Source: an uncultured delta proteobacterium
Lineage (GTDB): Bacteria; Desulfobacterota; Binatia; JACPRU01
Direction of reading: 5' to 3'
Assembly (NCBI GenBank): GCA_963745025.1
Contig: CAVUWD010000006.1
Coordinates: 480,001 to 544,000, forward strand
Length of the DNA stretch: 64,000 bases
The position numbers and the translations under genes are program-made. A model generated the notes under the pieces. That model did not search any database. It saw nothing but the letters and a program-made list of their open reading frames with translations, and had not been told where the DNA came from. Shown here in pieces: positions 1 to 64,000 of this stretch (the stretch's first letter is position 1; every line of letters starts with the position of its first letter).

Positions 1-81
1 GATTCTTTCGTGGGGAAAGCATCCGTCATTCTTTATTACTACGGGGGTCAGTGGATAGAGCTAACCGGCGCTGACTGAGCT

Positions 82-363
82 TTGCGTACGCACACGGGAA
101 ACGGCGCCAAGCGCTCCCTCCAGCGCCATTCGCAGCCGGTCCGGTTTTTGTGGATCGCGATCGTCCTACTCGCTTTCAACCTGGCAGTGACCATAGCGAG
201 TTGCTCTCGGCCCACGGTCACAAAGAGGATCGAATACAAGATCGCTCAGGCCGGACCGAACGTGGGACCGAAGGAGATCGAGGAGGTCCTGAATCAGCTC
301 GGCCAGGACGCCTGGATACTCGTACACACGCTGCCAGGCCTCGGATTCATTCTACGGCGCTGA
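82..363 (+). CDS. small membrane/lipoprotein, DUF4177-like
   Basis: Hydrophobic N-terminal stretch, then IEYKI...EIEEVLNQLGQDAWILV, which resembles DUF4177. Start uncertain. Confidence 0.5.
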   Translation: MRTHTGNGAKRSLQRHSQPVRFLWIAIVLLAFNLAVTIASCSRPTVTKRIEYKIAQAGPNVGPKEIEEVLNQLGQDAWILVHTLPGLGFILRR

Positions 364-418
364 GGTGAGGCGGCGTGACTCCAAACAGCGCGAATGACCA
401 AAGAGGGACAACCGTTGC

Positions 419-501
419 GGATAGGCGGGACAAGCGGCCTGGTTGACGTAATCGCTCCATATCCGACGCTGCCGAACCGACGAGAGACCCCGTTTTTACG
501 G
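419..501 (-). mobile_element. oriIS-like ~85 bp element, copy A (diverged)
   Basis: GGATAGGCGGGACAAGCGGCC...ATATCCGACGCTGCC...CCCCGTTTTTACGG aligns with the copies at 33420, 39396 and 42586. Minus strand ends GCCGCTTGTCCCGCCTATCC. Confidence 0.6.
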
Positions 502-786
502 TCGTGGGCGTTCACGCACATGATCTTCGCGTTGCACTACGCGCACGACTTCTACCACGAGAGCGGCGGCAAGGGCGGCGGCCTCGCGTTTCCCGGCGGA
601 GAGGAGCCTGACTATTGGGACTTCGTCTACTTCTCGTTCGTGATCGGGATGACTTCGCAAGTTTCCGACGTGGCGATCGTCTCCAAGCCGATGCGCCGGA
701 CGGCAGCCGCGCATGGAATCGTCTCCTTCGTGTTCAACGCGGCGTTACTGGCGCTGACCGTCAACATCGCCGCGAGCGCGATCTAG
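502..786 (+). pseudogene. DUF1345 membrane protein, C-terminal fragment
   Basis: SWAFTHMIFALHYAH...FPGGEEPDYWDFVYFSFVIGMTSQVSD is the DUF1345 signature. The N-terminal half is absent and the fragment begins right after copy A. Confidence 0.8.
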
Positions 787-989
787 CCTGACGGTGCGGC
801 GATCGTTGCGTACGGAGGGACCGTGGGCCACCGTGACCGACAGGTCGATCGGGCTTCCGAAGGAGCCCACATATGGGGACCCGCGATGAGGCATCGAACG
901 CGCCGTGCGTCACAACGCTCGTCGGCTTGACGCGCTATGCGCATCTGCGGTTCTATTGCCCCTTGAGCCACCTTTTCCTTCGCGTCGAG

Positions 990-1226
990 CATCACTCAAC
1001 TTCTCGGTCTACCGGCGAGCAACGGCTTTGGACTGCTCTTCTCGACGACGCCCTGAAAGTCTGCCGTGGTCGAAAACCTGCGTCGGACGACGAAAGGAAG
1101 AGAGCTATCGCCTGGATCGCTCGCAGGTCGGACGACGTGGCAGGGTTCGACTGGTGCTGCCGGGCGCTTGGGATCGACCCATCGGCGGCGCATGCCTGCA
1201 TCGGTGAGCAAGGGCTCAGAGCGTAG
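990..1226 (+). CDS. hypothetical protein, possibly a fragment (GEQRLWTALLDDA...FDWCCRALGIDP family)
   Basis: Protein-like C-terminal part of ORF 873-1226. Start unclear. Confidence 0.4.
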   Translation, partial: HHSTSRSTGEQRLWTALLDDALKVCRGRKPASDDERKRAIAWIARRSDDVAGFDWCCRALGIDPSAAHACIGEQGLRA

Positions 1227-1532
1227 CACGAGATCCCCAGGGGGCCGAGACGACCTGCAGTAGTTGCAATCACAGCGCCTGGCCTCCTTTCGAGCCGGTG
1301 CTCGATTTGCTTGCGGTCGAACATGATGAAACCAACCAAAGGGGGACCCAATCACTTTAAGTTCTCGCTGGTCGGGGTGGTTTTTGAGAGATCACTTGAC
1401 CTTTGGTAATGACTCGGGAGCCGCCGAAGGTGTTGATGTCGACCATAGTAAGCAACAATGCCTACGCGTCGCAGAGCGCTGGGACCGGAGTCAGTACCAA
1501 GTCTTCAGACGGAATAAGGAGGAGGACCATTC

Positions 1533-2426
1533 ATGCGCCGCAATATCGAATTCAATGCCGACGGCGTGACGCTGCGCGGCTGGCTTTATGTGCCCGACCA
1601 GAAGACCGGGAAGTTGCCGGTGGTGGTGATGGCGCACGGCTTCACCGCGCTCAAGGAAATGACCCTCGACCGCTACGCCGACGTGTTCTGCAAGGGCGGG
1701 CTGGCGGTGCTGGTCTACGACAACCGCTGCTTGGGTGACAGCGACGGCACGCCGCGACACGACATCGACCCGGTGGCGCAGCGCCGCGATTACCGTTGCG
1801 CCATCACCTTCGCTCAGCAGGAGCCCGAGGTCGATCCGGCACGCGTAGGGATCTGGGGTACCAGCTACACCGGCGGTACGGTGCTCGGCGTGGCGGCGCT
1901 CGACAAGCGCGTGAAGGCAGTGGTCAGCCAGGTGCCCTTCGTGCACGGGCCGAAGAACATTCTGCAATTCCTGCGCCTGGCGGAGATCCCTGACTTTCTC
2001 AAGATGATCGACGAGGATCGCGAGCGCCGCATGAAGGGCGAGCCCTCACGCTACATCCCCGTGACGAGCGACAAGGAGGGTGAGTCTGCCGCCTTCCCCG
2101 GCAGGCGCACGCACAACTACTTCCACGACTACGTGAAGCAGGTGCCCGGCCTGAAGTGGGAAAACAAAGTCACAATCCGCTCGCTGGAGTACCTGCTCGA
2201 TTTTGACGTCACGGGATACATGGAGCTGATCAGCCCCACGCCGCTGCTGATGATCGTCTCCAGCAACGATTCATCAACCCCCACCGATCTGGCGCTGGAG
2301 ATGTACCAGCGGGCGCGCGATCCCAAGGAGCTGTACATCGTCAAAGCGGATCACTATGCCTCGTATCTTGAGGGCTTCGACGGCACCAGCGCGGCGGCGC
2401 GCGATTTCTTTGTGAGGAATCTGTGA
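1533..2426 (+). CDS. alpha/beta hydrolase (peptidase S15/S9-like)
   Basis: Strong SD (AAGGAGGAGG), VVMAHGF, nucleophile elbow GIWGTSYTGG, C-terminal ADHY. Confidence 0.9.
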   Translation: MRRNIEFNADGVTLRGWLYVPDQKTGKLPVVVMAHGFTALKEMTLDRYADVFCKGGLAVLVYDNRCLGDSDGTPRHDIDPVAQRRDYRCAITFAQQEPEVDPARVGIWGTSYTGGTVLGVAALDKRVKAVVSQVPFVHGPKNILQFLRLAEIPDFLKMIDEDRERRMKGEPSRYIPVTSDKEGESAAFPGRRTHNYFHDYVKQVPGLKWENKVTIRSLEYLLDFDVTGYMELISPTPLLMIVSSNDSSTPTDLALEMYQRARDPKELYIVKADHYASYLEGFDGTSAAARDFFVRNL

Positions 2427-2587
2427 CGCTGCTCGTGTCCGTCCTCACCCGTTTGCGCGCCCCACGCGTCGCGCTCAAGCGGTCCTTCGGTACGCAGCGG
2501 CGCGCATCGCCGAGGCATTTGCCAGGATCGAGGCGCTGGTAGCTAGCTGATTTTTGACGAACTGCAAATCAACAGCAAGGAGGTCGT

Positions 2588-3034
2588 ATGGCGAGGCGGA
2601 GAAGACGGGGCGGATTGCAGAAGCTCGGAGCCGATGTTCTTGCCTTAGTAGCGAGCGCTCGCGACGCTAGCAAGGCGGCGCTCCAGGAACTGCGTAGAGA
2701 AATAAGCGTAACAAGACGTTTCTTAGAGAAGCTCATGGCGGAGGAGCGGAGCTTCAGGAGTGAACTATTCGGAGGCGGCGGACCGGGTAGACCACGAGGA
2801 GCGGGCAGGCCCCCGAAGGTTGGCCGACCGCCGGGTGGAGTAACAGCGGTTCGAAGAGCCGCTCGGCGCAAAGGACCTCCGAAGGCTGACCGTTATTACA
2901 AAAAGCTGCCGAGCAAATTTACTATCGACCATGTGCGCAAGCTCGCGGGGAAGGCGGCGGGCATCAGCTTGGCGCAGTGGGCGAGATCGAAGAAGATCAA
3001 GAAGACGGCGAGCGGGTACGAGAAGGTAGCGTAG
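2588..3034 (+). CDS. basic histone-like/nucleoid-associated protein with GRP (AT-hook-like) motifs
   Basis: SD AAGGAGG, very K/R-rich, N-terminal coiled coil, GRPRGAGRPPKVGRPP. A terminator follows. Confidence 0.7.
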   Translation: MARRRRRGGLQKLGADVLALVASARDASKAALQELRREISVTRRFLEKLMAEERSFRSELFGGGGPGRPRGAGRPPKVGRPPGGVTAVRRAARRKGPPKADRYYKKLPSKFTIDHVRKLAGKAAGISLAQWARSKKIKKTASGYEKVA

Positions 3035-3047
3035 CGCGGCGAAACGA

Positions 3048-3080
3048 AGAGGGCTGCACATGTCATGCAGCCCTCTCTTG
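3048..3080 (+). terminator. rho-independent terminator-like hairpin
   Basis: AGAGGGCTGCA-catgtca-TGCAGCCCTCT directly after the stop codon. Confidence 0.65.
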
Positions 3081-3213
3081 TGTCCGGTCGATTAGTCCGG
3101 AAGCGAGAGATTAGTCACGGTCGCCCGCACGACGCACGGGAGATTTCCACGGGCTTCCACGAGTCGTTCGCGCCCATGGCGCTGCCCGCGGATTTCTTAC
3201 CGTGACGTCTGCT

Positions 3214-3822
3214 TTAGTCTTGCTTGTCATCCCCGGCTTTAGGGAGGTTCAGGGTGCCGTCATCGCTGGAGGTGAATTGGATAAGCCCCCCGAAGGCTCC
3301 CGAGATGCCGTTAAACCCGAACTGCAAATAGCTCCCGGTAGCATGAAACTCAATTGTCCCAGTCGCGCCTGCGTATTTCCCCGTTCCCCCAATGGCCTCG
3401 GTCTGCCCCGAGGAGGTAAACGTCAAAGGAAGGGTCGACGCATGGAGACAGAGCGTCTGCTGGGAATTCATAAGAAAGAGCTGATCCTCGGTTTTCTCGT
3501 CTGTCCAAACGCCACGTTGTTGTCCCTGGGTCGAGTCGATATGTAATTCCTCGTCTGTCCCTGGTGGACATGTGGTTACGGTGGGTTGGAGAATAAGTTC
3601 ACCCTCTTCCTGGAAGAAAAACCTAGCAATGTTACAATTCACGAGCCCTTGATCCAAGCTCGCGGATGCCCCGTCGCCGTCGGTATCGATGTTCGTTTCC
3701 ACGCCAGGAGTGCCAGTCCCAGCGCCCTTACAGTGAACTTGCAGCGTTTTGGCTTGAGCGGCGCCAATGATGGTGATGAGCAGGAGTAAGGCGATTCCCA
3801 ATGCAAAATGACGAGTCTGCAT
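3214..3822 (-). CDS. secreted beta-rich protein, dirigent/allene-oxide-cyclase-like (paralog 1)
   Basis: SD AAAAGGAG, signal peptide ending AAQA-K, IGGTGKYAGATG motif. Clear paralog of 21335-21934. Confidence 0.8.
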   Translation of the reverse strand: MQTRHFALGIALLLLITIIGAAQAKTLQVHCKGAGTGTPGVETNIDTDGDGASASLDQGLVNCNIARFFFQEEGELILQPTVTTCPPGTDEELHIDSTQGQQRGVWTDEKTEDQLFLMNSQQTLCLHASTLPLTFTSSGQTEAIGGTGKYAGATGTIEFHATGSYLQFGFNGISGAFGGLIQFTSSDDGTLNLPKAGDDKQD

Positions 3823-3953
3823 ACGATTGCTCCTTTTCGATCGGTTCTGGCGGCTTCGATGCCCAGCCAACGGTTTCAGAATGAAGAATAGTGACGGTAG
3901 CGTTGGTACACATACCAACGTCCGCCACGCGGGACGAGGGAACGAAGTGAAAT

Positions 3954-4331
3954 CTAGTAGGGATCTATGAAGGAAGTGCCCGAAGTTCGTCGCTCAACTG
4001 AGGGGCGTCGCTTCGAGGGCACGGGATGCTGGTCGCGGAGCGCCAGAGGCGATCTCGCGGCTACCGAAAGGCGCTCTGCTCTGAACTCCGTTGCGTCGCC
4101 CACGCTTTCAGCGAGCCCATTCTCGTGCTTCGAGAAGTCCTCGGTTGAGTCGTTCGGCGACTCGCAAAGAAGGGAGCCGTCTGAATCGTTGTCGACATCG
4201 TCGCAGACAATCGGGGTGATCTCGTAAGAGTACTCGATCGTCGCGGGCCCTATTGCAAAGAGGAATAGTGTGCCGCTCAGAAAAGACGTGAAGCGGGCTC
4301 GACAACTATTGGAAGGGCTTTGACAATGCAT
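3954..4331 (-). CDS. leader-like hypothetical protein upstream of secreted protein (paralog 1)
   Basis: Shares LFLFA.G...YSYEI.P, DFSKHE, RDQHP.P and RR.SG...DP(Y/H)-stop with the ORF at 22184. Confidence 0.6.
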   Translation of the reverse strand: MHCQSPSNSCRARFTSFLSGTLFLFAIGPATIEYSYEITPIVCDDVDNDSDGSLLCESPNDSTEDFSKHENGLAESVGDATEFRAERLSVAARSPLALRDQHPVPSKRRPSVERRTSGTSFIDPY

Positions 4332-4481
4332 AGCTAAGGCAAGTCTCAGTCCCTAGGAGAAAACTGCTAAGGCACCTGTCTGCACTGTTGTCAAGAGAAT
4401 TCGTACAATTTCGGTAAGGCCTCAGTCTCCGTAGGGGGAGGAAGGCTTGCGTGTTACGTATGTCTTATGCATACGTAAGGC

Positions 4482-4799
4482 ATGGACGACGTTACCCGGT
4501 TCCTGGAGGAGATCAGGAAGCTTTGGCCGGTGGCGCGGGGCACCTTGGCCGAGGTTGCCAAGCCGTGCATTCGGCGGGGCTGTGCAGCCTGTGAACGCGG
4601 CGAGAAGCACGCGGCGTTCAACTTCACCTTTCGCAAGGGCACGAAGCGTCGCTGCCTGTACGTGCCCCGCGAGCTGGTACCGACACTGGAACGAGCACTC
4701 GAGAACGGGCGGCGCGTCGAAGAGCGAATGGTGGAGATCGCCGAGGGGCTGATCCTGGCGCACCGCCGCACGCGAAAGCGGCGACCCCCGACACGATAG
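4482..4799 (+). CDS. IS66-associated DUF6788-like protein
   Basis: GTL...C.R.GC..C..GEKH...LYVP motif, upstream of the transposase. Confidence 0.75.
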   Translation: MDDVTRFLEEIRKLWPVARGTLAEVAKPCIRRGCAACERGEKHAAFNFTFRKGTKRRCLYVPRELVPTLERALENGRRVEERMVEIAEGLILAHRRTRKRRPPTR

Positions 4800-4818
4800 G
4801 CGCAGCGCGGGACGGGCG

Positions 4819-6225
4819 GTGGTGGGCGGCGAGGGATACTGCAGGGCATGCCTGGAGAAGCAGCGCGAGATCGATGGTCTGACGGAACAGATCAAGCTTC
4901 TTCGCGATCGACTTCGCTACCAGGAGCGCATCGCGCGCGCGGAAGGTCCCTTCGGCTCCTCGACCCCGTCGTCGAAGATCCCCCTCAAAGCCAACACCGA
5001 GCTCTCGCTCGAGGATCGACAAGCCCGTCGCGGCGGTGCCAAACCCGGGCACGTGGGACACGGACGGAGAACGGCGAAGGAGAGCGAGGCGGACGAGGTC
5101 GTAACTCTCGAAGTGGCCGAACAAACCTGCCCGCACTGCGGCGTGGAGCTCGAAGAGCGCCGCTTCGAGCCTCGCACCGTGATCGACATCCCACCGCCAC
5201 GGACGCGCACGATCCTCTACCGACTCGGCGCCCGGCGCTGTCCTCGCTGTCGGCGCCACTTCCGCGCTCGCGCTCCGGAGGGGGTATTACCCCGCGCGCT
5301 TCTCGGCAACCAGCTGCTCGCCCATCTCGCCGTGCAGCATTACCTCTTCGGCGTTCCGCTCGGGCGCCTCGAAGCGCAGATTTCCATCGGCTACGGCACC
5401 CTCGTCGGGGCGCTCCATCGGCTCGCACGGCTATTCGCCGCTGTGCCCGAACGGCTCGTGCTGGAGTACCGAGCCTCGCCCGTCAAGCACGCTGACGAAA
5501 CGGGTTGGAGAAACGATGGGCACAACGGCTACGCGTGGCTGTTCGCCACGGCTACGATCAGCATCTTCCGCTTCCGCTCTACGCGCTCAGCCTCCGTCGC
5601 ACAGGAGGTCTTCGGCACCGGCCCGCTCCCCGGCGTCCTCGGCGTCGACCGCTACAACGGTTACAACAAGGCGCCCGTGGCTCTGCAGTATTGCTACGCG
5701 CACCTGCTGCGCGAGGTCCAGGACTGCGGCCGAGAGTTTGAAGACAACGCCGAGGTCCAGCTCTTCGTCGACACCTTCGCCCCCTTGCTCGCAACTGCCA
5801 TGACACTACGACGCATCGCTATCAGCGACGACGATTTCCGCCGCCAGGCCGGTGCTCTGAAACAACAGATCCTCGATGCCGTCGGGGCACCCGCCCTCCA
5901 CCCTGCCATCCACCGCCTCCAGGGCATCTTTCGCGATCACCCCGAGCGGCTCTACCACTGGGCTGCCGACCGCTCCGTGCCGGCTGACAACAACCTCGCC
6001 GAGCGCGAGCTGCGACCGCTGATCATCGCCCGCAAGGTGAGCTTCGGCTCGCAGTCCGATGCTGGCGCCCGCACCCGCGAGATCCTCATGACGACGCTCG
6101 TCACGCTACGCCGTCGCCACCCTGATGACTACGGGCAGCGATTCAAAGCTGCCCTCGATCGCCTCGCTCTCGATCCCTCCGCTGACACCTACCGCCTCCT
6201 CTTCCGCAATCACTCGCCTCCGTGA
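4819..6225 (+). CDS. tnpC: IS66 family transposase
   Basis: Coiled coil, GAKPGHVGH, CPHCG zinc finger, HADETGW, VDRY, QYCYAHLLR, DNNLAERELR. Confidence 0.95.
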   Translation: MVGGEGYCRACLEKQREIDGLTEQIKLLRDRLRYQERIARAEGPFGSSTPSSKIPLKANTELSLEDRQARRGGAKPGHVGHGRRTAKESEADEVVTLEVAEQTCPHCGVELEERRFEPRTVIDIPPPRTRTILYRLGARRCPRCRRHFRARAPEGVLPRALLGNQLLAHLAVQHYLFGVPLGRLEAQISIGYGTLVGALHRLARLFAAVPERLVLEYRASPVKHADETGWRNDGHNGYAWLFATATISIFRFRSTRSASVAQEVFGTGPLPGVLGVDRYNGYNKAPVALQYCYAHLLREVQDCGREFEDNAEVQLFVDTFAPLLATAMTLRRIAISDDDFRRQAGALKQQILDAVGAPALHPAIHRLQGIFRDHPERLYHWAADRSVPADNNLAERELRPLIIARKVSFGSQSDAGARTREILMTTLVTLRRRHPDDYGQRFKAALDRLALDPSADTYRLLFRNHSPP

Positions 6226-6371
6226 TCGCGGCCTCCTCCCCATCCTCGCTGGTCGTGCCGGCCGCACGCCCCTACGACGGAGACTGAGGCCTTACCTTCT
6301 GGAGTAAGGCCTCAGTCTCCGTAGGGGGAGGAAGGCTTGCGTGTTACGTATGTCTTATGCATACGTAAGGC

Positions 6372-6689
6372 ATGGACGACGTTACCCGGTTCCTGGAGGA
6401 GATCAGGAAGCTTTGGCCGGTGGCGCGGGGCACCTTGGCCGAGGTTGCCAAGCCGTGCATTCGGCGGGGCTGTGCAGCCTGTGAACGCGGCGAGAAGCAC
6501 GCGGCGTTCAACTTCACCTTTCGCAAGGGCACGAAGCGTCGCTGCCTGTACGTGCCCCGCGAGCTGGTACCGACACTGGAACGAGCACTCGAGAACGGGC
6601 GGCGCGTCGAAGAGCGAATGGTGGAGATCGCCGAGGGGCTGATCCTGGCGCACCGCCGCACGCGAAAGCGGCGACCCCCGACACGATAG
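6372..6689 (+). CDS. IS66-associated DUF6788-like protein
   Basis: Same protein as 4482-4799. Confidence 0.75.
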   Translation: MDDVTRFLEEIRKLWPVARGTLAEVAKPCIRRGCAACERGEKHAAFNFTFRKGTKRRCLYVPRELVPTLERALENGRRVEERMVEIAEGLILAHRRTRKRRPPTR

Positions 6690-6708
6690 GCGCAGCGCGG
6701 GACGGGCG

Positions 6709-8115
6709 GTGGTGGGCGGCGAGGGATACTGCAGGGCATGCCTGGAGAAGCAGCGCGAGATCGATGGTCTGACGGAACAGATCAAGCTTCTTCGCGATCG
6801 ACTTCGCTACCAGGAGCGCATCGCGCGCGCGGAAGGTCCCTTCGGCTCCTCGACCCCGTCGTCGAAGATCCCCCTCAAAGCCAACACCGAGCTCTCGCTC
6901 GAGGATCGACAAGCCCGTCGCGGCGGTGCCAAACCCGGGCACGTGGGACACGGACGGAGAACGGCGAAGGAGAGCGAGGCGGACGAGGTCGTAACTCTCG
7001 AAGTGGCCGAACAAACCTGCCCGCACTGCGGCGTGGAGCTCGAAGAGCGCCGCTTCGAGCCTCGCACCGTGATCGACATCCCACCGCCACGGACGCGCAC
7101 GATCCTCTACCGACTCGGCGCCCGGCGCTGTCCTCGCTGTCGGCGCCACTTCCGCGCTCGCGCTCCGGAGGGGGTATTACCCCGCGCGCTTCTCGGCAAC
7201 CAGCTGCTCGCCCATCTCGCCGTGCAGCATTACCTCTTCGGCGTTCCGCTCGGGCGCCTCGAAGCGCAGATTTCCATCGGCTACGGCACCCTCGTCGGGG
7301 CGCTCCATCGGCTCGCACGGCTATTCGCCGCTGTGCCCGAACGGCTCGTGCTGGAGTACCGAGCCTCGCCCGTCAAGCACGCTGACGAAACGGGTTGGAG
7401 AAACGATGGGCACAACGGCTACGCGTGGCTGTTCGCCACGGCTACGATCAGCATCTTCCGCTTCCGCTCTACGCGCTCAGCCTCCGTCGCACAGGAGGTC
7501 TTCGGCACCGGCCCGCTCCCCGGCGTCCTCGGCGTCGACCGCTACAACGGTTACAACAAGGCGCCCGTGGCTCTGCAGTATTGCTACGCGCACCTGCTGC
7601 GCGAGGTCCAGGACTGCGGCCGAGAGTTTGAAGACAACGCCGAGGTCCAGCTCTTCGTCGACACCTTCGCCCCCTTGCTCGCAACTGCCATGACACTACG
7701 ACGCATCGCTATCAGCGACGACGATTTCCGCCGCCAGGCCGGTGCTCTGAAACAACAGATCCTCGATGCCGTCGGGGCACCCGCCCTCCACCCTGCCATC
7801 CACCGCCTCCAGGGTATCTTTCGCGATCACCCCGAGCGGCTCTACCACTGGGCTGCCGACCGCTCCGTGCCGGCTGACAACAACCTCGCCGAGCGCGAGC
7901 TGCGACCGCTGATCATCGCCCGCAAGGTGAGCTTCGGCTCGCAGTCCGATGCTGGCGCCCGCACCCGCGAGATCCTCATGACGACGCTCGTCACGCTACG
8001 CCGTCGCCACCCTGATGACTACGGGCAGCGATTCAAAGCTGCCCTCGATCGCCTCGCTCTCGATCCCTCCGCTGACACCTACCGCCTCCTCTTCCGCAAT
8101 CACTCGCCTCCGTGA
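6709..8115 (+). CDS. tnpC: IS66 family transposase
   Basis: Same protein as 4819-6225. Confidence 0.95.
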   Translation: MVGGEGYCRACLEKQREIDGLTEQIKLLRDRLRYQERIARAEGPFGSSTPSSKIPLKANTELSLEDRQARRGGAKPGHVGHGRRTAKESEADEVVTLEVAEQTCPHCGVELEERRFEPRTVIDIPPPRTRTILYRLGARRCPRCRRHFRARAPEGVLPRALLGNQLLAHLAVQHYLFGVPLGRLEAQISIGYGTLVGALHRLARLFAAVPERLVLEYRASPVKHADETGWRNDGHNGYAWLFATATISIFRFRSTRSASVAQEVFGTGPLPGVLGVDRYNGYNKAPVALQYCYAHLLREVQDCGREFEDNAEVQLFVDTFAPLLATAMTLRRIAISDDDFRRQAGALKQQILDAVGAPALHPAIHRLQGIFRDHPERLYHWAADRSVPADNNLAERELRPLIIARKVSFGSQSDAGARTREILMTTLVTLRRRHPDDYGQRFKAALDRLALDPSADTYRLLFRNHSPP

Positions 8116-8273
8116 TCGCGGCCTCCTCCCCATCCTCGCTGGTCGTGCCGGCCGCACGCCCCTACGACGGAGACTGAGGCCTTACCTTCTGGAGTGGATT
8201 TCCTTTGCTTGCGAGCCCCCGAGGGTGCTAGCGTTGTGGTCCTTTTCAGGAGCCACAAAGAAACGGAAGGCCC

Positions 8274-9134
8274 GTGAAGGCACTCGGTGTCGTGTTGGTG
8301 GCATCCCTCCTCGCCTTCGAGGGCCCGGCGCTCGCCAAGACGGTTACGAAGTCCAAGAGCTATAGTCTTCCGACCTCATCGCCGGACGGTAAGGCGACGT
8401 GCACGGTCATCGTCGTGGGGAAGAAGCTTGCGAACACCGACGCCGACCTCACCATCGGGCTCAACGCGCAGGCCGACGAGGCGCAGATCGCGTCCCTGCA
8501 GATCGGCTCCGGGACCTTTCCCGCGTGCGACGCCTTTCCCGACAGCCCGAGCCAGACCACGATCCCGGTGCCAAAACGGAAAAGGTCTTTCCGCTTCGAG
8601 TGGAACATGGACGTCCACTCGCATCCGGGCTCCGACTGCTCCGTGGGGGACTTGGCGACCGGCGTCGTGACCGCAACGCTCAAGGGACCGAACATCCGCA
8701 AGAGGAAGTTCAAGCTCCAGGGCGACTGCTTCTCCCCACCGCCCCCGCCAACGCCGACCCCGACGCCAGCGAGCGGGTCGCTGGAGGGAACGTACGCAGG
8801 GACCTGGACGTACCCCTTCTTTTGCGACCCCCAGCCCCAGAACTGTTCGGGGGGGGTGGATTTTGGGAAGGTGTACGTCTTCGGGGGCGCGAATGGACAG
8901 GATCGCCTGCTGATTCAGGCGCTCAACTTCGGCAACTGTTGGGCGCTCACCGTCGCGCCTAACGGAAGCCTTACAGGCGCAATCGACCAGAGCAATTCCG
9001 CATGCGCGAGCCTACCTGGCTACACTCTCGACGGCACTCTGACGGGAGGGCATCTCGCCTTCGAAATCGTGCTCGGAGGAGTCGTCTATTGGACTTTCGA
9101 CGGATCATGGATCTGTCCAGACCAGTGCTTCTGA
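8274..9134 (+). CDS. secreted two-domain protein with Pro/Thr linker
   Basis: Signal peptide ending PALA-K, PPPPPTPTPTP linker, Cys-containing domains. Confidence 0.75.
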   Translation: MKALGVVLVASLLAFEGPALAKTVTKSKSYSLPTSSPDGKATCTVIVVGKKLANTDADLTIGLNAQADEAQIASLQIGSGTFPACDAFPDSPSQTTIPVPKRKRSFRFEWNMDVHSHPGSDCSVGDLATGVVTATLKGPNIRKRKFKLQGDCFSPPPPPTPTPTPASGSLEGTYAGTWTYPFFCDPQPQNCSGGVDFGKVYVFGGANGQDRLLIQALNFGNCWALTVAPNGSLTGAIDQSNSACASLPGYTLDGTLTGGHLAFEIVLGGVVYWTFDGSWICPDQCF

Positions 9135-9230
9135 CCTGAGCCGCGCTCTCCTTGCCCTCCACCATCGGCCGGGCGCGCAACGTCTTCTAGCCTTGATTCT
9201 TCCAGGCTACCGTTGCGTCCATGTTCACAC

Positions 9231-9704
9231 CTATTCGTCTGCGGCCTCGGCGACGAAATCCCCCACGCTGCCGCCGGTGATGTCCACCAGGACGTCGAAC
9301 GTCATGGGTACGGCCGAAGAGTCGGTGCCCGCAGCAGGATAGATCGTTTCATACGCGGAGAGACTGCGATCGATGAAGAGCGATATCGCGGCATCGATAC
9401 CGAACGGGCAGACCGCCCCCGGCCCGAACCCGGTCGCGGCGAGTGTTTCCTCTGCGCTCGCCATGCGCGACTTCACCCCAGTGACAGCCTTCAGCTTCGA
9501 AGATGAGATGCGACGGTCGCCGGGAGATACCACCATGAAGAACCGCCCGTCCTTGCCGACGAACAGGAGCGACTTGGCGATCTGGCCCACCTTGGCGCCG
9601 AGCTGCTGCGCGGCCAGCACGGACGTGGCCGTGCTTCCCGGCGCGAACTCTTTCGCCGTGAGTCCCTTTGCGGCGAGCACGGTGCGGACCTTTTCGGGAA
9701 TCAC
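9231..9704 (-). CDS. YbaK/EbsC family aminoacyl-tRNA deacylase
   Basis: GQIAKSLLF, TGFGPGAVCPFG, IYPAAGT motifs. GTG start. Confidence 0.9.
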   Translation of the reverse strand: MIPEKVRTVLAAKGLTAKEFAPGSTATSVLAAQQLGAKVGQIAKSLLFVGKDGRFFMVVSPGDRRISSSKLKAVTGVKSRMASAEETLAATGFGPGAVCPFGIDAAISLFIDRSLSAYETIYPAAGTDSSAVPMTFDVLVDITGGSVGDFVAEAADE

Positions 9705-9829
9705 GGGCTGGAAGTCTATTCGCCGGGGAGGGTAGCCGCTACAAAGCCGCATTCCGGTTCGAAATCGGCGGGTCGCTCGGCTTCTTGAGCCGCATCCAGC
9801 CCAGCTGCACCTTTTCGACATACGGCGCA

Positions 9830-10234
9830 TCTCGACACCCGAAGCTCCCTGCTCACCTGGCTCGGGCTCTTGACGAATTCCGCAGTTTGGGAATTGAGTT
9901 CGTCTCCCTGCATGAAGCAATTGACACCTCGACCCCGCTCGGCAGAATGATTTTCCACGTTTCTGCTGCTTTCGCGGAACTCGAAAAGGAAATTATTCGG
10001 GAACGTGTCCGAGCGGGTCTTCGGAATGCCCGAAAGCGCGGTAAGAGGCTCGGCAGGCGGCGGGCGATGGTCAACGTCCAGGCGGTCGATGAGATGGCCT
10101 CCAGGGGGCTCTCGGGACGCGCGATCGCGAAGACGGTCGGGGTGTCGGAGGCGACGGTACGGCGGATCCTGCGGTCGAGTCGCGACAGCTCTGCAACGAT
10201 GGTCGCCGATGCGGCCTGCGCACCCGTTGCTTGA
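9830..10234 (+). pseudogene. serine resolvase/invertase, N-terminally truncated
   Basis: FVSLHEAIDTSTPLGRM...FAELEKEIIRERVRAG...GKRLGR plus a C-terminal HTH. The catalytic Y.RVS motif is missing. Confidence 0.85.
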
Positions 10235-10255
10235 ATCCCTGTAGCGCGGGGGTCT

Positions 10256-13200
10256 ATGGGTGCTGACGGCCCCACGGGACCTTCGATGCGTTGCCCAACC
10301 TGCGGCTTCGAAAACGCGAGCGGTATAAAGTTTTGCGGCGAGTGCGGCGCATCGCTGAAGATCAGGTGTTCGAGCTGCGGCTTCGAGAACGCCCCGGCGA
10401 TTAAGTTCTGCGGCGAATGCGGGAAGCCGCTCTCGGGGGGCAAGAAGCCAAGGCCGCCATCGGAGCCGCGTTCCTACACACCTAAGCACCTCGCCGAGAA
10501 GATTCTCACCACCCGCGCCGCCCTTGAAGGCGAGCGGAAGCAGGTGACCGTTCTCTTCGCCGATGTGAAGGGCTCGATGGATTTGTCGGAGTCGATCGAT
10601 CCCGAGGAGTGGCACCGGATCATGGATCGGTTCTTCCGGATCCTCGCCGACGGCGTCCACCGCTTTGAAGGCACCGTAAACGAGTATCGGGGGGATGGGA
10701 TCATGGCGCTGTTCGGAGCGCCGATCGCTCACGAAGACCACGCACAGCGCGCCTGCTACGCCGCGCTGTCCCTCCAGGATGATCTTCGCCGCTACGCGAA
10801 CGAGCTTCGCGTCGAGAAGGGAATCAGCTTCTCGGTGCGGATGGGGCTGAACTCGGGTGAGGTCGTCGTCGGCAAAGTCGGCGACGATCTGCGGATGGAC
10901 TACACGGCCCTCGGGCACACGGCGAGCCTTGCGGCCCGGATGGAGCAGATCGCTGAGCCGGGAAAGGCGTATCTCACCGAGCACACGGCAAAGGTCGTCG
11001 AGGGGATGTTTACGCTCCAGGATCTCGGCCGGATGACGGTGAAGGGCGTCAAGGAACCCGTCGCCGTGTACGAGCTTGGGGGCGTCGGGCGACTACGGCG
11101 CAGGCTCGATGTGTCACGCGCCCGTGGATTCTCGCGCTTCGTCGGCCGCAGCGACGAGATGGCAAGTTTGCAGGCGGATCTAGCGAAGGCAATTGCGGGG
11201 AACGGTCAAGTTGTGGGGATCGTGGCAGACCCAGGGGTGGGAAAGAGCCGACTCTGCATGGAGTTTACCACGCTCTGCCGAAGTCGGGGGATCGCGGTCT
11301 TCGAAGCGCACGGGGTCTCGCACGGCAAGGCGATTCCGTTCCTCCCGATCCTCGAACTGTTTCGCGGCTTCTTCGGCATCACCGAGCAGGACAGCGATCG
11401 GGCGGCCCGCGAAAAGATCACCGGGCGCATGCTCGTGCTCGATGAGGGGCTTCGCGACGCGCTGGCACCTGTCTTCGAGTTCCTCGGTGTCCCTGATTCG
11501 GAGCACCCGGCTCCGCGCATCGATCCGGACGCGCGACAACGGCAGCTCTTTGCAATCGTCAAGCGGGTAGCCGAGGCCCTCAGCCGCCGCGAGCCAGTGG
11601 TTACTCTTCTCGAAGACCTGCATTGGTTCGACCGAGGAAGTGAAGGGTTCGTCGAGGTGCTCGTTGAGACCGCCACGACGACGCGGAGCCTGCTCGTTCT
11701 CAACTTCCGGCCCGAGTACCGCGCGGGCTGGATGCAGAAGTCTTACTACCAGCAGCTCCCTCTCCAGCCGCTGACTGCCGAGATCGTCGGCGAGATGCTT
11801 CGAGACCTGCTCGGAACGGATCCATCGGTTTCCGGCCTCGCGGCCACGATCCGCGATCGGACAGGTGGAACCCCATTTTTCATTGAGGAGATCGTGCAGA
11901 CCCTCGTGGAAGACGGGAGCCTCCTCGGCACGAGAGGGAGTTATCGGCTGACTCGTCCGGTGGCGAATCTAGCGCTGCCAGCTACGGTCCAAGCGGTTCT
12001 CGCCGCGCGAATCGACCGGCTTGGGGAGCGCGAGAAGGAAGTGCTGCAGACCGCTGCCGTCATCGGGCGGGAAGTTCCCGCGACGATACTACGTCAGGTG
12101 TGCCGGGTGACCGGAAACGACTTGGCCGTTTCTCTCCGAGAGTTGATCGCGGCGGACTTTCTGTACGAAGCGGCGCTCTACCCGGAGGCGGAGTACACGT
12201 TCAAGCATCCTCTGACGCAGGAAGTGGCGTATCACACGCAGCTCGGGGATCGTCGCGCCCGTCTGCATGGCTCGGTCGCCCGTGCCCTACAGGCCCTCTA
12301 CCCCGAGAAACTGGATGAGAGCGCTGCGTTGATCGCCAACCATCTCGAAGAAGCGGGTGCGCCGCTCGACGCGGCGCAATGGCACGCTCGGGCTGCTGAA
12401 TGGGCGGGTGCGCACGACCGGGAAGCTGCTTTGCGGCATTGGCATCGCGTGAGGAAGCTCGTTGCTTCGATGACCGATTCGGAAGAAGCAATTGCGCTGG
12501 CTCTCAATTCACAGACGCAGCTACTGAACCTCTTTTGGCTCTTGGGGGTTTCGGAGGAAGAGGCCGCGATCGTCTTCAGCGAAGGGAAGATGCTTGCGAG
12601 TCGTGCCGGAGACGCCCGCGTGCTCGCATCGCTCAATACGTATTACGCTGGCATCCGCCTTGCTCACGGTGCCGAGGACCATCTCGTCTATGCCGAGGAG
12701 GCGGTGCGGCTGGCAGATGAATCGGGTGATGTCGCTCTAAGGCGGGTAGTCCGTCTCGCACTTGTGCGTTCGTTGCTGTTCACGGGGCGTTTTTCCGAAG
12801 CATTGAACTGTGCAGAGGAAGCCATGGAGCGACTCGCCCAAGACCCGACCCTTGGAATCGACGTGCTCGGCCAAAATCCGTATACGACACTTGCACAACT
12901 GCGCGCTGACCTCCTCCTTATCATGGGCCGCGTGGGTGACGGTGTTCCATGGTTTGAGAAGGCACTCCAGCGAGCCCGCGAGGACCGCGATCTCATCACA
13001 CTCGGCTCCACGTACGCCGACTACGGTGGGATGGGCTCGGAGGTAATAGATCCGCAGGTTGCCCTGGCCCACGCGCGCCAAGGAGTAGAGCTGGGAGAGA
13101 ACGTCAGTGGGGCGCAGTGGCTAGCCTTCGCCTATGCACAGCTCGGGCGTGCATTCATCCGCGTCGGATCGTACCTCGAAGCCGTGAAGTCGTTGGAGCG

Positions 13201-13654
13201 GTTCCGGGAAATCGTACGGGAATCGCACGTCGGGTTGGAGGCCGAGCCGTTCGCGACAGCCTACTTGGCGGAAGCTTATCTCTATAGCGGCGAAACCGAT
13301 CGCGCTCTGCGAATGGCTGAGGAAGCAGTTGCGAGAGCGCGTCAGCGCTCCATCGGTCTACTCCCGGTCGCGCTAGTGAAATTGGCGCTGGTTCTCTTGC
13401 GGACGAAGGGCCTCGAATCCCGTGGCCCGATCGAGACAGCTCTCGACGAAGCGTCTCGACTCTCGCGGCAAATGGAATTCAAGATCGCCGAAGCGTTGGT
13501 TTGCGGCGAGCGTGCCGCGCTGGCGCATCTTGCGGGCGACGAAGCTACCCAGCAGCGCGAGCTTGGCGAGGCGCAGCGACTTTTCCTTGAGATGGGTGCA
13601 CCGATCCGGGCTGCCGGGATCGCAAGGGAGTTCGGCTTGGCGACCGCCTCCTGA
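10256..13654 (+). CDS. class III adenylate/guanylate cyclase with double zinc ribbon, AAA ATPase and TPRs
   Basis: Four CxxC, VTVLFADVKGS, GDGIMALFGAP, Walker A (ADPGVGKSR), helical repeats. The true start may be the ATG near 10286. Confidence 0.95.
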   Translation: MGADGPTGPSMRCPTCGFENASGIKFCGECGASLKIRCSSCGFENAPAIKFCGECGKPLSGGKKPRPPSEPRSYTPKHLAEKILTTRAALEGERKQVTVLFADVKGSMDLSESIDPEEWHRIMDRFFRILADGVHRFEGTVNEYRGDGIMALFGAPIAHEDHAQRACYAALSLQDDLRRYANELRVEKGISFSVRMGLNSGEVVVGKVGDDLRMDYTALGHTASLAARMEQIAEPGKAYLTEHTAKVVEGMFTLQDLGRMTVKGVKEPVAVYELGGVGRLRRRLDVSRARGFSRFVGRSDEMASLQADLAKAIAGNGQVVGIVADPGVGKSRLCMEFTTLCRSRGIAVFEAHGVSHGKAIPFLPILELFRGFFGITEQDSDRAAREKITGRMLVLDEGLRDALAPVFEFLGVPDSEHPAPRIDPDARQRQLFAIVKRVAEALSRREPVVTLLEDLHWFDRGSEGFVEVLVETATTTRSLLVLNFRPEYRAGWMQKSYYQQLPLQPLTAEIVGEMLRDLLGTDPSVSGLAATIRDRTGGTPFFIEEIVQTLVEDGSLLGTRGSYRLTRPVANLALPATVQAVLAARIDRLGEREKEVLQTAAVIGREVPATILRQVCRVTGNDLAVSLRELIAADFLYEAALYPEAEYTFKHPLTQEVAYHTQLGDRRARLHGSVARALQALYPEKLDESAALIANHLEEAGAPLDAAQWHARAAEWAGAHDREAALRHWHRVRKLVASMTDSEEAIALALNSQTQLLNLFWLLGVSEEEAAIVFSEGKMLASRAGDARVLASLNTYYAGIRLAHGAEDHLVYAEEAVRLADESGDVALRRVVRLALVRSLLFTGRFSEALNCAEEAMERLAQDPTLGIDVLGQNPYTTLAQLRADLLLIMGRVGDGVPWFEKALQRAREDRDLITLGSTYADYGGMGSEVIDPQVALAHARQGVELGENVSGAQWLAFAYAQLGRAFIRVGSYLEAVKSLERFREIVRESHVGLEAEPFATAYLAEAYLYSGETDRALRMAEEAVARARQRSIGLLPVALVKLALVLLRTKGLESRGPIETALDEASRLSRQMEFKIAEALVCGERAALAHLAGDEATQQRELGEAQRLFLEMGAPIRAAGIAREFGLATAS

Positions 13655-13800
13655 GGTACGTCAAAAACCTCTCCGCATCGCCCTGAAAAACCTCAACGTT
13701 TGCAGGGTCCGCCAAGCGCGGCCAGAGAGGATCAAGAGTTTTTGACCCGGAAATATCGGCGAGGATAGGCTGAACCGCAAGGCGTTGGACGGATTTACCC

Positions 13801-14334
13801 TTGTTCCAACCGGATTTGTCACCGAACCAAATTTTGCCCTCGGGAGCAGCCGCCGAGAGCAGCCTCGCGGTCGGATGGCTCGAAAGTAGCCACGAGTTTC
13901 CGCGCGGCGAGACGTCCGAGGAATTTCACGAGAAGCTCGCCTGGCTATGCACGAACGAGCAGGTTCAGCAGACACGGGGCTTTCACCTTTGCGACTTATG
14001 CCCACCGATGGAGTGGGGCACGCACAGGGTCGTCCTCAACGGGTCCTTGACCCGCCGCGAGTACCTGCTCGGTACCGCCGAGATTCGTGTTCGCGACGCC
14101 GACGTTACCTTCGCTGCGCCAACCCTCATCCTTCACTACGTAGTAGATCATGCGTACCTGCCACCGGAGGCCTTTGCGCGCGCTGTGTTAGCAAGCAGCC
14201 AGCGGCTCCAGCGTTCCACCTGGACAATCGTTCGAGGACCCTACTGGCAAACAGAACAGCCACCTCTCGCGCGGCGAGAGCGGCGAAGTCTCCGCGAACA
14301 GTTTCGTCGATGGCTTGCTCGCCTCTGGCGCTGA
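13801..14334 (+). CDS. conserved hypothetical protein
   Basis: AVGWL, RGFHLCDLC, LGTAEIRV, FAAPTLILHYV..H.YLPP motifs. Confidence 0.7.
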   Translation: MFQPDLSPNQILPSGAAAESSLAVGWLESSHEFPRGETSEEFHEKLAWLCTNEQVQQTRGFHLCDLCPPMEWGTHRVVLNGSLTRREYLLGTAEIRVRDADVTFAAPTLILHYVVDHAYLPPEAFARAVLASSQRLQRSTWTIVRGPYWQTEQPPLARRERRSLREQFRRWLARLWR

Positions 14335-14499
14335 CCCCGATCCACTCCCTATCAGCTAACAGCGGGGCACGAACATTGCCGGAAGCATTCGCGATTGTAC
14401 TTTGTGCGGACATCGCCGACATCTTTCCGGTCGATCTAAAGACCAATCAGGGACCATCGATACGGTTTGCAAGTTCGGCGCAACGACAGGAGGAATCCG

Positions 14500-14961
14500 A
14501 TGCGAGACGAGGCGAAAAAGGTCACCGGGGGTTGTCTGTGCGGCAAAGTACGTTACGAGGCACACGTTTTTCTGAAAAGCGGCTACTATTGCCATTGCCG
14601 TATGTGTCAGAAGAGCTGCGGCCAACCTGCCGACATCTCCGTGCCGATCAAGGCGGGCACCCTGCTTTTTACGAAGTCGAAGCCGAAGTACTACGTTTCG
14701 TCACAATATGGAAAGCGTGGATTTTGTGACGACTGCGGGTCGCGGCTCTCATGGCAGGCTCTAGATCCACAAAACGATTGGATGACGAATGTGACGGTTG
14801 GTTCGCTCGATAACTCCGAGGAGGTAGAGCCATACCGGCATATTTTCGTAGATACGAAGCTGCTCTGGTACAACGTCGATGAACAATTGCCGAAGTTTAA
14901 AGAAGCAGAGATCGAAGCCATGTTGGATGTCTGGAAGCAAGAACGGATGTTGGACGATTGA
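14500..14961 (+). CDS. GFA family (glutathione-dependent formaldehyde-activating) protein
   Basis: TGGCLCGKVRY, CHCRMCQK, RGFCDDCGS. SD AGGAGG. Confidence 0.92.
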   Translation: MRDEAKKVTGGCLCGKVRYEAHVFLKSGYYCHCRMCQKSCGQPADISVPIKAGTLLFTKSKPKYYVSSQYGKRGFCDDCGSRLSWQALDPQNDWMTNVTVGSLDNSEEVEPYRHIFVDTKLLWYNVDEQLPKFKEAEIEAMLDVWKQERMLDD

Positions 14962-15178
14962 GATCCAGTTACTCCCTGGCCATAAGGAACGAGCAGCCCG
15001 GCCCGCGCCTATCGTCCTTGGGAGCTTCCAACGCAGGTCTCGATGAGCGCAGCCAACTACGCTTTCCGCTTGCACTCAGCTTGGTGTTGGTGGGAGTATC
15101 TGGGTCGCGATCAAGCTTCAAAACCGAGATTCCGTTAACGGGCTTTCTTTAGTACCAATCTGAAGAAGGGGGACAGAG

Positions 15179-15679
15179 ATGAAAACGTGTGGATCGACTA
15201 TGGCGGCTATCGTGATCGCAGCTGGTTTCGTGCTGAGCACCGGCTTCAATGCGAACGCGGCGGGCAGCGCGAAAGAGCAGATAACCGAGATTGAAAATAA
15301 GATGATTGCCGCGACCAACGCAGACGAGTTGATGAAGTACTACGACGACCAAGATGTCACCCTCTACGACGTCACCCCGCCGTTACAATTCAAGGGAGCC
15401 AGCGCCGTACGCGGCGATTTCGCCAACTTTTTCAGCAGCGCCGCCGACCTTAAAGCAGAATTCGTCGAACTCGCGGTCGTCGCGGAGGGCAACATGGGGA
15501 TGGCCCTCAGCATCCAGCACTTCACCTGGAAGGATAAGGACGGAAAGCCCGTAGCGATCACCTTTCGTGAGACCGATGTCTTTCACAAGGTCAAAGGCCA
15601 ATGGAAGGTCATGCACACCCACCTTTCCGTTCCGGTCGATCTAAAGACCAATCAGGGGCAGTTGAATCTGAAGCCATAA
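15179..15679 (+). CDS. secreted SnoaL/NTF2-like (YybH/DUF4440) protein
   Basis: Signal peptide, YDVTPPLQFKG, RETDVFHKVKGQWKVMHTHLSVP. Confidence 0.85.
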   Translation: MKTCGSTMAAIVIAAGFVLSTGFNANAAGSAKEQITEIENKMIAATNADELMKYYDDQDVTLYDVTPPLQFKGASAVRGDFANFFSSAADLKAEFVELAVVAEGNMGMALSIQHFTWKDKDGKPVAITFRETDVFHKVKGQWKVMHTHLSVPVDLKTNQGQLNLKP

Positions 15680-15892
15680 CGACGCGTTTGTCGAGGACCA
15701 CAAGATCTGTTTCCACCCACACCGTTTCCGGAAGAACCACTTTTCCAGGGGCGTGGTTCCCCTCATCTTCCTGTCTCGGGGCCTTAGGCGAGCAAAGGTA
15801 ACTGACACTCGAAACACGACGAATAAGTTGGAACGCTTGGCGCTAGACGCGTCATAATAGATCTAGAACGCAGACGGCCGAGTCTGCGTCCA

Positions 15893-15930
15893 GGCCCCGA
15901 TCGGGAATTCCCCCGGTCGGGGCTTTTTTT
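15893..15930 (+). terminator. rho-independent terminator
   Basis: GCCCCGATCGGG-aattc-CCCGGTCGGGGC followed by a T run. Confidence 0.75.
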
Positions 15931-15986
15931 ATGTCTCGGCCAAGAGAACGTCGCCGTCCGGAAGGGCGAGCGACAAGGAGGTCATC

Positions 15987-16154
15987 ATGTTGAAGGGTCT
16001 CTTGAAGTTGGCGTCCGGCATCGTGGTGCTCGGCGCCTCAGTGTCGGCGGCAGTCGCCGCGACAGGCGTTGCGGGCGACGGTTTGGTCGAGACCTTCGGT
16101 GGTCCGGAGTCTGACAAGGCGACCGAAGGCGCAGTGAGCCGCAAGGCGAGCTGA
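15987..16154 (+). CDS. small (55 aa) protein with hydrophobic N-terminus
   Basis: SD AAGGAGG, MLKGLLKLASGIVVLGASVSAAVAATG. Below the ORF-track length cut-off. Confidence 0.55.
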   Translation: MLKGLLKLASGIVVLGASVSAAVAATGVAGDGLVETFGGPESDKATEGAVSRKAS

Positions 16155-16280
16155 CCTCGACCGCAATCGGAAGAGGGGCCGGGTATCCGTAAGGGTGCCC
16201 GGCCCCTTCTGCATTCCAGAGGGGAAAAATCATGTCCGAGAGATGAATCAGCGAAGGTCGACAAATCAGGTGGCGACAGT

Positions 16281-16718
16281 GTGCCCATATACAGGGTCGC
16301 TCTCGTCCGGGAATCCAGTGTGATTGGATCAACAACCTCGACGCCGATCCAGAAGTCGTCAGAAGCGGCCGAAATCCTCCGTCCGCTCTTTGCCGAGCTC
16401 GATCGCGAACAGTTCGTGGTCCTGATGCTCGACGCGAAGCACCGCCCGCTCGGGACGAGCGTCATCTCGATCGGCAGCTTGACCGCATCGATCGTTCATC
16501 CCCGCGAAGTCTTCAAGCCAGCGATCCTCGCCAACTCGGCGGCAGTTATCGTCGCGCACAATCACCCGTCGGGGAGTCCTGAACCAAGCGCGGAGGACAT
16601 TGAGATCAGTCGTCGCCTTCGGGAGGCCGGAGAGCTTCTCGGCATTCGCGTCCTCGATTCACTCATTTTCGGCGCGGAGAGCGCGCTCTATTCGTTCGTC
16701 GACGCGGGGCGCTGGTGA
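16281..16718 (+). CDS. radC: RadC/JAB (MPN) domain protein
   Basis: REQFVVLMLD, VHPREVF, AHNHPSGSPEPSAED. JAB-only form typical of mobile elements. Confidence 0.92.
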   Translation: MPIYRVALVRESSVIGSTTSTPIQKSSEAAEILRPLFAELDREQFVVLMLDAKHRPLGTSVISIGSLTASIVHPREVFKPAILANSAAVIVAHNHPSGSPEPSAEDIEISRRLREAGELLGIRVLDSLIFGAESALYSFVDAGRW

Positions 16719-16878
16719 GCGAGGCCATTCACTACCAACAAGAAGGAGGACGGAATGAAGCGGAACCATACGGCCGCTACATGACGCCAGGAAACTCTGG
16801 GCGCGAATCGAGACAGCAGTAACGACGCAGAGCTCCGCCGCGAGGTCATCGATCAGGAAGCAGTGGAAACGTTCGTGG

Positions 16879-17103
16879 GTGGGAAAGACCGCTTGGCCCT
16901 GGGTCAAGCGGGAGATCGAGATCGTCACAAAGGTCGCCGGGGTTGTCACCGTGTCGCTGTGGCTGAAGCGACTGATCGAGCAGTTTCTCGGCAAGAAAGT
17001 GCTGAATGAGCCTGTCCTTCGAGGCGGAGTGAACGACATCGTCCGGGGGATCGAAGACGACGTCGAGCAAAGGAGGCCGGGCCATGCTCGGAGCAGGGAA
17101 TAA
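16879..17103 (+). CDS. hypothetical protein, homolog of 60376-60795
   Basis: WVKREIEIVTKVAGVVTVSLWLKRLIEQFLGK aligns with WWLREALLSAKWAAVITMSMLLRRWFEQAVGK. The open frame extends upstream to about 16760. Confidence 0.55.
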   Translation: MGKTAWPWVKREIEIVTKVAGVVTVSLWLKRLIEQFLGKKVLNEPVLRGGVNDIVRGIEDDVEQRRPGHARSRE

Positions 17104-17746
17104 TCTCATCATAACTGTTGAGCCAATGAAGGAGGAGGCGAAGGGGCGGCAGGAAGAAGTACGAGCGGCAGTCGAGAACACAGGATCAGGCCTCCGCGAG
17201 TGGATCATCGAGGAGTCGGCGTGGTTGGTCGCACAATTCACGAAAGTAGCGCTCTCGGTCGCCGTCGTTCGGGGCATCCATCAGCTATTCAAGATCGGAT
17301 TTGCAAGCGAGTCGGCGTATCAACGAGCGCCGGATCTGTGGAGCCACGGGCATCAGGACCGAGATCATCGACCTGGAAGCGGCGGTTACGCTCATCCAGG
17401 CGGTGGCGCTACGGGTCCGTGGCAAGCGAATGGGCCCGAGAATATTCGAAACTCAACGCCACATGGCGACACTGCCAGCGGCAATACCGTTCCCGAAAAT
17501 CCTCGCTACGTGACCTCGTGTGGAGGCTATCATTTGTATATCCACCGACGAATTCTGAACCCAGGTAAGCAGTTCTGGCCCTGCCCGCTCTTGTACGTGA
17601 GGGCCTGCGAGAGCTGTTCCTTTTTCGAATACGACCACGGTGGAAGACCGCAGTGTGCGGCGCTCGTGAAGCTCCGAATGGTCCTCGACGGCAATGACGG
17701 CGGCGAGGATCTCGACGAGATCAGAGATTGGATACGAAGCTCGTGA
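17084..17746 (+). CDS. hypothetical protein with Cys-rich C-terminus
   Basis: SD AGGAGG, overlaps the previous stop. N-terminus similar to the ORF starting at 60379. Confidence 0.6.
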
Positions 17747-17771
17747 GAAACGAGCAGAAAGGAAGACTAGA

Positions 17772-17963
17772 GTGAAAGACGTCTACGCAATCTACGAGAC
17801 CAAGACCGACGGAAAAGAAAGAGCTCGATGGGTCCGAATCGGAGTGGCGTTCGAAAACCGCGATGGCTCGGTCAACGTGCTCTTGGATGCGCTCCCATTG
17901 AGCGGACGGCTCCAGATCCGTGACCGCGCGGAGTCACAAAACGGAAAGGAGCAGCCAAGATGA
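17772..17963 (+). CDS. small SSB-like/DUF736-like OB-fold protein
   Basis: [32 protein letters not shown], a motif common on mobile elements. Confidence 0.75.
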
Positions 17964-18232
17964 AACATCCCGCACGTCATGTCTCGCGGCGCTTACGAAA
18001 GGTACGAAAGGGACAGCGGGCTCTCTCCCGGCAAGTGTCACGCACCGCGACGATGATCAGGGCGGACCCAGCGTGTCGGAGGGTGCTAGTCGAACTCCTG
18101 AAACACGTGGCCGAGATCGCGGCCCGAGCCATGGTAATGTTGGCGGTGAATCGATGCCTGCGCGCTGGACTCTCATCACGAGGACAGGCGCGCGTGATTC
18201 CGATCCGTTTGAAGCCCACCGCCGTATCCTGA
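17960..18232 (+). CDS. hypothetical basic protein
   Basis: SD AAGGAG, ATGA overlap with the previous gene. Confidence 0.5.
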
Positions 18233-18401
18233 TCCGTCTTCATCTCCGGTGATTCTCACCGGAGCTAGTCCCAACGACAACACCGCCGATCACTCGGCAG
18301 CTTTCACGCCGAGCGCCTCTGACTTCGGAGGATGGGCACTCGTCTGCCCGTTCCCGGAGTCGGAGGTCGGCGGTCTCACCAAACAAGAAGGAGTCCTTGT
18401 C

Positions 18402-19604
18402 ATGGCCGACAACCTTCCAGCGAACCTACCCGTTCGCCGAACAAAAGAAGTCTCATCACGGGGCGACGTCGTTCCCATCACCACCAATCCCCCGGCGCCA
18501 GTGATCGAGGCGATCCAAGCCCCGCCCTCGCTTCCGGGGATAGTGTTCGTCAGACGACAGCTCACGCAGTTCATCCGCTTCGCGTCGAGACTAACGACGA
18601 GGAGCGCAACCCCGGCGCTCCGATGCTGCCTATTTGGTCTCGACTCGGTCGTAGTCACGGATCTCGATATAGCGTTTCGCGGGTCGCTTCCCGGCGCTCG
18701 CGACGTCGGCGTCCTGGTACCCGTCGAAAGCCTCAAGCGGTCCCTCGCCAGCACCGACCGCCCAGAGATCTTCATCGCCCCAGAGCAGCCCAACCCAACG
18801 CGGCCATTTGCGGTGAGGGTTGACGGGGCTTTCCTGCGAGGCCACGACCCGGCCGAGTTTCCGCCCGTATCGGCTCTCTTTCCTGACGGCGAGCCTCTTG
18901 CCCGTGCGCGTTTCCAGAACCTCGAACCCGTTCTCGTTGCCGCGAGCACCGACGAGACGCGGAAGGCGATGTGCGGCGTGTTTTTCCAGCTCTGCAAGAA
19001 TCTCGCGGTCGCCACCAACGGCCACGTTCTCCACGCCTTGGAGATCCAGAGCGGCGATCGCGGTGACTTCCTCGTCCCACGAAAGGCGATCGACCTCGTC
19101 GAAATCATCCGCAAGGCAACCAAGGCGCCCGAAGTCACGGTCGCCTTCCACCAAGATCACGCGGTTTTCCGCATCGCACAGTTCGAGCTCTCCGCCCGGT
19201 TGGAAACGACTAAGTTCCCGGCCTGGGAAGAGGTCGTCCCGAAGGCGCACAGATACGAGCTCCGAGTTTCGAAACCTGATCTTCTCCAAGCCCTGGATCG
19301 CGTTGCGGCAGCGATCGGTGACCGGGCCAGAGGAGTGGTGCTTCATCGCACTGGTGAGTGCCTCGAAATCCACGGAGAGAACCCGAGAGCCGGGGAATTG
19401 AAGACGGACATCGCCGCCAGCGGCTGGGCGGACAAGGCGGTGATCGAAGTAAACCTTTCCTACCTTTACAACGCGGCGCGCTTCGCGCCTTCCGACGAGC
19501 TGCGAATCGGAATCAGCGACGATACGAGCCCACTAAAGATCCAAGACGGTGCCTACCTGGCGGTCATCATGCCGATTGGGCCAGTGAAAGGAACGAAATC
19601 ATGA
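18402..19604 (+). CDS. dnaN: DNA polymerase III beta-clamp-like protein (element-borne, divergent)
   Basis: VVTDLDI, AASTDETRKAMCGV, VATNGHVL, KFPAWEEVVP, NLSYLYNA...SPLKI...LAVIMPI. Confidence 0.85.
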   Translation: MADNLPANLPVRRTKEVSSRGDVVPITTNPPAPVIEAIQAPPSLPGIVFVRRQLTQFIRFASRLTTRSATPALRCCLFGLDSVVVTDLDIAFRGSLPGARDVGVLVPVESLKRSLASTDRPEIFIAPEQPNPTRPFAVRVDGAFLRGHDPAEFPPVSALFPDGEPLARARFQNLEPVLVAASTDETRKAMCGVFFQLCKNLAVATNGHVLHALEIQSGDRGDFLVPRKAIDLVEIIRKATKAPEVTVAFHQDHAVFRIAQFELSARLETTKFPAWEEVVPKAHRYELRVSKPDLLQALDRVAAAIGDRARGVVLHRTGECLEIHGENPRAGELKTDIAASGWADKAVIEVNLSYLYNAARFAPSDELRIGISDDTSPLKIQDGAYLAVIMPIGPVKGTKS

Positions 19605-20320
19605 CTGTCGAGAACAAGAATCGCGATGACAAAAAGAAGCTACACGAATTCCACGAGGCAACCGGAAGCAAAGGTGTCGTCTGGATCGACGACGCAACCG
19701 GCCGGATCGTGGAACTGCCGATCGAATCGCGCATTCGCCGAGGTGAGGGCGGCTGCCAGCTCTGCCATGAGCAGCTCGACGGGATGGAGAAGCGCGGGCG
19801 GGTCGATTTCGACGAACGCAACTTACCGCGCCTGATCTTCGGACCGGGCGAGGCGATCTGTGACGAATGCGTCGAGTGGGTCCGGCTGCTCGACTACCAC
19901 GCGGAGAACGGGTTGGTGGCTACTCCGCGATTTGAAGATGGCGATCTCGTACTGCGGGCCGGAACCGAGGAGCTCTACGAGGTCCTGGAGTCGAAGCTGA
20001 CCGGAATCCCCACGGCAGGAGTCTGGTTTCCGAGCTATACCTGCCAGCGGATCGAGGTCCGCCAAGGGACTGGCAAAATTCTCCCCGCCTGCATGGGGCT
20101 GCTCTTCGAGATCCCGGACTGCGAGCTTCAGCCCGTCCCGCCACGCTTCTCAGTCACGACTTCACGGCAGCAAAAGATCGAAGAGCGACACAAGTCCGTC
20201 GATTTGATCGGTACTGTCCGTGATCGGCTGGCGATCACGTCAGACGTGCGGAAAAGACCGTCGCCAACACTTCCCGAGCCTCGTCGGCCGCTGCTCCTCG
20301 GCAAGCGAGGTGGGCCATGA
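19601..20320 (+). CDS. hypothetical protein with ClpX-type C4 zinc-finger-like motif
   Basis: CQLC...LIFGPGEAICDECV. ATGA-coupled to both neighbours. Confidence 0.6.
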   Translation: MTVENKNRDDKKKLHEFHEATGSKGVVWIDDATGRIVELPIESRIRRGEGGCQLCHEQLDGMEKRGRVDFDERNLPRLIFGPGEAICDECVEWVRLLDYHAENGLVATPRFEDGDLVLRAGTEELYEVLESKLTGIPTAGVWFPSYTCQRIEVRQGTGKILPACMGLLFEIPDCELQPVPPRFSVTTSRQQKIEERHKSVDLIGTVRDRLAITSDVRKRPSPTLPEPRRPLLLGKRGGP

Positions 20321-20892
20321 TCGTCAAATGGAAGCTTCCGACCTACTTACGCCAGGACATGGTCCGCAATTTCTTCTCCGTGATCACGAGCACGCGCGAC
20401 AAGGCGCTCTTCTCGCTGATCTACCTCTACGGCCTGCGGGTCTCGGAGGCTTGCCTGCTCCACCGAGACGACATCGACCTTCGGAGGCGGACAATCCGCA
20501 TCTGGCGAGTGAAGAACGGCAACAGCGGAGAGAAACCGCTCTTCAAGAGCCTCGTCCCGCTTTTGACCACCTATCTGCGAACACGCTCCGACGACAACGG
20601 CGCTCTCTTTGTCGGTCGCCAGGGCCGCCTGGGGAAACGCCAGATCCAGGCCCTTTTCACCCGTTACGCGATCGCCGCGAATCTTCCGCCGAACCGAAGG
20701 CACGTCCATTGCCTGCGGCATTCCTGTGCGACCCACCTGCTCGATGCCGGTGAGCCGATCGACTTCGTCCAGGATCACCTGGGTCACCGGTCGATCGAGA
20801 GCAGCTTGGTCTACGCCCGAGTTTCCGATCGCAGGCGGACGGAGACCATCAAGAGGCTCGAACGATCCCGCGAGATCGCCGTGCCGATCTGA
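20317..20892 (+). CDS. tyrosine recombinase, catalytic-domain-only (FimB/FimE size)
   Basis: YGLRVSE (R), RVKNG (K), HCLRHS (HxxR), LGH...VYA (H, Y). 191 aa. Confidence 0.92.
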   Translation: MIVKWKLPTYLRQDMVRNFFSVITSTRDKALFSLIYLYGLRVSEACLLHRDDIDLRRRTIRIWRVKNGNSGEKPLFKSLVPLLTTYLRTRSDDNGALFVGRQGRLGKRQIQALFTRYAIAANLPPNRRHVHCLRHSCATHLLDAGEPIDFVQDHLGHRSIESSLVYARVSDRRRTETIKRLERSREIAVPI

Positions 20893-20956
20893 CCCCGCCC
20901 CACCAACCGATTTCCACCAACGCTTTCTTCCTACCCCTCGTCACCCGACCCCCTTT

Positions 20957-21016
20957 ACCGGCAGCAGCCGTGAGGCCTCGTGCCTCCGGCTGCTGCCGGT
21001 CCCGCCTCTTTTTTTT
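20957..21016 (+). terminator. long hairpin plus T-tract after the recombinase
   Basis: ACCGGCAGCAGCCG...CGGCTGCTGCCGGT followed by a T run. Confidence 0.6.
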
Positions 21017-21105
21017 GCCTAAAATCCGCCCGGTAGCGACTCGATGCAGCCGATCCCGCCGAACATTTGTGCCCGAACGACAGCGTCCGCCTGACTGCAT
21101 CGTCT
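21010..21105 (+). repeat. direct repeat copy 1 (55-bp identical core 21051-21105)
   Basis: CGATCCCGCCGAACATTTGTGCCCGAACGACAGCGTCCGCCTGACTGCATCGTCT recurs at 24403-24457. Confidence 0.9.
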
Positions 21106-21334
21106 ATCCGAAAAGTGCAGTCGCAGCTGCTCGGCCAGTCATAAGTCGCCCGCAGGGAGCAGACCACAGCGGCTGCTTGAGGTCTTGCTCAGCAGTTCCT
21201 CTCGCTTCATCCTCCGGGCCCCGCTGCCAGGCGGGTGCGAGTTGTCGATCAATTCGCCGGAGCATAACGCCCTTTTCCTTTTTCTTCCACCAACTACTAA
21301 ACACTACTCCTCCTAGACGACTGTGCCGCCTCGC

Positions 21335-21934
21335 TTAGTCTTGGTTGTCTTTTGGAAGAGTAAGGGTGCCGTCCTCGGTACCAGTGAATTGGCCAAAACC
21401 TCCGAAGACTCCATTCTTAAACCCAAACATTAAGTAGCTCCCGGCAGTTTGAAAATCGTAACCCCCGGTCGCACCTGTAGATTTCCCCGTCCCCCCAATC
21501 ACCTCGGCGTGCCCAGAGTTGGTGAATGGGAAGGGAAAGGTGGAGAAATTGATACAGAGCGTTGCTGAGGTAATCCTAGAAAAGAGTTGGTCCCCGGTTT
21601 TCTCGGCTGTGCCAACGTCTCGGCTTTGTCCGGTGGGTTCATCGATATGGTACTCATGCGTCGTTCCCTCGGGACACGTAGGGACGGTTGGCTGAAGAAT
21701 CCATTCCTGTTCTTGCTGGAAAAAAGACGTCCCGCCGGGACTGCAATTCGTGACTCCTTGAGCCAAGGTCGCTGACGCCCCATCGCCATTGGTATCGATG
21801 TTAGTTTCCACCCCATTAGTGAACGTCCCCGAATAGGTACAGTGAAACTTCTGGGTCTTGGCTTCAGCGGTGCCGACAACGACTGCGAAGATGAAGACGA
21901 GAGCGGCGCTGATCGTAAGATGTTTACTGTTCAT
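21335..21934 (-). CDS. secreted beta-rich protein, dirigent/AOC-like (paralog 2)
   Basis: SD AAGGAG, signal peptide ending AEA-K, GVETNIDT.GDGASA, VIGGTGKSTGATG. Confidence 0.8.
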   Translation of the reverse strand: MNSKHLTISAALVFIFAVVVGTAEAKTQKFHCTYSGTFTNGVETNIDTNGDGASATLAQGVTNCSPGGTSFFQQEQEWILQPTVPTCPEGTTHEYHIDEPTGQSRDVGTAEKTGDQLFSRITSATLCINFSTFPFPFTNSGHAEVIGGTGKSTGATGGYDFQTAGSYLMFGFKNGVFGGFGQFTGTEDGTLTLPKDNQD

Positions 21935-22183
21935 TTCTTTTCTCCTTGTGAATGTTTGGAGTTGCACGGGATGCGGCGGCCTGTTTTTACCGCTTCGGCT
22001 TGGAGTTGGAATCGTGCGCGCACAAACCATCCTCTCAACATTCCAGACGCGCTGTCCTTCGCGACCTCTCTATTGTTCGAGGCCGTGTTGACGTCGGCAG
22101 CAGGAGGGACTTCTCGGCCTCTCCACGCGCATGGCCGGGTGAGGGCCATTGCGCAAAGGTCGAGTAGGGAAACGAAGCGGAAT

Positions 22184-22600
22184 CTAGTGGGGGTCGGTGG
22201 AGGCGTTTCCGGAAGCTCGACGCTCAGGTGAAGGGAGCAGCTTCGGGGGCAGCGGATGCTGGTCGCGGCATTTCAGCAGAGCGGATCGGGCGGTCGCCGA
22301 AAGCGCATCGACCGACCTTGACCCGACTACTTCGCCTGGGTTCCGCCTGAATGCCTTCTCGTGCTTCGAGAAGTCCTTAACCCCATCGTTCGGCAACGCG
22401 GCGGCGGCGTAGTCGACGCCGTCCATCGGCGCGATCTCGTAGGAGTAGTCCTGGATCGCACTGAGCCCCACCGCAAAGAGGAAGAGTAATTCGCTCAGGG
22501 GAACTGTTACGCGGCCTCGCCGACCACTGGCCCGCCGTGGACCAGTCGGTCCGATCTGACCGACGCTTAGCAGATAGAGCTTGGCTCGCATCGCTCGCCC
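22184..22600 (-). CDS. leader-like hypothetical protein (paralog 2); start approximate
   Basis: C-terminal ~105 aa homologous to 3954-4331. Ends RRASGNASTDPH. Confidence 0.55.
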   Translation of the reverse strand, partial: GRAMRAKLYLLSVGQIGPTGPRRASGRRGRVTVPLSELLFLFAVGLSAIQDYSYEIAPMDGVDYAAAALPNDGVKDFSKHEKAFRRNPGEVVGSRSVDALSATARSALLKCRDQHPLPPKLLPSPERRASGNASTDPH

Positions 22601-22843
22601 GAACGCGACCGAGGCTGCAGCAGCGATTCTCACTCTTTCCCGAGTTGCCACCAGCTTTAGTACCAACGCCACCTGTTCATGTACGCCGCGAATGCGGCCG
22701 TACCAGACGGTCCGTACCAACCCGCGATCGGCGGTGTCAAGAAAATTTCGGGATGCTGCCATATCCGAAGCCCCTACAACTGAGACGCCCGTCTCGCCCC
22801 CTGGTCGGCCGCCTGCGCTGGTCTCAAATTCGAGAATCAACTA

Positions 22844-23975
22844 CTGAATCTCGCATAATATCTTGACAAATCGATCAGTTGTGCTAGATTCCGCCGCATG
22901 GGGACAGCGGGGATTGGGCAGAGGCGGGATTTCGAGGGGCTGACGCAGCGACGCGCGCAGGCGGCACGACTGTTCGGGAAGGCGAAGGGCCGCGGCGCAC
23001 TGGCGGGGATCGCGCGAGCGCTGGCGGTCAGCCGGCAGAGCGTCACCCGGTGGTATCGGCAATGGAGAAGCGGTGGCATTGCCGCGCTGAAGGGAGCCGG
23101 ACGTGCCGGCCGGATGCCGAGACTGAATGCGGAGCAACTTCGCCAAGTGGACTGGGCTCTTCGACAGGGGGCTCGGACGCAGGGGTTCGGCACAGACCTC
23201 TGGACGCTGCCGCGCGTCGCACAGGTCATCGAGCGAGTGACCGGCGTTCATTACCATCCGGGGCACGTGTGGCGCGTTCTGCGCCAGATGGGTTGGACGT
23301 TGCAGCGACCAGCACGCAAGGCTCGGGAGCGAAACGAAGAGGCGATTCGGCAATGGATCGCCGAGCGCTGGCCTGCGGTTAAAAAAAAGCCCGCCGCCAA
23401 CAAGCGTGGATCGCATTCCAGGACGAGAGCGGAATCTCGGAGCGTCCCCCGGTCCGCCGCACCTGGGCACCCCGCGGCGAAACCCCGGTCCTGATCCACG
23501 CCTTCAACTGGAAGAAGATGTCGGCGTCGGCGGTGCTGGCCTACCGCTTCGACGGCAAGCGCAGCCGGCTTCTGTTCCAGGTCAAGCCCGACAGCTACAA
23601 CACCCAGAGCCTCATTGCCTTCCTCGACGAACTGCGACGGCACTTCCGCGGTCGCAGAGTCATCCTGGTCTGGGACGGCCTGCCCGCTCACCGTAGCGCC
23701 GAGATGACCGACGTATCTGCGCCGTCAGGCCTATTGGCTCACGGTCGAGCGGCTGCCCGGCTATGCCCCGGAACTCAATCCCGTCGAATACTTGTGGGGA
23801 AACGTCAAAGGCCAGGAACTCGCCAATCTCTGCGCTGCGAATCTTGGCGAGGCCGCCTCTGCTCTCCACACTGGAATGCAGCGCGTGCGCCGCTCTCAGC
23901 AACTGTGCTTTTCCTTCCTCGACAAGGCCGGCCTCTCTTTTTGACAACAATGTCACTGTATTACGCGAGATTCAG
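22844..23975 (+). mobile_element. IS630-family element
   Basis: TIRs CTGAATCTCGCATAATA / TATTACGCGAGATTCAG with TA on both sides. HTH ORF, A8 slippery run at about 23381, DDE part (FQDES, VWDGLPAH, YAPELNPVE). Confidence 0.95.
22898..23944 (+). pseudogene. IS630 transposase (programmed frameshift plus an extra frameshift at about 23710)
   Basis: Three frames are needed to join HTH - FQDES...WDGLPAH - ERLPGYAPELNPVEYLW. Confidence 0.8.
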
Positions 23976-24371
23976 TAAATACAAAGCCAGCCAGCTTTGC
24001 AACCGTCCACGCCTGCGATCGCGGTCATCAGGTAGGTCCAACGGCTATCCGGCCTATGCTCCACGCCGACCGCTACGCTAGCGACCAACGACTACTCCGT
24101 TGCGATGGCGATCGCGCCCCTTGGACATCTTGGACTCCTCGATTTCGATCATCAACGTCGAGAGGTTCGACACGAGCGCCAACCGACAACGTGAACACGG
24201 ACGACGCCATGACTTCGATGTCGAGGGGATCTTCGAGATGATCAACAACGTGGTCCTCACCTCGATCGCTTGATAGCCGACGCTCTCGGTTGTCCCTCAT
24301 GATCCGTGGCGGGTTCAACGGTTGCGAAAACCGCCGAGCTCAGCTGCACGGTTAACACTCCTCTCGCCCTC

Positions 24372-24457
24372 CTTTTTTGCCCAAAATCCGACTCTATGCA
24401 GGCGATCCCGCCGAACATTTGTGCCCGAACGACAGCGTCCGCCTGACTGCATCGTCT
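24372..24457 (+). repeat. direct repeat copy 2
   Basis: Matches 21010-21105. Confidence 0.9.
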
Positions 24458-24660
24458 TGCCGTAAGGCGCATTCGCATGCGACGCGGTCTCACCGCAGGT
24501 AGGCGGCAGCGAGCGAACCCAACCAGCCGATCGAGGGCTCGCGCCTTGCGCGAAAGCGCCCGAAAGGACTATCGGCAGTGATCAGGGGCTAGCCTCCAAG
24601 GAGGGGGCAAGATGCTCTGCCCTTACTGCAAGCACGAGAATTTCGTTGGATGCGAGGTAA

Positions 24661-24718
24661 TCTGGGAGCGCGACCGTCTCGGTCGCTTTTGATGCGGGCG
24701 GGACGCCCGCGCTCCCAG
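24661..24718. repeat. REP/REPIN-like palindromic doublet
   Basis: TCTGGGAGCGCG-ACCGTCTCGGTCGC...GCGGGCGGGACGCC-CGCGCTCCCAGA nested inverted repeats. Confidence 0.75.
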
Positions 24719-24728
24719 AGGAGTAACG

Positions 24729-27131
24729 ATGCCTGATCAGACGCCCGCCGTGGGGATGGAACGCAAGCTGGCGGCGATCTTCAGTACGGATGTCGCGGGC
24801 TACAGTCGCCTCATGGGGGACGATGAAGAAGCCACGATCCGCACCCTCACCGCCTATCGTGCTGTGATCTCCTCCCTGATCCAACATTACCGAGGCCGGG
24901 TGGTCGATTCTCCCGGTGACAATCTCCTAGCCGAGTTCGCCAGTCGTGGTCGATGCCGTGCGCTGCGCGGTCGAGATTCAACACGCACTCAAAGAGAAGA
25001 ACGCAGAGCTATCTCCCCAGCGTCAGATGCAGTTTCGCATCGGCATCAACCTGGGCGATGTGATCGTCGAAGGCGAACGACTCTACGGAGACGGGGTCAA
25101 CATCGCCGCGCGGTTGGAAAGCCTCGCGGTTCCCGGCGGTATCTGTATCTCGGGCACGGTGTACGATCAGGTCGAGACCAAGCTTGCGCTGACGTACGAG
25201 GATCTTGGGCGAACAGACTGTCAAGAACATCGCCAAGCCAGTGCGCGTTTTTCGCGTGGTGATGGATGCCACGACAGCTGCCTTCGCCGAGCAACTCGTG
25301 CTTCGACAAGCTCAGCACGAACGGACACCGACTCCGGTCATCCTGGGCCTGTCGAAAGGTGCTCAACTGAAACGCAGGGGAGGACTGTTGCTGGCGGGGC
25401 TGGTGCTCATCGCGGCAACGTTCGTCACTGTCCGTTATTTCTCCTTTCCTACCAACACCCAGCCCCTAGCACCCAGCACCCAGGCCGCGCCAGCGGCGCT
25501 GCCGCTGCCCGACAAACCCTCCATCGTCGTCCTGCCCTTCGACAACATGAGTAAAGATCCCGAGCAGGACTACTTCAGCGACGGCATCACCGAAGTGCTC
25601 ACCTCTGACCTCTCCCGCATCTCCAGCCTCTTCGTCATCGCCCGCAACACGGCCTTCACGTACAAGGGCAAAGCGGTGAATGTACAAGACGTGGGGAAAG
25701 AACTGGGCGTACGCTACGTGCTGGAAGGCAGCGTGCAGAAGGCGGGCGAGCAGGTGCGGATCGTGACCCAGTTGATTGATACCACGACCGGCGGGCACCT
25801 GTGGTCGGAGCGCTACGACCGTCCGCTGCAAGACATCTTTGCCCTGCAAGATGAGATCGTGCAGAAGATCGTGACGACGCTGAAGCTGCAGCTCACGTTG
25901 CAGGAGCAAGGGTACATCGTGCGCAAACACACCGACAACCTGGAGGCCTATGATGCCTTCTTGCGCGGGGTGGAGTATTATTTCCGCTTCACGAAAGAGG
26001 CCAATGCCCAGGCACGGCAGCTGTTTGAGAAAGCCATTGCCCTGGACCCGCAGTATGCGGAGGCGTACGCGTGGCTGGGTTGGACCTACTGGCTGGAGTG
26101 GGGCTTGCGCTGGAGTGCGGACCCCCAGACCCTGGAGCGCGCGTTGGCGCTGGCGCAACAGGCTCTTGCCCTGGATGACTCCCTGCCGAGAGCCCATTCG
26201 CTCTTGAGCATCGTCTATGCGCAGAAACAGCAGTATGACCAAGCCATAGCCGAGGGCGAACGGGCCATCGCTCTCGATCCCAACAATGCGGACAGCTATG
26301 CCGCGCAGGCGGAGGTGCTGAACTTCGCGGGCCGGCCAGAAGAGGCTCTGCAGTCAGTGGAGCAGGCGATGCGGCTCAACCCCCGCTATCCACCCTGGTA
26401 CTTATTCGAATTGGGCTCGGCCTACCGCTTGACCGGGCGGTATGCCGAGGCGATCGCCACGCTGAAGGAAGTCATCAGCCGGAACCCCAATTTTATCCCT
26501 GCCCACCTTCAGTCTGGCTGGCAGCTACCTAGGGCAGTGGATCTCTCAACAGAGCCCAGCTGCCCAGACGTTGGAGCCGGCAGTGGCGGCGGGGCAACGG
26601 GCCCTGGCCCTCAATGACTCCCTCCACTGGAACCACATAGTCTTGGGCTATATCTATCTCTACCAACAGCAGTATGAGCAGGCCCTGGCGGAGATGGAGC
26701 GGGCTGTGGCCCTCGCTCCTACCGAGGCGTGGAGCTATGCGGCTCTGGCTGAGGTGCTGAGCCGGATGGGCAGGACGGAGGACGCCCTGGAGGCCGCCGC
26801 ACAGGCGCTGCGCCTGAAGCCCCTTATTGCGGACGTCCACTTAGACAGCGTCGGCGCTGCCTATGCCGTGGCCGGGCGCCATGAGGAGGCGATTGCCCCT
26901 TTGCAGCAGTTATCATCAGCCGCTATCCCAACATTCTGTGTGCCCATCTCACGCTGGCAGCGGTCTACAGCGAGTTAGGCCAAGACGCCGAGGCGCGGGC
27001 CGAGGCAGCAGAAGTGCTGCGGATCAATCCCCAGTTCTCGCTCGGAAGTTCACAAACAGCGAGTGCCGATCAAAGACCCGGCGGTGTTAGAGCGTCATCT
27101 TGCTGCCTTGCGCAAGGCGGGGTTGAAATAG
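24729..27131 (+). pseudogene. adenylate/guanylate cyclase-TolB-like-TPR protein, multiply frameshifted
   Basis: ERKLAAIFSTDVAGYSRLM, FRIGINLGDV, GDGVNIAARLE, PDKPSIVVLPF, TPRs. Frame changes near 24945, 25205, 26510, 26915 and 27045. Confidence 0.85.
25301..25359. repeat. REP-like doublet inside coding sequence
   Basis: CTTCGACAAGCTCAGCACGAACGG...CCGGTCATCCTGGGCCTGTCGAAAGG. Confidence 0.7.
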
Positions 27132-27426
27132 CAGTGGCGGATTCGGGTGACAAGTTCTTTCGACCGCGCGGACTACTTGATCGTGACGAGATGAAGCTGA
27201 TCGCTGCCGCTACCGTCTGCACGCCGAGAATGCCGAACTGCAGAAAACGTTAGGAAGATGAAGCTCGGCGCCGGGCAGCCGCCTAAGTGCGGGCAACGAG
27301 CTTTGGTCAGTGGGCGCGTAGCTAGGAGTAATGAGGCAGTTCTGGGTCACGCGTCCGCCGCGAAAGTAACTTTGATCGCAGCGTGGTCGCTCAGCCGCTC
27401 CTTCTCGGAACGCGTGGCCACCTCGC

Positions 27427-27861
27427 TTACGGTAGAGCCTTGCCCGCAAGCGCCGATGAGATGATGCAGCCTATCTTCCCGGCGTGTGGCCCGTCGAGCA
27501 CGCGGACGCGGCGGTAGGTTCCTGGCGGGTGGCGTGTGTTGCACGAATCGCTTGGCGTAATCTCGTGGACGCGCGTGCTGTGCGCGAGCTTCGCTATCAC
27601 TCCCTTGGCGCACGAGACCGGCTGGCCCGTCGCATCACGCTCGACTTGCTCCGCTTGCCCGTGGAGGAGGGTGAGTGAGTCGAGTTCGCAGACCTTCGCG
27701 GCGAGATCGCTCTCCCACAGGCTGATGTCGCCGCGCCCCCCGTCGTGCAGCTTCATGCCCTCGACGAAGAAGTCCCCTTGCGCGAACACGACTCCAGCCG
27801 TGAGGAAAGCCCCCATGAAAGCGACGCCGAGCATGTGCCAGAATAAGGACTCTCGTTTCAT
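27427..27861 (-). CDS. secreted hypothetical protein
   Basis: MKRESLFWHMLGVAFMGAFLTAGVVFA signal peptide. C-terminal RVRVLDGPHAGKIGCI. Confidence 0.6.
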   Translation of the reverse strand: MKRESLFWHMLGVAFMGAFLTAGVVFAQGDFFVEGMKLHDGGRGDISLWESDLAAKVCELDSLTLLHGQAEQVERDATGQPVSCAKGVIAKLAHSTRVHEITPSDSCNTRHPPGTYRRVRVLDGPHAGKIGCIISSALAGKALP

Positions 27862-27934
27862 GGCGGACCGCGCAAAGAGTATGCCTACACGCGGCAGCCG
27901 AAAAAAGACAGCTGAGTCGCGCCCGATGGATCGC

Positions 27935-28080
27935 CGCGCGATGAGATCCGGCGTGTGGACCTCGCGGAGTTCCTCCTCGTTGACGGCCACCGGATGATGG
28001 AAGTGACCTTCACCGACCGTTCTCGACTCGGCGAGGTGGTCGTGGATTTTGGCCGCCTTGCGTAGCACGAAGCCGTGAAT
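27935..28080 (-). pseudogene. histone deacetylase-family N-terminal fragment
   Basis: HGFVLRKAAKIHDHL...PVAVNEEELREVHTPD resembles an HDAC/AcuC N-terminus. Confidence 0.45.
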
Positions 28081-28094
28081 CTCTCGTGGCTCGC

Positions 28095-28509
28095 CTGGGA
28101 GGCTGCCGCCCAGTCCAGACCGGCTGCCAGCGCTCGGCCGATCGTCACGGCTACCGACCCGACGCTCACCCCGAGGCTCTGCGCCACCTCCCGGGGCGTC
28201 CGCCCGGCCACCCACTTCAGCCGCAGGATCTCCCGGCTCTTCCGCTCCCATCTCGCCTTTTTCCGGCCAGGCGGCGGATACCGTCCAGCGTCGCTCGCCT
28301 GCTCGGCGAGCCCCGTCCCCTTCCAGCCACGGAGGGGCCGTCTACCTGATCACGAACTCCGATCTACGTGATCACGGTCCATCGGACCGATCCGCGTGAT
28401 CACGACTCCGATCCGGCTGATCACGAGGCGGATCTTTGTGATCCCCATCGACCGATCCGGCTGATCACGTCGCTCCGATCCCCGTGTTCACGATCGGCCG
28501 AAACACGCA
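28095..28509 (-). mobile_element. istA: IS21-family left end with truncated istA
   Basis: Terminus TGCGTGTTTCGGCCGATCGTGAACAC, about seven TGATCACG/CCGATC internal repeats, then RKSREILRLKW...REVAQSLGVS...AAGLDW. Confidence 0.85.
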
Positions 28510-28575
28510 CCCGATCGCGGGTAGCACGGTGATTTTCGCCTTTACTTCGCCTAGGGTCCGCCGTAAGCGAGGGGG

Positions 28576-28839
28576 ATGGCGAAGGTGCTGCCGCCGATCA
28601 CCGTTGCTGGCATCACGTACCGCGTACTCCGTCTCGATGGCGCTCGCGGCCCGCGATACCTCTTACGCAGCGAGATGGGTGATCTCCTTGGCCTCTATCC
28701 CTACCGCGCCGAACCGATGCGGCTCTACGCGGCACCGCTGCAACCGGCTCGCAACGATTCGAATCCCCTCGCTCGGCTCGACTTCTTCGACGCGGACGGT
28801 AGGCTCGTGGCCCGGAATGTTGCGCCGCGTGCTCGATAG
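28576..28839 (+). CDS. hypothetical protein
   Basis: SD GAGGGGG, ATG start, protein-like composition. Confidence 0.45.
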   Translation: MAKVLPPITVAGITYRVLRLDGARGPRYLLRSEMGDLLGLYPYRAEPMRLYAAPLQPARNDSNPLARLDFFDADGRLVARNVAPRAR

Positions 28840-29189
28840 ACTCCGCCGTGCCCTCGACCTGGCGCGTCTCTTCGAGCTACCCGCCTGGCACCCCGACCGC
28901 ATGATCGCCGCGCAGCTTGTGCTCTACATCGGCCTCGCGATCATCATCGCGATCACTCTGTGGAGCCACTAGAAGGCGGCGCACCCGTGACGCTGCGCTT
29001 CGAGTCTCCCCCGGCCCTCGATAACGGAGCCAAGGTCTGCTGGAGAGCTGCCCGTCGAACCAAGCGTATTTCGCTTGCTGGTTTGGCGCTCGACAACCCG
29101 GCGCCTCATGCACAGAAACGACTAACTGGAGCGCTCAAAAAAGTAGCCACAACCGGGGCAGACCCAGTACCGCTTGCGCTTTCCCCCTT

Positions 29190-29981
29190 GAAACAGCCCA
29201 TAAACTCGCCGCGGAGCTCCGCTTCGAAGGGAGAGCGTTTCCGATCGAGGAGCCGCGATTCGTCCACCGCGTCCAGGCGCGGACGCTCATGGACTACACG
29301 CGGCTCACGCAGAACGGCCGGTACAGGGGCTGGATCGACGTGGACGGCAAGCGAAGGACTCTCGCCTCCGGCACGATCGGCACGCGGGACCGCTCCTGGG
29401 GGGTCCGCTCGATCGGCATGACCGACCCGCAGCCGCTGCCGCCGATCCGGCCCCAGCAGTTCTTCTGGCTCTGGACGCCGCTCAACTTCGAGAAGAAGAG
29501 CGTATTCTATCACCTGAACGCCGACAGCGACGGGCGCCCGTGGAACACCCGGGCCGTCATCTGTCCCGACGGCGCCGGGCCCGACGAAATGATCGAGACC
29601 TCGCGCGCCCACATGGAGGTCATGTTCAAGTCCGGCACGCGGAACGCCCGCTCCGGCGTGCTCTCGATCGAGCCGGAAGCACGTCTGCCTCTCAGGGTGA
29701 CATTCGAGCCGCTCCAGCATTTCCAGATGCGCGGCATCGGCTACTTCCATCCGGAGTGGGTGCACGGCGGCTACAAGGGCGAACTCGTCGCGGCGCGGGA
29801 AGACATCGCGCTCGCCAACGTCGATCCGACTCTCCCACAGGAACTCCACGTCCAGGCGATCTCGCGCGTGACGGCCGAAGAGGCCGGCCGGGTCGAGAAC
29901 GGCATCGGCGTGTTCGAGCAACTGGTTCTCGGTCCGTACAAGCCGTACGGCTTCCGGGAGCTCCTCGACATGGCGCCCTGA
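29190..29981 (+). pseudogene. conserved hypothetical protein, probably N-terminally truncated
   Basis: Protein-like frame extends upstream of M29289 ([17 protein letters not shown]). [10 protein letters not shown] and [12 protein letters not shown] motifs. Confidence 0.6.
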
Positions 29982-30013
29982 CCCTCCGGATCTCGAGAGA
30001 AAAGGAGCCCCTC

Positions 30014-30478
30014 ATGATCGACTATCGGATGGAGCACATCTTCTCCTACCGGGGGACGCTCCACACCCCCTTCGAGGTGATCGGCCCCCTCGCCGAGGGC
30101 CTGCGGGTCAACGGCTACGTGAGCGGAGGCGAGGTGACCGGCCCGAAGCTCCGCGGAAGGGTCCGGCCGGTCGGAGGGGACTGGCTCACGATTCGGCGCG
30201 ATGGAGTCGGGATCATCGACGTGCGGGCCACCCTCGAGGCCGACGACGGGGCACTCATCTACGTGACCTATGGCGGCATCCTCGACTTCGGCGAGGACGG
30301 CTATCAAAGGTTCCTCGAGGGGAAGATGCCGCCGAGCGGGACGCCCATCCGCACTTCCCCGCGCTTCTATACCTCCCACCCCGATTATCAGTGGCTGAAC
30401 CGGCTCCATTGCATCGGCATCGGCGAGGCATTCCTGGAACGTTCCGAGGTCCGCTACGACGTCTACGCGGTCCGTTAG
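30014..30478 (+). CDS. DUF3237 family protein
   Basis: [13 protein letters not shown]...GGDW...[18 protein letters not shown]...YQWLN. SD AAGGAG. Confidence 0.9.
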
Positions 30479-30708
30479 TCGACTAGCGAATTCGCGCTCC
30501 TCTTTCGGAGGAACCTCGCACCCACGCCGGCCCCCCTCCCCCGTCCCCTAGGGAAGCCGTGATCAGACGATCGGACTCCGATGCGCCGCGCTCGTCGGCG
30601 TGCGTCTGCCCGCGGGAAGCGAAGCTGCCGCCCGATTGCGCGCCCACGCACCTCGGCCGAGAATTGGACGAGGCGCCTCCTCCGAGAGCTTCCGCACAGG
30701 AGACCACT

Positions 30709-31407
30709 ATGACCAACATCGAGTGCCTGACCGCACGCGTCGAGAAGCTCGAGCGTCGGAGCCGCATCTGGGCCGGACTCTGCGTCCTATCACTCGCCGC
30801 CGCACCGCTCCTTGCCGCGGCGAGCTCCGAGAGGCGCGTCGAGGCCGGGGGATTCGTGCTCCGCGACTTCCGCGGGCAGCGCCGTGCCGCGCTCGTCACG
30901 ACCGCGGACGGCGCGACCGCGCTCTCGCTCCGGGACGTGAAAGGCGTGGAGAGGATCTCTCTCGCGGTGGCACCGGACGGGAGACCGAGTCTCACCGTGA
31001 GCGACGCCTCCTCCCATCCGAGAGTGCGGATCGCGCTCGCCCGCGAGTCGAGCCTCAACTTCTACGACCGCCGCGGAAAGCTCCGCGCCGTGCTTGGCGT
31101 GAGCGAGTACGGGCCGCACTGGGCGCCGCCGAGGGCCGTCGAGGCCGCGCCCGAGTCAGAGGCCACGCCCGAGTCCGCGGCCGCGAGAGCCTTCTTCCAG
31201 GAGGGCTTCTCGCCCAAGCCTGTCGAGGCGAAGCCGGATGTGCTGGAAGAGGCCGCGCAGATGGGGCCGGTCCTCAAGCTCTTCGACGTCTTCGGGACGC
31301 CGAGCCTCGAGGCGAGGGTCGACGTGGATCGTCCTGTCCTCATGCTGCAGACCCGCACCGGAGCCTTTCAGGCGCTTACCGCCGAGCGACCGCCCGTCGG
31401 CCAATAG
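30709..31407 (+). CDS. membrane-anchored hypothetical protein with beta repeats
   Basis: RVEKLERR, TM helix, repeated L.D..G..R..L motifs. Confidence 0.7.
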   Translation: MTNIECLTARVEKLERRSRIWAGLCVLSLAAAPLLAAASSERRVEAGGFVLRDFRGQRRAALVTTADGATALSLRDVKGVERISLAVAPDGRPSLTVSDASSHPRVRIALARESSLNFYDRRGKLRAVLGVSEYGPHWAPPRAVEAAPESEATPESAAARAFFQEGFSPKPVEAKPDVLEEAAQMGPVLKLFDVFGTPSLEARVDVDRPVLMLQTRTGAFQALTAERPPVGQ

Positions 31408-31514
31408 GCCGCGGCCCCGAGAAGAACTGGGGCTCATCGCGACACGTTCACCGAAGCGAGCGCTCTTCCGATGAACGAAGTAACGAACACAGGACTAGAA
31501 GCGAGGGAGAGATC

Positions 31515-32213
31515 ATGGCGGACGAAGCGATCCGCAATCGCGACGCGGTCGATCACGTGCTCAAGACAACGCGCAGCGTTCGACGTCGGCTCGATCTCGA
31601 GCGGCCGGTGCCGGAGCACCTGATCGAGGAGGCAATCGACGTGGCGCTTCAGGCGCCGACCGGAGCGAATTCCCAGGATTGGCGCTTTGTCGTCGTCACC
31701 GATGCGAGCCTTCGCGCGAAGCTCGCTGAAATCTACCGTAAAGGAGCGGAGCTCTACCTCGCGGGAAAGACGGGTCTCTCGCGAACCGGCATGAGCGTCG
31801 CCCGCGAGTACGGGGCCGATGACCCCCGCGCACGGCGGATGCCGCGGATCGTCCGGTCGGCGGTTCACCTGATCGAGAACCTCCATCGCGTTCCCGCCCA
31901 CGTCATTCCCTGCATCGCCGGGCGGTTCGAGACGGAAGACGTCTTCACCCAATCTTCCATGTGGGGCTCGATCCTGCCGGCGACATGGTCGCTGATGCTC
32001 GCGCTCAGGGCGCGCGGGCTCGCTTCCGCCTGGACGACGTTCACCCTGCTTCACGAGCAGGAGACCGCGCGGCTGCTCGGCATTCCCGACTCCTATACGC
32101 AGGCAGCGCTCCTTCCCGTCGCCTGGCTGAAGGACGGGGAACTTCATCCGGGGCCGCGTTTCCCGGCGCGCGAGGTCGCCTTCTGGAACAAATGGGGCTC
32201 GCAACGCTCGTAA
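31515..32213 (+). CDS. nitroreductase family protein
   Basis: TTRSVRRRLD, QAPTGANSQDWRFVVV, LALRARGLASAWTT. Confidence 0.92.
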   Translation: MADEAIRNRDAVDHVLKTTRSVRRRLDLERPVPEHLIEEAIDVALQAPTGANSQDWRFVVVTDASLRAKLAEIYRKGAELYLAGKTGLSRTGMSVAREYGADDPRARRMPRIVRSAVHLIENLHRVPAHVIPCIAGRFETEDVFTQSSMWGSILPATWSLMLALRARGLASAWTTFTLLHEQETARLLGIPDSYTQAALLPVAWLKDGELHPGPRFPAREVAFWNKWGSQRS

Positions 32214-32225
32214 AAGGAGGTCGAA

Positions 32226-33353
32226 ATGAAGGCGGTGATATTCGAAGGCAGGAATCGAATCGCGGTCCGGGAGCTTCCCGAGCCGCAGGCACGCCGCGGG
32301 GAGCTGGTCCTGCGCGTCGCGTCGAGTGGCATCTGCGAGACGGACGTCTGGGTGTATCGCTCCGGCGCCTTCGCGAGGCCCGGCATGGTTCTGGGCCACA
32401 TGGCTGGCGGGGAGATAGTCGACGTCGGGGCCGATGTGGACGGCTGGCGAAGCGGTGAGCGCGCGGCAATCGATCCGCGAGTGTATTGCGGAGAATGCCT
32501 CGCCTGCCGCGGCGGCCATGCCACAATGTGCGAGCGGCGCGTCGCGGAAGGAGCGGGAACCTGGATCGGCGTCGACGCCCTCCGGGATCCGGGGAAGGGC
32601 GAGCTCTATCACGGCGCGATGGCGGAGTACTGTGTCGTGCCCGCTTACTGCTGTTACCGCGTCCCGAATTCGATCCGGGACGAACAGCTCGCGGCGATCG
32701 AAGGCGTGGCTTTCTCGGTCCGATGCATCCGGGGCTCGGGTCTTCGCCTGGGCGACGACGTCGTCATGTTCGGCGCGGCGGACTACTGCATCGAGTGGAT
32801 CCAGTGGGCGAAAAAGCTCGGCGCTCGACGCCTCGCGGTGGTCGAACCGGTGGCAGTCCGCAGGCAAATGGCCGAGCGGTTCGGCGCGGACCTCGTCGTC
32901 GATCCGTCTAGCAGTGACACCGTAGCCGAGCTTCGCAAGCTCATGCCGTTCGGTGCGGATCTAGTCGCGCTCTATCCGACCTATCCGCAGGCCATCTCGC
33001 ATGCCTTCGAGATCGCCAAGTCGCGCTCCACGCTCCAGGTCCTGATCTGCTACGAGGAAAGCAACACGCATCAGGCGGTGCCCTTGATGCCGGTCGTTAA
33101 GGAGCTGACGATTCGTTATCCCGGGCTCTTCGAAGCGGAGCCGTGGCGGGGCGGACGAGCGCGCGGGGACTATGCGCTGGCGATCGAGCTCGTGGCGGAG
33201 GGCCGAATCGACGTCGAGTCGTACGTGACCCGGATCATCGACTGGGAGGAAGTCGACCGGGTCGTGGAGCTTGGCTTCGATCGGCTGCCGGAGCGCGAAG
33301 TAAAGGTCCGACTGCGGATGAGGCACCGAGCGGGTACGCGGACCACACCATAG
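32226..33353 (+). CDS. zinc-binding (MDR) alcohol dehydrogenase-like protein
   Basis: GICETD, VLGHM, CGECLACRGGHATMC. The GHE and GxGxxG motifs are degenerate. Confidence 0.85.
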   Translation: MKAVIFEGRNRIAVRELPEPQARRGELVLRVASSGICETDVWVYRSGAFARPGMVLGHMAGGEIVDVGADVDGWRSGERAAIDPRVYCGECLACRGGHATMCERRVAEGAGTWIGVDALRDPGKGELYHGAMAEYCVVPAYCCYRVPNSIRDEQLAAIEGVAFSVRCIRGSGLRLGDDVVMFGAADYCIEWIQWAKKLGARRLAVVEPVAVRRQMAERFGADLVVDPSSSDTVAELRKLMPFGADLVALYPTYPQAISHAFEIAKSRSTLQVLICYEESNTHQAVPLMPVVKELTIRYPGLFEAEPWRGGRARGDYALAIELVAEGRIDVESYVTRIIDWEEVDRVVELGFDRLPEREVKVRLRMRHRAGTRTTP

Positions 33354-33419
33354 TCTTGCCCTCGCAGCGAATGGGTGCCTACACATCATGAAGTGGAAAC
33401 GATCATCCCAAAGCGTGGG

Positions 33420-33503
33420 GAGGATAGCTGGGATAAGCCGCCGAGTTGACGTAGAGCCTCAATATCCGACGCTGCCCAAACATGAGACGCCCCGTTTCTA
33501 CGG
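33420..33503 (-). mobile_element. oriIS-like element, copy B
   Basis: GAGGATAGCTGGGATAAGC...CTCAATATCCGACGCTGCCCAAACA.GAGACGCCCCGTTTCTACGG. Confidence 0.7.
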
Positions 33504-33561
33504 GCCGGACTCGTGAGGAAGGTCGCGCGCCTGCTTCCGCTCGCTGTGCTCAAGGGATGAA

Positions 33562-34878
33562 ATGCGCCCGGAAATCGCGTGTGTCGTCGTGTGCTGTGGT
33601 CTGCTCGCCGGTTGTCGTGCCGATCGCGACGCGACTTCCGCGGCGGAGCCTGCTTCGAGTCAGGCCGGTGCTACAACAGCGACGACGGGCAGCATGACCG
33701 CGCAACAGCGACGCCAGCGCGCGATCGAGCTGATGGCCGACTTCGCGCAGCGCACCGGGCTCGGCTCCGGGCGCGCGCAAGAGCGCTACCTGTGGACGGA
33801 CGCGTTTGCCGTGTGCAACTTCCTCGGCTTGGCTGCGGACACCGGCGAGGCGCGCTACACGGAGTGGGCGCTGCAACTCGTCGACGGCGTGCACCATGCG
33901 CTTGGACGTCACCGTGGCGATGACGGACGCTCCGGCTGGCTCAGCGGACTCGGCCCCGAAGCGGGCGAGCAGCACCCCACGGTGGCCGGACTGCGCATCG
34001 GCAAACCGCTGCCGGAGCGCACGTCGGGCGAGCGCTTCGACGAGCGCCTCGAATGGGAGCGGGACGGCCAGTACTTCCATTACCTGACCCAGTGGATGCA
34101 CGCGCTCGATCAAACGGCCCGAGCGACCGGTAAGCCCGTGTTCAACGCGTGGGCGCGCGAGTTGGCGGACGCTGCGTTTCGCGGCTTCAGTGCCGTGCCC
34201 CCCGGCGAGACGCGCCGTCGTTTGCGCTGGAAGATGAGCATCGACCTGTCGCGGCCGCTCGTGCCCTCGATGGGGCAGCACGATCCACTGGACGGCTACC
34301 TCGTGTACACCCAGCTCGAGGCCACCGCCGCGCAATCGAAAGCGCCCGTGGCCGGCCCGCGTGTGGGCGACCAGGTCGCGCAACTCGCGAAGATGTTCGA
34401 GGGGCACGAACTGACCACGACGGATCCGCTGGGCATCGGCGGCTTGCTCGTCGACGCGTTTCGCTTGCACCAGCTAGAGCAACAAGGAGCAATCTCGGAC
34501 GCGGGCTTGCTCGAGGACTTGCTCGCCGCTGCGGGCACCGGTCTGTCGGCATACGCCCGAAGTGGCGAACTGCGATTACCCGCGGCGCAGCGGCTCGCGT
34601 TCCGGGAACTGGGCCTGGCCATCGGTTTGGAAGGCGTCACGCGCATGCTTGCGGAGGCGCAAGGCAACTCGGGGCGTCTTGCGGCCGGATCGCCGGCGCG
34701 CGCACGGCTCGACGCACTCGACCGTTATCGGCCGCTCGCGGACGAGATCCGGTCCTTCTGGCTCGATCCCGCGCACCGGCGCGCGTCCAGCTGGACCGAG
34801 CACCGCAACATCAACGACGTCATGCTGGCGACGAGCCTCGCCCCCGCGGGCTTCCTCGTGCTGTCCCGCGCGAACTGA
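33562..34878 (+). CDS. conserved hypothetical lipoprotein (alpha-helical)
   Basis: LLAGC lipobox. RYLWTDAFAVCN, ERDGQYFHYLT.WMHAL, INDVMLATSLAP motifs. Confidence 0.8.
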   Translation: MRPEIACVVVCCGLLAGCRADRDATSAAEPASSQAGATTATTGSMTAQQRRQRAIELMADFAQRTGLGSGRAQERYLWTDAFAVCNFLGLAADTGEARYTEWALQLVDGVHHALGRHRGDDGRSGWLSGLGPEAGEQHPTVAGLRIGKPLPERTSGERFDERLEWERDGQYFHYLTQWMHALDQTARATGKPVFNAWARELADAAFRGFSAVPPGETRRRLRWKMSIDLSRPLVPSMGQHDPLDGYLVYTQLEATAAQSKAPVAGPRVGDQVAQLAKMFEGHELTTTDPLGIGGLLVDAFRLHQLEQQGAISDAGLLEDLLAAAGTGLSAYARSGELRLPAAQRLAFRELGLAIGLEGVTRMLAEAQGNSGRLAAGSPARARLDALDRYRPLADEIRSFWLDPAHRRASSWTEHRNINDVMLATSLAPAGFLVLSRAN

Positions 34879-34914
34879 GGGGGGGGTCCCCCCCTGCGCG
34901 ATCGGGGTGCCTCC

Positions 34915-34988
34915 GTCGCTTGCGGGCCACGACCGATGCCGCTGGCGGCCCCGGTCACCACCGCCACCTTCTTGGTGAAGTCCTTCAT
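34915..34988 (-). pseudogene. SDR oxidoreductase N-terminal stub
   Basis: SD AAGGAG, then MKDFTKKVAVVTGAASGIGRG. Similarity stops there. Confidence 0.75.
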
Positions 34989-35189
34989 GCGCATCTCCTT
35001 CGTGTCACCGGTCCCGGGTTGTGATCGGGGCGCGGGCTGCGCGGGTGCGCGCAGCCCTTCGATCCGGACGGGACTCTACGCTGGCCTGTTTTGGAAGGAA
35101 AGTGCGTTGTGCCGGCGCGCCGGCGGCGCAGGGCACGCCACCGGGCCCCGCGTGCGCAATGGGGACCGGCCGCTCAGGGCAGCAGCAGG

Positions 35190-35754
35190 GCAGTTCTGCG
35201 GCACACCGGCGCAGCTCCTCGGTCAGGCGCAGCGCCGCGTAGCAGGCGCGGCGGGCATGGTCTTCGTGCGCGATCGGCGCCCCGAAGAGCGCCATGATGC
35301 CGTCGCCCGTGTACTGATTTACGGTCCCCTCGAAGCGGTGAACGCCGTCGGTCAGGATCGTGAAAAACCGCTCCATGATCCGGTGCCAGTCCTCGGGATC
35401 GATCGACTCCGAGAGTTCCATCGAACCCTTCACGTCGGCGAACAGCACCGTCACCTGCTTGCGCTCGCCTTCCAGGGCCGACTTCGATTGCAGGATCTTC
35501 TCGGCGAGATGCTTGGGCGTATAGGCGCGCGGCTCGCGTGCAGGCGGCGGAGTGCCGACCGCAGGAGTTGCCGTGGACCATGCGAGCGTGTTCTCCTCTC
35601 GCCGGGCGACGCGCTGAACGTCGACCAGCTCCTCGATCACCTCCTCGAGCGCACCGTCGTCCAGCTCGAACTGCCGCCGCAGCATCCGCAAGGACAAGCG
35701 GCCGTTCTCTTCGAGGTGCCGCCGCACCTCGCGGACCACGTCGAGGAGATTCAT
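35190..35754 (-). pseudogene. adenylate/guanylate cyclase, C-terminally truncated
   Basis: MNLLDVVREV winged-helix-like N-terminus and half a cyclase domain, which breaks after RACYAALRL. Confidence 0.85.
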
Positions 35755-38700
35755 CGCGCCGACTCCGCGAGCAGCGGCGCGATGCGCTCGGCGTGCCCCG
35801 TTGCACCCATCTCCACGAAGAGGCGATGCGCCTCGCGCAGCTCGCACTCACGGGTAGCCTCATCGCCACGCAGGTGCCCGAGCTCCGCCGAGATCTCGTG
35901 GATGGTCGGCTCTCTGCAGCGCGCCTCCGTCTCGTCGATCAGCGCGGACGCTTTTGCGAGGGTGCGCTCCACCTCGGCTGCGCCGCTCGCACCCTCGGAG
36001 CCGAGCAGGGCTCGCGCGCGCGTCAGCAGCGCGTCCATCTCGAAGAGGCGACCACCGCTCTGCCGCGCCTCGGCCAGCGCCTGATCTGCCAGCTCCAGTG
36101 CACCGCGACTATCGCCCTGACCGAGCCTTGCCTCCGCTAGGAAGCGGAGCGCCCAGGCCGTGATTCCGAAGCCGATGCCGCGCTCTCGAGCAAGAGCCAG
36201 GGCCTGCCGTTCGACTTCCTCGGCCGCGCTCCACTCTGCGTTGGCGAGGAGGGCGATGCCCGAGGACCACTTGAGCGAGGATCTGGGCAACGGGGCCTCC
36301 TCCACCTCCTTCGGCGCGCTCGAGCGCACGGCGTGCGTGCGTCAAAGCCCCGGGCACGTCACCGGCGCGGTATGCGCGCACGACGTTCCACGTCTGCGAC
36401 CAGACAAAAGCGCCGGGCTGTTCCCTCGGGGAGTCGCTCGCTCGGTCCAGATCGGATGCGGCTTCTTCGAGGCGACCCATCTCGACCAGTGTTAGCTCCC
36501 CGCCATAAAAGCCCAACTAGATAGGCGCTGCTCCCGTACAGCTCCTGGCCGAGGCTCAAATCTTCCGCGCCCAGTGCAACGCCCTTCTCTGCGAGCCGTA
36601 GAGCCTCGCGCAGGCGTCCCGTCCAGCAGAACGCATGAGCAGCATCGGATGCGAGAACTGCAAGAGTCACGGGATCATTCGCCCGCTCGGCCAGACGCAG
36701 CGCTTTGGAGGCATGCTCGTGGTACGCGCGCAGATCGCCAGCCGTGCCCTTCGCGTTCCCGTACAGGTTGAGCAGGATCGCGAGCGATCGCAGATCGCCG
36801 GCTCGTTCGGCGAGCTCCTTGCCCTCGGCGAAGATAGCGTCGACGTCCGCGCCCCCGCTTCTCCAGTAGATACTGAGGATCCCACGGCAGGCCTCGAGCC
36901 GCAGCGACATCGTCTCGGCCGACTCCACCGCGCCCGCGAGCAGATCTCGCACCTTCTGCCACCGTAGGAGCGATTCCGAGGGATCGGTATCTTCCGTCCA
37001 GCGAGCGGAACGATGGTGCCAGCGCGCCGCTTCGAGCGCATCGCCGGCTTCCTCCCAGTGATGCGCCAAGAGCGCCGCGCGCTCGTCGAACTGCTCGGGG
37101 TAGAGCTCTGCGATCGCCCGTGCCACCGCCGCGTGCGTGCGCAACCGACGCTCTCCGAGCTGCGAGCGATAGGCCACTTCCTGCGTCAGCGGATGCTTGA
37201 AGGCATACTCCGCTTGCGGATAGAGCGCCTGCTCGTAGATGAACTCCGCGCTCGTGAGCTTCTGGAGCGCGGCAGCGAGGTCGATCTCGGGTAGCTCCAC
37301 GACGCGTCGCAGAACCGGCTCCGTGAACTCCCTTCCGATCACTGCGGCAGTCTGCAACACCAGTTTCTCACGTTCGCCGAGTCTATCGATGCGCGCGGCG
37401 AGCACGGCCTGGACCGTCGCCGGCAGAGCGAGCTCGGCGGCGGATCGGATCGCCCGGTACGCCCCCCTCGTGCCTACGAGACTCCCCGTCTCCGCTAGCG
37501 CCTGGACGGTCTCCTCGATGAAGAACGGATTCCCGCCGGTCCGCTCCCGGATGCGGGCGGGGAGCGTTGCCAGCGATGGGTCGGCGCCCAGGAGGTCGTG
37601 CAGCAGTTCATCGATCGCCGCGGGTTCGAGCGGCAATAGCGGCAGCTGCTGGTAGTACGACTTCTGCATCCAGTCCGCGTGGTACTCGGGGCGGAAGTTC
37701 ACTACGAGAACAGTGCGTGTCGCTCGCGCCGCATCGACCAGCACCTCCAGGACGCCTTCACTGCCGCTGTCGAACCAGTGGAGGTCCTCGAGGAGGACGA
37801 CCGCCGGCTCTCGCTGGCTCCGCGCCTGCATCACGCGCTTCACGGTCGCGTAGAGTTGGCGCTGCCGTGCCTCGGGCTCCATCGGCAGCAGCGGACGCTC
37901 GGGATCGGGAACGCTCAGGAAATCGAAGAGGAGCGGCAGGGCGTCCCGTAGCGACTCGTCGAGGAGCAGCATCCGGCCGGCAATCTTGTCCCGAGCTGCC
38001 TGCTCACTGTCCTGGTCGGTGATGCGGAAGAAGGCGCGGAAGAGCTCGAACACGGGAAGAAACGGAATGAGCTTTCCGTGCGAGACCCCATGCGCCTCGT
38101 AGACCGTGAGGCCTCGGGCGCGGCAGCGCTCGGTGAACTCGAAAGAGAGTCGGCTCTTCCCGAGCCCAGGGTCGGCGACCACTCCCACGACCTGTCCACT
38201 GCCTGCGACCGCCCGTCCGAGCGCCGCCTCGAGCGCCGCAATCTCATCCGCTCGGCCGACGAAGCGCGAGAAGCCGCGGGCCCGGGACCGTTCGAGCGGC
38301 GTTCGAAGAGCCCCCACTCCTTGGAGCTCGAAGACGTGCACCGGCTCGTGCACGCCCTTCACAGTGAATCCTCCGAGATCGTCGAGGCGGAAGTACCCGG
38401 AGACGAGCGACGCCGTAGCCTCGGTGAGATATACCTTGCCCGGCTCAGCAAGGTCCTCCATCCGCGCCGCGAGGCCGACCGTGTGCCCCTGCGCCGTGTA
38501 GTCCATGCGCAGGTTGTCGCCGATCTTCCCGACGACCACCTCGCCGGAGTTGAGACCCATGCGCACGGTGAAGTTCAGGCCGTGATCACGCCGGAGCTCT
38601 TGGGCGTAGCGCCGGAGCTCTTCGGTCAGATGCAGTGCCGTGTAACAGGCCCGGCGTGCGTGGTCCTCGTGCGCGATCGGCGCCCCGAAGAGGGCCATGA

Positions 38701-39115
38701 TGCCGTCGCCGGTAAACTGATTGATCGTGCCCTCGAAGCGGTGCACGCCGTCGGCGAGGATCGCGAAGAAGCGGTCCATGATCTGGTGCCAGTCTTCGGG
38801 GTCGACCTGCTCGGCGAGATCCATCGAGCCCTTCACGTCAGCGAAAAGCACCGTTACCTGCTTTCGCTCGCCTTCGAGGGCGGCGCGCGAGGTGAGAATC
38901 TTCTCGGCGAGGTGCTTCGGGGTGTAGGCGCGGGGATCGGGTGCCGGCGGGCGAGGTTCGGCGGCGGCGAGCGGCCGGCCGCAATCGCCGCAGAACCGAA
39001 AGCCCGGGGGGTTTTCGGCCCCGCAGCTCGAGCACTTGAGCTTCAGTGCTGCACCACACTCGCCGCAGAACTTTATGCCACTCGGGTTTTCGAAGCTGCA
39101 GGCCGTACACAGCAT
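35751..39115 (-). pseudogene. zinc ribbon-cyclase-AAA-TPR protein with two frameshifts near the 3' end
   Basis: Paralog of 10256-13654. ORFs 39115-36359, 36516-36109 and 36329-35751 join into one protein. Confidence 0.85.
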
Positions 39116-39395
39116 GGCTGGGCCCTCGGGGGGACCGTCTGCACCCTAGACCTGCCTACTACGAGGATTCAAACGCCAGGTGCGCACATCCGAGTTTTCC
39201 GCATCTCGCCGCTCGTCGGCTATTCGGACTTCGGTCTACGCCCTTCCAGTTCCGGCGAGAGACATCTTTAAACCGTTTGGCGAAGCTCGCCGGCGCCATC
39301 TTTTACGCAACTCGTGTCGATTCGTGACCCAACGTTGTTCGGAGGCTGCAATCAGCTTGCGACCGGACGCTGGAAGAAACCGTCGAGGATGCCAT

Positions 39396-39488
39396 GAGGA
39401 TAGCTGGGATAAGCGGCCGACTGACGTAAAGCCTCAATATCCGACGCTGCCCAAACACGAGACGCCCCGTTTCTACGGAGCGCATAAG
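39396..39488 (-). mobile_element. oriIS-like element, copy C (93 bp identical to copy D)
   Basis: Exact match to 42586-42678. Confidence 0.75.
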
Positions 39489-39596
39489 CCTCTTGTGCAG
39501 ATCGTCACACCGCCGTAGGGTGCGGCCTACAGGAAGTCCGTGCTGGGCCGCTTCCTGGTTTCGACTGCGGCGCCCAGCCGACAACCGGAGGGCGGC

Positions 39597-40529
39597 ATGC
39601 GGTTCAGGACGCTGTTCTCAGTGGGCTTTCTCGCGATGGCCCTGTTGGTAGCGGCGACGGGCGCCGCCGCGAAGCTCGGCGACTGGTCCGCCCCCGTCAA
39701 CCTCGGTCCGGTCGTGAACTCTCCGTTCCTCGATCAAGGTCCCGCTATCTCGCCTGACGGACTCGCGCTGTACTTCAACTCAAACAGGCCCGGCGGCCTC
39801 GGCGGCGACGACATATGGGTCGCGCGCCGCGAGAAGGAGAGCGATCCCTGGGGGACGCCCTTCAATTTGGGTGCCCCGGTCAATACTCCGTTCGACGAGC
39901 GCGTGCCCGCGTTCTCGCGTGACGCTCGCACGTTGTTCCTCGCGAGCAGCCATCCGGACGGATTCGGGGTGCGCGATGTCTGGATGTCGCAGCGCCAAGA
40001 TCCGGACGACGATTTCGGCTGGGGCCCGCTTGTGAACCTCGGCTCCAACGTGAACACCGCAGCGGACGAGGCGGGCTCGGCGCTGTTCGAGCACGGAGAC
40101 GACGCCGTTCTCATCTTCAACAGCGCGCGCCCGGGTCCACCGGGTACCGGCCTCTTCGATCTCTACGTCAGCGTGCGCGACGACGACGGCTCGTTCGGAC
40201 CGGCGACGCTCATCGCCGAGCTGAGCACGCCGCTGGTCGAGGCGAGGCCGACGATCAGCCGCGACGGCCGCGAGATCTTCTTCACCAGGGGCCCGACTAC
40301 CGCGGGGCCGTTCGACCTCTGGACGGCCACCCGCGAGAACCGCCGGGATCCGTGGTCCGAGGCGACGGATCTAGGACCGGTCGTGAACTCGGTGGCGAAC
40401 GATGTCCGGCCGTGGCTGTCGCGCGACGCAAGGACGCTCTTCTTCGACTCGGCCCGAGCGGGTGGATCTGGCGCGGCGGATCTTTGGTTAACCACCCGCG
40501 AGAGTGGCGACGAGGACGAAGACGACTAG
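39597..40529 (+). CDS. secreted PD40/WD40-like beta-propeller protein
   Basis: Signal peptide and repeated W..PVNLG..VN...D..P.IS.DG..L.F.S.R.GG.G..D.W. Confidence 0.9.
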   Translation: MRFRTLFSVGFLAMALLVAATGAAAKLGDWSAPVNLGPVVNSPFLDQGPAISPDGLALYFNSNRPGGLGGDDIWVARREKESDPWGTPFNLGAPVNTPFDERVPAFSRDARTLFLASSHPDGFGVRDVWMSQRQDPDDDFGWGPLVNLGSNVNTAADEAGSALFEHGDDAVLIFNSARPGPPGTGLFDLYVSVRDDDGSFGPATLIAELSTPLVEARPTISRDGREIFFTRGPTTAGPFDLWTATRENRRDPWSEATDLGPVVNSVANDVRPWLSRDARTLFFDSARAGGSGAADLWLTTRESGDEDEDD

Positions 40530-40832
40530 CTGAGTCAGCAGGGCCGTCGAGCAGCACAAAATTGGTCAGGCGTCATTGGCGGACGCTGGCGCACTCCTGG
40601 GCTGTTTCGCCCGGGCTCTAAGCGAAGCCTCAGTAGGCAGGCGCCGGCACCACATCATCAAACTCATATGATTCCACCCTGCAATAGCGAGCATGACGGC
40701 TCCGCGTTCAGCGAGCTGATGGGCACCGTGCGTATGACGATGACTAGGTCGTTCGGCTCTTGCTCCGGTATGCGGATTCACCACGACGGCTCCCCTGTGC
40801 ATCCTTGCTTGGGCGTTCCGACGTAACCGTCG

Positions 40833-41180
40833 TCAAGGGTCCATCTTGTCCGGCAAACCGCTAACGGCGGACAGCGCCGACTCTCTGAGACCGTCATCCG
40901 TGAGCTGGCCGATCGACAAGACAAGGCAGCCCATGTTCCGGGTTACGAACTCGTGCGCGCTCGTCGCCGACGTGTCGAACGGCGATGTATCAAGGCACAT
41001 GCGGTCGACACGCTCAAGTTGTGAGGCCGCCACGGCGATTCGACTCTCGACCACAAGCGGACGGTACGTTGGGAAGAACTGCTCAACGACCGCGGCAAGA
41101 TGAGACTCACTGGACCAGTCGTCGGCAAGTGCAATGAGCTCACTCGGTTCAGCGTGGAATTGGAATTGCAAACTCGCCAT
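40833..41180 (-). CDS. hypothetical protein (possibly truncated)
   Basis: ATG start, protein-like sequence, no recognised motif. Confidence 0.45.
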   Translation of the reverse strand: MASLQFQFHAEPSELIALADDWSSESHLAAVVEQFFPTYRPLVVESRIAVAASQLERVDRMCLDTSPFDTSATSAHEFVTRNMGCLVLSIGQLTDDGLRESALSAVSGLPDKMDP

Positions 41181-41300
41181 GCCGAGGCCCTCAGGCTACG
41201 CGGTCGGGCCAACGGTACAACGCTCCGTCAGCGTGCATTCGTGAACTCAATGTCACGCTTGCGGGGTGGCGGCGTTGGAGGGCGGTCGCAGGCTCCGGTG

Positions 41301-41801
41301 TCAGCGCTCCCAGCCCAGGCCGCGGTCGAGCTCGATCGCGCGCTGCATGGTCTCGATCACGACGCGGTCCTGCTCGCGCCCGTGCGCTTCGAGCATGCGG
41401 ACGAGGTCGCCGGGATCGGCGACGGCGGGGCGCAGGCCCTCGCCGATCGGTTCGCGGGTGGCGCGGTGGCGGAGATCGTCGTAGCCGCGCGTGCCCGCCG
41501 GCTCGAGCACGATCTTGATCTCGCCGGCGGCGCTCTCGAACTCGATGACCGGGTCGCGGTCTGTGTCGAGCCGGGTAAGTTCGGGTGTGGTTCCGTCGGC
41601 GCGGCGTGCGTTCAGGCTCTCAAGCGCCGCTTGGAGACGTTCGAGGTTCTTCGCTCGTGGCGATGGGGTGAGGTCGATGCCGTGGGTGAGCTCGTCGGAG
41701 CCCTGCAGCACGCGTGCGAGGCCGCCGACGATCACGTAGCTGACTCCCTCTTGCTCGAGCGCGTGCAGGATCGCGTAGGGGTGGAACCGTGCTGGGCTCA
41801 T
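41301..41801 (-). CDS. nucleotidyltransferase-fold protein (putative TA/Abi partner)
   Basis: YVIVGGLA...G....THGIDL. ATGA-coupled to the HTH gene. Confidence 0.7.
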   Translation of the reverse strand: MSPARFHPYAILHALEQEGVSYVIVGGLARVLQGSDELTHGIDLTPSPRAKNLERLQAALESLNARRADGTTPELTRLDTDRDPVIEFESAAGEIKIVLEPAGTRGYDDLRHRATREPIGEGLRPAVADPGDLVRMLEAHGREQDRVVIETMQRAIELDRGLGWER

Positions 41802-42091
41802 TCGTTTTCGATCCGGACGAGCAGGTCGCGGAGCCGTTCCTGGGGTGTGCGCTGCTGCGCCTCGAGCACGCGGGCGTCCCGCTCCGGGTCGCGCTCGAAC
41901 GGGACCAAGGTCAAGGAGAGGTCGTAGCCGCAGGCCTGCAGCACGCGACGGAGGGTGGAAAGGCCCGGCTCAACTTTGTCGACCTCCCAGCGGGCGATCG
42001 AGCTGCGCGGCATCCCGAGCCGCTCGGCGAGCTGCTCCTGGGAGAGCTCGGCGCGGAGGCGTGCTGCTCGGATCAGTTCGCCGCTCGTCAT
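41798..42091 (-). CDS. XRE-family HTH protein
   Basis: LIRAARLRAELSQEQLAERLGMPRSSIARWE. Confidence 0.88.
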   Translation of the reverse strand: MTSGELIRAARLRAELSQEQLAERLGMPRSSIARWEVDKVEPGLSTLRRVLQACGYDLSLTLVPFERDPERDARVLEAQQRTPQERLRDLLVRIENE

Positions 42092-42162
42092 GCCCCGGAG
42101 TCTAGTCGCGGCAGCATGAGTAAGCCTGGCAGCACTTTTGCTACTATCGTGGACTTCTGCTG

Positions 42163-42375
42163 ATGGCGACGGCTTCGCTACCGACCTTTCTCACCGTCGA
42201 CGAGCTCGCCGCCGTGCTCCGCTGCCAGCCTGAGAAGGTCTACCGCCTCGCTGCCCGCGGCGAGCTGCCCTCCTACAAGGTCGAGGGCCGGCGGCTGTTT
42301 GCCGAGGCCGACGTCCTGCGCTGGCTTGACCGGTGCCACGTCGGGTCTAACCTCGACGCAAACGGAAGGAGGTAG
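42163..42375 (+). CDS. excisionase-like HTH_17 protein
   Basis: FLTVDELAAVLRC...VYRLAARGELPSYKVEGRRLF. Confidence 0.88.
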   Translation: MATASLPTFLTVDELAAVLRCQPEKVYRLAARGELPSYKVEGRRLFAEADVLRWLDRCHVGSNLDANGRR

Positions 42376-42381
42376 GTCGGC

Positions 42382-42585
42382 ATGGCCTCGATCCACGCGT
42401 ACCAAACGGCGAAGGGCGAGCGCCGCTACGACGTTCGTTACCGCGATCAAGGCGGCAATCAGCGCTCGCGTGTCTTCACTGTCCGCAAGGACGCCCAAGC
42501 GTTCAAGCTCGATGTGGAGCGGCGCCGGCAGGCAGGCGTGCTCTACCAGGCGACGCCGGAGCTGTTCTCGGCTGTCGCGGGGGCG
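42382..42585 (+). pseudogene. phage-type integrase N-terminal (arm-binding) fragment cut by oriIS-like copy D
   Basis: MASIHAYQTAKGERRYDVRYRDQGGNQRSRVF. Similarity ends at the copy D boundary. Confidence 0.8.
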
Positions 42586-42930
42586 GAGGATAGCTGGGAT
42601 AAGCGGCCGACTGACGTAAAGCCTCAATATCCGACGCTGCCCAAACACGAGACGCCCCGTTTCTACGGAGCGCATAAGGCACCTGTCCAGCAAAATCTTG
42701 GCGCCGGGCGGGCGAACGCCCCCCGCCCGCGTCGGGCCGCCCGGCTCACGGGCGGCCCCCCCGGGTGCGGACGCTGCCTGCGAGCCAGAGTCAAAGAATA
42801 TCCCGCCCCTCGCCTGAGCTCCGTGCCGCTCGGCCGTATCTCAATCACTCCCGAAGTCGAAGAATCCCGTCGCCCCCGGCGGCGGGCGCAGGGCGCGGAC
42901 GTTCGGCCGCGATACCGAGGAAGCCGATCG
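42586..42930 (-). mobile_element. IS91/ISCR-family remnant: transposase C-terminal stub plus oriIS-like copy D
   Basis: Minus strand reads FLGIAAERPRPAP / PPGATGFFDFGSD-stop, then GC hairpins, ending GCCGCTTATCCCAGCTATCC. Confidence 0.6.
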
Positions 42931-43056
42931 ATCCGTTGGGCGCGGCTCGCTGATCGACTGCCGAGCACCCACCGAGGACCCATCTGCTCGTCGCCGCCGA
43001 TGCAGCCTCGACGGTGCGACACTCGCGTGGGCGGAGCGGCACCTCCACGTCGAGAG

Positions 43057-43422
43057 CTACTCGGGGTCGCGATGAACGGTCGCGGGTGAGAAGGCCGGGA
43101 CGCAGACGGCGACGTATTCGGCGCCTGCGTCGGTCGGCGTGCTGTACCTGACCCACTCGCCGGCCCGCGCGTGAACGGCCTGCCCGACCGCGACGTCGAT
43201 CATCCCCTCGCGATGCGTCACCCGCAGGACGCCGGCGAGCACGATGCTGTACTCGTCGAACTCGGGCGTCTGTCCCGGTTCGGTCCACCCAGCGGGGCTC
43301 CGCATGTGGGCGATACTAACGCGGGCGTCGCCGGTGTTCACCCGGCCGACGAGCTCCTCGATGATCTTCGGCTTGTTGCCAGCAGCGGTGATGCGGGTGG
43401 GGGCGGTGATCAGTCGTGACAT
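43057..43422 (-). CDS. cupin domain protein
   Basis: AAGNKPKIIEE, SPAGWTEPGQTPEFDEY, CVPAFSP. Confidence 0.88.
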   Translation of the reverse strand: MSRLITAPTRITAAGNKPKIIEELVGRVNTGDARVSIAHMRSPAGWTEPGQTPEFDEYSIVLAGVLRVTHREGMIDVAVGQAVHARAGEWVRYSTPTDAGAEYVAVCVPAFSPATVHRDPE

Positions 43423-43599
43423 ATGGGTTCTCTCCTATGGCCCCGGACGTCCGTCTCACGCCCGTGCCGGTCGAAGACGCGGACGTTCGTTTCGGTCTCG
43501 AGTGCCTGACCGAGCGCCGAGGTAGCGAGTGCCATAGCGCCGACCGTCACCAAGATGGCCCTCATACTGTCCTCCGATCGTCCCCTGGATCGTCACGTT

Positions 43600-44720
43600 T
43601 CAGATCCCAGCCGCCCGCCGTCCGCAGGTCGCTTCGTGCACCATCCGATCCGCCATCGCTTCACCGAGCATCGTCGCGGTGAGGTGGGTGTTGACGCGCA
43701 CGATCTCCGGCATCACCGAGCAATCGACCACCCGCAAGCCATCGACGCCAAGCACACGACATGCATCGTCCACGACGGTACGCGGATCATTAGCGCGCCC
43801 CATGCGACAGGTTCCGGAAATGTGTCCGACTGAAATGGTGGCCTTGAGCAAGTGACGCTGCATGTTGCTCGCGTCGATGTCCTCGAGCGGCGTGCGGATG
43901 ATCGCGCCCCCAGCCGCGGGGCTCATGAGACGGGCGTCGGCCACGCCATCGCGCATGGAAGGCTGACGAGCGAGGGTCCTCACCCACTCGATCCCCCACG
44001 CGGTGCGCTCGATGTCAGAGGCATCGGACAACATCCGCTCGTCGATGATCGGGTCGAGCATCGGGTCACTGCTACGAAGACGTAGCTCGCCACGGGAGAA
44101 GCTCTCCATCAACACGACGCCGACGGCGACGCGTCGGTCCGTCGTGTCAAAGTGTGCCCGGTTCCATGCCATCATCAACAGATCGTTGATCCCCGCTAGT
44201 GCGAGCCCGCTCGTCAGCTGCACACAGGCGCTCGTGATGCGTCCGTCCGGCGGATGGCTTTGGACGTGGGGAGCCCGCTCGAACTCCACGAACAGCAGGG
44301 GGTGGTCGAGTAGATTCTGGCCGACCGGAAGATCGGCCTTCACAGGGATGGAGAGCGCGCGCAGATCGGCCGACGGGCCGATCCCCGAGCGCAACAGGAT
44401 CGCAGGTGAATGCACAGCCCCCGCGCAGAGGACGATCTCTCTGCCGCGGAGGTCGACCCAGCGATCGTCCACACGGACGTGCACGCCCAAGGCGCGCTGA
44501 CTATCGAACAACACGCGATCGACGTGGGCGTCGCCGACGATGCGCAGATTCGTTCGTCCGCGCGCGGGTTCGAGGTACGCGTCGTTGCTGGTGACGCGCA
44601 CGCCGTTGCGCACGTTCATGGCGTAGGGCGACACGCCACCGCCGCTTTCGGCATTGTGGTCGTCGCGCCATGCGACACCGAGCTCGAGTGCAGCCTCCGA
44701 CATCGGCACTGGTCTCGCGC
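43600..44720 (-). pseudogene. GMC (choline dehydrogenase-like) oxidoreductase lacking the N-terminal FAD-binding part
   Basis: CAGAVHSPAILLRSGIG, VGQNLLDHP, HISGTCRMG, GLRVVDCSVMP. No GxGxxG N-terminus. Confidence 0.85.
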
Positions 44721-45131
44721 GGGTTGAGCCGCGGGTTAACCTCGGCGTCCTCTTCCTCGCTGTTATGCTGCTTGATTTGGTCCTGTGAATCCTCACGGAT
44801 CGGGAGCGTGGCGCTCGCGAAACCGCGTGATCATCCGAGGATCTCGGCCTGGCCCCTGGCGTTCTGCGCGAGGATCTTCCCTTGGTCACGTGTGACGAAG
44901 GGAGATGTCTGCGGCCAGTAGTCTCCGGGCCAAGCCTGCGCCGCCGTACTAGCCGCAAGCGGCGATCCTGGCGACGACGCGCTCGCACGCCTCGAGGAGC
45001 GCTGCGGTGAACTCGCGCGGGCGATAGGCGCAGGCGGCATGATCGCCGTCGACCGGGTGAATCGTCGCTCCGCGGATCGACGCGGCCAGCTTTCGCTGAG
45101 CGGCGGCCGGTCTCGCATCCGCTGCCGCGAG

Positions 45132-45740
45132 CTACGCGAGCCCTTCTTCCTTCATTGCCTCGCGTACGTGAGGTCGAGCAGCGACCCGCTCGGAGTAAGC
45201 CTTCAGGTGCGGCCACGACGAGAGATCGATCTTCAGGTAGTTCGCCCAGAACGTCATCACGAACAGGTAGGCGTCGGCGACGCTGAACTGGCCGCCGAGC
45301 AGGAACGGACCGCTCTTCTCGAGATGCTGATCGACGAAAGCGAAGCGCTTCCCGATGGTGTCTTTCGCGATCGGCTTGTAATCTTCGGGCGTGGCCGGGT
45401 TGAACAGTGGACCGAAGCTCTTGTGCAACTCGGTCGAGATGAAGTTCAGCCACTCCTGGAGGCGAACCCGCTCGAGGGTCCCGGCCTGCGGGGCCAGTCC
45501 GGAACGCGGCGCCCGATCGGCCAGGTACTGCACGATGGCAGGACCTTCGGTCAGTAGCTCGCCATCGTCGAGCATGAGCGCCGGCACCTGGCCTTTCGGA
45601 TTGATGCCGGTGTAGTCGGCTCCGCCCTTGGTCTTCTTGCTCTTGAGGTCTACGGCTTCGAGCTCCGACGAGAGGTCCGCCTCCCGCAGGACGATGTGCG
45701 GGGACAGCGAGCAGGCGCCGGGCGAAAAATACAGCTTCAT
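45132..45740 (-). CDS. gstA: glutathione S-transferase (beta class)
   Basis: MKLYFSPGACSLSPHIVL, INPKGQVPAL, LTEGPAI. Confidence 0.93.
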   Translation of the reverse strand: MKLYFSPGACSLSPHIVLREADLSSELEAVDLKSKKTKGGADYTGINPKGQVPALMLDDGELLTEGPAIVQYLADRAPRSGLAPQAGTLERVRLQEWLNFISTELHKSFGPLFNPATPEDYKPIAKDTIGKRFAFVDQHLEKSGPFLLGGQFSVADAYLFVMTFWANYLKIDLSSWPHLKAYSERVAARPHVREAMKEEGLA

Positions 45741-45765
45741 GACCGATCCTCCTCTTCGGGTAGAT

Positions 45766-45801
45766 ACAGACCGTTCTGTGCGACGCTACAGGCCTGTCTG
45801 T
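45766..45801. promoter_or_regulatory. two TetR-type operator palindromes
   Basis: ACAGACCGTTCTGT and ACAGGCCTGTCTGT between divergent gst and tetR. Confidence 0.6.
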
Positions 45802-45829
45802 CTCAGTCAAGTGGGATCGTCACGATCCG

Positions 45830-46050
45830 ATGAAGAAAGCTGCGCCGCCCGTTCGCGAGCGGATTCTCGAATCCGCACACGAGTCGTTTTATCGAGAAGG
45901 CATTCGCGCCATCGGCGTCGACACCGTGATCGCCCGATCCGGTGTCGCGAAGATGAGCTTAGCTTCCTCTCCAAGGACGCTCGTGTGCGCCCACCTCGAC
46001 GCTTCGCCGTGCAGTACTGGAAATGGTGGAAACCGCGTCATGTCCGCCGT
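45830..46050 (+). pseudogene. TetR family regulator, disrupted
   Basis: RERILESA...FYREGIRAIGVDTVIARSGVAKMSL, then a deletion/frameshift (SKDALV). Confidence 0.8.
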
Positions 46051-46415
46051 GCTGAGCTTCCCTTACGTCGATTTTCCACAGGCCTTCGCTGCCGCCGCCT
46101 GACTTGCGCGCTCCACGCAAGTAAATCGCGGTAATGATATTACCTGCGATCTGGACCCTGGCGACTCGAGCTCTCTACCCCGCTCTAACCGCTACCTCCC
46201 GCTTGAACGGGTTCTCGCTCGAGGTGGTCGGCGAACCCAAGCACCTCGCGAACTTCGACCCGCAGAATCCGTACTTCCGCCGGCGGAGTTCGTTCGACGT
46301 CCCGAACACGCCGGCATCCTGCCGCGTCGGCGAGACCGGGCGCCTGCCCTCGCACAAGGTGCGCAAGTTGCCGTGAACGTCCGCGCTCCGCTGCGGAGTC
46401 CTGCGGCGGAGTCGC

Positions 46416-46901
46416 CTAACGCGACTTGCGCCGTGGCGCGATCGCGGCCGCCTCGGGACTTGCGACGGAGTGGATGTCGCCCGGCTGGCGCAGCATCTTG
46501 TCGACTTCGCCCAGGTGCTGCTCCTCCTCGAAGATCATCTTGCGCGCGTACTCCTCGAGCATCACCGACTCGCCCTGCACGAGGGAGAGCAGCTCGTGGT
46601 AGAGCGCGAGGCTCTTCGACTCGTGCTCGATCGACTCGCGCAGGATGTCGCCGATCTCGTGCTTGCGGGTCTCGAGCAGGGGCCCGATCGCGAGCGAGGG
46701 ATGGGCGCCGAGGTGCGTGACAAGCTCGCCCGCGGCCTGGGCGTGCTGGAGCGACGTCTGGGCCTCGCCGCGCAGCCAGGAGACGATCGGGATGCGTCCG
46801 AACCCGTACACCATGAGCGAGTAGTGCGTGTAGCGCACGACACCGGCGAGCTCCATCTCCATGATCTTGTTCAAGAGGTCGACGACCGTGGCGTCCTTCA
46901 T
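46416..46901 (-). CDS. bacterioferritin/ferritin-like protein
   Basis: ELAGVVRYTHY, E...H, EEEQHLGEV di-iron-type pattern. Confidence 0.85.
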   Translation of the reverse strand: MKDATVVDLLNKIMEMELAGVVRYTHYSLMVYGFGRIPIVSWLRGEAQTSLQHAQAAGELVTHLGAHPSLAIGPLLETRKHEIGDILRESIEHESKSLALYHELLSLVQGESVMLEEYARKMIFEEEQHLGEVDKMLRQPGDIHSVASPEAAAIAPRRKSR

Positions 46902-47022
46902 CCGAATCACCCTTTCTCTCTGCGGCCCAGAAGCATCGCACTTTCGTCGGCCTGGAGTCCACAAGCACAGCGAGCGAATGGCCCCGGTTACGTGCCGCTC
47001 TCCCGTCTCGACGACGGCGCGA

Positions 47023-47290
47023 CTAGAGTGCCCCCGCCACCACCTCTCCGTCGACGATCGTCGCTTCGACGGCCATCTCGCGGATGTCGTCCTGCGGGCA
47101 ATCGAGAAGGTCGCCGTCGAGGACGACGAGATCAGCGAGCTTTCCGGGCTCGATCGAGCCGAGCTCGTCCTCCATGAAGAGGGCATAGGCGGGGTTTCGC
47201 GTGAAGATTCGCAGCGCCTCCGCCCGGCTGATCTTCTCCCGCTCGCCGGCCCCGGCTCCCGTCAGCCCCGCCTTCCGTACGAGCGACTGC
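47023..47290 (-). pseudogene. amidohydrolase (Amidohydro_3) C-terminal fragment
   Basis: EALRIFTRNPAY...GSIEPGKLADLVVLD...TIVDGEVV. Confidence 0.8.
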
Positions 47291-47326
47291 CAGGCTCGGG
47301 TACGCGACTTGCGCGTAGCCGGAGGA

Positions 47327-47956
47327 TCACTCGGCGCCTCGCCAGGCCTCGTCGAAGAACCGCCACTCCCACTGCATCGCCCGCTGATAGCGGCCACGCT
47401 CACCGTCGGTGCCTTCGCCGTACATATCGAGGAGCGCTTCCATCCGGCGTACCAGGTCCGCGAACTCGGCCCCGGCGTACGTCTCGATCCACGGGGTGTA
47501 GGCGTGCTTCCCGCAATGCTCGTCCGCCAGCCGTCTGCCGATGAACCCGTAGAGCGCCATGCACGGCGTCATCGAGGCGATCAGCTCGCCCAGGCCCCCG
47601 GTTAGCGCGTTGGCGAGCAGGAAATCCGTGTACCCGCGCGCAGCCTCCATCGGGTCCACTTTCGCGAGATCGATGCCAAGCTCTTGGGAGACCGAGGCGT
47701 GCAGCTTCAGCTCCTCGAATACGCCCGCTTGAAGCTCGTGGAACATCCGCCGTCCAGCAGCGTCGGGAGCCCTTAGCACACCGGCCGCGAAACCTCTCGC
47801 GAACACGTCGAGAAAGAAGGCGTCCTGCGCGATGAACCGGATGTACCGCTCCCGCGAGAGCGTGCCGTCGCCCAGCCCGCGCACGAACGGATGCGCCAGG
47901 CACTCGAGCGCGATCCGCTCAGCGCCGTCCCAGAAGTCCCTGGACAGCCCCGCCAT
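47327..47956 (-). CDS. tenA: TenA (thiaminase II/aminopyrimidine aminohydrolase)
   Basis: HPFVRGLGDGTL, FIAQDAFFL, MTPCMALY, EWRFF. Downstream of thiD. Confidence 0.9.
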   Translation of the reverse strand: MAGLSRDFWDGAERIALECLAHPFVRGLGDGTLSRERYIRFIAQDAFFLDVFARGFAAGVLRAPDAAGRRMFHELQAGVFEELKLHASVSQELGIDLAKVDPMEAARGYTDFLLANALTGGLGELIASMTPCMALYGFIGRRLADEHCGKHAYTPWIETYAGAEFADLVRRMEALLDMYGEGTDGERGRYQRAMQWEWRFFDEAWRGAE

Positions 47957-47998
47957 CGCTACACGTTCCGCCGCGGCAGCACCGCCTCCATCCTGCCG

Positions 47999-48844
47999 CT
48001 ACCATTCGCTTTCCGACTCTCGCAGCGCGAACCGCCGCACCCACTCCTCGCAGTCGTCGCGCCGCAGGTAGAAGAAATGGTCCGTGGGGCCCGGCCCGTG
48101 GCCTATAGGCAGCCCGCCTCGAATAGCCTCAGTGACGTACGCCTTCGACAGCTTAACGGCCTCCAGCAGCGTCTTGCCGCGCGCCAGGTGAGTCGCGATC
48201 GCGGCCGAGTACGTGCACCCCGTGCCGTGTGTGTGCTTCGTCTCGATCCACTCGCCGTGCACCGCCTCGGCCCCGTCGCGGGTCACGAGCAGGTCGGCCG
48301 CCTTCTCCTCCAGCAGATGCCCGCCTTTGACAACGACGGCGGGTGCACCCTCGCGCAGCAGCTGCCTGCCAGCCTCCTCCGCCTCCTTCAGCGAACGCAC
48401 GCTGCGGCCCGTCAGCGCCTCGACCTCGTACACGTTCGGGGTGATCACCGTCGCCAGCGGGAACAGCCGCTCGCGCAACCCCTGCTTCGCGTCGTCCGCC
48501 AACAGCGAATAGCCGGTCGTCGACACCATCACTGGGTCGAGCACGTAGAACGGCGGTGCATACTTCCGCAGCCCTCGCTCCACGGCCTCGATGACCCGGG
48601 TGGACGCCAGCATACCCGTCTTCGCCGCCGCCACGGTCATGTCCGTGAACACCGCGTCGAACTGCGCCTCGATCATCTCGACCGAAAGCTCCTCCGTCGC
48701 CGTCACAGCCTGCGTGTTTTGCGCCGTTACCGCCGTCAGCACCGAGACCCCGAAGCCCCCGTTGGCCGAGATCGAGCGCAGGTCGGCCTGAATCCCGGCG
48801 CCGCCGCCGGAATCCGAGCCCGCTATCGTCGCAACGATTTTCAT
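47999..48844 (-). CDS. thiD: hydroxymethylpyrimidine/phosphomethylpyrimidine kinase
   Basis: TIAGSDSGGGAGIQADL, TAVTAQNT, THGTGCTYSAAI. Confidence 0.96.
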   Translation of the reverse strand: MKIVATIAGSDSGGGAGIQADLRSISANGGFGVSVLTAVTAQNTQAVTATEELSVEMIEAQFDAVFTDMTVAAAKTGMLASTRVIEAVERGLRKYAPPFYVLDPVMVSTTGYSLLADDAKQGLRERLFPLATVITPNVYEVEALTGRSVRSLKEAEEAGRQLLREGAPAVVVKGGHLLEEKAADLLVTRDGAEAVHGEWIETKHTHGTGCTYSAAIATHLARGKTLLEAVKLSKAYVTEAIRGGLPIGHGPGPTDHFFYLRRDDCEEWVRRFALRESESEW

Positions 48845-48914
48845 CGCACCTCTTCCTTCGAGCGCCGCGCCAGTGTCGGAACGAGAAAAGCCGCCCTCAG
48901 CTTAGCAAAGGCGA

Positions 48915-49012
48915 TACCCATCCCTTCGCTAGCATTGCCCAGCTCACGTGTTGAGGGGTCGCTCCGATGGGTCGGAGCCTCTCAGCCCAGCTTCTCAAGG
49001 TCCCCCTGGCAC
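48915..49012 (-). ncRNA. TPP riboswitch
   Basis: Minus strand GGGG...GGCTGAGA...GACCC...TGA.CTGG..AATGC.AGCG.AGGGA, about 70 nt upstream of thiD. Confidence 0.9.
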
Positions 49013-49249
49013 AGCGCCATTTTAGTACCAACCAGCCACAGCGTCACCAACCCTCTCCGAGGAACGCAGATTGCTGGGTGGTAGTGTGCGCCCCATGTCC
49101 CTACGCCAAGCGGCGCTATTTACCTTCTCCGTCAGTGTCCCTTCGATAGCGCGTTGCGCCACAACGGTGCGAAGCCGAGAGCCTCATTATGTAACCGCGC
49201 CCACCGGAGCAGGACAGCCTCTTCCGCAGCCGCTGCATCCACCAGCCAG

Positions 49250-49392
49250 GATTTTCTGCGACGGCGATTCCTTCGCGGCCGCGGCCAGCGGCTTCCCGCA
49301 TTCGCCGTAAAATCGTTCGCCCGGCTGATTATTGGCACCGCACGCGTCACAGGCGAGAGTCAGGCCTGAGCCGCACCCGGCACAGAATCTTG
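49250..49392 (-). pseudogene. double zinc-ribbon fragment of a cyclase-AAA gene
   Basis: RFCAGCGSGLTLACDACGANNQPGERFYGECGKPL...QKIL. Confidence 0.7.
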
Positions 49393-49485
49393 TCGACGAT
49401 AGGCGGGGGGCGACAATAGATCCATGAGCGGCGCTTCTTTGCTGCCGAGCCGCACGCGTGGTCCCGCCGCTGAAAACGCGCACGC

Positions 49486-51039
49486 TCACCGCAGCCGTTG
49501 CGCTGGCTGGCCGATCGCCATCAGGAACATCACGCTCTTGCCCGCAGCGTGCGGCGAGAAGAACTCCGTCACGTCGTCATCGAAAAAGGTCAGGCCGGTG
49601 GCGCCGATACCGAGCGCAAACGCGGCGAGGTACGTCCTGCCGCCGCGAATCGCCGCTTCAAGTTGCGCGGCACGATAGCCGCGGTTGCCGAAACGTTCGA
49701 GCGGCGGATGCAAGTCGACGAGCCAGTAAAGGTTCACTGCCGCGTCGGCAGCGAGATCCTGTCCGAGATCGAGATGGCCAGCCTCGCGGCGGAACTCACC
49801 GCCACGCAGCAACGCAAGTGCATCGCGCGCGCGATCGAACAGGTACGCACCTGGCGCCAGGGTGTCGACGGCGTTGACAATGAGATACAAATCAGTTGCG
49901 CTCGCATCGCGTGCAAGAACGTCTGCCGACAGATCGCGGCTCACGTATCGCAGGATGGTCGACAACACATCGAAGCCGATTGGTTCGTGGGTAAACTGTC
50001 TGGTTGAGCCACGCCGCAGAATCACCGACTCGATCGTCTCGTCGTGGCTGATGTCGGGAGCGAGCGGAACGATCTCGCCCGTCGTCGGAGAGGCACCGTG
50101 CTGCGGCAGCAGCAGCCCGCGCCAAGCGGCGGCCTCCGCGCCCGAGCCGAGCGAGGAAGCGGCGTGTGCCGCGCGGATCGCGGGGTAGTCCACCTCGCGG
50201 CTCGACAGCGGCAAGGTCTCCAGAGCAAGTGGGACGATTGCTGGCGCTGGGGCTGGCGGCGAGGGTTCGGCTCCGACTGCCACGAGGCTCAGTGTGACTT
50301 CGCGCGCCGAGTCGAGGGCGAGGAGTTGATTCAACTGATCGTCGGCGAAGCCCAATACCACATGGGCCGGCAAGTCCATTGCGGCGGCGACGGCGAGGAG
50401 ATTCGCCAGCAATGTGCCGTTATCCCAGAAGCAGTGGCGGTACGTGCGCGCCTGATACTTCCACGCGTTACGCCAGAAGGTGCTGGTGCAAGCGATCACC
50501 GCCGGCACGCTCGCCACAACGGTTTCACCACCTGTCGCCGCAACCACGGCGGCGCGATAATCGCCCGCTCGCAATTGTCGCAACGCGAAGTCGTGCGGGC
50601 TAAAGTGGTACACCCCGGCGGCCAACCCAGGCAGCGCACCGCAAATCAGGTAGAGATCGATGTGATGGAGATTGCCGGTACATGCCTGCGCGCGGAAGTA
50701 CACGTCGCTGCCGGGATGGCTGCGCCGGCGGAGCACACCGGCGGTGAAATACAAGAGGTGCCCGAGTCGCGCGAGATCGAGTCCCGCCCCGGCGCCCGCG
50801 ATTGTACCAGCATCGGCGATGGCGTGGATCGCGGGGCGTTCAAAGCTGGCAAAGTCGCGCGCCAGCGGGATAGGTTCCAGCGTCGGATACACCTTGAACG
50901 GGAGCGGCATGATCTCCCAATCCAAGCCGTGCGGCGAGCGACGCAGGCTGGCAATCGAATGCTTGGTCCCGTCGTGATACGCCCACATGGCCGCGTGATC
51001 GCGGTTGGTCATTGCCGGCAGCATAAACCGATTCGACAA
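49486..51039 (-). CDS. SagB/ThcOx family dehydrogenase (tandem nitroreductase domains)
   Basis: YHDGTKHS, RAQACTGNLH, RNAWKYQARTYRH, GATGLTFFDDDV. The start may be MTNRD at about 51012. Confidence 0.9.
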   Translation of the reverse strand: MSNRFMLPAMTNRDHAAMWAYHDGTKHSIASLRRSPHGLDWEIMPLPFKVYPTLEPIPLARDFASFERPAIHAIADAGTIAGAGAGLDLARLGHLLYFTAGVLRRRSHPGSDVYFRAQACTGNLHHIDLYLICGALPGLAAGVYHFSPHDFALRQLRAGDYRAAVVAATGGETVVASVPAVIACTSTFWRNAWKYQARTYRHCFWDNGTLLANLLAVAAAMDLPAHVVLGFADDQLNQLLALDSAREVTLSLVAVGAEPSPPAPAPAIVPLALETLPLSSREVDYPAIRAAHAASSLGSGAEAAAWRGLLLPQHGASPTTGEIVPLAPDISHDETIESVILRRGSTRQFTHEPIGFDVLSTILRYVSRDLSADVLARDASATDLYLIVNAVDTLAPGAYLFDRARDALALLRGGEFRREAGHLDLGQDLAADAAVNLYWLVDLHPPLERFGNRGYRAAQLEAAIRGGRTYLAAFALGIGATGLTFFDDDVTEFFSPHAAGKSVMFLMAIGQPAQRLR

Positions 51040-51318
51040 CGCGGGACAGGCGGCGACGTGAGGTCGCTAGATCTCGGGCCTCGCTTCCACGGGGAGCTTA
51101 CGGATCTCTTCGGTCAACCGCTCCGCCTCGCCGATCGTGTCGATGTACTCCTGAAACGCAGCGAGTGATGCGAGAGGCAGGCCGTCGGGGCCGGGCCGAA
51201 ACGAGAAGAACTCGGATATTCGCTTCCCTCCTCCGGGCACTATAGGCTGTGGCGATGATCGACTCGCCGCCTGCCCGGCCCCGAGCTGGGTTCGACTATC
51301 CGCGGAACCTCGTTGAGT

Positions 51319-51570
51319 TCAGTGAGTTCTTCCCCGACGCACTTCCCCGGTGCGGATGTCGAATGTCGCGCCGTGGTACGGACAGGTGACCTTGTGGCCT
51401 GACACTTCTCCCTCAGCGAGTGGGCCACCGCGGTGCGTGCAGGTGTTGTCGACCGCGAAGAACTTCCCGTCGACGTTGAAGAGGGCGATCTGCTTGCCCT
51501 TCGCCTCAACCAGTCGGCCCTGACCGGGCTCGAGCTCGTTTGTCTTCGCTACTCTCACAAAGTCAGCCAT
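51319..51570 (-). pseudogene. Rieske [2Fe-2S] ferredoxin, C-terminally truncated
   Basis: CTHRGGPL and CPYHGATFDIRTGEV. The usual GPP...L..Y tail is missing. Confidence 0.8.
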
Positions 51571-51587
51571 GGATCCTTTTCTCCCAT

Positions 51588-54296
51588 CTATGCTGTTTTC
51601 AGGAGCCGGGCTCGAGGGCGCCGAATCCTGGATCTGTGCTTCCGAGGCACCTTGGAACGCTTGCCGTTCGAGGGACGCAACGTTCTCCCTGGGACCGCCA
51701 CCTGGTCAAGAAACCCTTTCAGCGCCTCCGCGTGGGCCGACTTCCGCAAATGCTCCAAGGCGGCCACCTCGATTTGCCGGACGCGCTCCCGCGACACGCC
51801 GAGCTCCCTGCCCAGGTCCGCCAGCGTATGGTCGTCGCCCGAGCCGATGCCGTAGCGCCCGCGAAGCACGTAGGCCTCGCGCGAACCCAGCCCCGAGAGC
51901 GCGTGCTCTACGCGCTCGGCGAGTTCGCGACTCGTCACCGCGTCGACGGGATGGATCGCCCTCTCATCGGCGATGAAGTCTTCCAGCGTGGTCTCGCTGT
52001 CGGCGACCGGCACGTGCATTGAGATCGCGTCGTGAAGCTGTAGAAGCCTAGAGACTTCGGCGGGGGGCATCTGCGCTCTGCCGGCGAGGTCCTCGGGCGA
52101 AAGCGAAGTGCCGGCTTCGCTCAAGCCCTCCTGCGAGGTCCGCCGCAGTCGCGCCAGCTTCTCGGCGATGTGCATGGGAAGCCGAATGGTTCGGCCCTGG
52201 TCGGCGATCGCGCGCTGGATGTTCGAACGGATCCACCAGGTGGCGTAGGTCGAGAACCTGTATCCCTGATGGTGGTCAAACTTCTCCACCGCCCGCATCA
52301 GGCCAATGTTCCCCTCCTGGATGAGGTCGAGGAAGTCGAGGCCATGGCCGCGATACTTCTTCGCGATGGCCATGACGAGCCGCAGGTTGACCTTGACCAT
52401 CTCGTTCTTCGCGTGCTCCAGGCGGCGGACGGTGCCCTGCAACTCGCCCCACGTCCGCTTCATTTCCCCGAAAGGCAGGCCCGCCTGCTGCTCGATCCGA
52501 TGGATGTCTCGGCGTCCTCTGCTGCCTTTCTCTCGGAGGCTCGCTTCGGCTGCGACCACAAGCGCCCCGAGCTCGTCGCTCATCCGCTTCACGTGCGCGC
52601 GCGTGAGGCGCGTATCGGCAAGCACGATGGCCATCCGCTCCCAGAGAGCCTGAAGCTCCTCCTGGAGCTGCGCCGTGCGTTTCGAGGAGATCTTCCTGTC
52701 CGACAGCAGCTCTCGTCTTCGCGTGCTGCACTGCACTTCCAGCCTCGAGAAGTCGCCCAGGACGACACGGAGTTTGTCGTGAGCCTGCTGCTTGGCGTGC
52801 TCATCTTTGGGCACCGCGCTGACGACGATGTCCCATGAGGGCAGCTTTCCGTCATTCAGTCCGCAAGACAGGGCGGCGAGCTCTCTCGCAACGACTGCCG
52901 AGCGCAGGAGGAGCCGAAGCACGTCGCGTTCCGAGTCTTCAATCCTCCGGGCGAGCCCGAGTTCTTCCTCGGCGCTGGGGACCAGGAAACCGCCGGCGCT
53001 TCGCCGGTAAGCGGCCAAAGGATCGGAGCCACAGAAGTTGTCGATGCCGGAAACGGTCGTGCGCGGTCGCCCCTCCTTCTTCCCCGTCGTTGGCCGGGGC
53101 TTCCGCACGAGCACGGTCTCAGCCCAGGGAAACGGAAGGATGTGCTCGTCGGGAATGCGATCGCGCGCGCCCGGGATCTGCTTGAGCATCGCACGGTAAA
53201 TTAAGCCGCGCGTTCGCTTCTTGTAGCCGCCGAAGATCGGCTGAACCGTGCTGGGGCTCGTGGTGTAGCCCATGCGCCGCGCGGACTTCGCCACGCGGAT
53301 GGAGAGCTGGCGCTGCGTCGTATCCGGATGCTGCTCGAGCCAGGTCTTCGCCAGTGTTGCGATCGGTTGTGCGTCTACCCAGCACAAGTCGATCTGCTGG
53401 GTCTGCTTTTGCGCGGCCGCAGCCAGCTCGCCCTGAAGATCATCACCCTCCGGGAGGCTCTGCCGCAGCAAGGCTTCCATCTCGACGATCAGCGCATGTC
53501 GGACCTTCTTGAACCTGCCATCCACGGCCTTCTGGATCCGGGAAAGGCATAGCTCGATACCGCGTCGCCGCAGCTTCTCTTGAAGAATGACCGACAAGTG
53601 CCTCGATGACGGCTGGTGATTGCGGAGCTTCCACGCCCTTGCGAGGTCCACCAGGCGCTGCGCCGGCTCAAGGGTACGTTCCTGAAAGTAGGCTGCGATG
53701 TCCTTCCTGCTCTGCTGGTAGCGAGCGCGCGCTTCGTCTTCCGAGCCGATTCCGTGAGCCGAGAGAAAACCGAGCAGCACTTCGAGGACCTCACGTCGAG
53801 CGAGCGGTTGCTTCCCCGCCAGGATGTTCTGAAGCGGTTCGACCTTCAGATGCACGCCCCGACGGGAAAGCCGCACCGAGAGCAGCAGGGCGAGGCCGCG
53901 CCTGGAATGCGTGGGGTTGAAGAGCAGCCAGAGCTGGGCCAACGGGACGATCCGCTCGCTGGAGAGCCGCTCCGGCTGACGATCTTCCGGGGCGACCCAG
54001 AGGCCCGCCGTGCGGAGTGCCTTATCGATGTCGAGGTCAGTGCGTAGGCCGTTCGCGCGCAAGAGGACGTGCTGCATCGCACCCTGGACCTCGGGAGGGA
54101 CCGACGACACGCTTCCCGTCAGCTGCCGCTTGAGCGTTCGGACGTGGTAGTCGACGCCAATCGTTTCGAGATGCTCCTTGAGCTCGTGGGCAAGCGCTTC
54201 GCGATCGCAGCCCTTTTTCTGGAGAACGAGAGCTCCCATGGCGCGAAACAGCGCCCCTGGCATCCGCTCGAGCGAGCCGTGTGAGCCGTTCGTCAT
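51588..54296 (-). CDS. sigma-70 (RpoD-like) factor with N-terminal tandem repeats
   Basis: Region 1.2 DPLAAY...[11 protein letters not shown], region 2 [12 protein letters not shown]...[18 protein letters not shown]...[10 protein letters not shown], region 4 [20 protein letters not shown]. Confidence 0.92.
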
Positions 54297-54300
54297 GCAC

Positions 54301-55065
54301 CTACCCCCTCGCCTCTTCTACGGGCGCGGGGATGGCCTCGCGTCCGACCTCGGCGTCCCAGGCGGCGAGCCCTCCAGTGAGGCTGCGAGCGCGCGGGAAG
54401 CCGTAAGCCCGGAAGTAGGAGGCCTTGTCGAGGCTGCGGCGGCCGTCGTTGGAGTAGAAGACGAGCAGCGTGTTCAGGCGATCCAGCGTGCCTATCCACG
54501 TGAAGGCCTTGTCCGTCGACCCTGCGACGGCGATGGCGGCCGGTGTCTCGGTGCGCCAACCACGCGCGACGAGCAGTTGATGCGATCGTCGTTCGTCGTC
54601 GCACCCGACCCAACAACGGTCAATGAGTTCGGCGCGAGCGGCTCGAGGACGGGTCGGAAGCTCTCCTCTGCGTGCTCAGCGACGACCACGAAGCCGGAGG
54701 ACAGACCGCGGTGGGTAAGCGGGATGCCAGACAGCACCGGCGCAGCGATCGCAGAGCTCACGCCTGGAATCACGTCGAACGGGACGCCAACCTTGGCCAG
54801 TGCTAAGGCCTCCTCGCCGCCGCGACCGAGCACGAATGGGTCGCCGCCCTTAAGGCGAACGACCCGAAGGCCCCGCCGCGCGGCGCGAACCATCAATCGG
54901 TGGATCGTCTCCTGGTCTACGGACTTCCGGCCGGCACGCTTGCCGACAAAGAGCCGTCGCGCTTGTGGCGCCAGCTTCAGCACGTCCTTACCAACCAGCG
55001 CGCCGTAGAGGACCAGGTTGGCGTCCGCGAGGCGCCGCACCGCCTTGAGCGTGATTGAGATCGGG
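54301..55065 (-). pseudogene. cobA: uroporphyrinogen-III methyltransferase fragment fused to a rhodanese C-terminal fragment
   Basis: ITLKAVRRL, VVRLKGGDPFVLGRGGEE, IPGVSSAIAAP. After a frameshift: RGWRTETPAAI...TLDRL, then VFYSNDGRRS...SLTGGLAAW. Confidence 0.75.
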
Positions 55066-55232
55066 ATCGCCAGGGCGCCCAACGTCAATCACAGGAGACT
55101 CCGCGTTTCGGGGCGTAGCTGCGATAGCAAAGCGACGTAGCCATTTGGAACCTATGTAAAATCTGTTCGACGCTGGTGGCCATCGGGTCGTGCACGACCG
55201 ACCTGGTTGCGACCAATTAGAGCAAATAGGCG

Positions 55233-55261
55233 CTTGACTTTAATTTGTCAAGTATATACTT
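55233..55261. promoter_or_regulatory. palindromic operator / back-to-back -35 boxes
   Basis: CTTGAC-TTTAATTT-GTCAAG overlapping AAGTATATACTT, in an AT-rich divergent intergenic region. Confidence 0.6.
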
Positions 55262-55288
55262 TTCAAACTTGCGTAACTGGAGCAAGGT

Positions 55289-56008
55289 ATGTACGCTACC
55301 GCCATGACTTCCGACGTGCCCAGCTCCGCACGGGAGCGGGTTCTTCATGTCCTCAAGACGAAGGGGCCCCAGACCTCGGCGCAAATCGCCAAGCGTCTCG
55401 GCGTTACTACGATGGCTGTGCGCCAGCATCTCGCCGTCTTGGAGGGGGAGAAGCTCGCCGACTTCACGGACGAACGCCGCAAGGTCGGCCGGCCTGCTCG
55501 CCTCTGGCGGCTGACGCCGAAGGCTTATGACCGGTTTCCCGACTGCCACGCGGAGCTCGCGGTCGGCATGCTCCAGGCGATCCAGCGCGCCTTTGGTGAA
55601 GAGGGTCTCGAACGCCTGACCGAGGAGAGGACACGGCAACAGGCCGAGGCCTACCAGGCGCTGATGCCCGGCCCGAATGCCTCGCTCGAGGAGCGTGTGG
55701 CCACCCTTGCGCGCATCCGGCGCGAGGAAGGCTACATGGCCGAGTTGCGGCACAACCACGATGGAACGATCGAGCTCGTTCAGAACCACTGTTCCATCGC
55801 GAAGGCGGCGCGTCTCTGCCCGAAGCTGTGCGGCGGCGAGCTGTCGCTCTTTCGTACCGTCTTGGGTGACGACGTCTCCGTCGAGCGGACCGAGCACATC
55901 CTCTCGGGAGGCAGATGCTGCTCCTACTGCATCACCGGCCAAGCCAACGAACCGGCACTGGACGGAACCTCGCAGCCCTCCGTGCAGCGCCTGATCGGTC
56001 CCGCTTAG
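55289..56008 (+). CDS. SufR-like (HTH + Cys) transcriptional regulator
   Basis: LGVTTMAVRQHL, VGRPARLW, NHCSI...CPKLCGGEL...GRCCSY. Confidence 0.85.
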   Translation: MYATAMTSDVPSSARERVLHVLKTKGPQTSAQIAKRLGVTTMAVRQHLAVLEGEKLADFTDERRKVGRPARLWRLTPKAYDRFPDCHAELAVGMLQAIQRAFGEEGLERLTEERTRQQAEAYQALMPGPNASLEERVATLARIRREEGYMAELRHNHDGTIELVQNHCSIAKAARLCPKLCGGELSLFRTVLGDDVSVERTEHILSGGRCCSYCITGQANEPALDGTSQPSVQRLIGPA

Positions 56009-56078
56009 TGGCCGAATCCGGTCGCGCTGCGAAGGGACAGCGAAGGGAATACGTGTTCGAGGAGGAGAAGACGAACTG

Positions 56079-56544
56079 ATGAGCAACGCGCTACAGCCGG
56101 GAATCGATGAGGCACGCCTCGACGGGATCACGCGCACGCCGCTCCCCGGGTCGCGGAGAATCTACGCCACCGGAACGCTCTACCCGTTCCTTCGGGTTCC
56201 GATGCGCGAGATCCATCAAGCGCCAACCCAGGTGCACGGCGCGAGCAAGACGGCGACGATCAGCAATCCGCCGCTGGTCGCCTACGACTCGAGCGGGCCG
56301 TATACCGACCCCGAAGTGACGATCGACTTACGCAAGGGCCTTGCCCCACTCCGGGACACTTGGATCCGCGCTCGCGGCGACGTCGAGGAGCTGACCGCCG
56401 GCTCTCAGCTCTCGCGAGGCCATAACCTCGATGGCGTGCGCTTTCTGGCGTGGCGTCGCTGCGGAGGAGGCACTCGACAGGGGCCTCGAGGAGAAGTCGG
56501 CAGAGTTCCTTCAGGGTGGTGGTGAGCTCTATCGGAACGTGTGA
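56079..56544 (+). pseudogene. thiC: phosphomethylpyrimidine synthase with large internal deletion
   Basis: N-terminus PLPGSRRIY, LRVPMREI, YDSSGPYTDP, WIRARGDVE. C-terminus [17 protein letters not shown] is in another frame. Confidence 0.85.
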
Positions 56545-56558
56545 CCGCGGAATGTGCC

Positions 56559-57593
56559 ATGACGACGACCGAGCTTGTGCCGATCCATGAGAGGTTGACC
56601 GACAGACTCCAGCGGCCCCTGCGCGACCTTCGGATCTCGGTCACCGACCGCTGCAACTTCCGCTGCGTTTACTGCATGCCGAAGGAGGTCTTCGGCCGCG
56701 ACTATCCGTTCCTAGGGCGCGACAAGCTTCTCACGTTCGAGGAGACCGCCCGCCTGGCTCGGATCTTCGCATCCCTCGGCGTGCAGAAGGTCCGCATCAC
56801 CGGGGGAGAACCGTTGCTTCGCCGGGAGCTCGAAAGCCTGATCGCGATGCTGGCGCGCATCCCCGAGTTGGACCTCACGCTGACGACCAACGGGTCGCTC
56901 CTGACGGAGAAGGCGGCAGCGCTCAAGGAGTCTGGCCTTCGCCGGGTTACGGTGAGCCTCGACTCGCTGGACGATGACGTCTTCCGGGCGATGAACGACG
57001 TCGATTTCTCGGTCGACCGAGTTCTGGCCGGAATCGAGGTTGCCGCTCGGGTTGGTCTTACGCCCATCAAGATCAACGTGGTGGTCAAGCGCGGCGTAAA
57101 CAAGCACAGCATCCTGCCAATGGCCCGGTACTTCCGCGGGACGGGCCATATCCTGCGCTTCATCGAGTACATGGACGTCGGCCACTCGAACGGCTGGCGT
57201 CTCGATGATGTCGTCTCGGCCGCCGAGATCCTCTCGACGATCGATGCCGAGATGCCCATCGAGCCCGTCAACCCGAACTACCGTGGTGAAGTAGCAGGTC
57301 GATGGCGCTATCGCGACGGCAGCGGCGAGATTGGCATCATCGGATCGGTGACACGCCCCTTCTGCCGCGAATGCAGCCGCGCGAGGCTCTCAGCAGACGG
57401 ACAGCTCTTCACGTGCCTGTTTGTGACGGCGGGTCATGACCTCCGAGCCCTCCTCCGGGGCGGCGCTACCGATGCGGAGATCGCAGAGGGCATCTCCGGC
57501 GTGTGGCGGGCCCGGAGCGACCGCTATTCGGAGATTCGCTCCGCGGAAACCGTCATGCTTCCCAAGGTCGAGATGTCCTACGTAGGCGGCTAG
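56559..57593 (+). CDS. moaA: GTP 3',8-cyclase
   Basis: [33 protein letters not shown]-terminal MSYVGG. Confidence 0.96.
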
Positions 57594-57669
57594 AGATGCG
57601 TTTCTTCGGGCCAACAGAGGAGATGGCCGCGCGAAACGGTGCCGACCTGCGCGATCAAGGGGCTCCGTC

Positions 57670-58005
57670 ATGACGCTGCTGCGCGCCGGAGCGCTCTTCG
57701 TGGCTACGGCGATCGCCGACATTCCCGGGTGCTACCTTCCGTACCTGTGGCTTCGACAAGGACGGTCAGCGATTCTCTTGATTCCAGCCGCGCTCAGCCT
57801 CGCAGCGTTTGCCTGGCCTCTGACGCTCCATCCGACGGGCGCGTCCCGAACGTACGCCGCGTACGGCGGGGTCTACGTAACGGGCGCCGTGCTTTGGTTG
57901 TGGCTCGTAGAGAACAGGACACCATCGCGCGCGGATCTGATCGGCTCCGCGGTGGCCGTGCTTGGCATGGCAATCATTGTTCTCGGGCACAGGAGCTCAC
58001 CGTGA
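57670..58005 (+). CDS. ynfA: YnfA/UPF0060 membrane protein
   Basis: [24 protein letters not shown]. Confidence 0.88.
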
Positions 58006-58961
58006 ACTCCTCCGTGGCCACCCTGCCGGGCTCCGGTGCGGCCGTAACGCACGCGGCAGGCTCCATCGTCTCCCTGATCGCGAGTGCAACGGAGATCGTC
58101 TGTGCCCTTGGGCTCCGCGATCGCTTGGTGGGCATCTCACACGAGTGCGACTTCCCTGATGACGTGCGGGGCCTGCCGGTCTGCTCCGAGCCGCGCATCG
58201 ATCCCAGCCAGTCGGGCGGACAAATCGACCGCGCTGTGCGGGACCTGATCCGCGAGGGGACCAGCGTCTACCACGTGCGCACCGAGGTGCTCGAGAGGCT
58301 TCGCCCGGACCTCATCGTGACCCAGGACCAGTGCCACGTCTGCGCGGTGTCCCTCGCGGACGTGGAGCAGGCGTGCTCGACGCTGACGCACAACCCAGTT
58401 CGCATCTGCTCGCTGACCCCGCACACCCTCGCGGACATCTACTCCGATTTCGAGCGTGTCGGAATCGCCGCTGGGGTGCCCGAGCGCGGTCAAGCGCTTG
58501 CCTCCGAGCTCCGGGGCAGGCTCGATACGCTGAGAAGCGCGGCCGAGCTCGCACAAGGCCCCAAAGTGGCGTGCATAGAGTGGCTAGACCCGCCGATGGT
58601 GGCGGGTGGCTGGATGCCGGAACTCGTCCGGATCTTGGGTGGGACCCCAGTGCTCGTGACCTCGCCCGAGCGATTTCGGACAGTCGCTTGGGACGACATC
58701 GCGGCCGCCGACCCTGACGTCGCGGTCATCATGCCCTGCGGCTACCCCATCTCAAAGACGCTAGAGGAACTCGGCGACGCGCGCGTCGGGGCAACGCTGC
58801 GCCGGCTGCGCGCAACGCGCATTGGGCGCACGTTCGTCGCGGATGGAAACGCGTACTTCAACCGACCGGGCCCGCGAATCGCCGACAGCGCGGAGATCTT
58901 GGCCGCGCTCCTTCATCCCGACCGATTCTCTCTGCACGGTGGGGTCGAGCGCTGGTCGTAA
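58002..58961 (+). CDS. cobalamin/Fe-siderophore-type binding protein (BtuF-like, no signal peptide)
   Basis: [45 protein letters not shown]. Confidence 0.88.
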
Positions 58962-58972
58962 GGAGGACAGTA

Positions 58973-59323
58973 ATGGATGCCACCGCATTCGTGCAGGAAC
59001 TGGACTCGTTCAAGGCCGAGCGTCTTTCTCCGATCGTGGAAGCGGGGCAGACGTCGCTTCTGGGCGGTGCGCACGGCGACGCCAAGAAGATGTTGCAAGT
59101 GGCGCTGGCCAACGAGATCAGCGTGAGCGAGTTGGCGGCGGCGTGGATGCCGAGCACGCCGGAGGTGGACGTGAAGATTGCGTTCGCTCGACAAGCGGGG
59201 GACGAGGCCGGACACGTCCAGCTTGTGGCGCGGGAGACCGTGGCCAGGGTTCTCGAGATCGCCACCGCCGCCCGTGCCCAGGCCGCGGAACAGATGGGCA
59301 CCGCCTGCTTTCCAGGGTGCTGA
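58973..59323 (+). pseudogene. ferritin-like protein, probably internally deleted
   Basis: ALANEI...ARQAGDEAGH provides only one E/ExxH half of a four-helix bundle. Confidence 0.55.
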
Positions 59324-59359
59324 GCGACTTTGAGCAAGGCGTGCGCGCCACGGACTCGC

Positions 59360-59605
59360 ATGACAAGTCAGGTTCGACCCACCAGCTGCGAAGCGCTCCC
59401 GTTTCCCGAGAGCCTGTGCCACCGCTGCGCCGCGCCACCGAGATACGTCCGGACAGCAACCTCGGTATTCATCCGGTGTCCGCTTCTGGCCAACAAGTAT
59501 CCTCCTCAACCCATTCTCTCGTGCCCTTTGTTCCGACCCCCAGAAGGCGAGCAGGGCGACGACAGAAAACCCGCCGACAACGATTTCTCGGAGAAAGACG
59601 GATGA
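59360..59605 (+). CDS. small Cys-rich protein
   Basis: SLCHRC...SVFIRC...KYPPQPILSC. Confidence 0.6.
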   Translation: MTSQVRPTSCEALPFPESLCHRCAAPPRYVRTATSVFIRCPLLANKYPPQPILSCPLFRPPEGEQGDDRKPADNDFSEKDG

Positions 59606-59606
59606 G

Positions 59607-59951
59607 ATGAGCCTAGCCGACCAACGATGCATCCCATGCCGCGGTGCAGTTCCACCGATGGAAAGAAGCCGTGCCGAAGAGCTGCTGCGAGAGGTGGACG
59701 ATGGCTGGCGACTTAACGCGGATGGTCATCTCGACCGCACGTACTCTTTCGAGAATTTCGCCAAGGCCATGGCCTTCGCGAACAAAGTGGCCGACATCGC
59801 AGAAAGCGAGGGCCATCATCCAGATCTCCACATCGCATGGGGCAAGTGCACGGTGGAAATCTGGACGCACAAGATCCGCGGCTTGACCGAGAGTGACTTT
59901 TACTTCGCCGCCAAGGCGGACCGCGCATTCAAGACCACAGACAAGAGTTGA
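59607..59951 (+). CDS. phhB: pterin-4-alpha-carbinolamine dehydratase
   Basis: CIPCRG, AESEGHHPDL, WTHKIRGLTESDF..AAK. Confidence 0.93.
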   Translation: MSLADQRCIPCRGAVPPMERSRAEELLREVDDGWRLNADGHLDRTYSFENFAKAMAFANKVADIAESEGHHPDLHIAWGKCTVEIWTHKIRGLTESDFYFAAKADRAFKTTDKS

Positions 59952-60379
59952 CGCCACCGCTCGCGTTGCACGACCCAGTCCAGGGACTTCAGCACCGAGT
60001 CTCGCAGCCGTCGCTCGCTGATGGGCTGCTCTCCCGGCGGCACATCGAGGAACAGAATCTCGGCCTGGATGTCGGGCGCGAGGAGAAGCAGGTCCATGAT
60101 CTGCGTGACCCGCGCCCTGGTAAGGCCAAGCGCTCGAGCTAGAAGCCGCGATAGACCACGACCGTGAAGAGCGCTCGGAAAGAAGTGCGCGAGTCCCCAC
60201 GCTGCCTCGTCGCGGACCCACTGACCGAAGCCCTTGCCGCTCGTGGCCGTCTCCGCGTTGACTTCGGCTCGCGGCCGTTGTGTCGCTCCCGGTCCAGCAG
60301 AGTTCGAGTAGCCTCCGGGCCTGGTCGGCTCGATCACGATGACCGGCGGCGTGCTGCCGTATGGATCTTTGAAGCTCAT
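59900..60379 (-). pseudogene. chimeric ORF: element protein N-terminus plus LTRARVTQIMDLLLLAPDIQ fragment
   Basis: N-terminus similar to the 17084 ORF. C-terminus resembles a recombinase-island HTH protein. Junction near 60150. Confidence 0.6.
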
Positions 60380-60712
60380 GTGTGTGCTCCTCCTCTCTCG
60401 AGCACCTCGACGATGTGGTTGAGCTCACCGTTGAAGATGGATTCGACGAGCCATCCCTTGCCGACTGCCTGCTCGAACCAACGCCGCAGCAACATCGACA
60501 TGGTGATGACTGCAGCCCACTTCGCGCTGAGTAGCGCCTCACGCAGCCACCAGTTGCGGCGCTTCTTCGCGCGCCACCAGCTTCGGATTCGGCGCCCCTG
60601 TGCGCGCACGAATGTTGGAATGGCACGCAGCAGCGCGACGCCGCCTCTCCAGTGCCGTTCGATCGGGCGCCAAACGCGCTCGATCAGTCTTTGCAGCATC
60701 CTCACCTCCTTC
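60376..60712 (-). CDS. hypothetical protein, homolog of the 16879-17103 ORF; start approximate
   Basis: Sequence similarity and the same downstream neighbour. Confidence 0.55.
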
Positions 60713-60819
60713 ATCTCTTCAGGAGCTCGGCCTTCACGAAGACGAACGGGTCTCGGATCTCCCACGCCGGCGCCTCGTCGTATCCGGGCAGGCACCTGAT
60801 CGCGGTCACCGTCAGCGAC

Positions 60820-61323
60820 TCACAGAACGCGGCCGCCTCGGTCTTGCTCCCAGTCGTTCGTCTCGCAGGACTGGTACACGAAACAACGGATCGCTTTGAG
60901 GACGATCACCGGATCGGGCGATCCCGGCAGCATCTTGAAGCTGTATTCCGGCACTGGCTCCTCTTCGTCGTAACGGTAGTTGACGCTCCGGCGGTTCTCG
61001 GCGATGAGCATTCGCCCGACGTCGTCCCGGGTGAGCTCGTTCAGCTCTCGCTCCTTCCTCGGATCGTCCCAGTACCAGCGAAGCGGCCCATAGGGACGCA
61101 CCAGGATGAGCCCCGCGGTCACGAGCGCGTTGATATGCGTCGCTCCGACCATGAAGGCCGGGACGGGCGCGGCCTGGCGCGATTCCTTGATCTTCTCGGC
61201 GAACAGCTCCTCGGCGACTTCCTTAGTTGACGCGGTGAGCCGGCGACGCACGCCGTGGGCGTCGAGGTAGTCAACCTGCCAAACGTCCTGCTTCGCTCGC
61301 TTGCGCTTACGGATGCTCGCCAT
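60820..61323 (-). pseudogene. chimera: integrase N-terminus fused to a phage/ICE hypothetical protein
   Basis: MASIRKRK...WQVDYLDAHGVRRR, then AFMVGATHINALV...ENRRSVNYRY...YQSCE. Confidence 0.65.
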
Positions 61324-61584
61324 CTCAACCCTTCTTCTTCGGCTTAGGCTTTCTCTCCGAGAGGAGTCTTAGCAGCAGCGCCAGCGACTCCTTGATCCCG
61401 ATCTCGCCCCGCTCCTGTCTGGCAATCGCACAGCATGCTGTAGCGGGAGTCACCAGGGGCTGGCAGCTCTTGAGCACGAAGAGCCACCTCGCCGGCGAGG
61501 GTGAGGGCGACCAGGACCATTCGTAACACACCAACCATCGTGCTGAGGCATACCGCTGTGGCTTCTCGATATCGGGCCGACAAA

Positions 61585-62025
61585 TCAACGCGGAAAAACT
61601 GGTTGTGCATCCCGCAATAGAGCCGCCGGCACCTCTGTCATGGCACCCGAGCGCACTTCGACCTGAACCTTGCGGTACGTAGTGCCGTATACAGAAGCGA
61701 CGATATAGCGGCCAGGGGCGATCGGACGCACTATCGGCTCCTCACCACTTCGTCCGTCTCGGTTATCGATATCCGCCTGCAAGAGATGGCCGTCGTCGGA
61801 GTAGAGGTCGTACGGCCGGCGCAGATTGTAGTACGTCTCGCGGCCGATCATCCGAAGATCGGCGTCGGTTTCGACTCGCAGGTAGCCGACGCCTGCCGCG
61901 TCATTTGCGCCGCCGGCCAAAAGCGGTACGACGTATGGGATCGCATCGTTCCACGCCAAGGCCGCAGGGGGCACCTGCGTTGCGCACCCGAGCGCCGCCA
62001 GCAGACCAACCGCGAGTATCGGCAT
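61585..62025 (-). CDS. putative lipoprotein
   Basis: LLAALGC lipobox, PYDLYSDDG, APGRYIV. Start uncertain. Confidence 0.55.
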   Translation of the reverse strand: MPILAVGLLAALGCATQVPPAALAWNDAIPYVVPLLAGGANDAAGVGYLRVETDADLRMIGRETYYNLRRPYDLYSDDGHLLQADIDNRDGRSGEEPIVRPIAPGRYIVASVYGTTYRKVQVEVRSGAMTEVPAALLRDAQPVFPR

Positions 62026-62226
62026 TGGATCGACGAGCGCTGGCTTGTTTCGGGTGTGCTCCGCCACGCGATGGACGGCGATCACGGCCACGATCGCCAG
62101 GTAGAAGCCGTAGGCGCTGACCAGGACAGGTAGCGGCCAAAACCCGGCGGCCGTGCGCTTGTGAGCGCGCGCGTGGAAGAGTTGCACTCGGCGGCTGTGC
62201 GATCTACTGTCACCGCCGTCACCACG

Positions 62227-63207
62227 ATGAGCTCCAGCCCTCCCCGCACCATTGACGTCAACGGACGCCAGTTGCCGTTCGGCTTCATCGTGTTCGTGCT
62301 CGTGGGCATTTTCGTCATCGTGGTCGGGTGGGCGTCGGTCTACACGGTCGAGGCCGAAAGCGAGGGCGTGGTGCTGCGGTTCGGCAAGCTTCTGAAGACG
62401 GTGGAGCCGGGGCTACATTTCAAGCTGCCGCTCGGCATCGACCTGGTGACCGTGGTGCCCACGCGACGCCAGTTGAAGCTGGAGTTCGGCTTTTCCACCC
62501 CGGGTCTCACCAATCCCGACCAGGCCGGTGAGGAGCCGGAGCGGGAGAAGTCCATGGTCACCGGCGACCTGAACGTGGCGCTGGTGGAGTGGGTGGTGCA
62601 ATATCGCGTCGGCGATCCCAAGCAATATCTGTTCGATGTGCGTAGTCCCGGCCAGACATTGCGCGATCTGTCGGAAGCGGCAATGCGCGAGGTGGTCGGC
62701 GACCGCACGGTGGACGAGGTGATCACTGTCGGGCGGCAGGAGATCGAGGTATCCGCGCTCGCCCGGCTGCAGGAGTTGGTCAAGCTCTACCACTTGGGCA
62801 TTTTCGTGGATCAGGTGCAGCTCAAGAACGTCAACCCGCCCAAGCCGGTGCAGGCCTCCTTCAACGAAGTCAACAAGGCCCAGCAGGATCGCGAGAACGC
62901 GATCAACGTCGCCAACGGTGATTACAACAAGGTCGTGCCGAAGGCCAAAGGCGAGGCCGACCAGGCCATCAGCACCGCCGAGGGCTACAAGTTCAAGCGC
63001 GTCAACGAAGCCGAGGGCGACGTCGCCGCGTTCAACGCGGTGCTGGCGGAATACATCAAGTCACCCGAGATCACGCGCACGCGGATCTACCTCGAAACGA
63101 TGGCCGAGATTCTGCCGCAGGCCGGGCAGAAATTCATCGTGGACGAGTCGTTGCGCCAGCTCCTGCCGATCCTGCCGCTGTTGACGAAACCCGCGGAGGC
63201 GAAATGA
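62227..63207 (+). CDS. hflK: FtsH protease modulator HflK
   Basis: GVVLRFGK, MVTGDLNV, PVQASFNEVNKAQQD, TRTRIYLETM. Confidence 0.95.
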   Translation: MSSSPPRTIDVNGRQLPFGFIVFVLVGIFVIVVGWASVYTVEAESEGVVLRFGKLLKTVEPGLHFKLPLGIDLVTVVPTRRQLKLEFGFSTPGLTNPDQAGEEPEREKSMVTGDLNVALVEWVVQYRVGDPKQYLFDVRSPGQTLRDLSEAAMREVVGDRTVDEVITVGRQEIEVSALARLQELVKLYHLGIFVDQVQLKNVNPPKPVQASFNEVNKAQQDRENAINVANGDYNKVVPKAKGEADQAISTAEGYKFKRVNEAEGDVAAFNAVLAEYIKSPEITRTRIYLETMAEILPQAGQKFIVDESLRQLLPILPLLTKPAEAK

Positions 63208-64000
63208 GACGCGTCCCCTCCTTCGTCCTCGTCGTCCTAGCGATGGTGCTCTTCTTCCTGGCCGGCGCCTATTACACGGTTTCGGAAACCGAGCAGGTCA
63301 TCATCACCCAGTTCGGAAAGCCCGTCGGCGCGCCCATCACCGACCCGGGCCTGCATTTCAAGATGCCGATCATCCAGACCGTCAACCGGCTCGACAAGCG
63401 CTTCCTCGGATGGGACGGCGCGCCGGTGGGCATCCCGACCAAGGACAAGACCTACATCCACGTCGACACATTCGCGCGATGGCGGATCAAGGACCCGCTG
63501 CAATATTTTCTGCGGCTCCGCGACGAACGGAGCGCCCAGTCGCGCCTCGAGGACATCCTCGGCAGTGAGACGCGCAACGCCATCGCCAAGCACGAGTTGA
63601 TCGAGATCGTGCGCACCGACAAGGACCGCAAGCCGATGCTCGACTCGAGCTTCCAAACCGGGCCGACCGGTGTGGGCACGATCGGCGTGCTGCCGCCCAT
63701 CACCGTGGGCCGGCAAAAGGTCGAGACCGAGATCAAGACCGCCGCCGCCGGCAAGCTGGCCGAGTTCGGCATCGAGCTGCTGGACCTGCGCCTGAAGCGC
63801 GTGGATTACAACCCCGACGTGCTCGACCGCATCTACCAGCGCATGATCAGCGAGCGTCAGCAAATCGCCCAGCGGTTCCGCTCGGAAGGCGAGGGCGAGG
63901 CGGCCAAGATCGCCGGCAAGAAAGAACGCGACATGAACGAAATCCAGTCCGGCGCCTACCTCAAGGTGCAGACCATCCGCGGCGAGGCCGACGCCAAGGC
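63204..64000 (+). CDS. hflC: FtsH protease modulator HflC (runs off window)
   Basis: EQVIITQFGKP, IPTKDKTYI.VD, IYQRMISERQQIAQRFRSEGEGEA. ATGA overlap with hflK. Confidence 0.95.
   Translation, partial: MRRVPSFVLVVLAMVLFFLAGAYYTVSETEQVIITQFGKPVGAPITDPGLHFKMPIIQTVNRLDKRFLGWDGAPVGIPTKDKTYIHVDTFARWRIKDPLQYFLRLRDERSAQSRLEDILGSETRNAIAKHELIEIVRTDKDRKPMLDSSFQTGPTGVGTIGVLPPITVGRQKVETEIKTAAAGKLAEFGIELLDLRLKRVDYNPDVLDRIYQRMISERQQIAQRFRSEGEGEAAKIAGKKERDMNEIQSGAYLKVQTIRGEADAK

Follow-up and report, generated by a model that had tools for sequence, protein, structure and literature searches.

Sigma factors of the RpoD type open with region 1.1, which is small, acidic and autoinhibitory, and we know of no RpoD- or RpoH-type sigma factor with a large folded N-terminal accessory domain. 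Some ECF sigma factors carry sensor extensions of their own, and in WhiB7-type regulators a WhiB domain (WhiB being a family of Fe-S sensors) is bound to sigma region 4 and accompanied by a DNA-binding AT-hook. Tandem arrays of lambda-repressor-like domains occur as CUT repeats and in POU proteins, while suf operons under SufR control are known from Actinobacteria and Cyanobacteria.

The window analysed here is a 64,000-nt stretch from the genome of an uncultured delta proteobacterium, and all coordinates below refer to it. On its minus strand lies an ATG-started ORF of 902 aa (51588..54296), correctly described as intact by an earlier, sequence-only reading, which encodes a four-repeat module, a linker, an RpoD-like sigma factor and a basic tail. 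The start codon appears genuine, as most of 48 aligned upstream regions share identical first codons preceded by a conserved GGAG-type ribosome-binding site; beyond this ribosome-binding site, the aligned regions share no promoter or operator motif. Expression is suggested by two contigs of a single RNA library that match exactly, though this library may contain DNA; RNA-library runs cover a fraction of 0.05–0.07 of the stretch, and gaps over the sigma gene carry no information.

The C-terminal part contains all the regions that the sequence-only reading had assigned to it (1.2, the non-conserved region, 2, 3 and 4). Region 2 (aa 633–703, 52188..52400, minus strand; PF04542, Sigma70_r2, E value 8.5e-22, 77.2 bits) and region 4 (aa 799–852, 51741..51902, minus strand; PF04545, E value 5.8e-15, 55 bits) both exceed their Pfam cut-offs, placing the protein in the sigma-70 family, and region 3 (aa 712–786, 51939..52163, minus strand; PF04539, E value 4.2e-8, 33.6 bits, cut-off 25.3) places it within groups 1–3. 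BLASTP aligned the genome's own RpoD end-to-end with residues 424–863, beginning at region 1.2 (31% identity, 236 bits), and aa 424–627 (52416..53027, minus strand), comprising region 1.2 and the non-conserved region, matched RpoD residues 124–375. This continuous alignment preserves the group 1/2 arrangement of region 1.2 followed by the non-conserved region ahead of region 2. The Pfam family for region 1.2 (PF00140) had no match in the 902-aa protein at E ≤ 0.01 and was found in 13/67 family members. An ECF (group 4) sigma factor with a fused sensor was ruled out by the presence of regions 3 and 1.2. The protein ends in a very basic tail (aa 861–902, 51591..51716, minus strand; net charge +13, pI 12), and tails resembling it are present in some homologues in the alignment.

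A primary RpoD identity was rejected on the basis of hmmscan scores, which fell short of the cut-offs of both NF004208 (349.8 vs 555 bits) and TIGR02393 (266.4 vs 354 bits). Searching the genome with TIGR02393 revealed a separate RpoD at locus C20 (390.7 bits, above the cut-off of 354) alongside the sigma gene studied here (270 bits); because a canonical RpoD is present elsewhere in the genome, the 902-aa protein is not the housekeeping sigma factor. Its −35 recognition helix is near-identical to that of the genome's RpoD (RERVRQIE vs RERIRQIE), whereas the region 2.4 stretch differs (WWIRSNIQR vs WWIRQSVSR).

In place of region 1.1 stands a rigid and strongly basic module of ~45 kDa, made up of four helical repeats of ~98 aa. 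The N-terminal 400 aa have a net charge of +21 and a pI of 10.2 and thus lack an acidic region 1.1, while the N-terminus of the genome's own RpoD reads as acidic. All on the minus strand, the repeats occupy aa 10–108 (53973..54269), 109–207 (53676..53972), 208–304 (53385..53675) and 305–400 (53097..53384); the fourth is the most basic (+9), and a conserved basic motif at its end closes the module. A Pro/Arg/Lys-rich linker (aa 401–423, 53028..53096, minus strand; net charge +3) follows, which is variable in the alignment and coincides with a drop in pLDDT at the end of the model.

Four repeats at ~99-aa spacing in place of region 1.1 had been proposed from the single sequence, and the family profiles bear this out. 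BLASTP self-comparison of the N-terminus (aa 1–460) detected no repeat. An ungapped diagonal scan returned 99, 97, 196, 100 and 199 as its five best offsets (scores 74, 47, 40, 31 and 26), against maxima from 200 shuffles with a mean of 23.5, an sd of 5.2 and a top value of 40, so that in the single sequence repeats 2–4 lie clearly above chance and repeat 1 does not. With family profiles, hhalign aligned all six pairs of repeats significantly (6/6; probability 93.9–99.4%, E values 1.6e-7 to 1.2e-21), repeat 1 matching repeats 2, 3 and 4 at 98.3%, 98.5% and 93.9%, respectively; the repeats do self-align. Conservation across the family peaks in the third helix of repeat 1, where R57 and G61 are invariant, and no cysteine is conserved in the module in the family alignments. 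The module evolves under purifying selection (dN/dS 0.18–0.24 vs 0.19–0.31 for regions 2–4, five comparisons), and strain variation agrees with this: one independent strain differs from the ORF by substitutions alone, and a second has indels at its first codon or upstream of the gene and none in the rest of the ORF covered. Selection on the ORF, suggested earlier from its intactness, is therefore well founded.

Structure prediction returned a confident model of the module (pLDDT 94.7, pTM 0.84), and repeat 2 folded alone gave a pLDDT of 97.4 and a pTM of 0.88, with a helix order similar to that of lambda-repressor/XRE-type helix-turn-helix (HTH) domains. The top structural neighbours of the module or repeat were C-controller proteins, TP901-1 CI, SinR, EspR and the CUT domain of SATB1, with VIA Z values below 8 throughout, a range that VIA itself labels as a possibly common helical arrangement. 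Foldseek returned nothing at E ≤ 0.001 for the models, and a look-up in the ESM Atlas yielded no score of 0.9 or more. In the models, helix 2 is roughly double its canonical length and helix 3 is preceded by a six-residue loop, so that the HTH geometry of the repeats is not canonical. None of the four repeats matched an HTH Pfam family even at E ≤ 10, and hhalign against the HTH_3 profile gave probabilities of 0.3–2.5%, with positive controls at 89% (sigma region 4) and 50%. A PDB profile search produced six matches, none of them an XRE protein; one, to the DEP domain of DEPTOR, spans 31 residues (whole-sequence E value 0.0074, per-domain E value ~0.9) and was judged not significant. The suggestion that each repeat is an XRE/Cro HTH with an insertion is accordingly weakly supported, with some resemblance in predicted topology and no link in the Pfam, PDB and hhalign profile comparisons. 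The repeat is best regarded as a new domain family, which in the models comes closest in topology to lambda-repressor-type HTH domains. Multi-site DNA binding by the repeats, as the sequence-only reading had envisaged, would be compatible with the basic charge of +21.

The module belongs to a conserved but undescribed family, recurrent among many uncultured bacteria, of 171 representatives (at 50% identity) at E ≤ 0.001, 78 of them at E ≤ 1e-30, with no match for the module in Pfam, PHROGs or PADLOC. Among the 95 near-length relatives listed, 84 carry sigma-70 regions 2 and 4 behind the same N-terminal module and two carry WhiB, confirming by homolog search that the fusion recurs. The 67 full-module members include 23 with sigma regions 2 and 4 and one with WhiB, the remainder having no Pfam family. 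Partners comprise RpoD-like, SigB-like and RpoH-like sigma factors and WhiB, the RpoH-type version occurring, among others, in the cultured Polyangium fumosum DSM 14668 and P. jinanense SDU13; stand-alone modules also exist. Being common to WhiB fusions and stand-alone proteins, the module seems to be a general-purpose addition to polymerase-associated regulators. A C-terminal motif shared by 13 stand-alone proteins was considered as a relic of region 1.2 and rejected (hhalign 1.1%). Searching short proteins for single-repeat ancestors gave matches for 29/1135 candidates, none with a Pfam label, and the five that were read proved to be fragments of repeat 1 or repeat 4. To judge from record titles, relatives of the sigma gene are spread over several phyla, and a search of 40 related genomes with the module alone found it in none (0/40); the gene itself lies in a stretch without a close counterpart in a same-genus genome. 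The most conserved residues of the module are near-invariant across members fused to different sigma classes, a pattern no less consistent with a universal ligand (polymerase, for example, or some conserved protein) than with species-specific operators.

The neighbours identified for the sigma gene are Fe-S, cofactor and thiamine genes, several of them fragmentary. Directly downstream lies a Rieske [2Fe-2S] gene of 83 aa whose C-terminus is cut short (51319..51570, minus strand; PF00355 positions 3–78 of 88). Its 3′ end is overlapped by a 126-bp repeat (51214..51339), present in five copies at 99% identity in same-genus genome G001 and in one copy in G000, and the contig of strain X2 departs from the window exactly at 51339. 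Upstream, a rhodanese remnant retains the C-terminal half of the domain (54304..54675, minus strand; PF00581 positions 47–101 of 102); by eye, the sequence preceding it in this frame is cobA-like. A broken cobA-like (TP_methylase) frame follows (54492..55088, minus strand; PF00590 positions 14–156 of 212), from which strains X1 and X2 differ by indels. The cobA-like reading is spread over several frames, and those read as its continuation had no cobA family match. A ThiC fragment is also found among the gene fragments around the sigma gene, and a search of 44000–64000 detected neither direct nor inverted repeats of at least 30 nt. Both neighbours had been described as decayed; this calls for qualification, since one of the breaks coincides with the edge of the 126-bp multi-copy repeat.

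Beyond these fragments, a divergent and AT-richer intergenic region (55089..55288) contains a promoter-like site oriented towards the sigma operon, together with a palindrome (~55233–55253) that is confined to the source genome and L058, a strain of 96% identity. It separates the operon from a divergently transcribed SufR-like regulator of 239 aa (55289..56008, plus strand), which covers positions 2–208 of 208 of TIGR02702 with 121.9 bits (cut-off 178.8). Copies of this gene, 73–95% identical, occupy the same position in L006, L033, L056, L058 and L062.

The sigma gene of the window is thus adjoined by SufR-like and Rieske genes, and a redox or Fe-S link, raised earlier on this ground, is strongly supported by comparative context. 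In close relatives, the gene lies in or beside suf operons (sufBCDS, sufT, sigma gene, Rieske, apbC, with SufR nearby); in L005, for instance, one strand carries genes for rhodanese, SufB, SufC, SufD, SufS, a long SufT, the sigma factor and an ApbC-type Mrp. At least one Fe-S gene was present in 32/42 loci with at least 60% module identity and at least 1.5 kb of flank, and in 11/13 of those with at least 6 kb upstream. About 10 of these 13 loci have the suf assembly set (SufB, SufC, SufD, SufS, SufT and Mrp each 10/13), as tallied gene by gene. A Rieske gene follows the homologous sigma gene in L006, L008, L015 and further loci, and an intact small rhodanese gene precedes the sigma gene in relatives, ending ~30–40 nt before it and upstream of a conserved ribosome-binding site. 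The association weakens with distance, Fe-S neighbours being found in just 3/23 loci with module identity below 46%, the Polyangium type included. In the source genome, the housekeeping sufBCDS-sufT operon is located on contig C16, detached from the sigma gene.

The explanation we favour, tentatively and with confidence a little short of even, is that the gene encodes an accessory, Fe-S-linked alternative RpoD-like sigma factor with a built-in targeting module predicted to bind nucleic acid. It would be co-expressed with Fe-S assembly genes, as part of a SufR-type controlled operon, when Fe-S clusters are short. Its sigma part would direct core RNA polymerase to promoters whose −35 element is housekeeping-like and whose −10 element is altered; near these promoters the basic four-repeat module would bind nucleic acid, acting as a built-in targeting or activating device comparable to the AT-hook of the sigma-bound regulator WhiB7. 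No candidate DNA target of the module was found.

A rather unlikely alternative is that the module binds protein, serving as a built-in regulatory or sensor domain (anti-sigma or adaptor) that docks on the sigma domains, the polymerase or an Fe-S carrier from an adjacent gene (SufT, ApbC, Rieske or rhodanese), in which case sigma activity would track Fe-S status rather than depend on DNA binding by the module. The conserved neighbourhood with Fe-S carriers, the fusion of the same module to WhiB, the absence of sequence links to DNA-binding families and the key residues that are near-invariant whatever the fusion partner, suggesting a universal protein ligand, are all in keeping with this, as is the rigid, scaffold-like packing of the four repeats in the model (pTM 0.84). 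ECF sigma factors with on-board sensor extensions, e.g. OrbS, offer a precedent. However, the module has no conserved cysteine and so cannot itself hold a cluster, anti-sigma-like domains do not usually carry a net charge of about +20, stand-alone modules have no sigma factor to gate, and the distant loci, including the RpoH-type Polyangium version, rarely have Fe-S neighbours.

Less probable still is that the module tethers the protein non-specifically to nucleic acid or the nucleoid, or binds RNA, which would raise the local concentration of the sigma factor on DNA and add no promoter specificity. The high positive charge of the module and C-terminal tail, the basic motifs conserved in repeats 1 and 4 and the lack of conserved operator-like repeats upstream would all suit such a tether. 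Against it, known charge-based tethers are less elaborate than a rigid, highly conserved four-domain fold with a dN/dS of ~0.2, and charge alone is not conserved, given the family range of −6 to +43 (median +19, n=77).

A defence-associated sigma factor related to MzaA of the MZA anti-phage system, or a component of a mobile element, is very improbable. MzaA is the best non-RpoD NCBIfam match, its models matching the protein with 290.1 bits (NCBIfam) and 191.2 bits (PADLOC), and both are long sigma-70 family proteins with additional N-terminal sequence; the accessory nature of the gene, its module being absent from all 40 relatives and the same-genus genome offering no close counterpart, and the occurrence of relatives in several phyla according to record titles also point this way. 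The matches are, however, restricted to the generic sigma part (aa 552–866 and 624–866) and fall far below the cut-off of 800, the NCBIfam match covering only profile positions 441–717 of 726, which led us to reject an MzaA identity; the module has no PADLOC or PHROGs match, and the gene sits among Fe-S assembly genes rather than defence or mobility genes. Finally, despite the cobA-like, rhodanese, ThiC and Rieske fragments around it, a chance deletion fusion or a decaying gene is refuted for practical purposes, because the module defines a family with recurrent sigma and WhiB fusions (the same architecture in 84/95 listed relatives), dN/dS is ~0.2, the ribosome-binding site and start are conserved, and the ORF is free of indels in one of two independent strains and affected only at its first codon in the other.

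Returning to the accessory, Fe-S-linked sigma factor with a targeting module, a broader version of this explanation is possible, if on balance doubtful: the module may be a portable device, from a new fold family, for targeting promoters or the polymerase, carried by RpoD-, SigB- and RpoH-type sigma factors and by WhiB, and in the core clade the sigma factor may form part of the SUF operon, such that Fe-S shortage would switch on both assembly and a dedicated holoenzyme. If true, this would add a tier to the control of Fe-S homeostasis that has so far gone unrecognised. The position of the gene inside suf operons points to a direct connection between the supply of Fe-S clusters and the choice of promoters; in the titles and opening parts of abstracts that we surveyed, there was nothing on such a connection through a sigma factor of this kind and no mention of a suf operon that includes a sigma factor gene. 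The basic, four-domain module of 45 kDa is as constrained as the sigma core, and the RpoH-type version in cultured Polyangium species makes bench tests feasible.

Compared with RpoD-like group 1/2 sigma-70 factors, the protein is alike in regions 1.2, NCR, 2, 3 and 4, which run collinear with those of the RpoD encoded in this genome, but has a 400-aa basic four-repeat module where RpoD has the acidic region 1.1, a basic C-terminal tail and an altered region 2.4, and scores below the RpoD equivalog cut-offs. It shares with SufR-controlled suf operons the divergent SufR-like regulator and, in relatives, the sufBCDS-sufT order, but here a sigma gene is placed between sufT/rhodanese and Rieske/apbC. 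The repeat resembles lambda-repressor/XRE-type HTH domains in helix order, these being its top structural neighbours, and the array of several such domains in one chain is reminiscent of CUT proteins. ECF sigma factors with a sensor extension, of which OrbS is reported as an iron-linked case, embody the same idea of a sigma factor with its own regulatory domain; those are group 4 proteins extended at the C-terminus, whereas the 902-aa protein is RpoD-like, has regions 1.2 and 3, and carries at its N-terminus a module that lacks conserved cysteines. Fusions of the module with WhiB exist among family members. With WhiB7 the protein would share its logic, namely a DNA-contacting add-on (binding being predicted here) kept at the polymerase through a sigma factor or sigma-binding domain; the add-on, however, is not a short AT-hook but a folded 45-kDa N-terminal array of four repeats fused to the sigma factor itself.

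The 902-aa ORF starts with an ATG on the minus strand (51588..54296) and, judged from its sequence, encodes an RpoD-like member of the sigma-70 family that is not the primary sigma factor. Pfam placed sigma-70 region 2 at aa 633–703, region 3 at aa 712–786 and region 4 at aa 799–852, and returned no match for residues 1–630. RpoD models ranked top in NCBIfam, every one scoring under its cut-off (NF004208, 349.8 vs 555; TIGR02393, 266.4 vs 354). The same genome encodes a canonical RpoD on contig C20 (615 aa, acidic at its N-terminus; 390.7 bits, above cut-off), to which aa 424–863 of the 902-aa protein align from region 1.2 through to the end (31 % identity). The 902-aa protein is hence an additional RpoD-like sigma factor rather than the housekeeping one. 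Identity as an ECF sigma factor was rejected, as was identity as MzaA, for which the match was limited to the generic sigma part and scored far under the cut-off.

The N-terminal module consists of four tandem repeats, as the sequence-only reading had proposed. A BLASTP self-comparison of the N-terminus returned no repeat match; in an ungapped diagonal scan, the five top offsets were 99, 97, 196, 100 and 199 (scores 74, 47, 40, 31 and 26, respectively; maxima of 200 shuffled sequences: mean 23.5, sd 5.2, top 40), placing repeats 2–4 of this single sequence above background but not repeat 1. Using repeat units cut from the family alignment (aa 10–108, 109–207, 208–304 and 305–400), hhalign found all six pairs to be homologous (probability 93.9–99.4 %, E value 1.6e-7 to 1.2e-21), and 20 single repeats from five proteins aligned in a common register.

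AlphaFold2 models were obtained for aa 1–405 (77-row alignment; pLDDT 94.7, pTM 0.84) and for repeat 2 alone (pLDDT 97.4, pTM 0.88), with each repeat predicted to comprise a strand, helices of 10–14, 14 and 8 aa, a second strand, a 12-aa helix and one or two more helices. The repeats had been proposed to be XRE/Cro HTHs with an insertion; however, the module failed every sequence test as an HTH_3/XRE member. No HTH Pfam family matched any repeat at E ≤ 10; a pooled-repeat profile found no XRE protein among PDB sequences, its sole match being a marginal one of 31 residues to DEP domains; and hhalign against an HTH_3 profile made from 12 XRE proteins of the same genome gave 0.3–2.5 %, compared with 89.2 % and 50.1 % for sigma regions 4 and 3 as controls. 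We conclude that the repeat represents a new domain family, probably with the lambda-repressor-like HTH as its nearest fold class, from which it would differ in that its second helix is extended and its loop longer. This HTH likeness alone is too weak for a functional claim.

The module is basic (net charge +21, pI 10.2), as is typical of 77 family sequences (median +19, range −6 to +43); repeat 4 and the C-terminal tail (aa 861–902, +13) are the most basic parts of the protein, while the sigma core is neutral. Against five homologues, dN/dS was 0.18–0.24 for the module, 0.19–0.31 for regions 2–4 and 0.31–0.45 for the linker, region 1.2 and NCR; the value of 0.60 against a 96 %-identical strain derives from very few changes. 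Where RpoD has its acidic region 1.1, this accessory RpoD-like sigma factor carries a four-repeat module that is conserved, under constraint and, with its basic charge, the opposite of that region.

A homologue search found the same module–sigma fusion in other genomes. Word-seeded searching with residues 1–420 returned 95 proteins (496–1579 aa), 84 of which carry sigma regions 2 and 4 and two a WhiB domain; the other nine have neither, one possessing region 1.2 alone and eight no Pfam family. An exhaustive phmmer search over 1.84 billion representatives gave 171 matches at E ≤ 0.001, 138 at 1e-10 and 78 at 1e-30, including stand-alone proteins of about 390–500 aa. Among 67 full-module members (the query, 62 representatives spanning most of the module and four from the word-seeded search), 23 encode sigma regions 2 and 4, 21 region 3, 13 region 1.2 and one WhiB, the remainder having no Pfam family. 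The module itself had no match in Pfam, PADLOC or PHROGs.

Reuse of the module extends to three classes of sigma factor and to WhiB: RpoD-like with NCR (the present protein and P0132), SigB/group-2-like without NCR (P0038), RpoH-like (P0108 and the Polyangium fumosum protein, the latter with 234.9 bits vs a sigma-32 cut-off of 241) and WhiB domains fused to the module (P0073 and P0075). Other C-termini gave no family match, namely the Cys- and His-rich tail of P0052 and an unrelated tail of about 100 aa in P0076 and P0080. Thirteen stand-alone proteins (P0154, P0116, P0142, P0107, P0110, P0111, P0155, P0104, P0114, P0117, P0089, P0092 and P0115) have in common a conserved motif of some 45 aa at their C-termini, which is helical and displays no significant similarity to sigma region 1.2, 2 or 4 or to the repeat.

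The most informative result is the gene context, which links the sigma gene to SUF genes. In L005, a relative with an 82 % identical module, eight same-strand genes encode a rhodanese, SufB, SufC, SufD, SufS, SufT (long form; TIGR03406, 223 bits, above cut-off), the module–sigma protein and an ApbC-type Mrp, an order also present in L007, L009, L073, L075, L080, L081 and L051. Loci L006, L056 and L062 are arranged as in the window, with the SufR-like gene divergent from the sigma gene and Rieske following the latter; the short contig of the 96 % strain (L058) retains the divergent SufR-like gene, and L008 reads SufT, sigma, Rieske, Mrp. An Acidobacteriota contig (L015:5575–11088) holds two module-family members in tandem: a stand-alone paralogue (519 aa), a 115-aa ORF with weak zinc-finger matches and a module–sigma fusion (1037 aa) are followed by an intact Rieske gene and SufT-ApbC; an ArsR/SufR-like gene is also present. 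In L118 and L119, all that is left of the module is its opening 36 codons, located between SufT and Mrp (about 8001–8108) in an otherwise complete suf operon; this may be the scar of gene loss.

Fe-S genes were counted with tblastn at 101 loci other than the window; in 77 of these, the flank on one side reaches 1.5 kb or more. At least one such gene was found in 32/42 loci with module identity of at least 60 %, 5/12 at 46–59 % and 3/23 below 46 %, the loci being non-independent samples; the ten close loci without any mostly encode a P0038-type short sigma factor. With at least 6 kb upstream, the figure for the close loci was 11/13, and SufB, SufC, SufD, SufS, SufT and Mrp, counted per gene, were each present in 10/13. 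These counts bear out the earlier suspicion of a redox or Fe-S link. At many loci, the end of a small rhodanese gene lies some 30–40 nt ahead of a conserved GGAG and the sigma-gene ATG, suggesting that the two genes are co-transcribed. The source genome carries its housekeeping sufBCDS-sufT operon on contig C16, where it has neither the module nor a Mrp, Rieske or SufR-like gene as a neighbour.

The module–sigma gene is clearly accessory in the source lineage. The module is single-copy in the source genome, and a search of 40 relatives (one congeneric genome, 82 % complete, with six further members of the family and 33 of the class) failed to find it; the flanks have 92–95 % identical counterparts in the same-genus genome, and 51340–60139 has no close counterpart there. 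A pattern scan using one genome per species gave 29 loci, titled Myxococcales, Polyangium, Acidobacteriota, Acidimicrobiales, Conexibacteraceae, Woeseia, Lysobacterales, Planctomycetales and one 'Betaproteobacteria' MAG. As the MAG names are the submitters' own labels and SufB is 86–94 % identical among several of these loci, we do not use the labels as support for cross-phylum transfer.

Sediment, soil, bog and wetland runs, belonging to 15 studies, contain the stretch. Contigs of an independent sediment run (X2) span 51339–54375 with one to six substitutions per piece and no indels, and in a more divergent strain (X1) all ten gaps fall at position 54295 or beyond, i.e. in the first codon or upstream of the sigma gene. 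An RNA library (X17) yielded two contigs inside the ORF (53025–53190, no differences; 54100–54294, one difference), a weak hint of expression since such libraries may hold DNA.

The neighbours had been described as decayed; the decay is real but structured. Upstream of the sigma gene (54304–55239, minus strand), a cobA-like (TP_methylase) reading frame is split over several frames and gives way to a rhodanese domain reduced to its C-terminal half; the frame immediately upstream holds this half-domain after sequence that, by eye, is cobA-like. The whole resembles a chimeric pseudogene that a deletion has left behind, and independent strains differ by indels in it. The Rieske ORF runs 20 nt into a 126-bp element (51214–51339) before its stop, so that the element overlaps its 3′ end; this element occurs in five copies (99 % identity) in the same-genus genome and in a single copy in the source genome. 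The X2 contig departs from the window exactly at 51339, and its loose end, read by eye against the L006 Rieske, appears to continue into a normal Rieske C-terminus. A second 126-bp element (49262–49388) has several copies at about 85–91 % in the same-genus genome; both elements look like small, MITE-like mobile repeats. Between them lies a gene for a 517-aa nitroreductase-family-domain protein (49486–51039, minus strand), 95 % identical to one in the same-genus genome that is oriented otherwise relative to thiD. A 148-aa ORF (56079–56522, plus strand) holds the ThiC-associated N-terminal domain only, and is thus a ThiC fragment, adjoining an intact MoaA-like gene. Overall, the locus has the look of the suf-linked arrangement reduced to a remnant by rearrangement, with the sigma gene surviving intact.

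Expression would proceed from the divergent SufR-type promoter region that separates the SufR-like gene from the sigma operon and has a promoter-like site on the minus strand (55266–55237). A palindrome at about 55233–55253 (6-bp arms, 9-nt spacer) overlaps the promoter-like hexamers and may be an operator; it is not conserved beyond the 96 % strain. Promoters would be recognized through a housekeeping-like −35 helix and an altered region 2.4, as far as sequence can indicate.

The module is a new, portable N-terminal domain family with a new genomic association, here on a sigma-70 factor; the titles and opening lines of abstracts found by literature searching mention neither this architecture nor a sigma gene in suf operons. 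With a chance we put slightly below even, it could be a nucleic-acid-binding targeting device: the proteins to which it is fused are all components of the polymerase holoenzyme, its charge is compatible with binding of nucleic acid, its closest fold class binds DNA, and WhiB7 provides a precedent for a DNA-contacting add-on tethered through sigma. The main rival, which we consider rather unlikely, is a protein-binding sensor or adaptor that would read Fe-S status via neighbouring carriers; in its favour are key residues that hardly vary from one fusion partner to another and the lack of a sequence link to HTH families.
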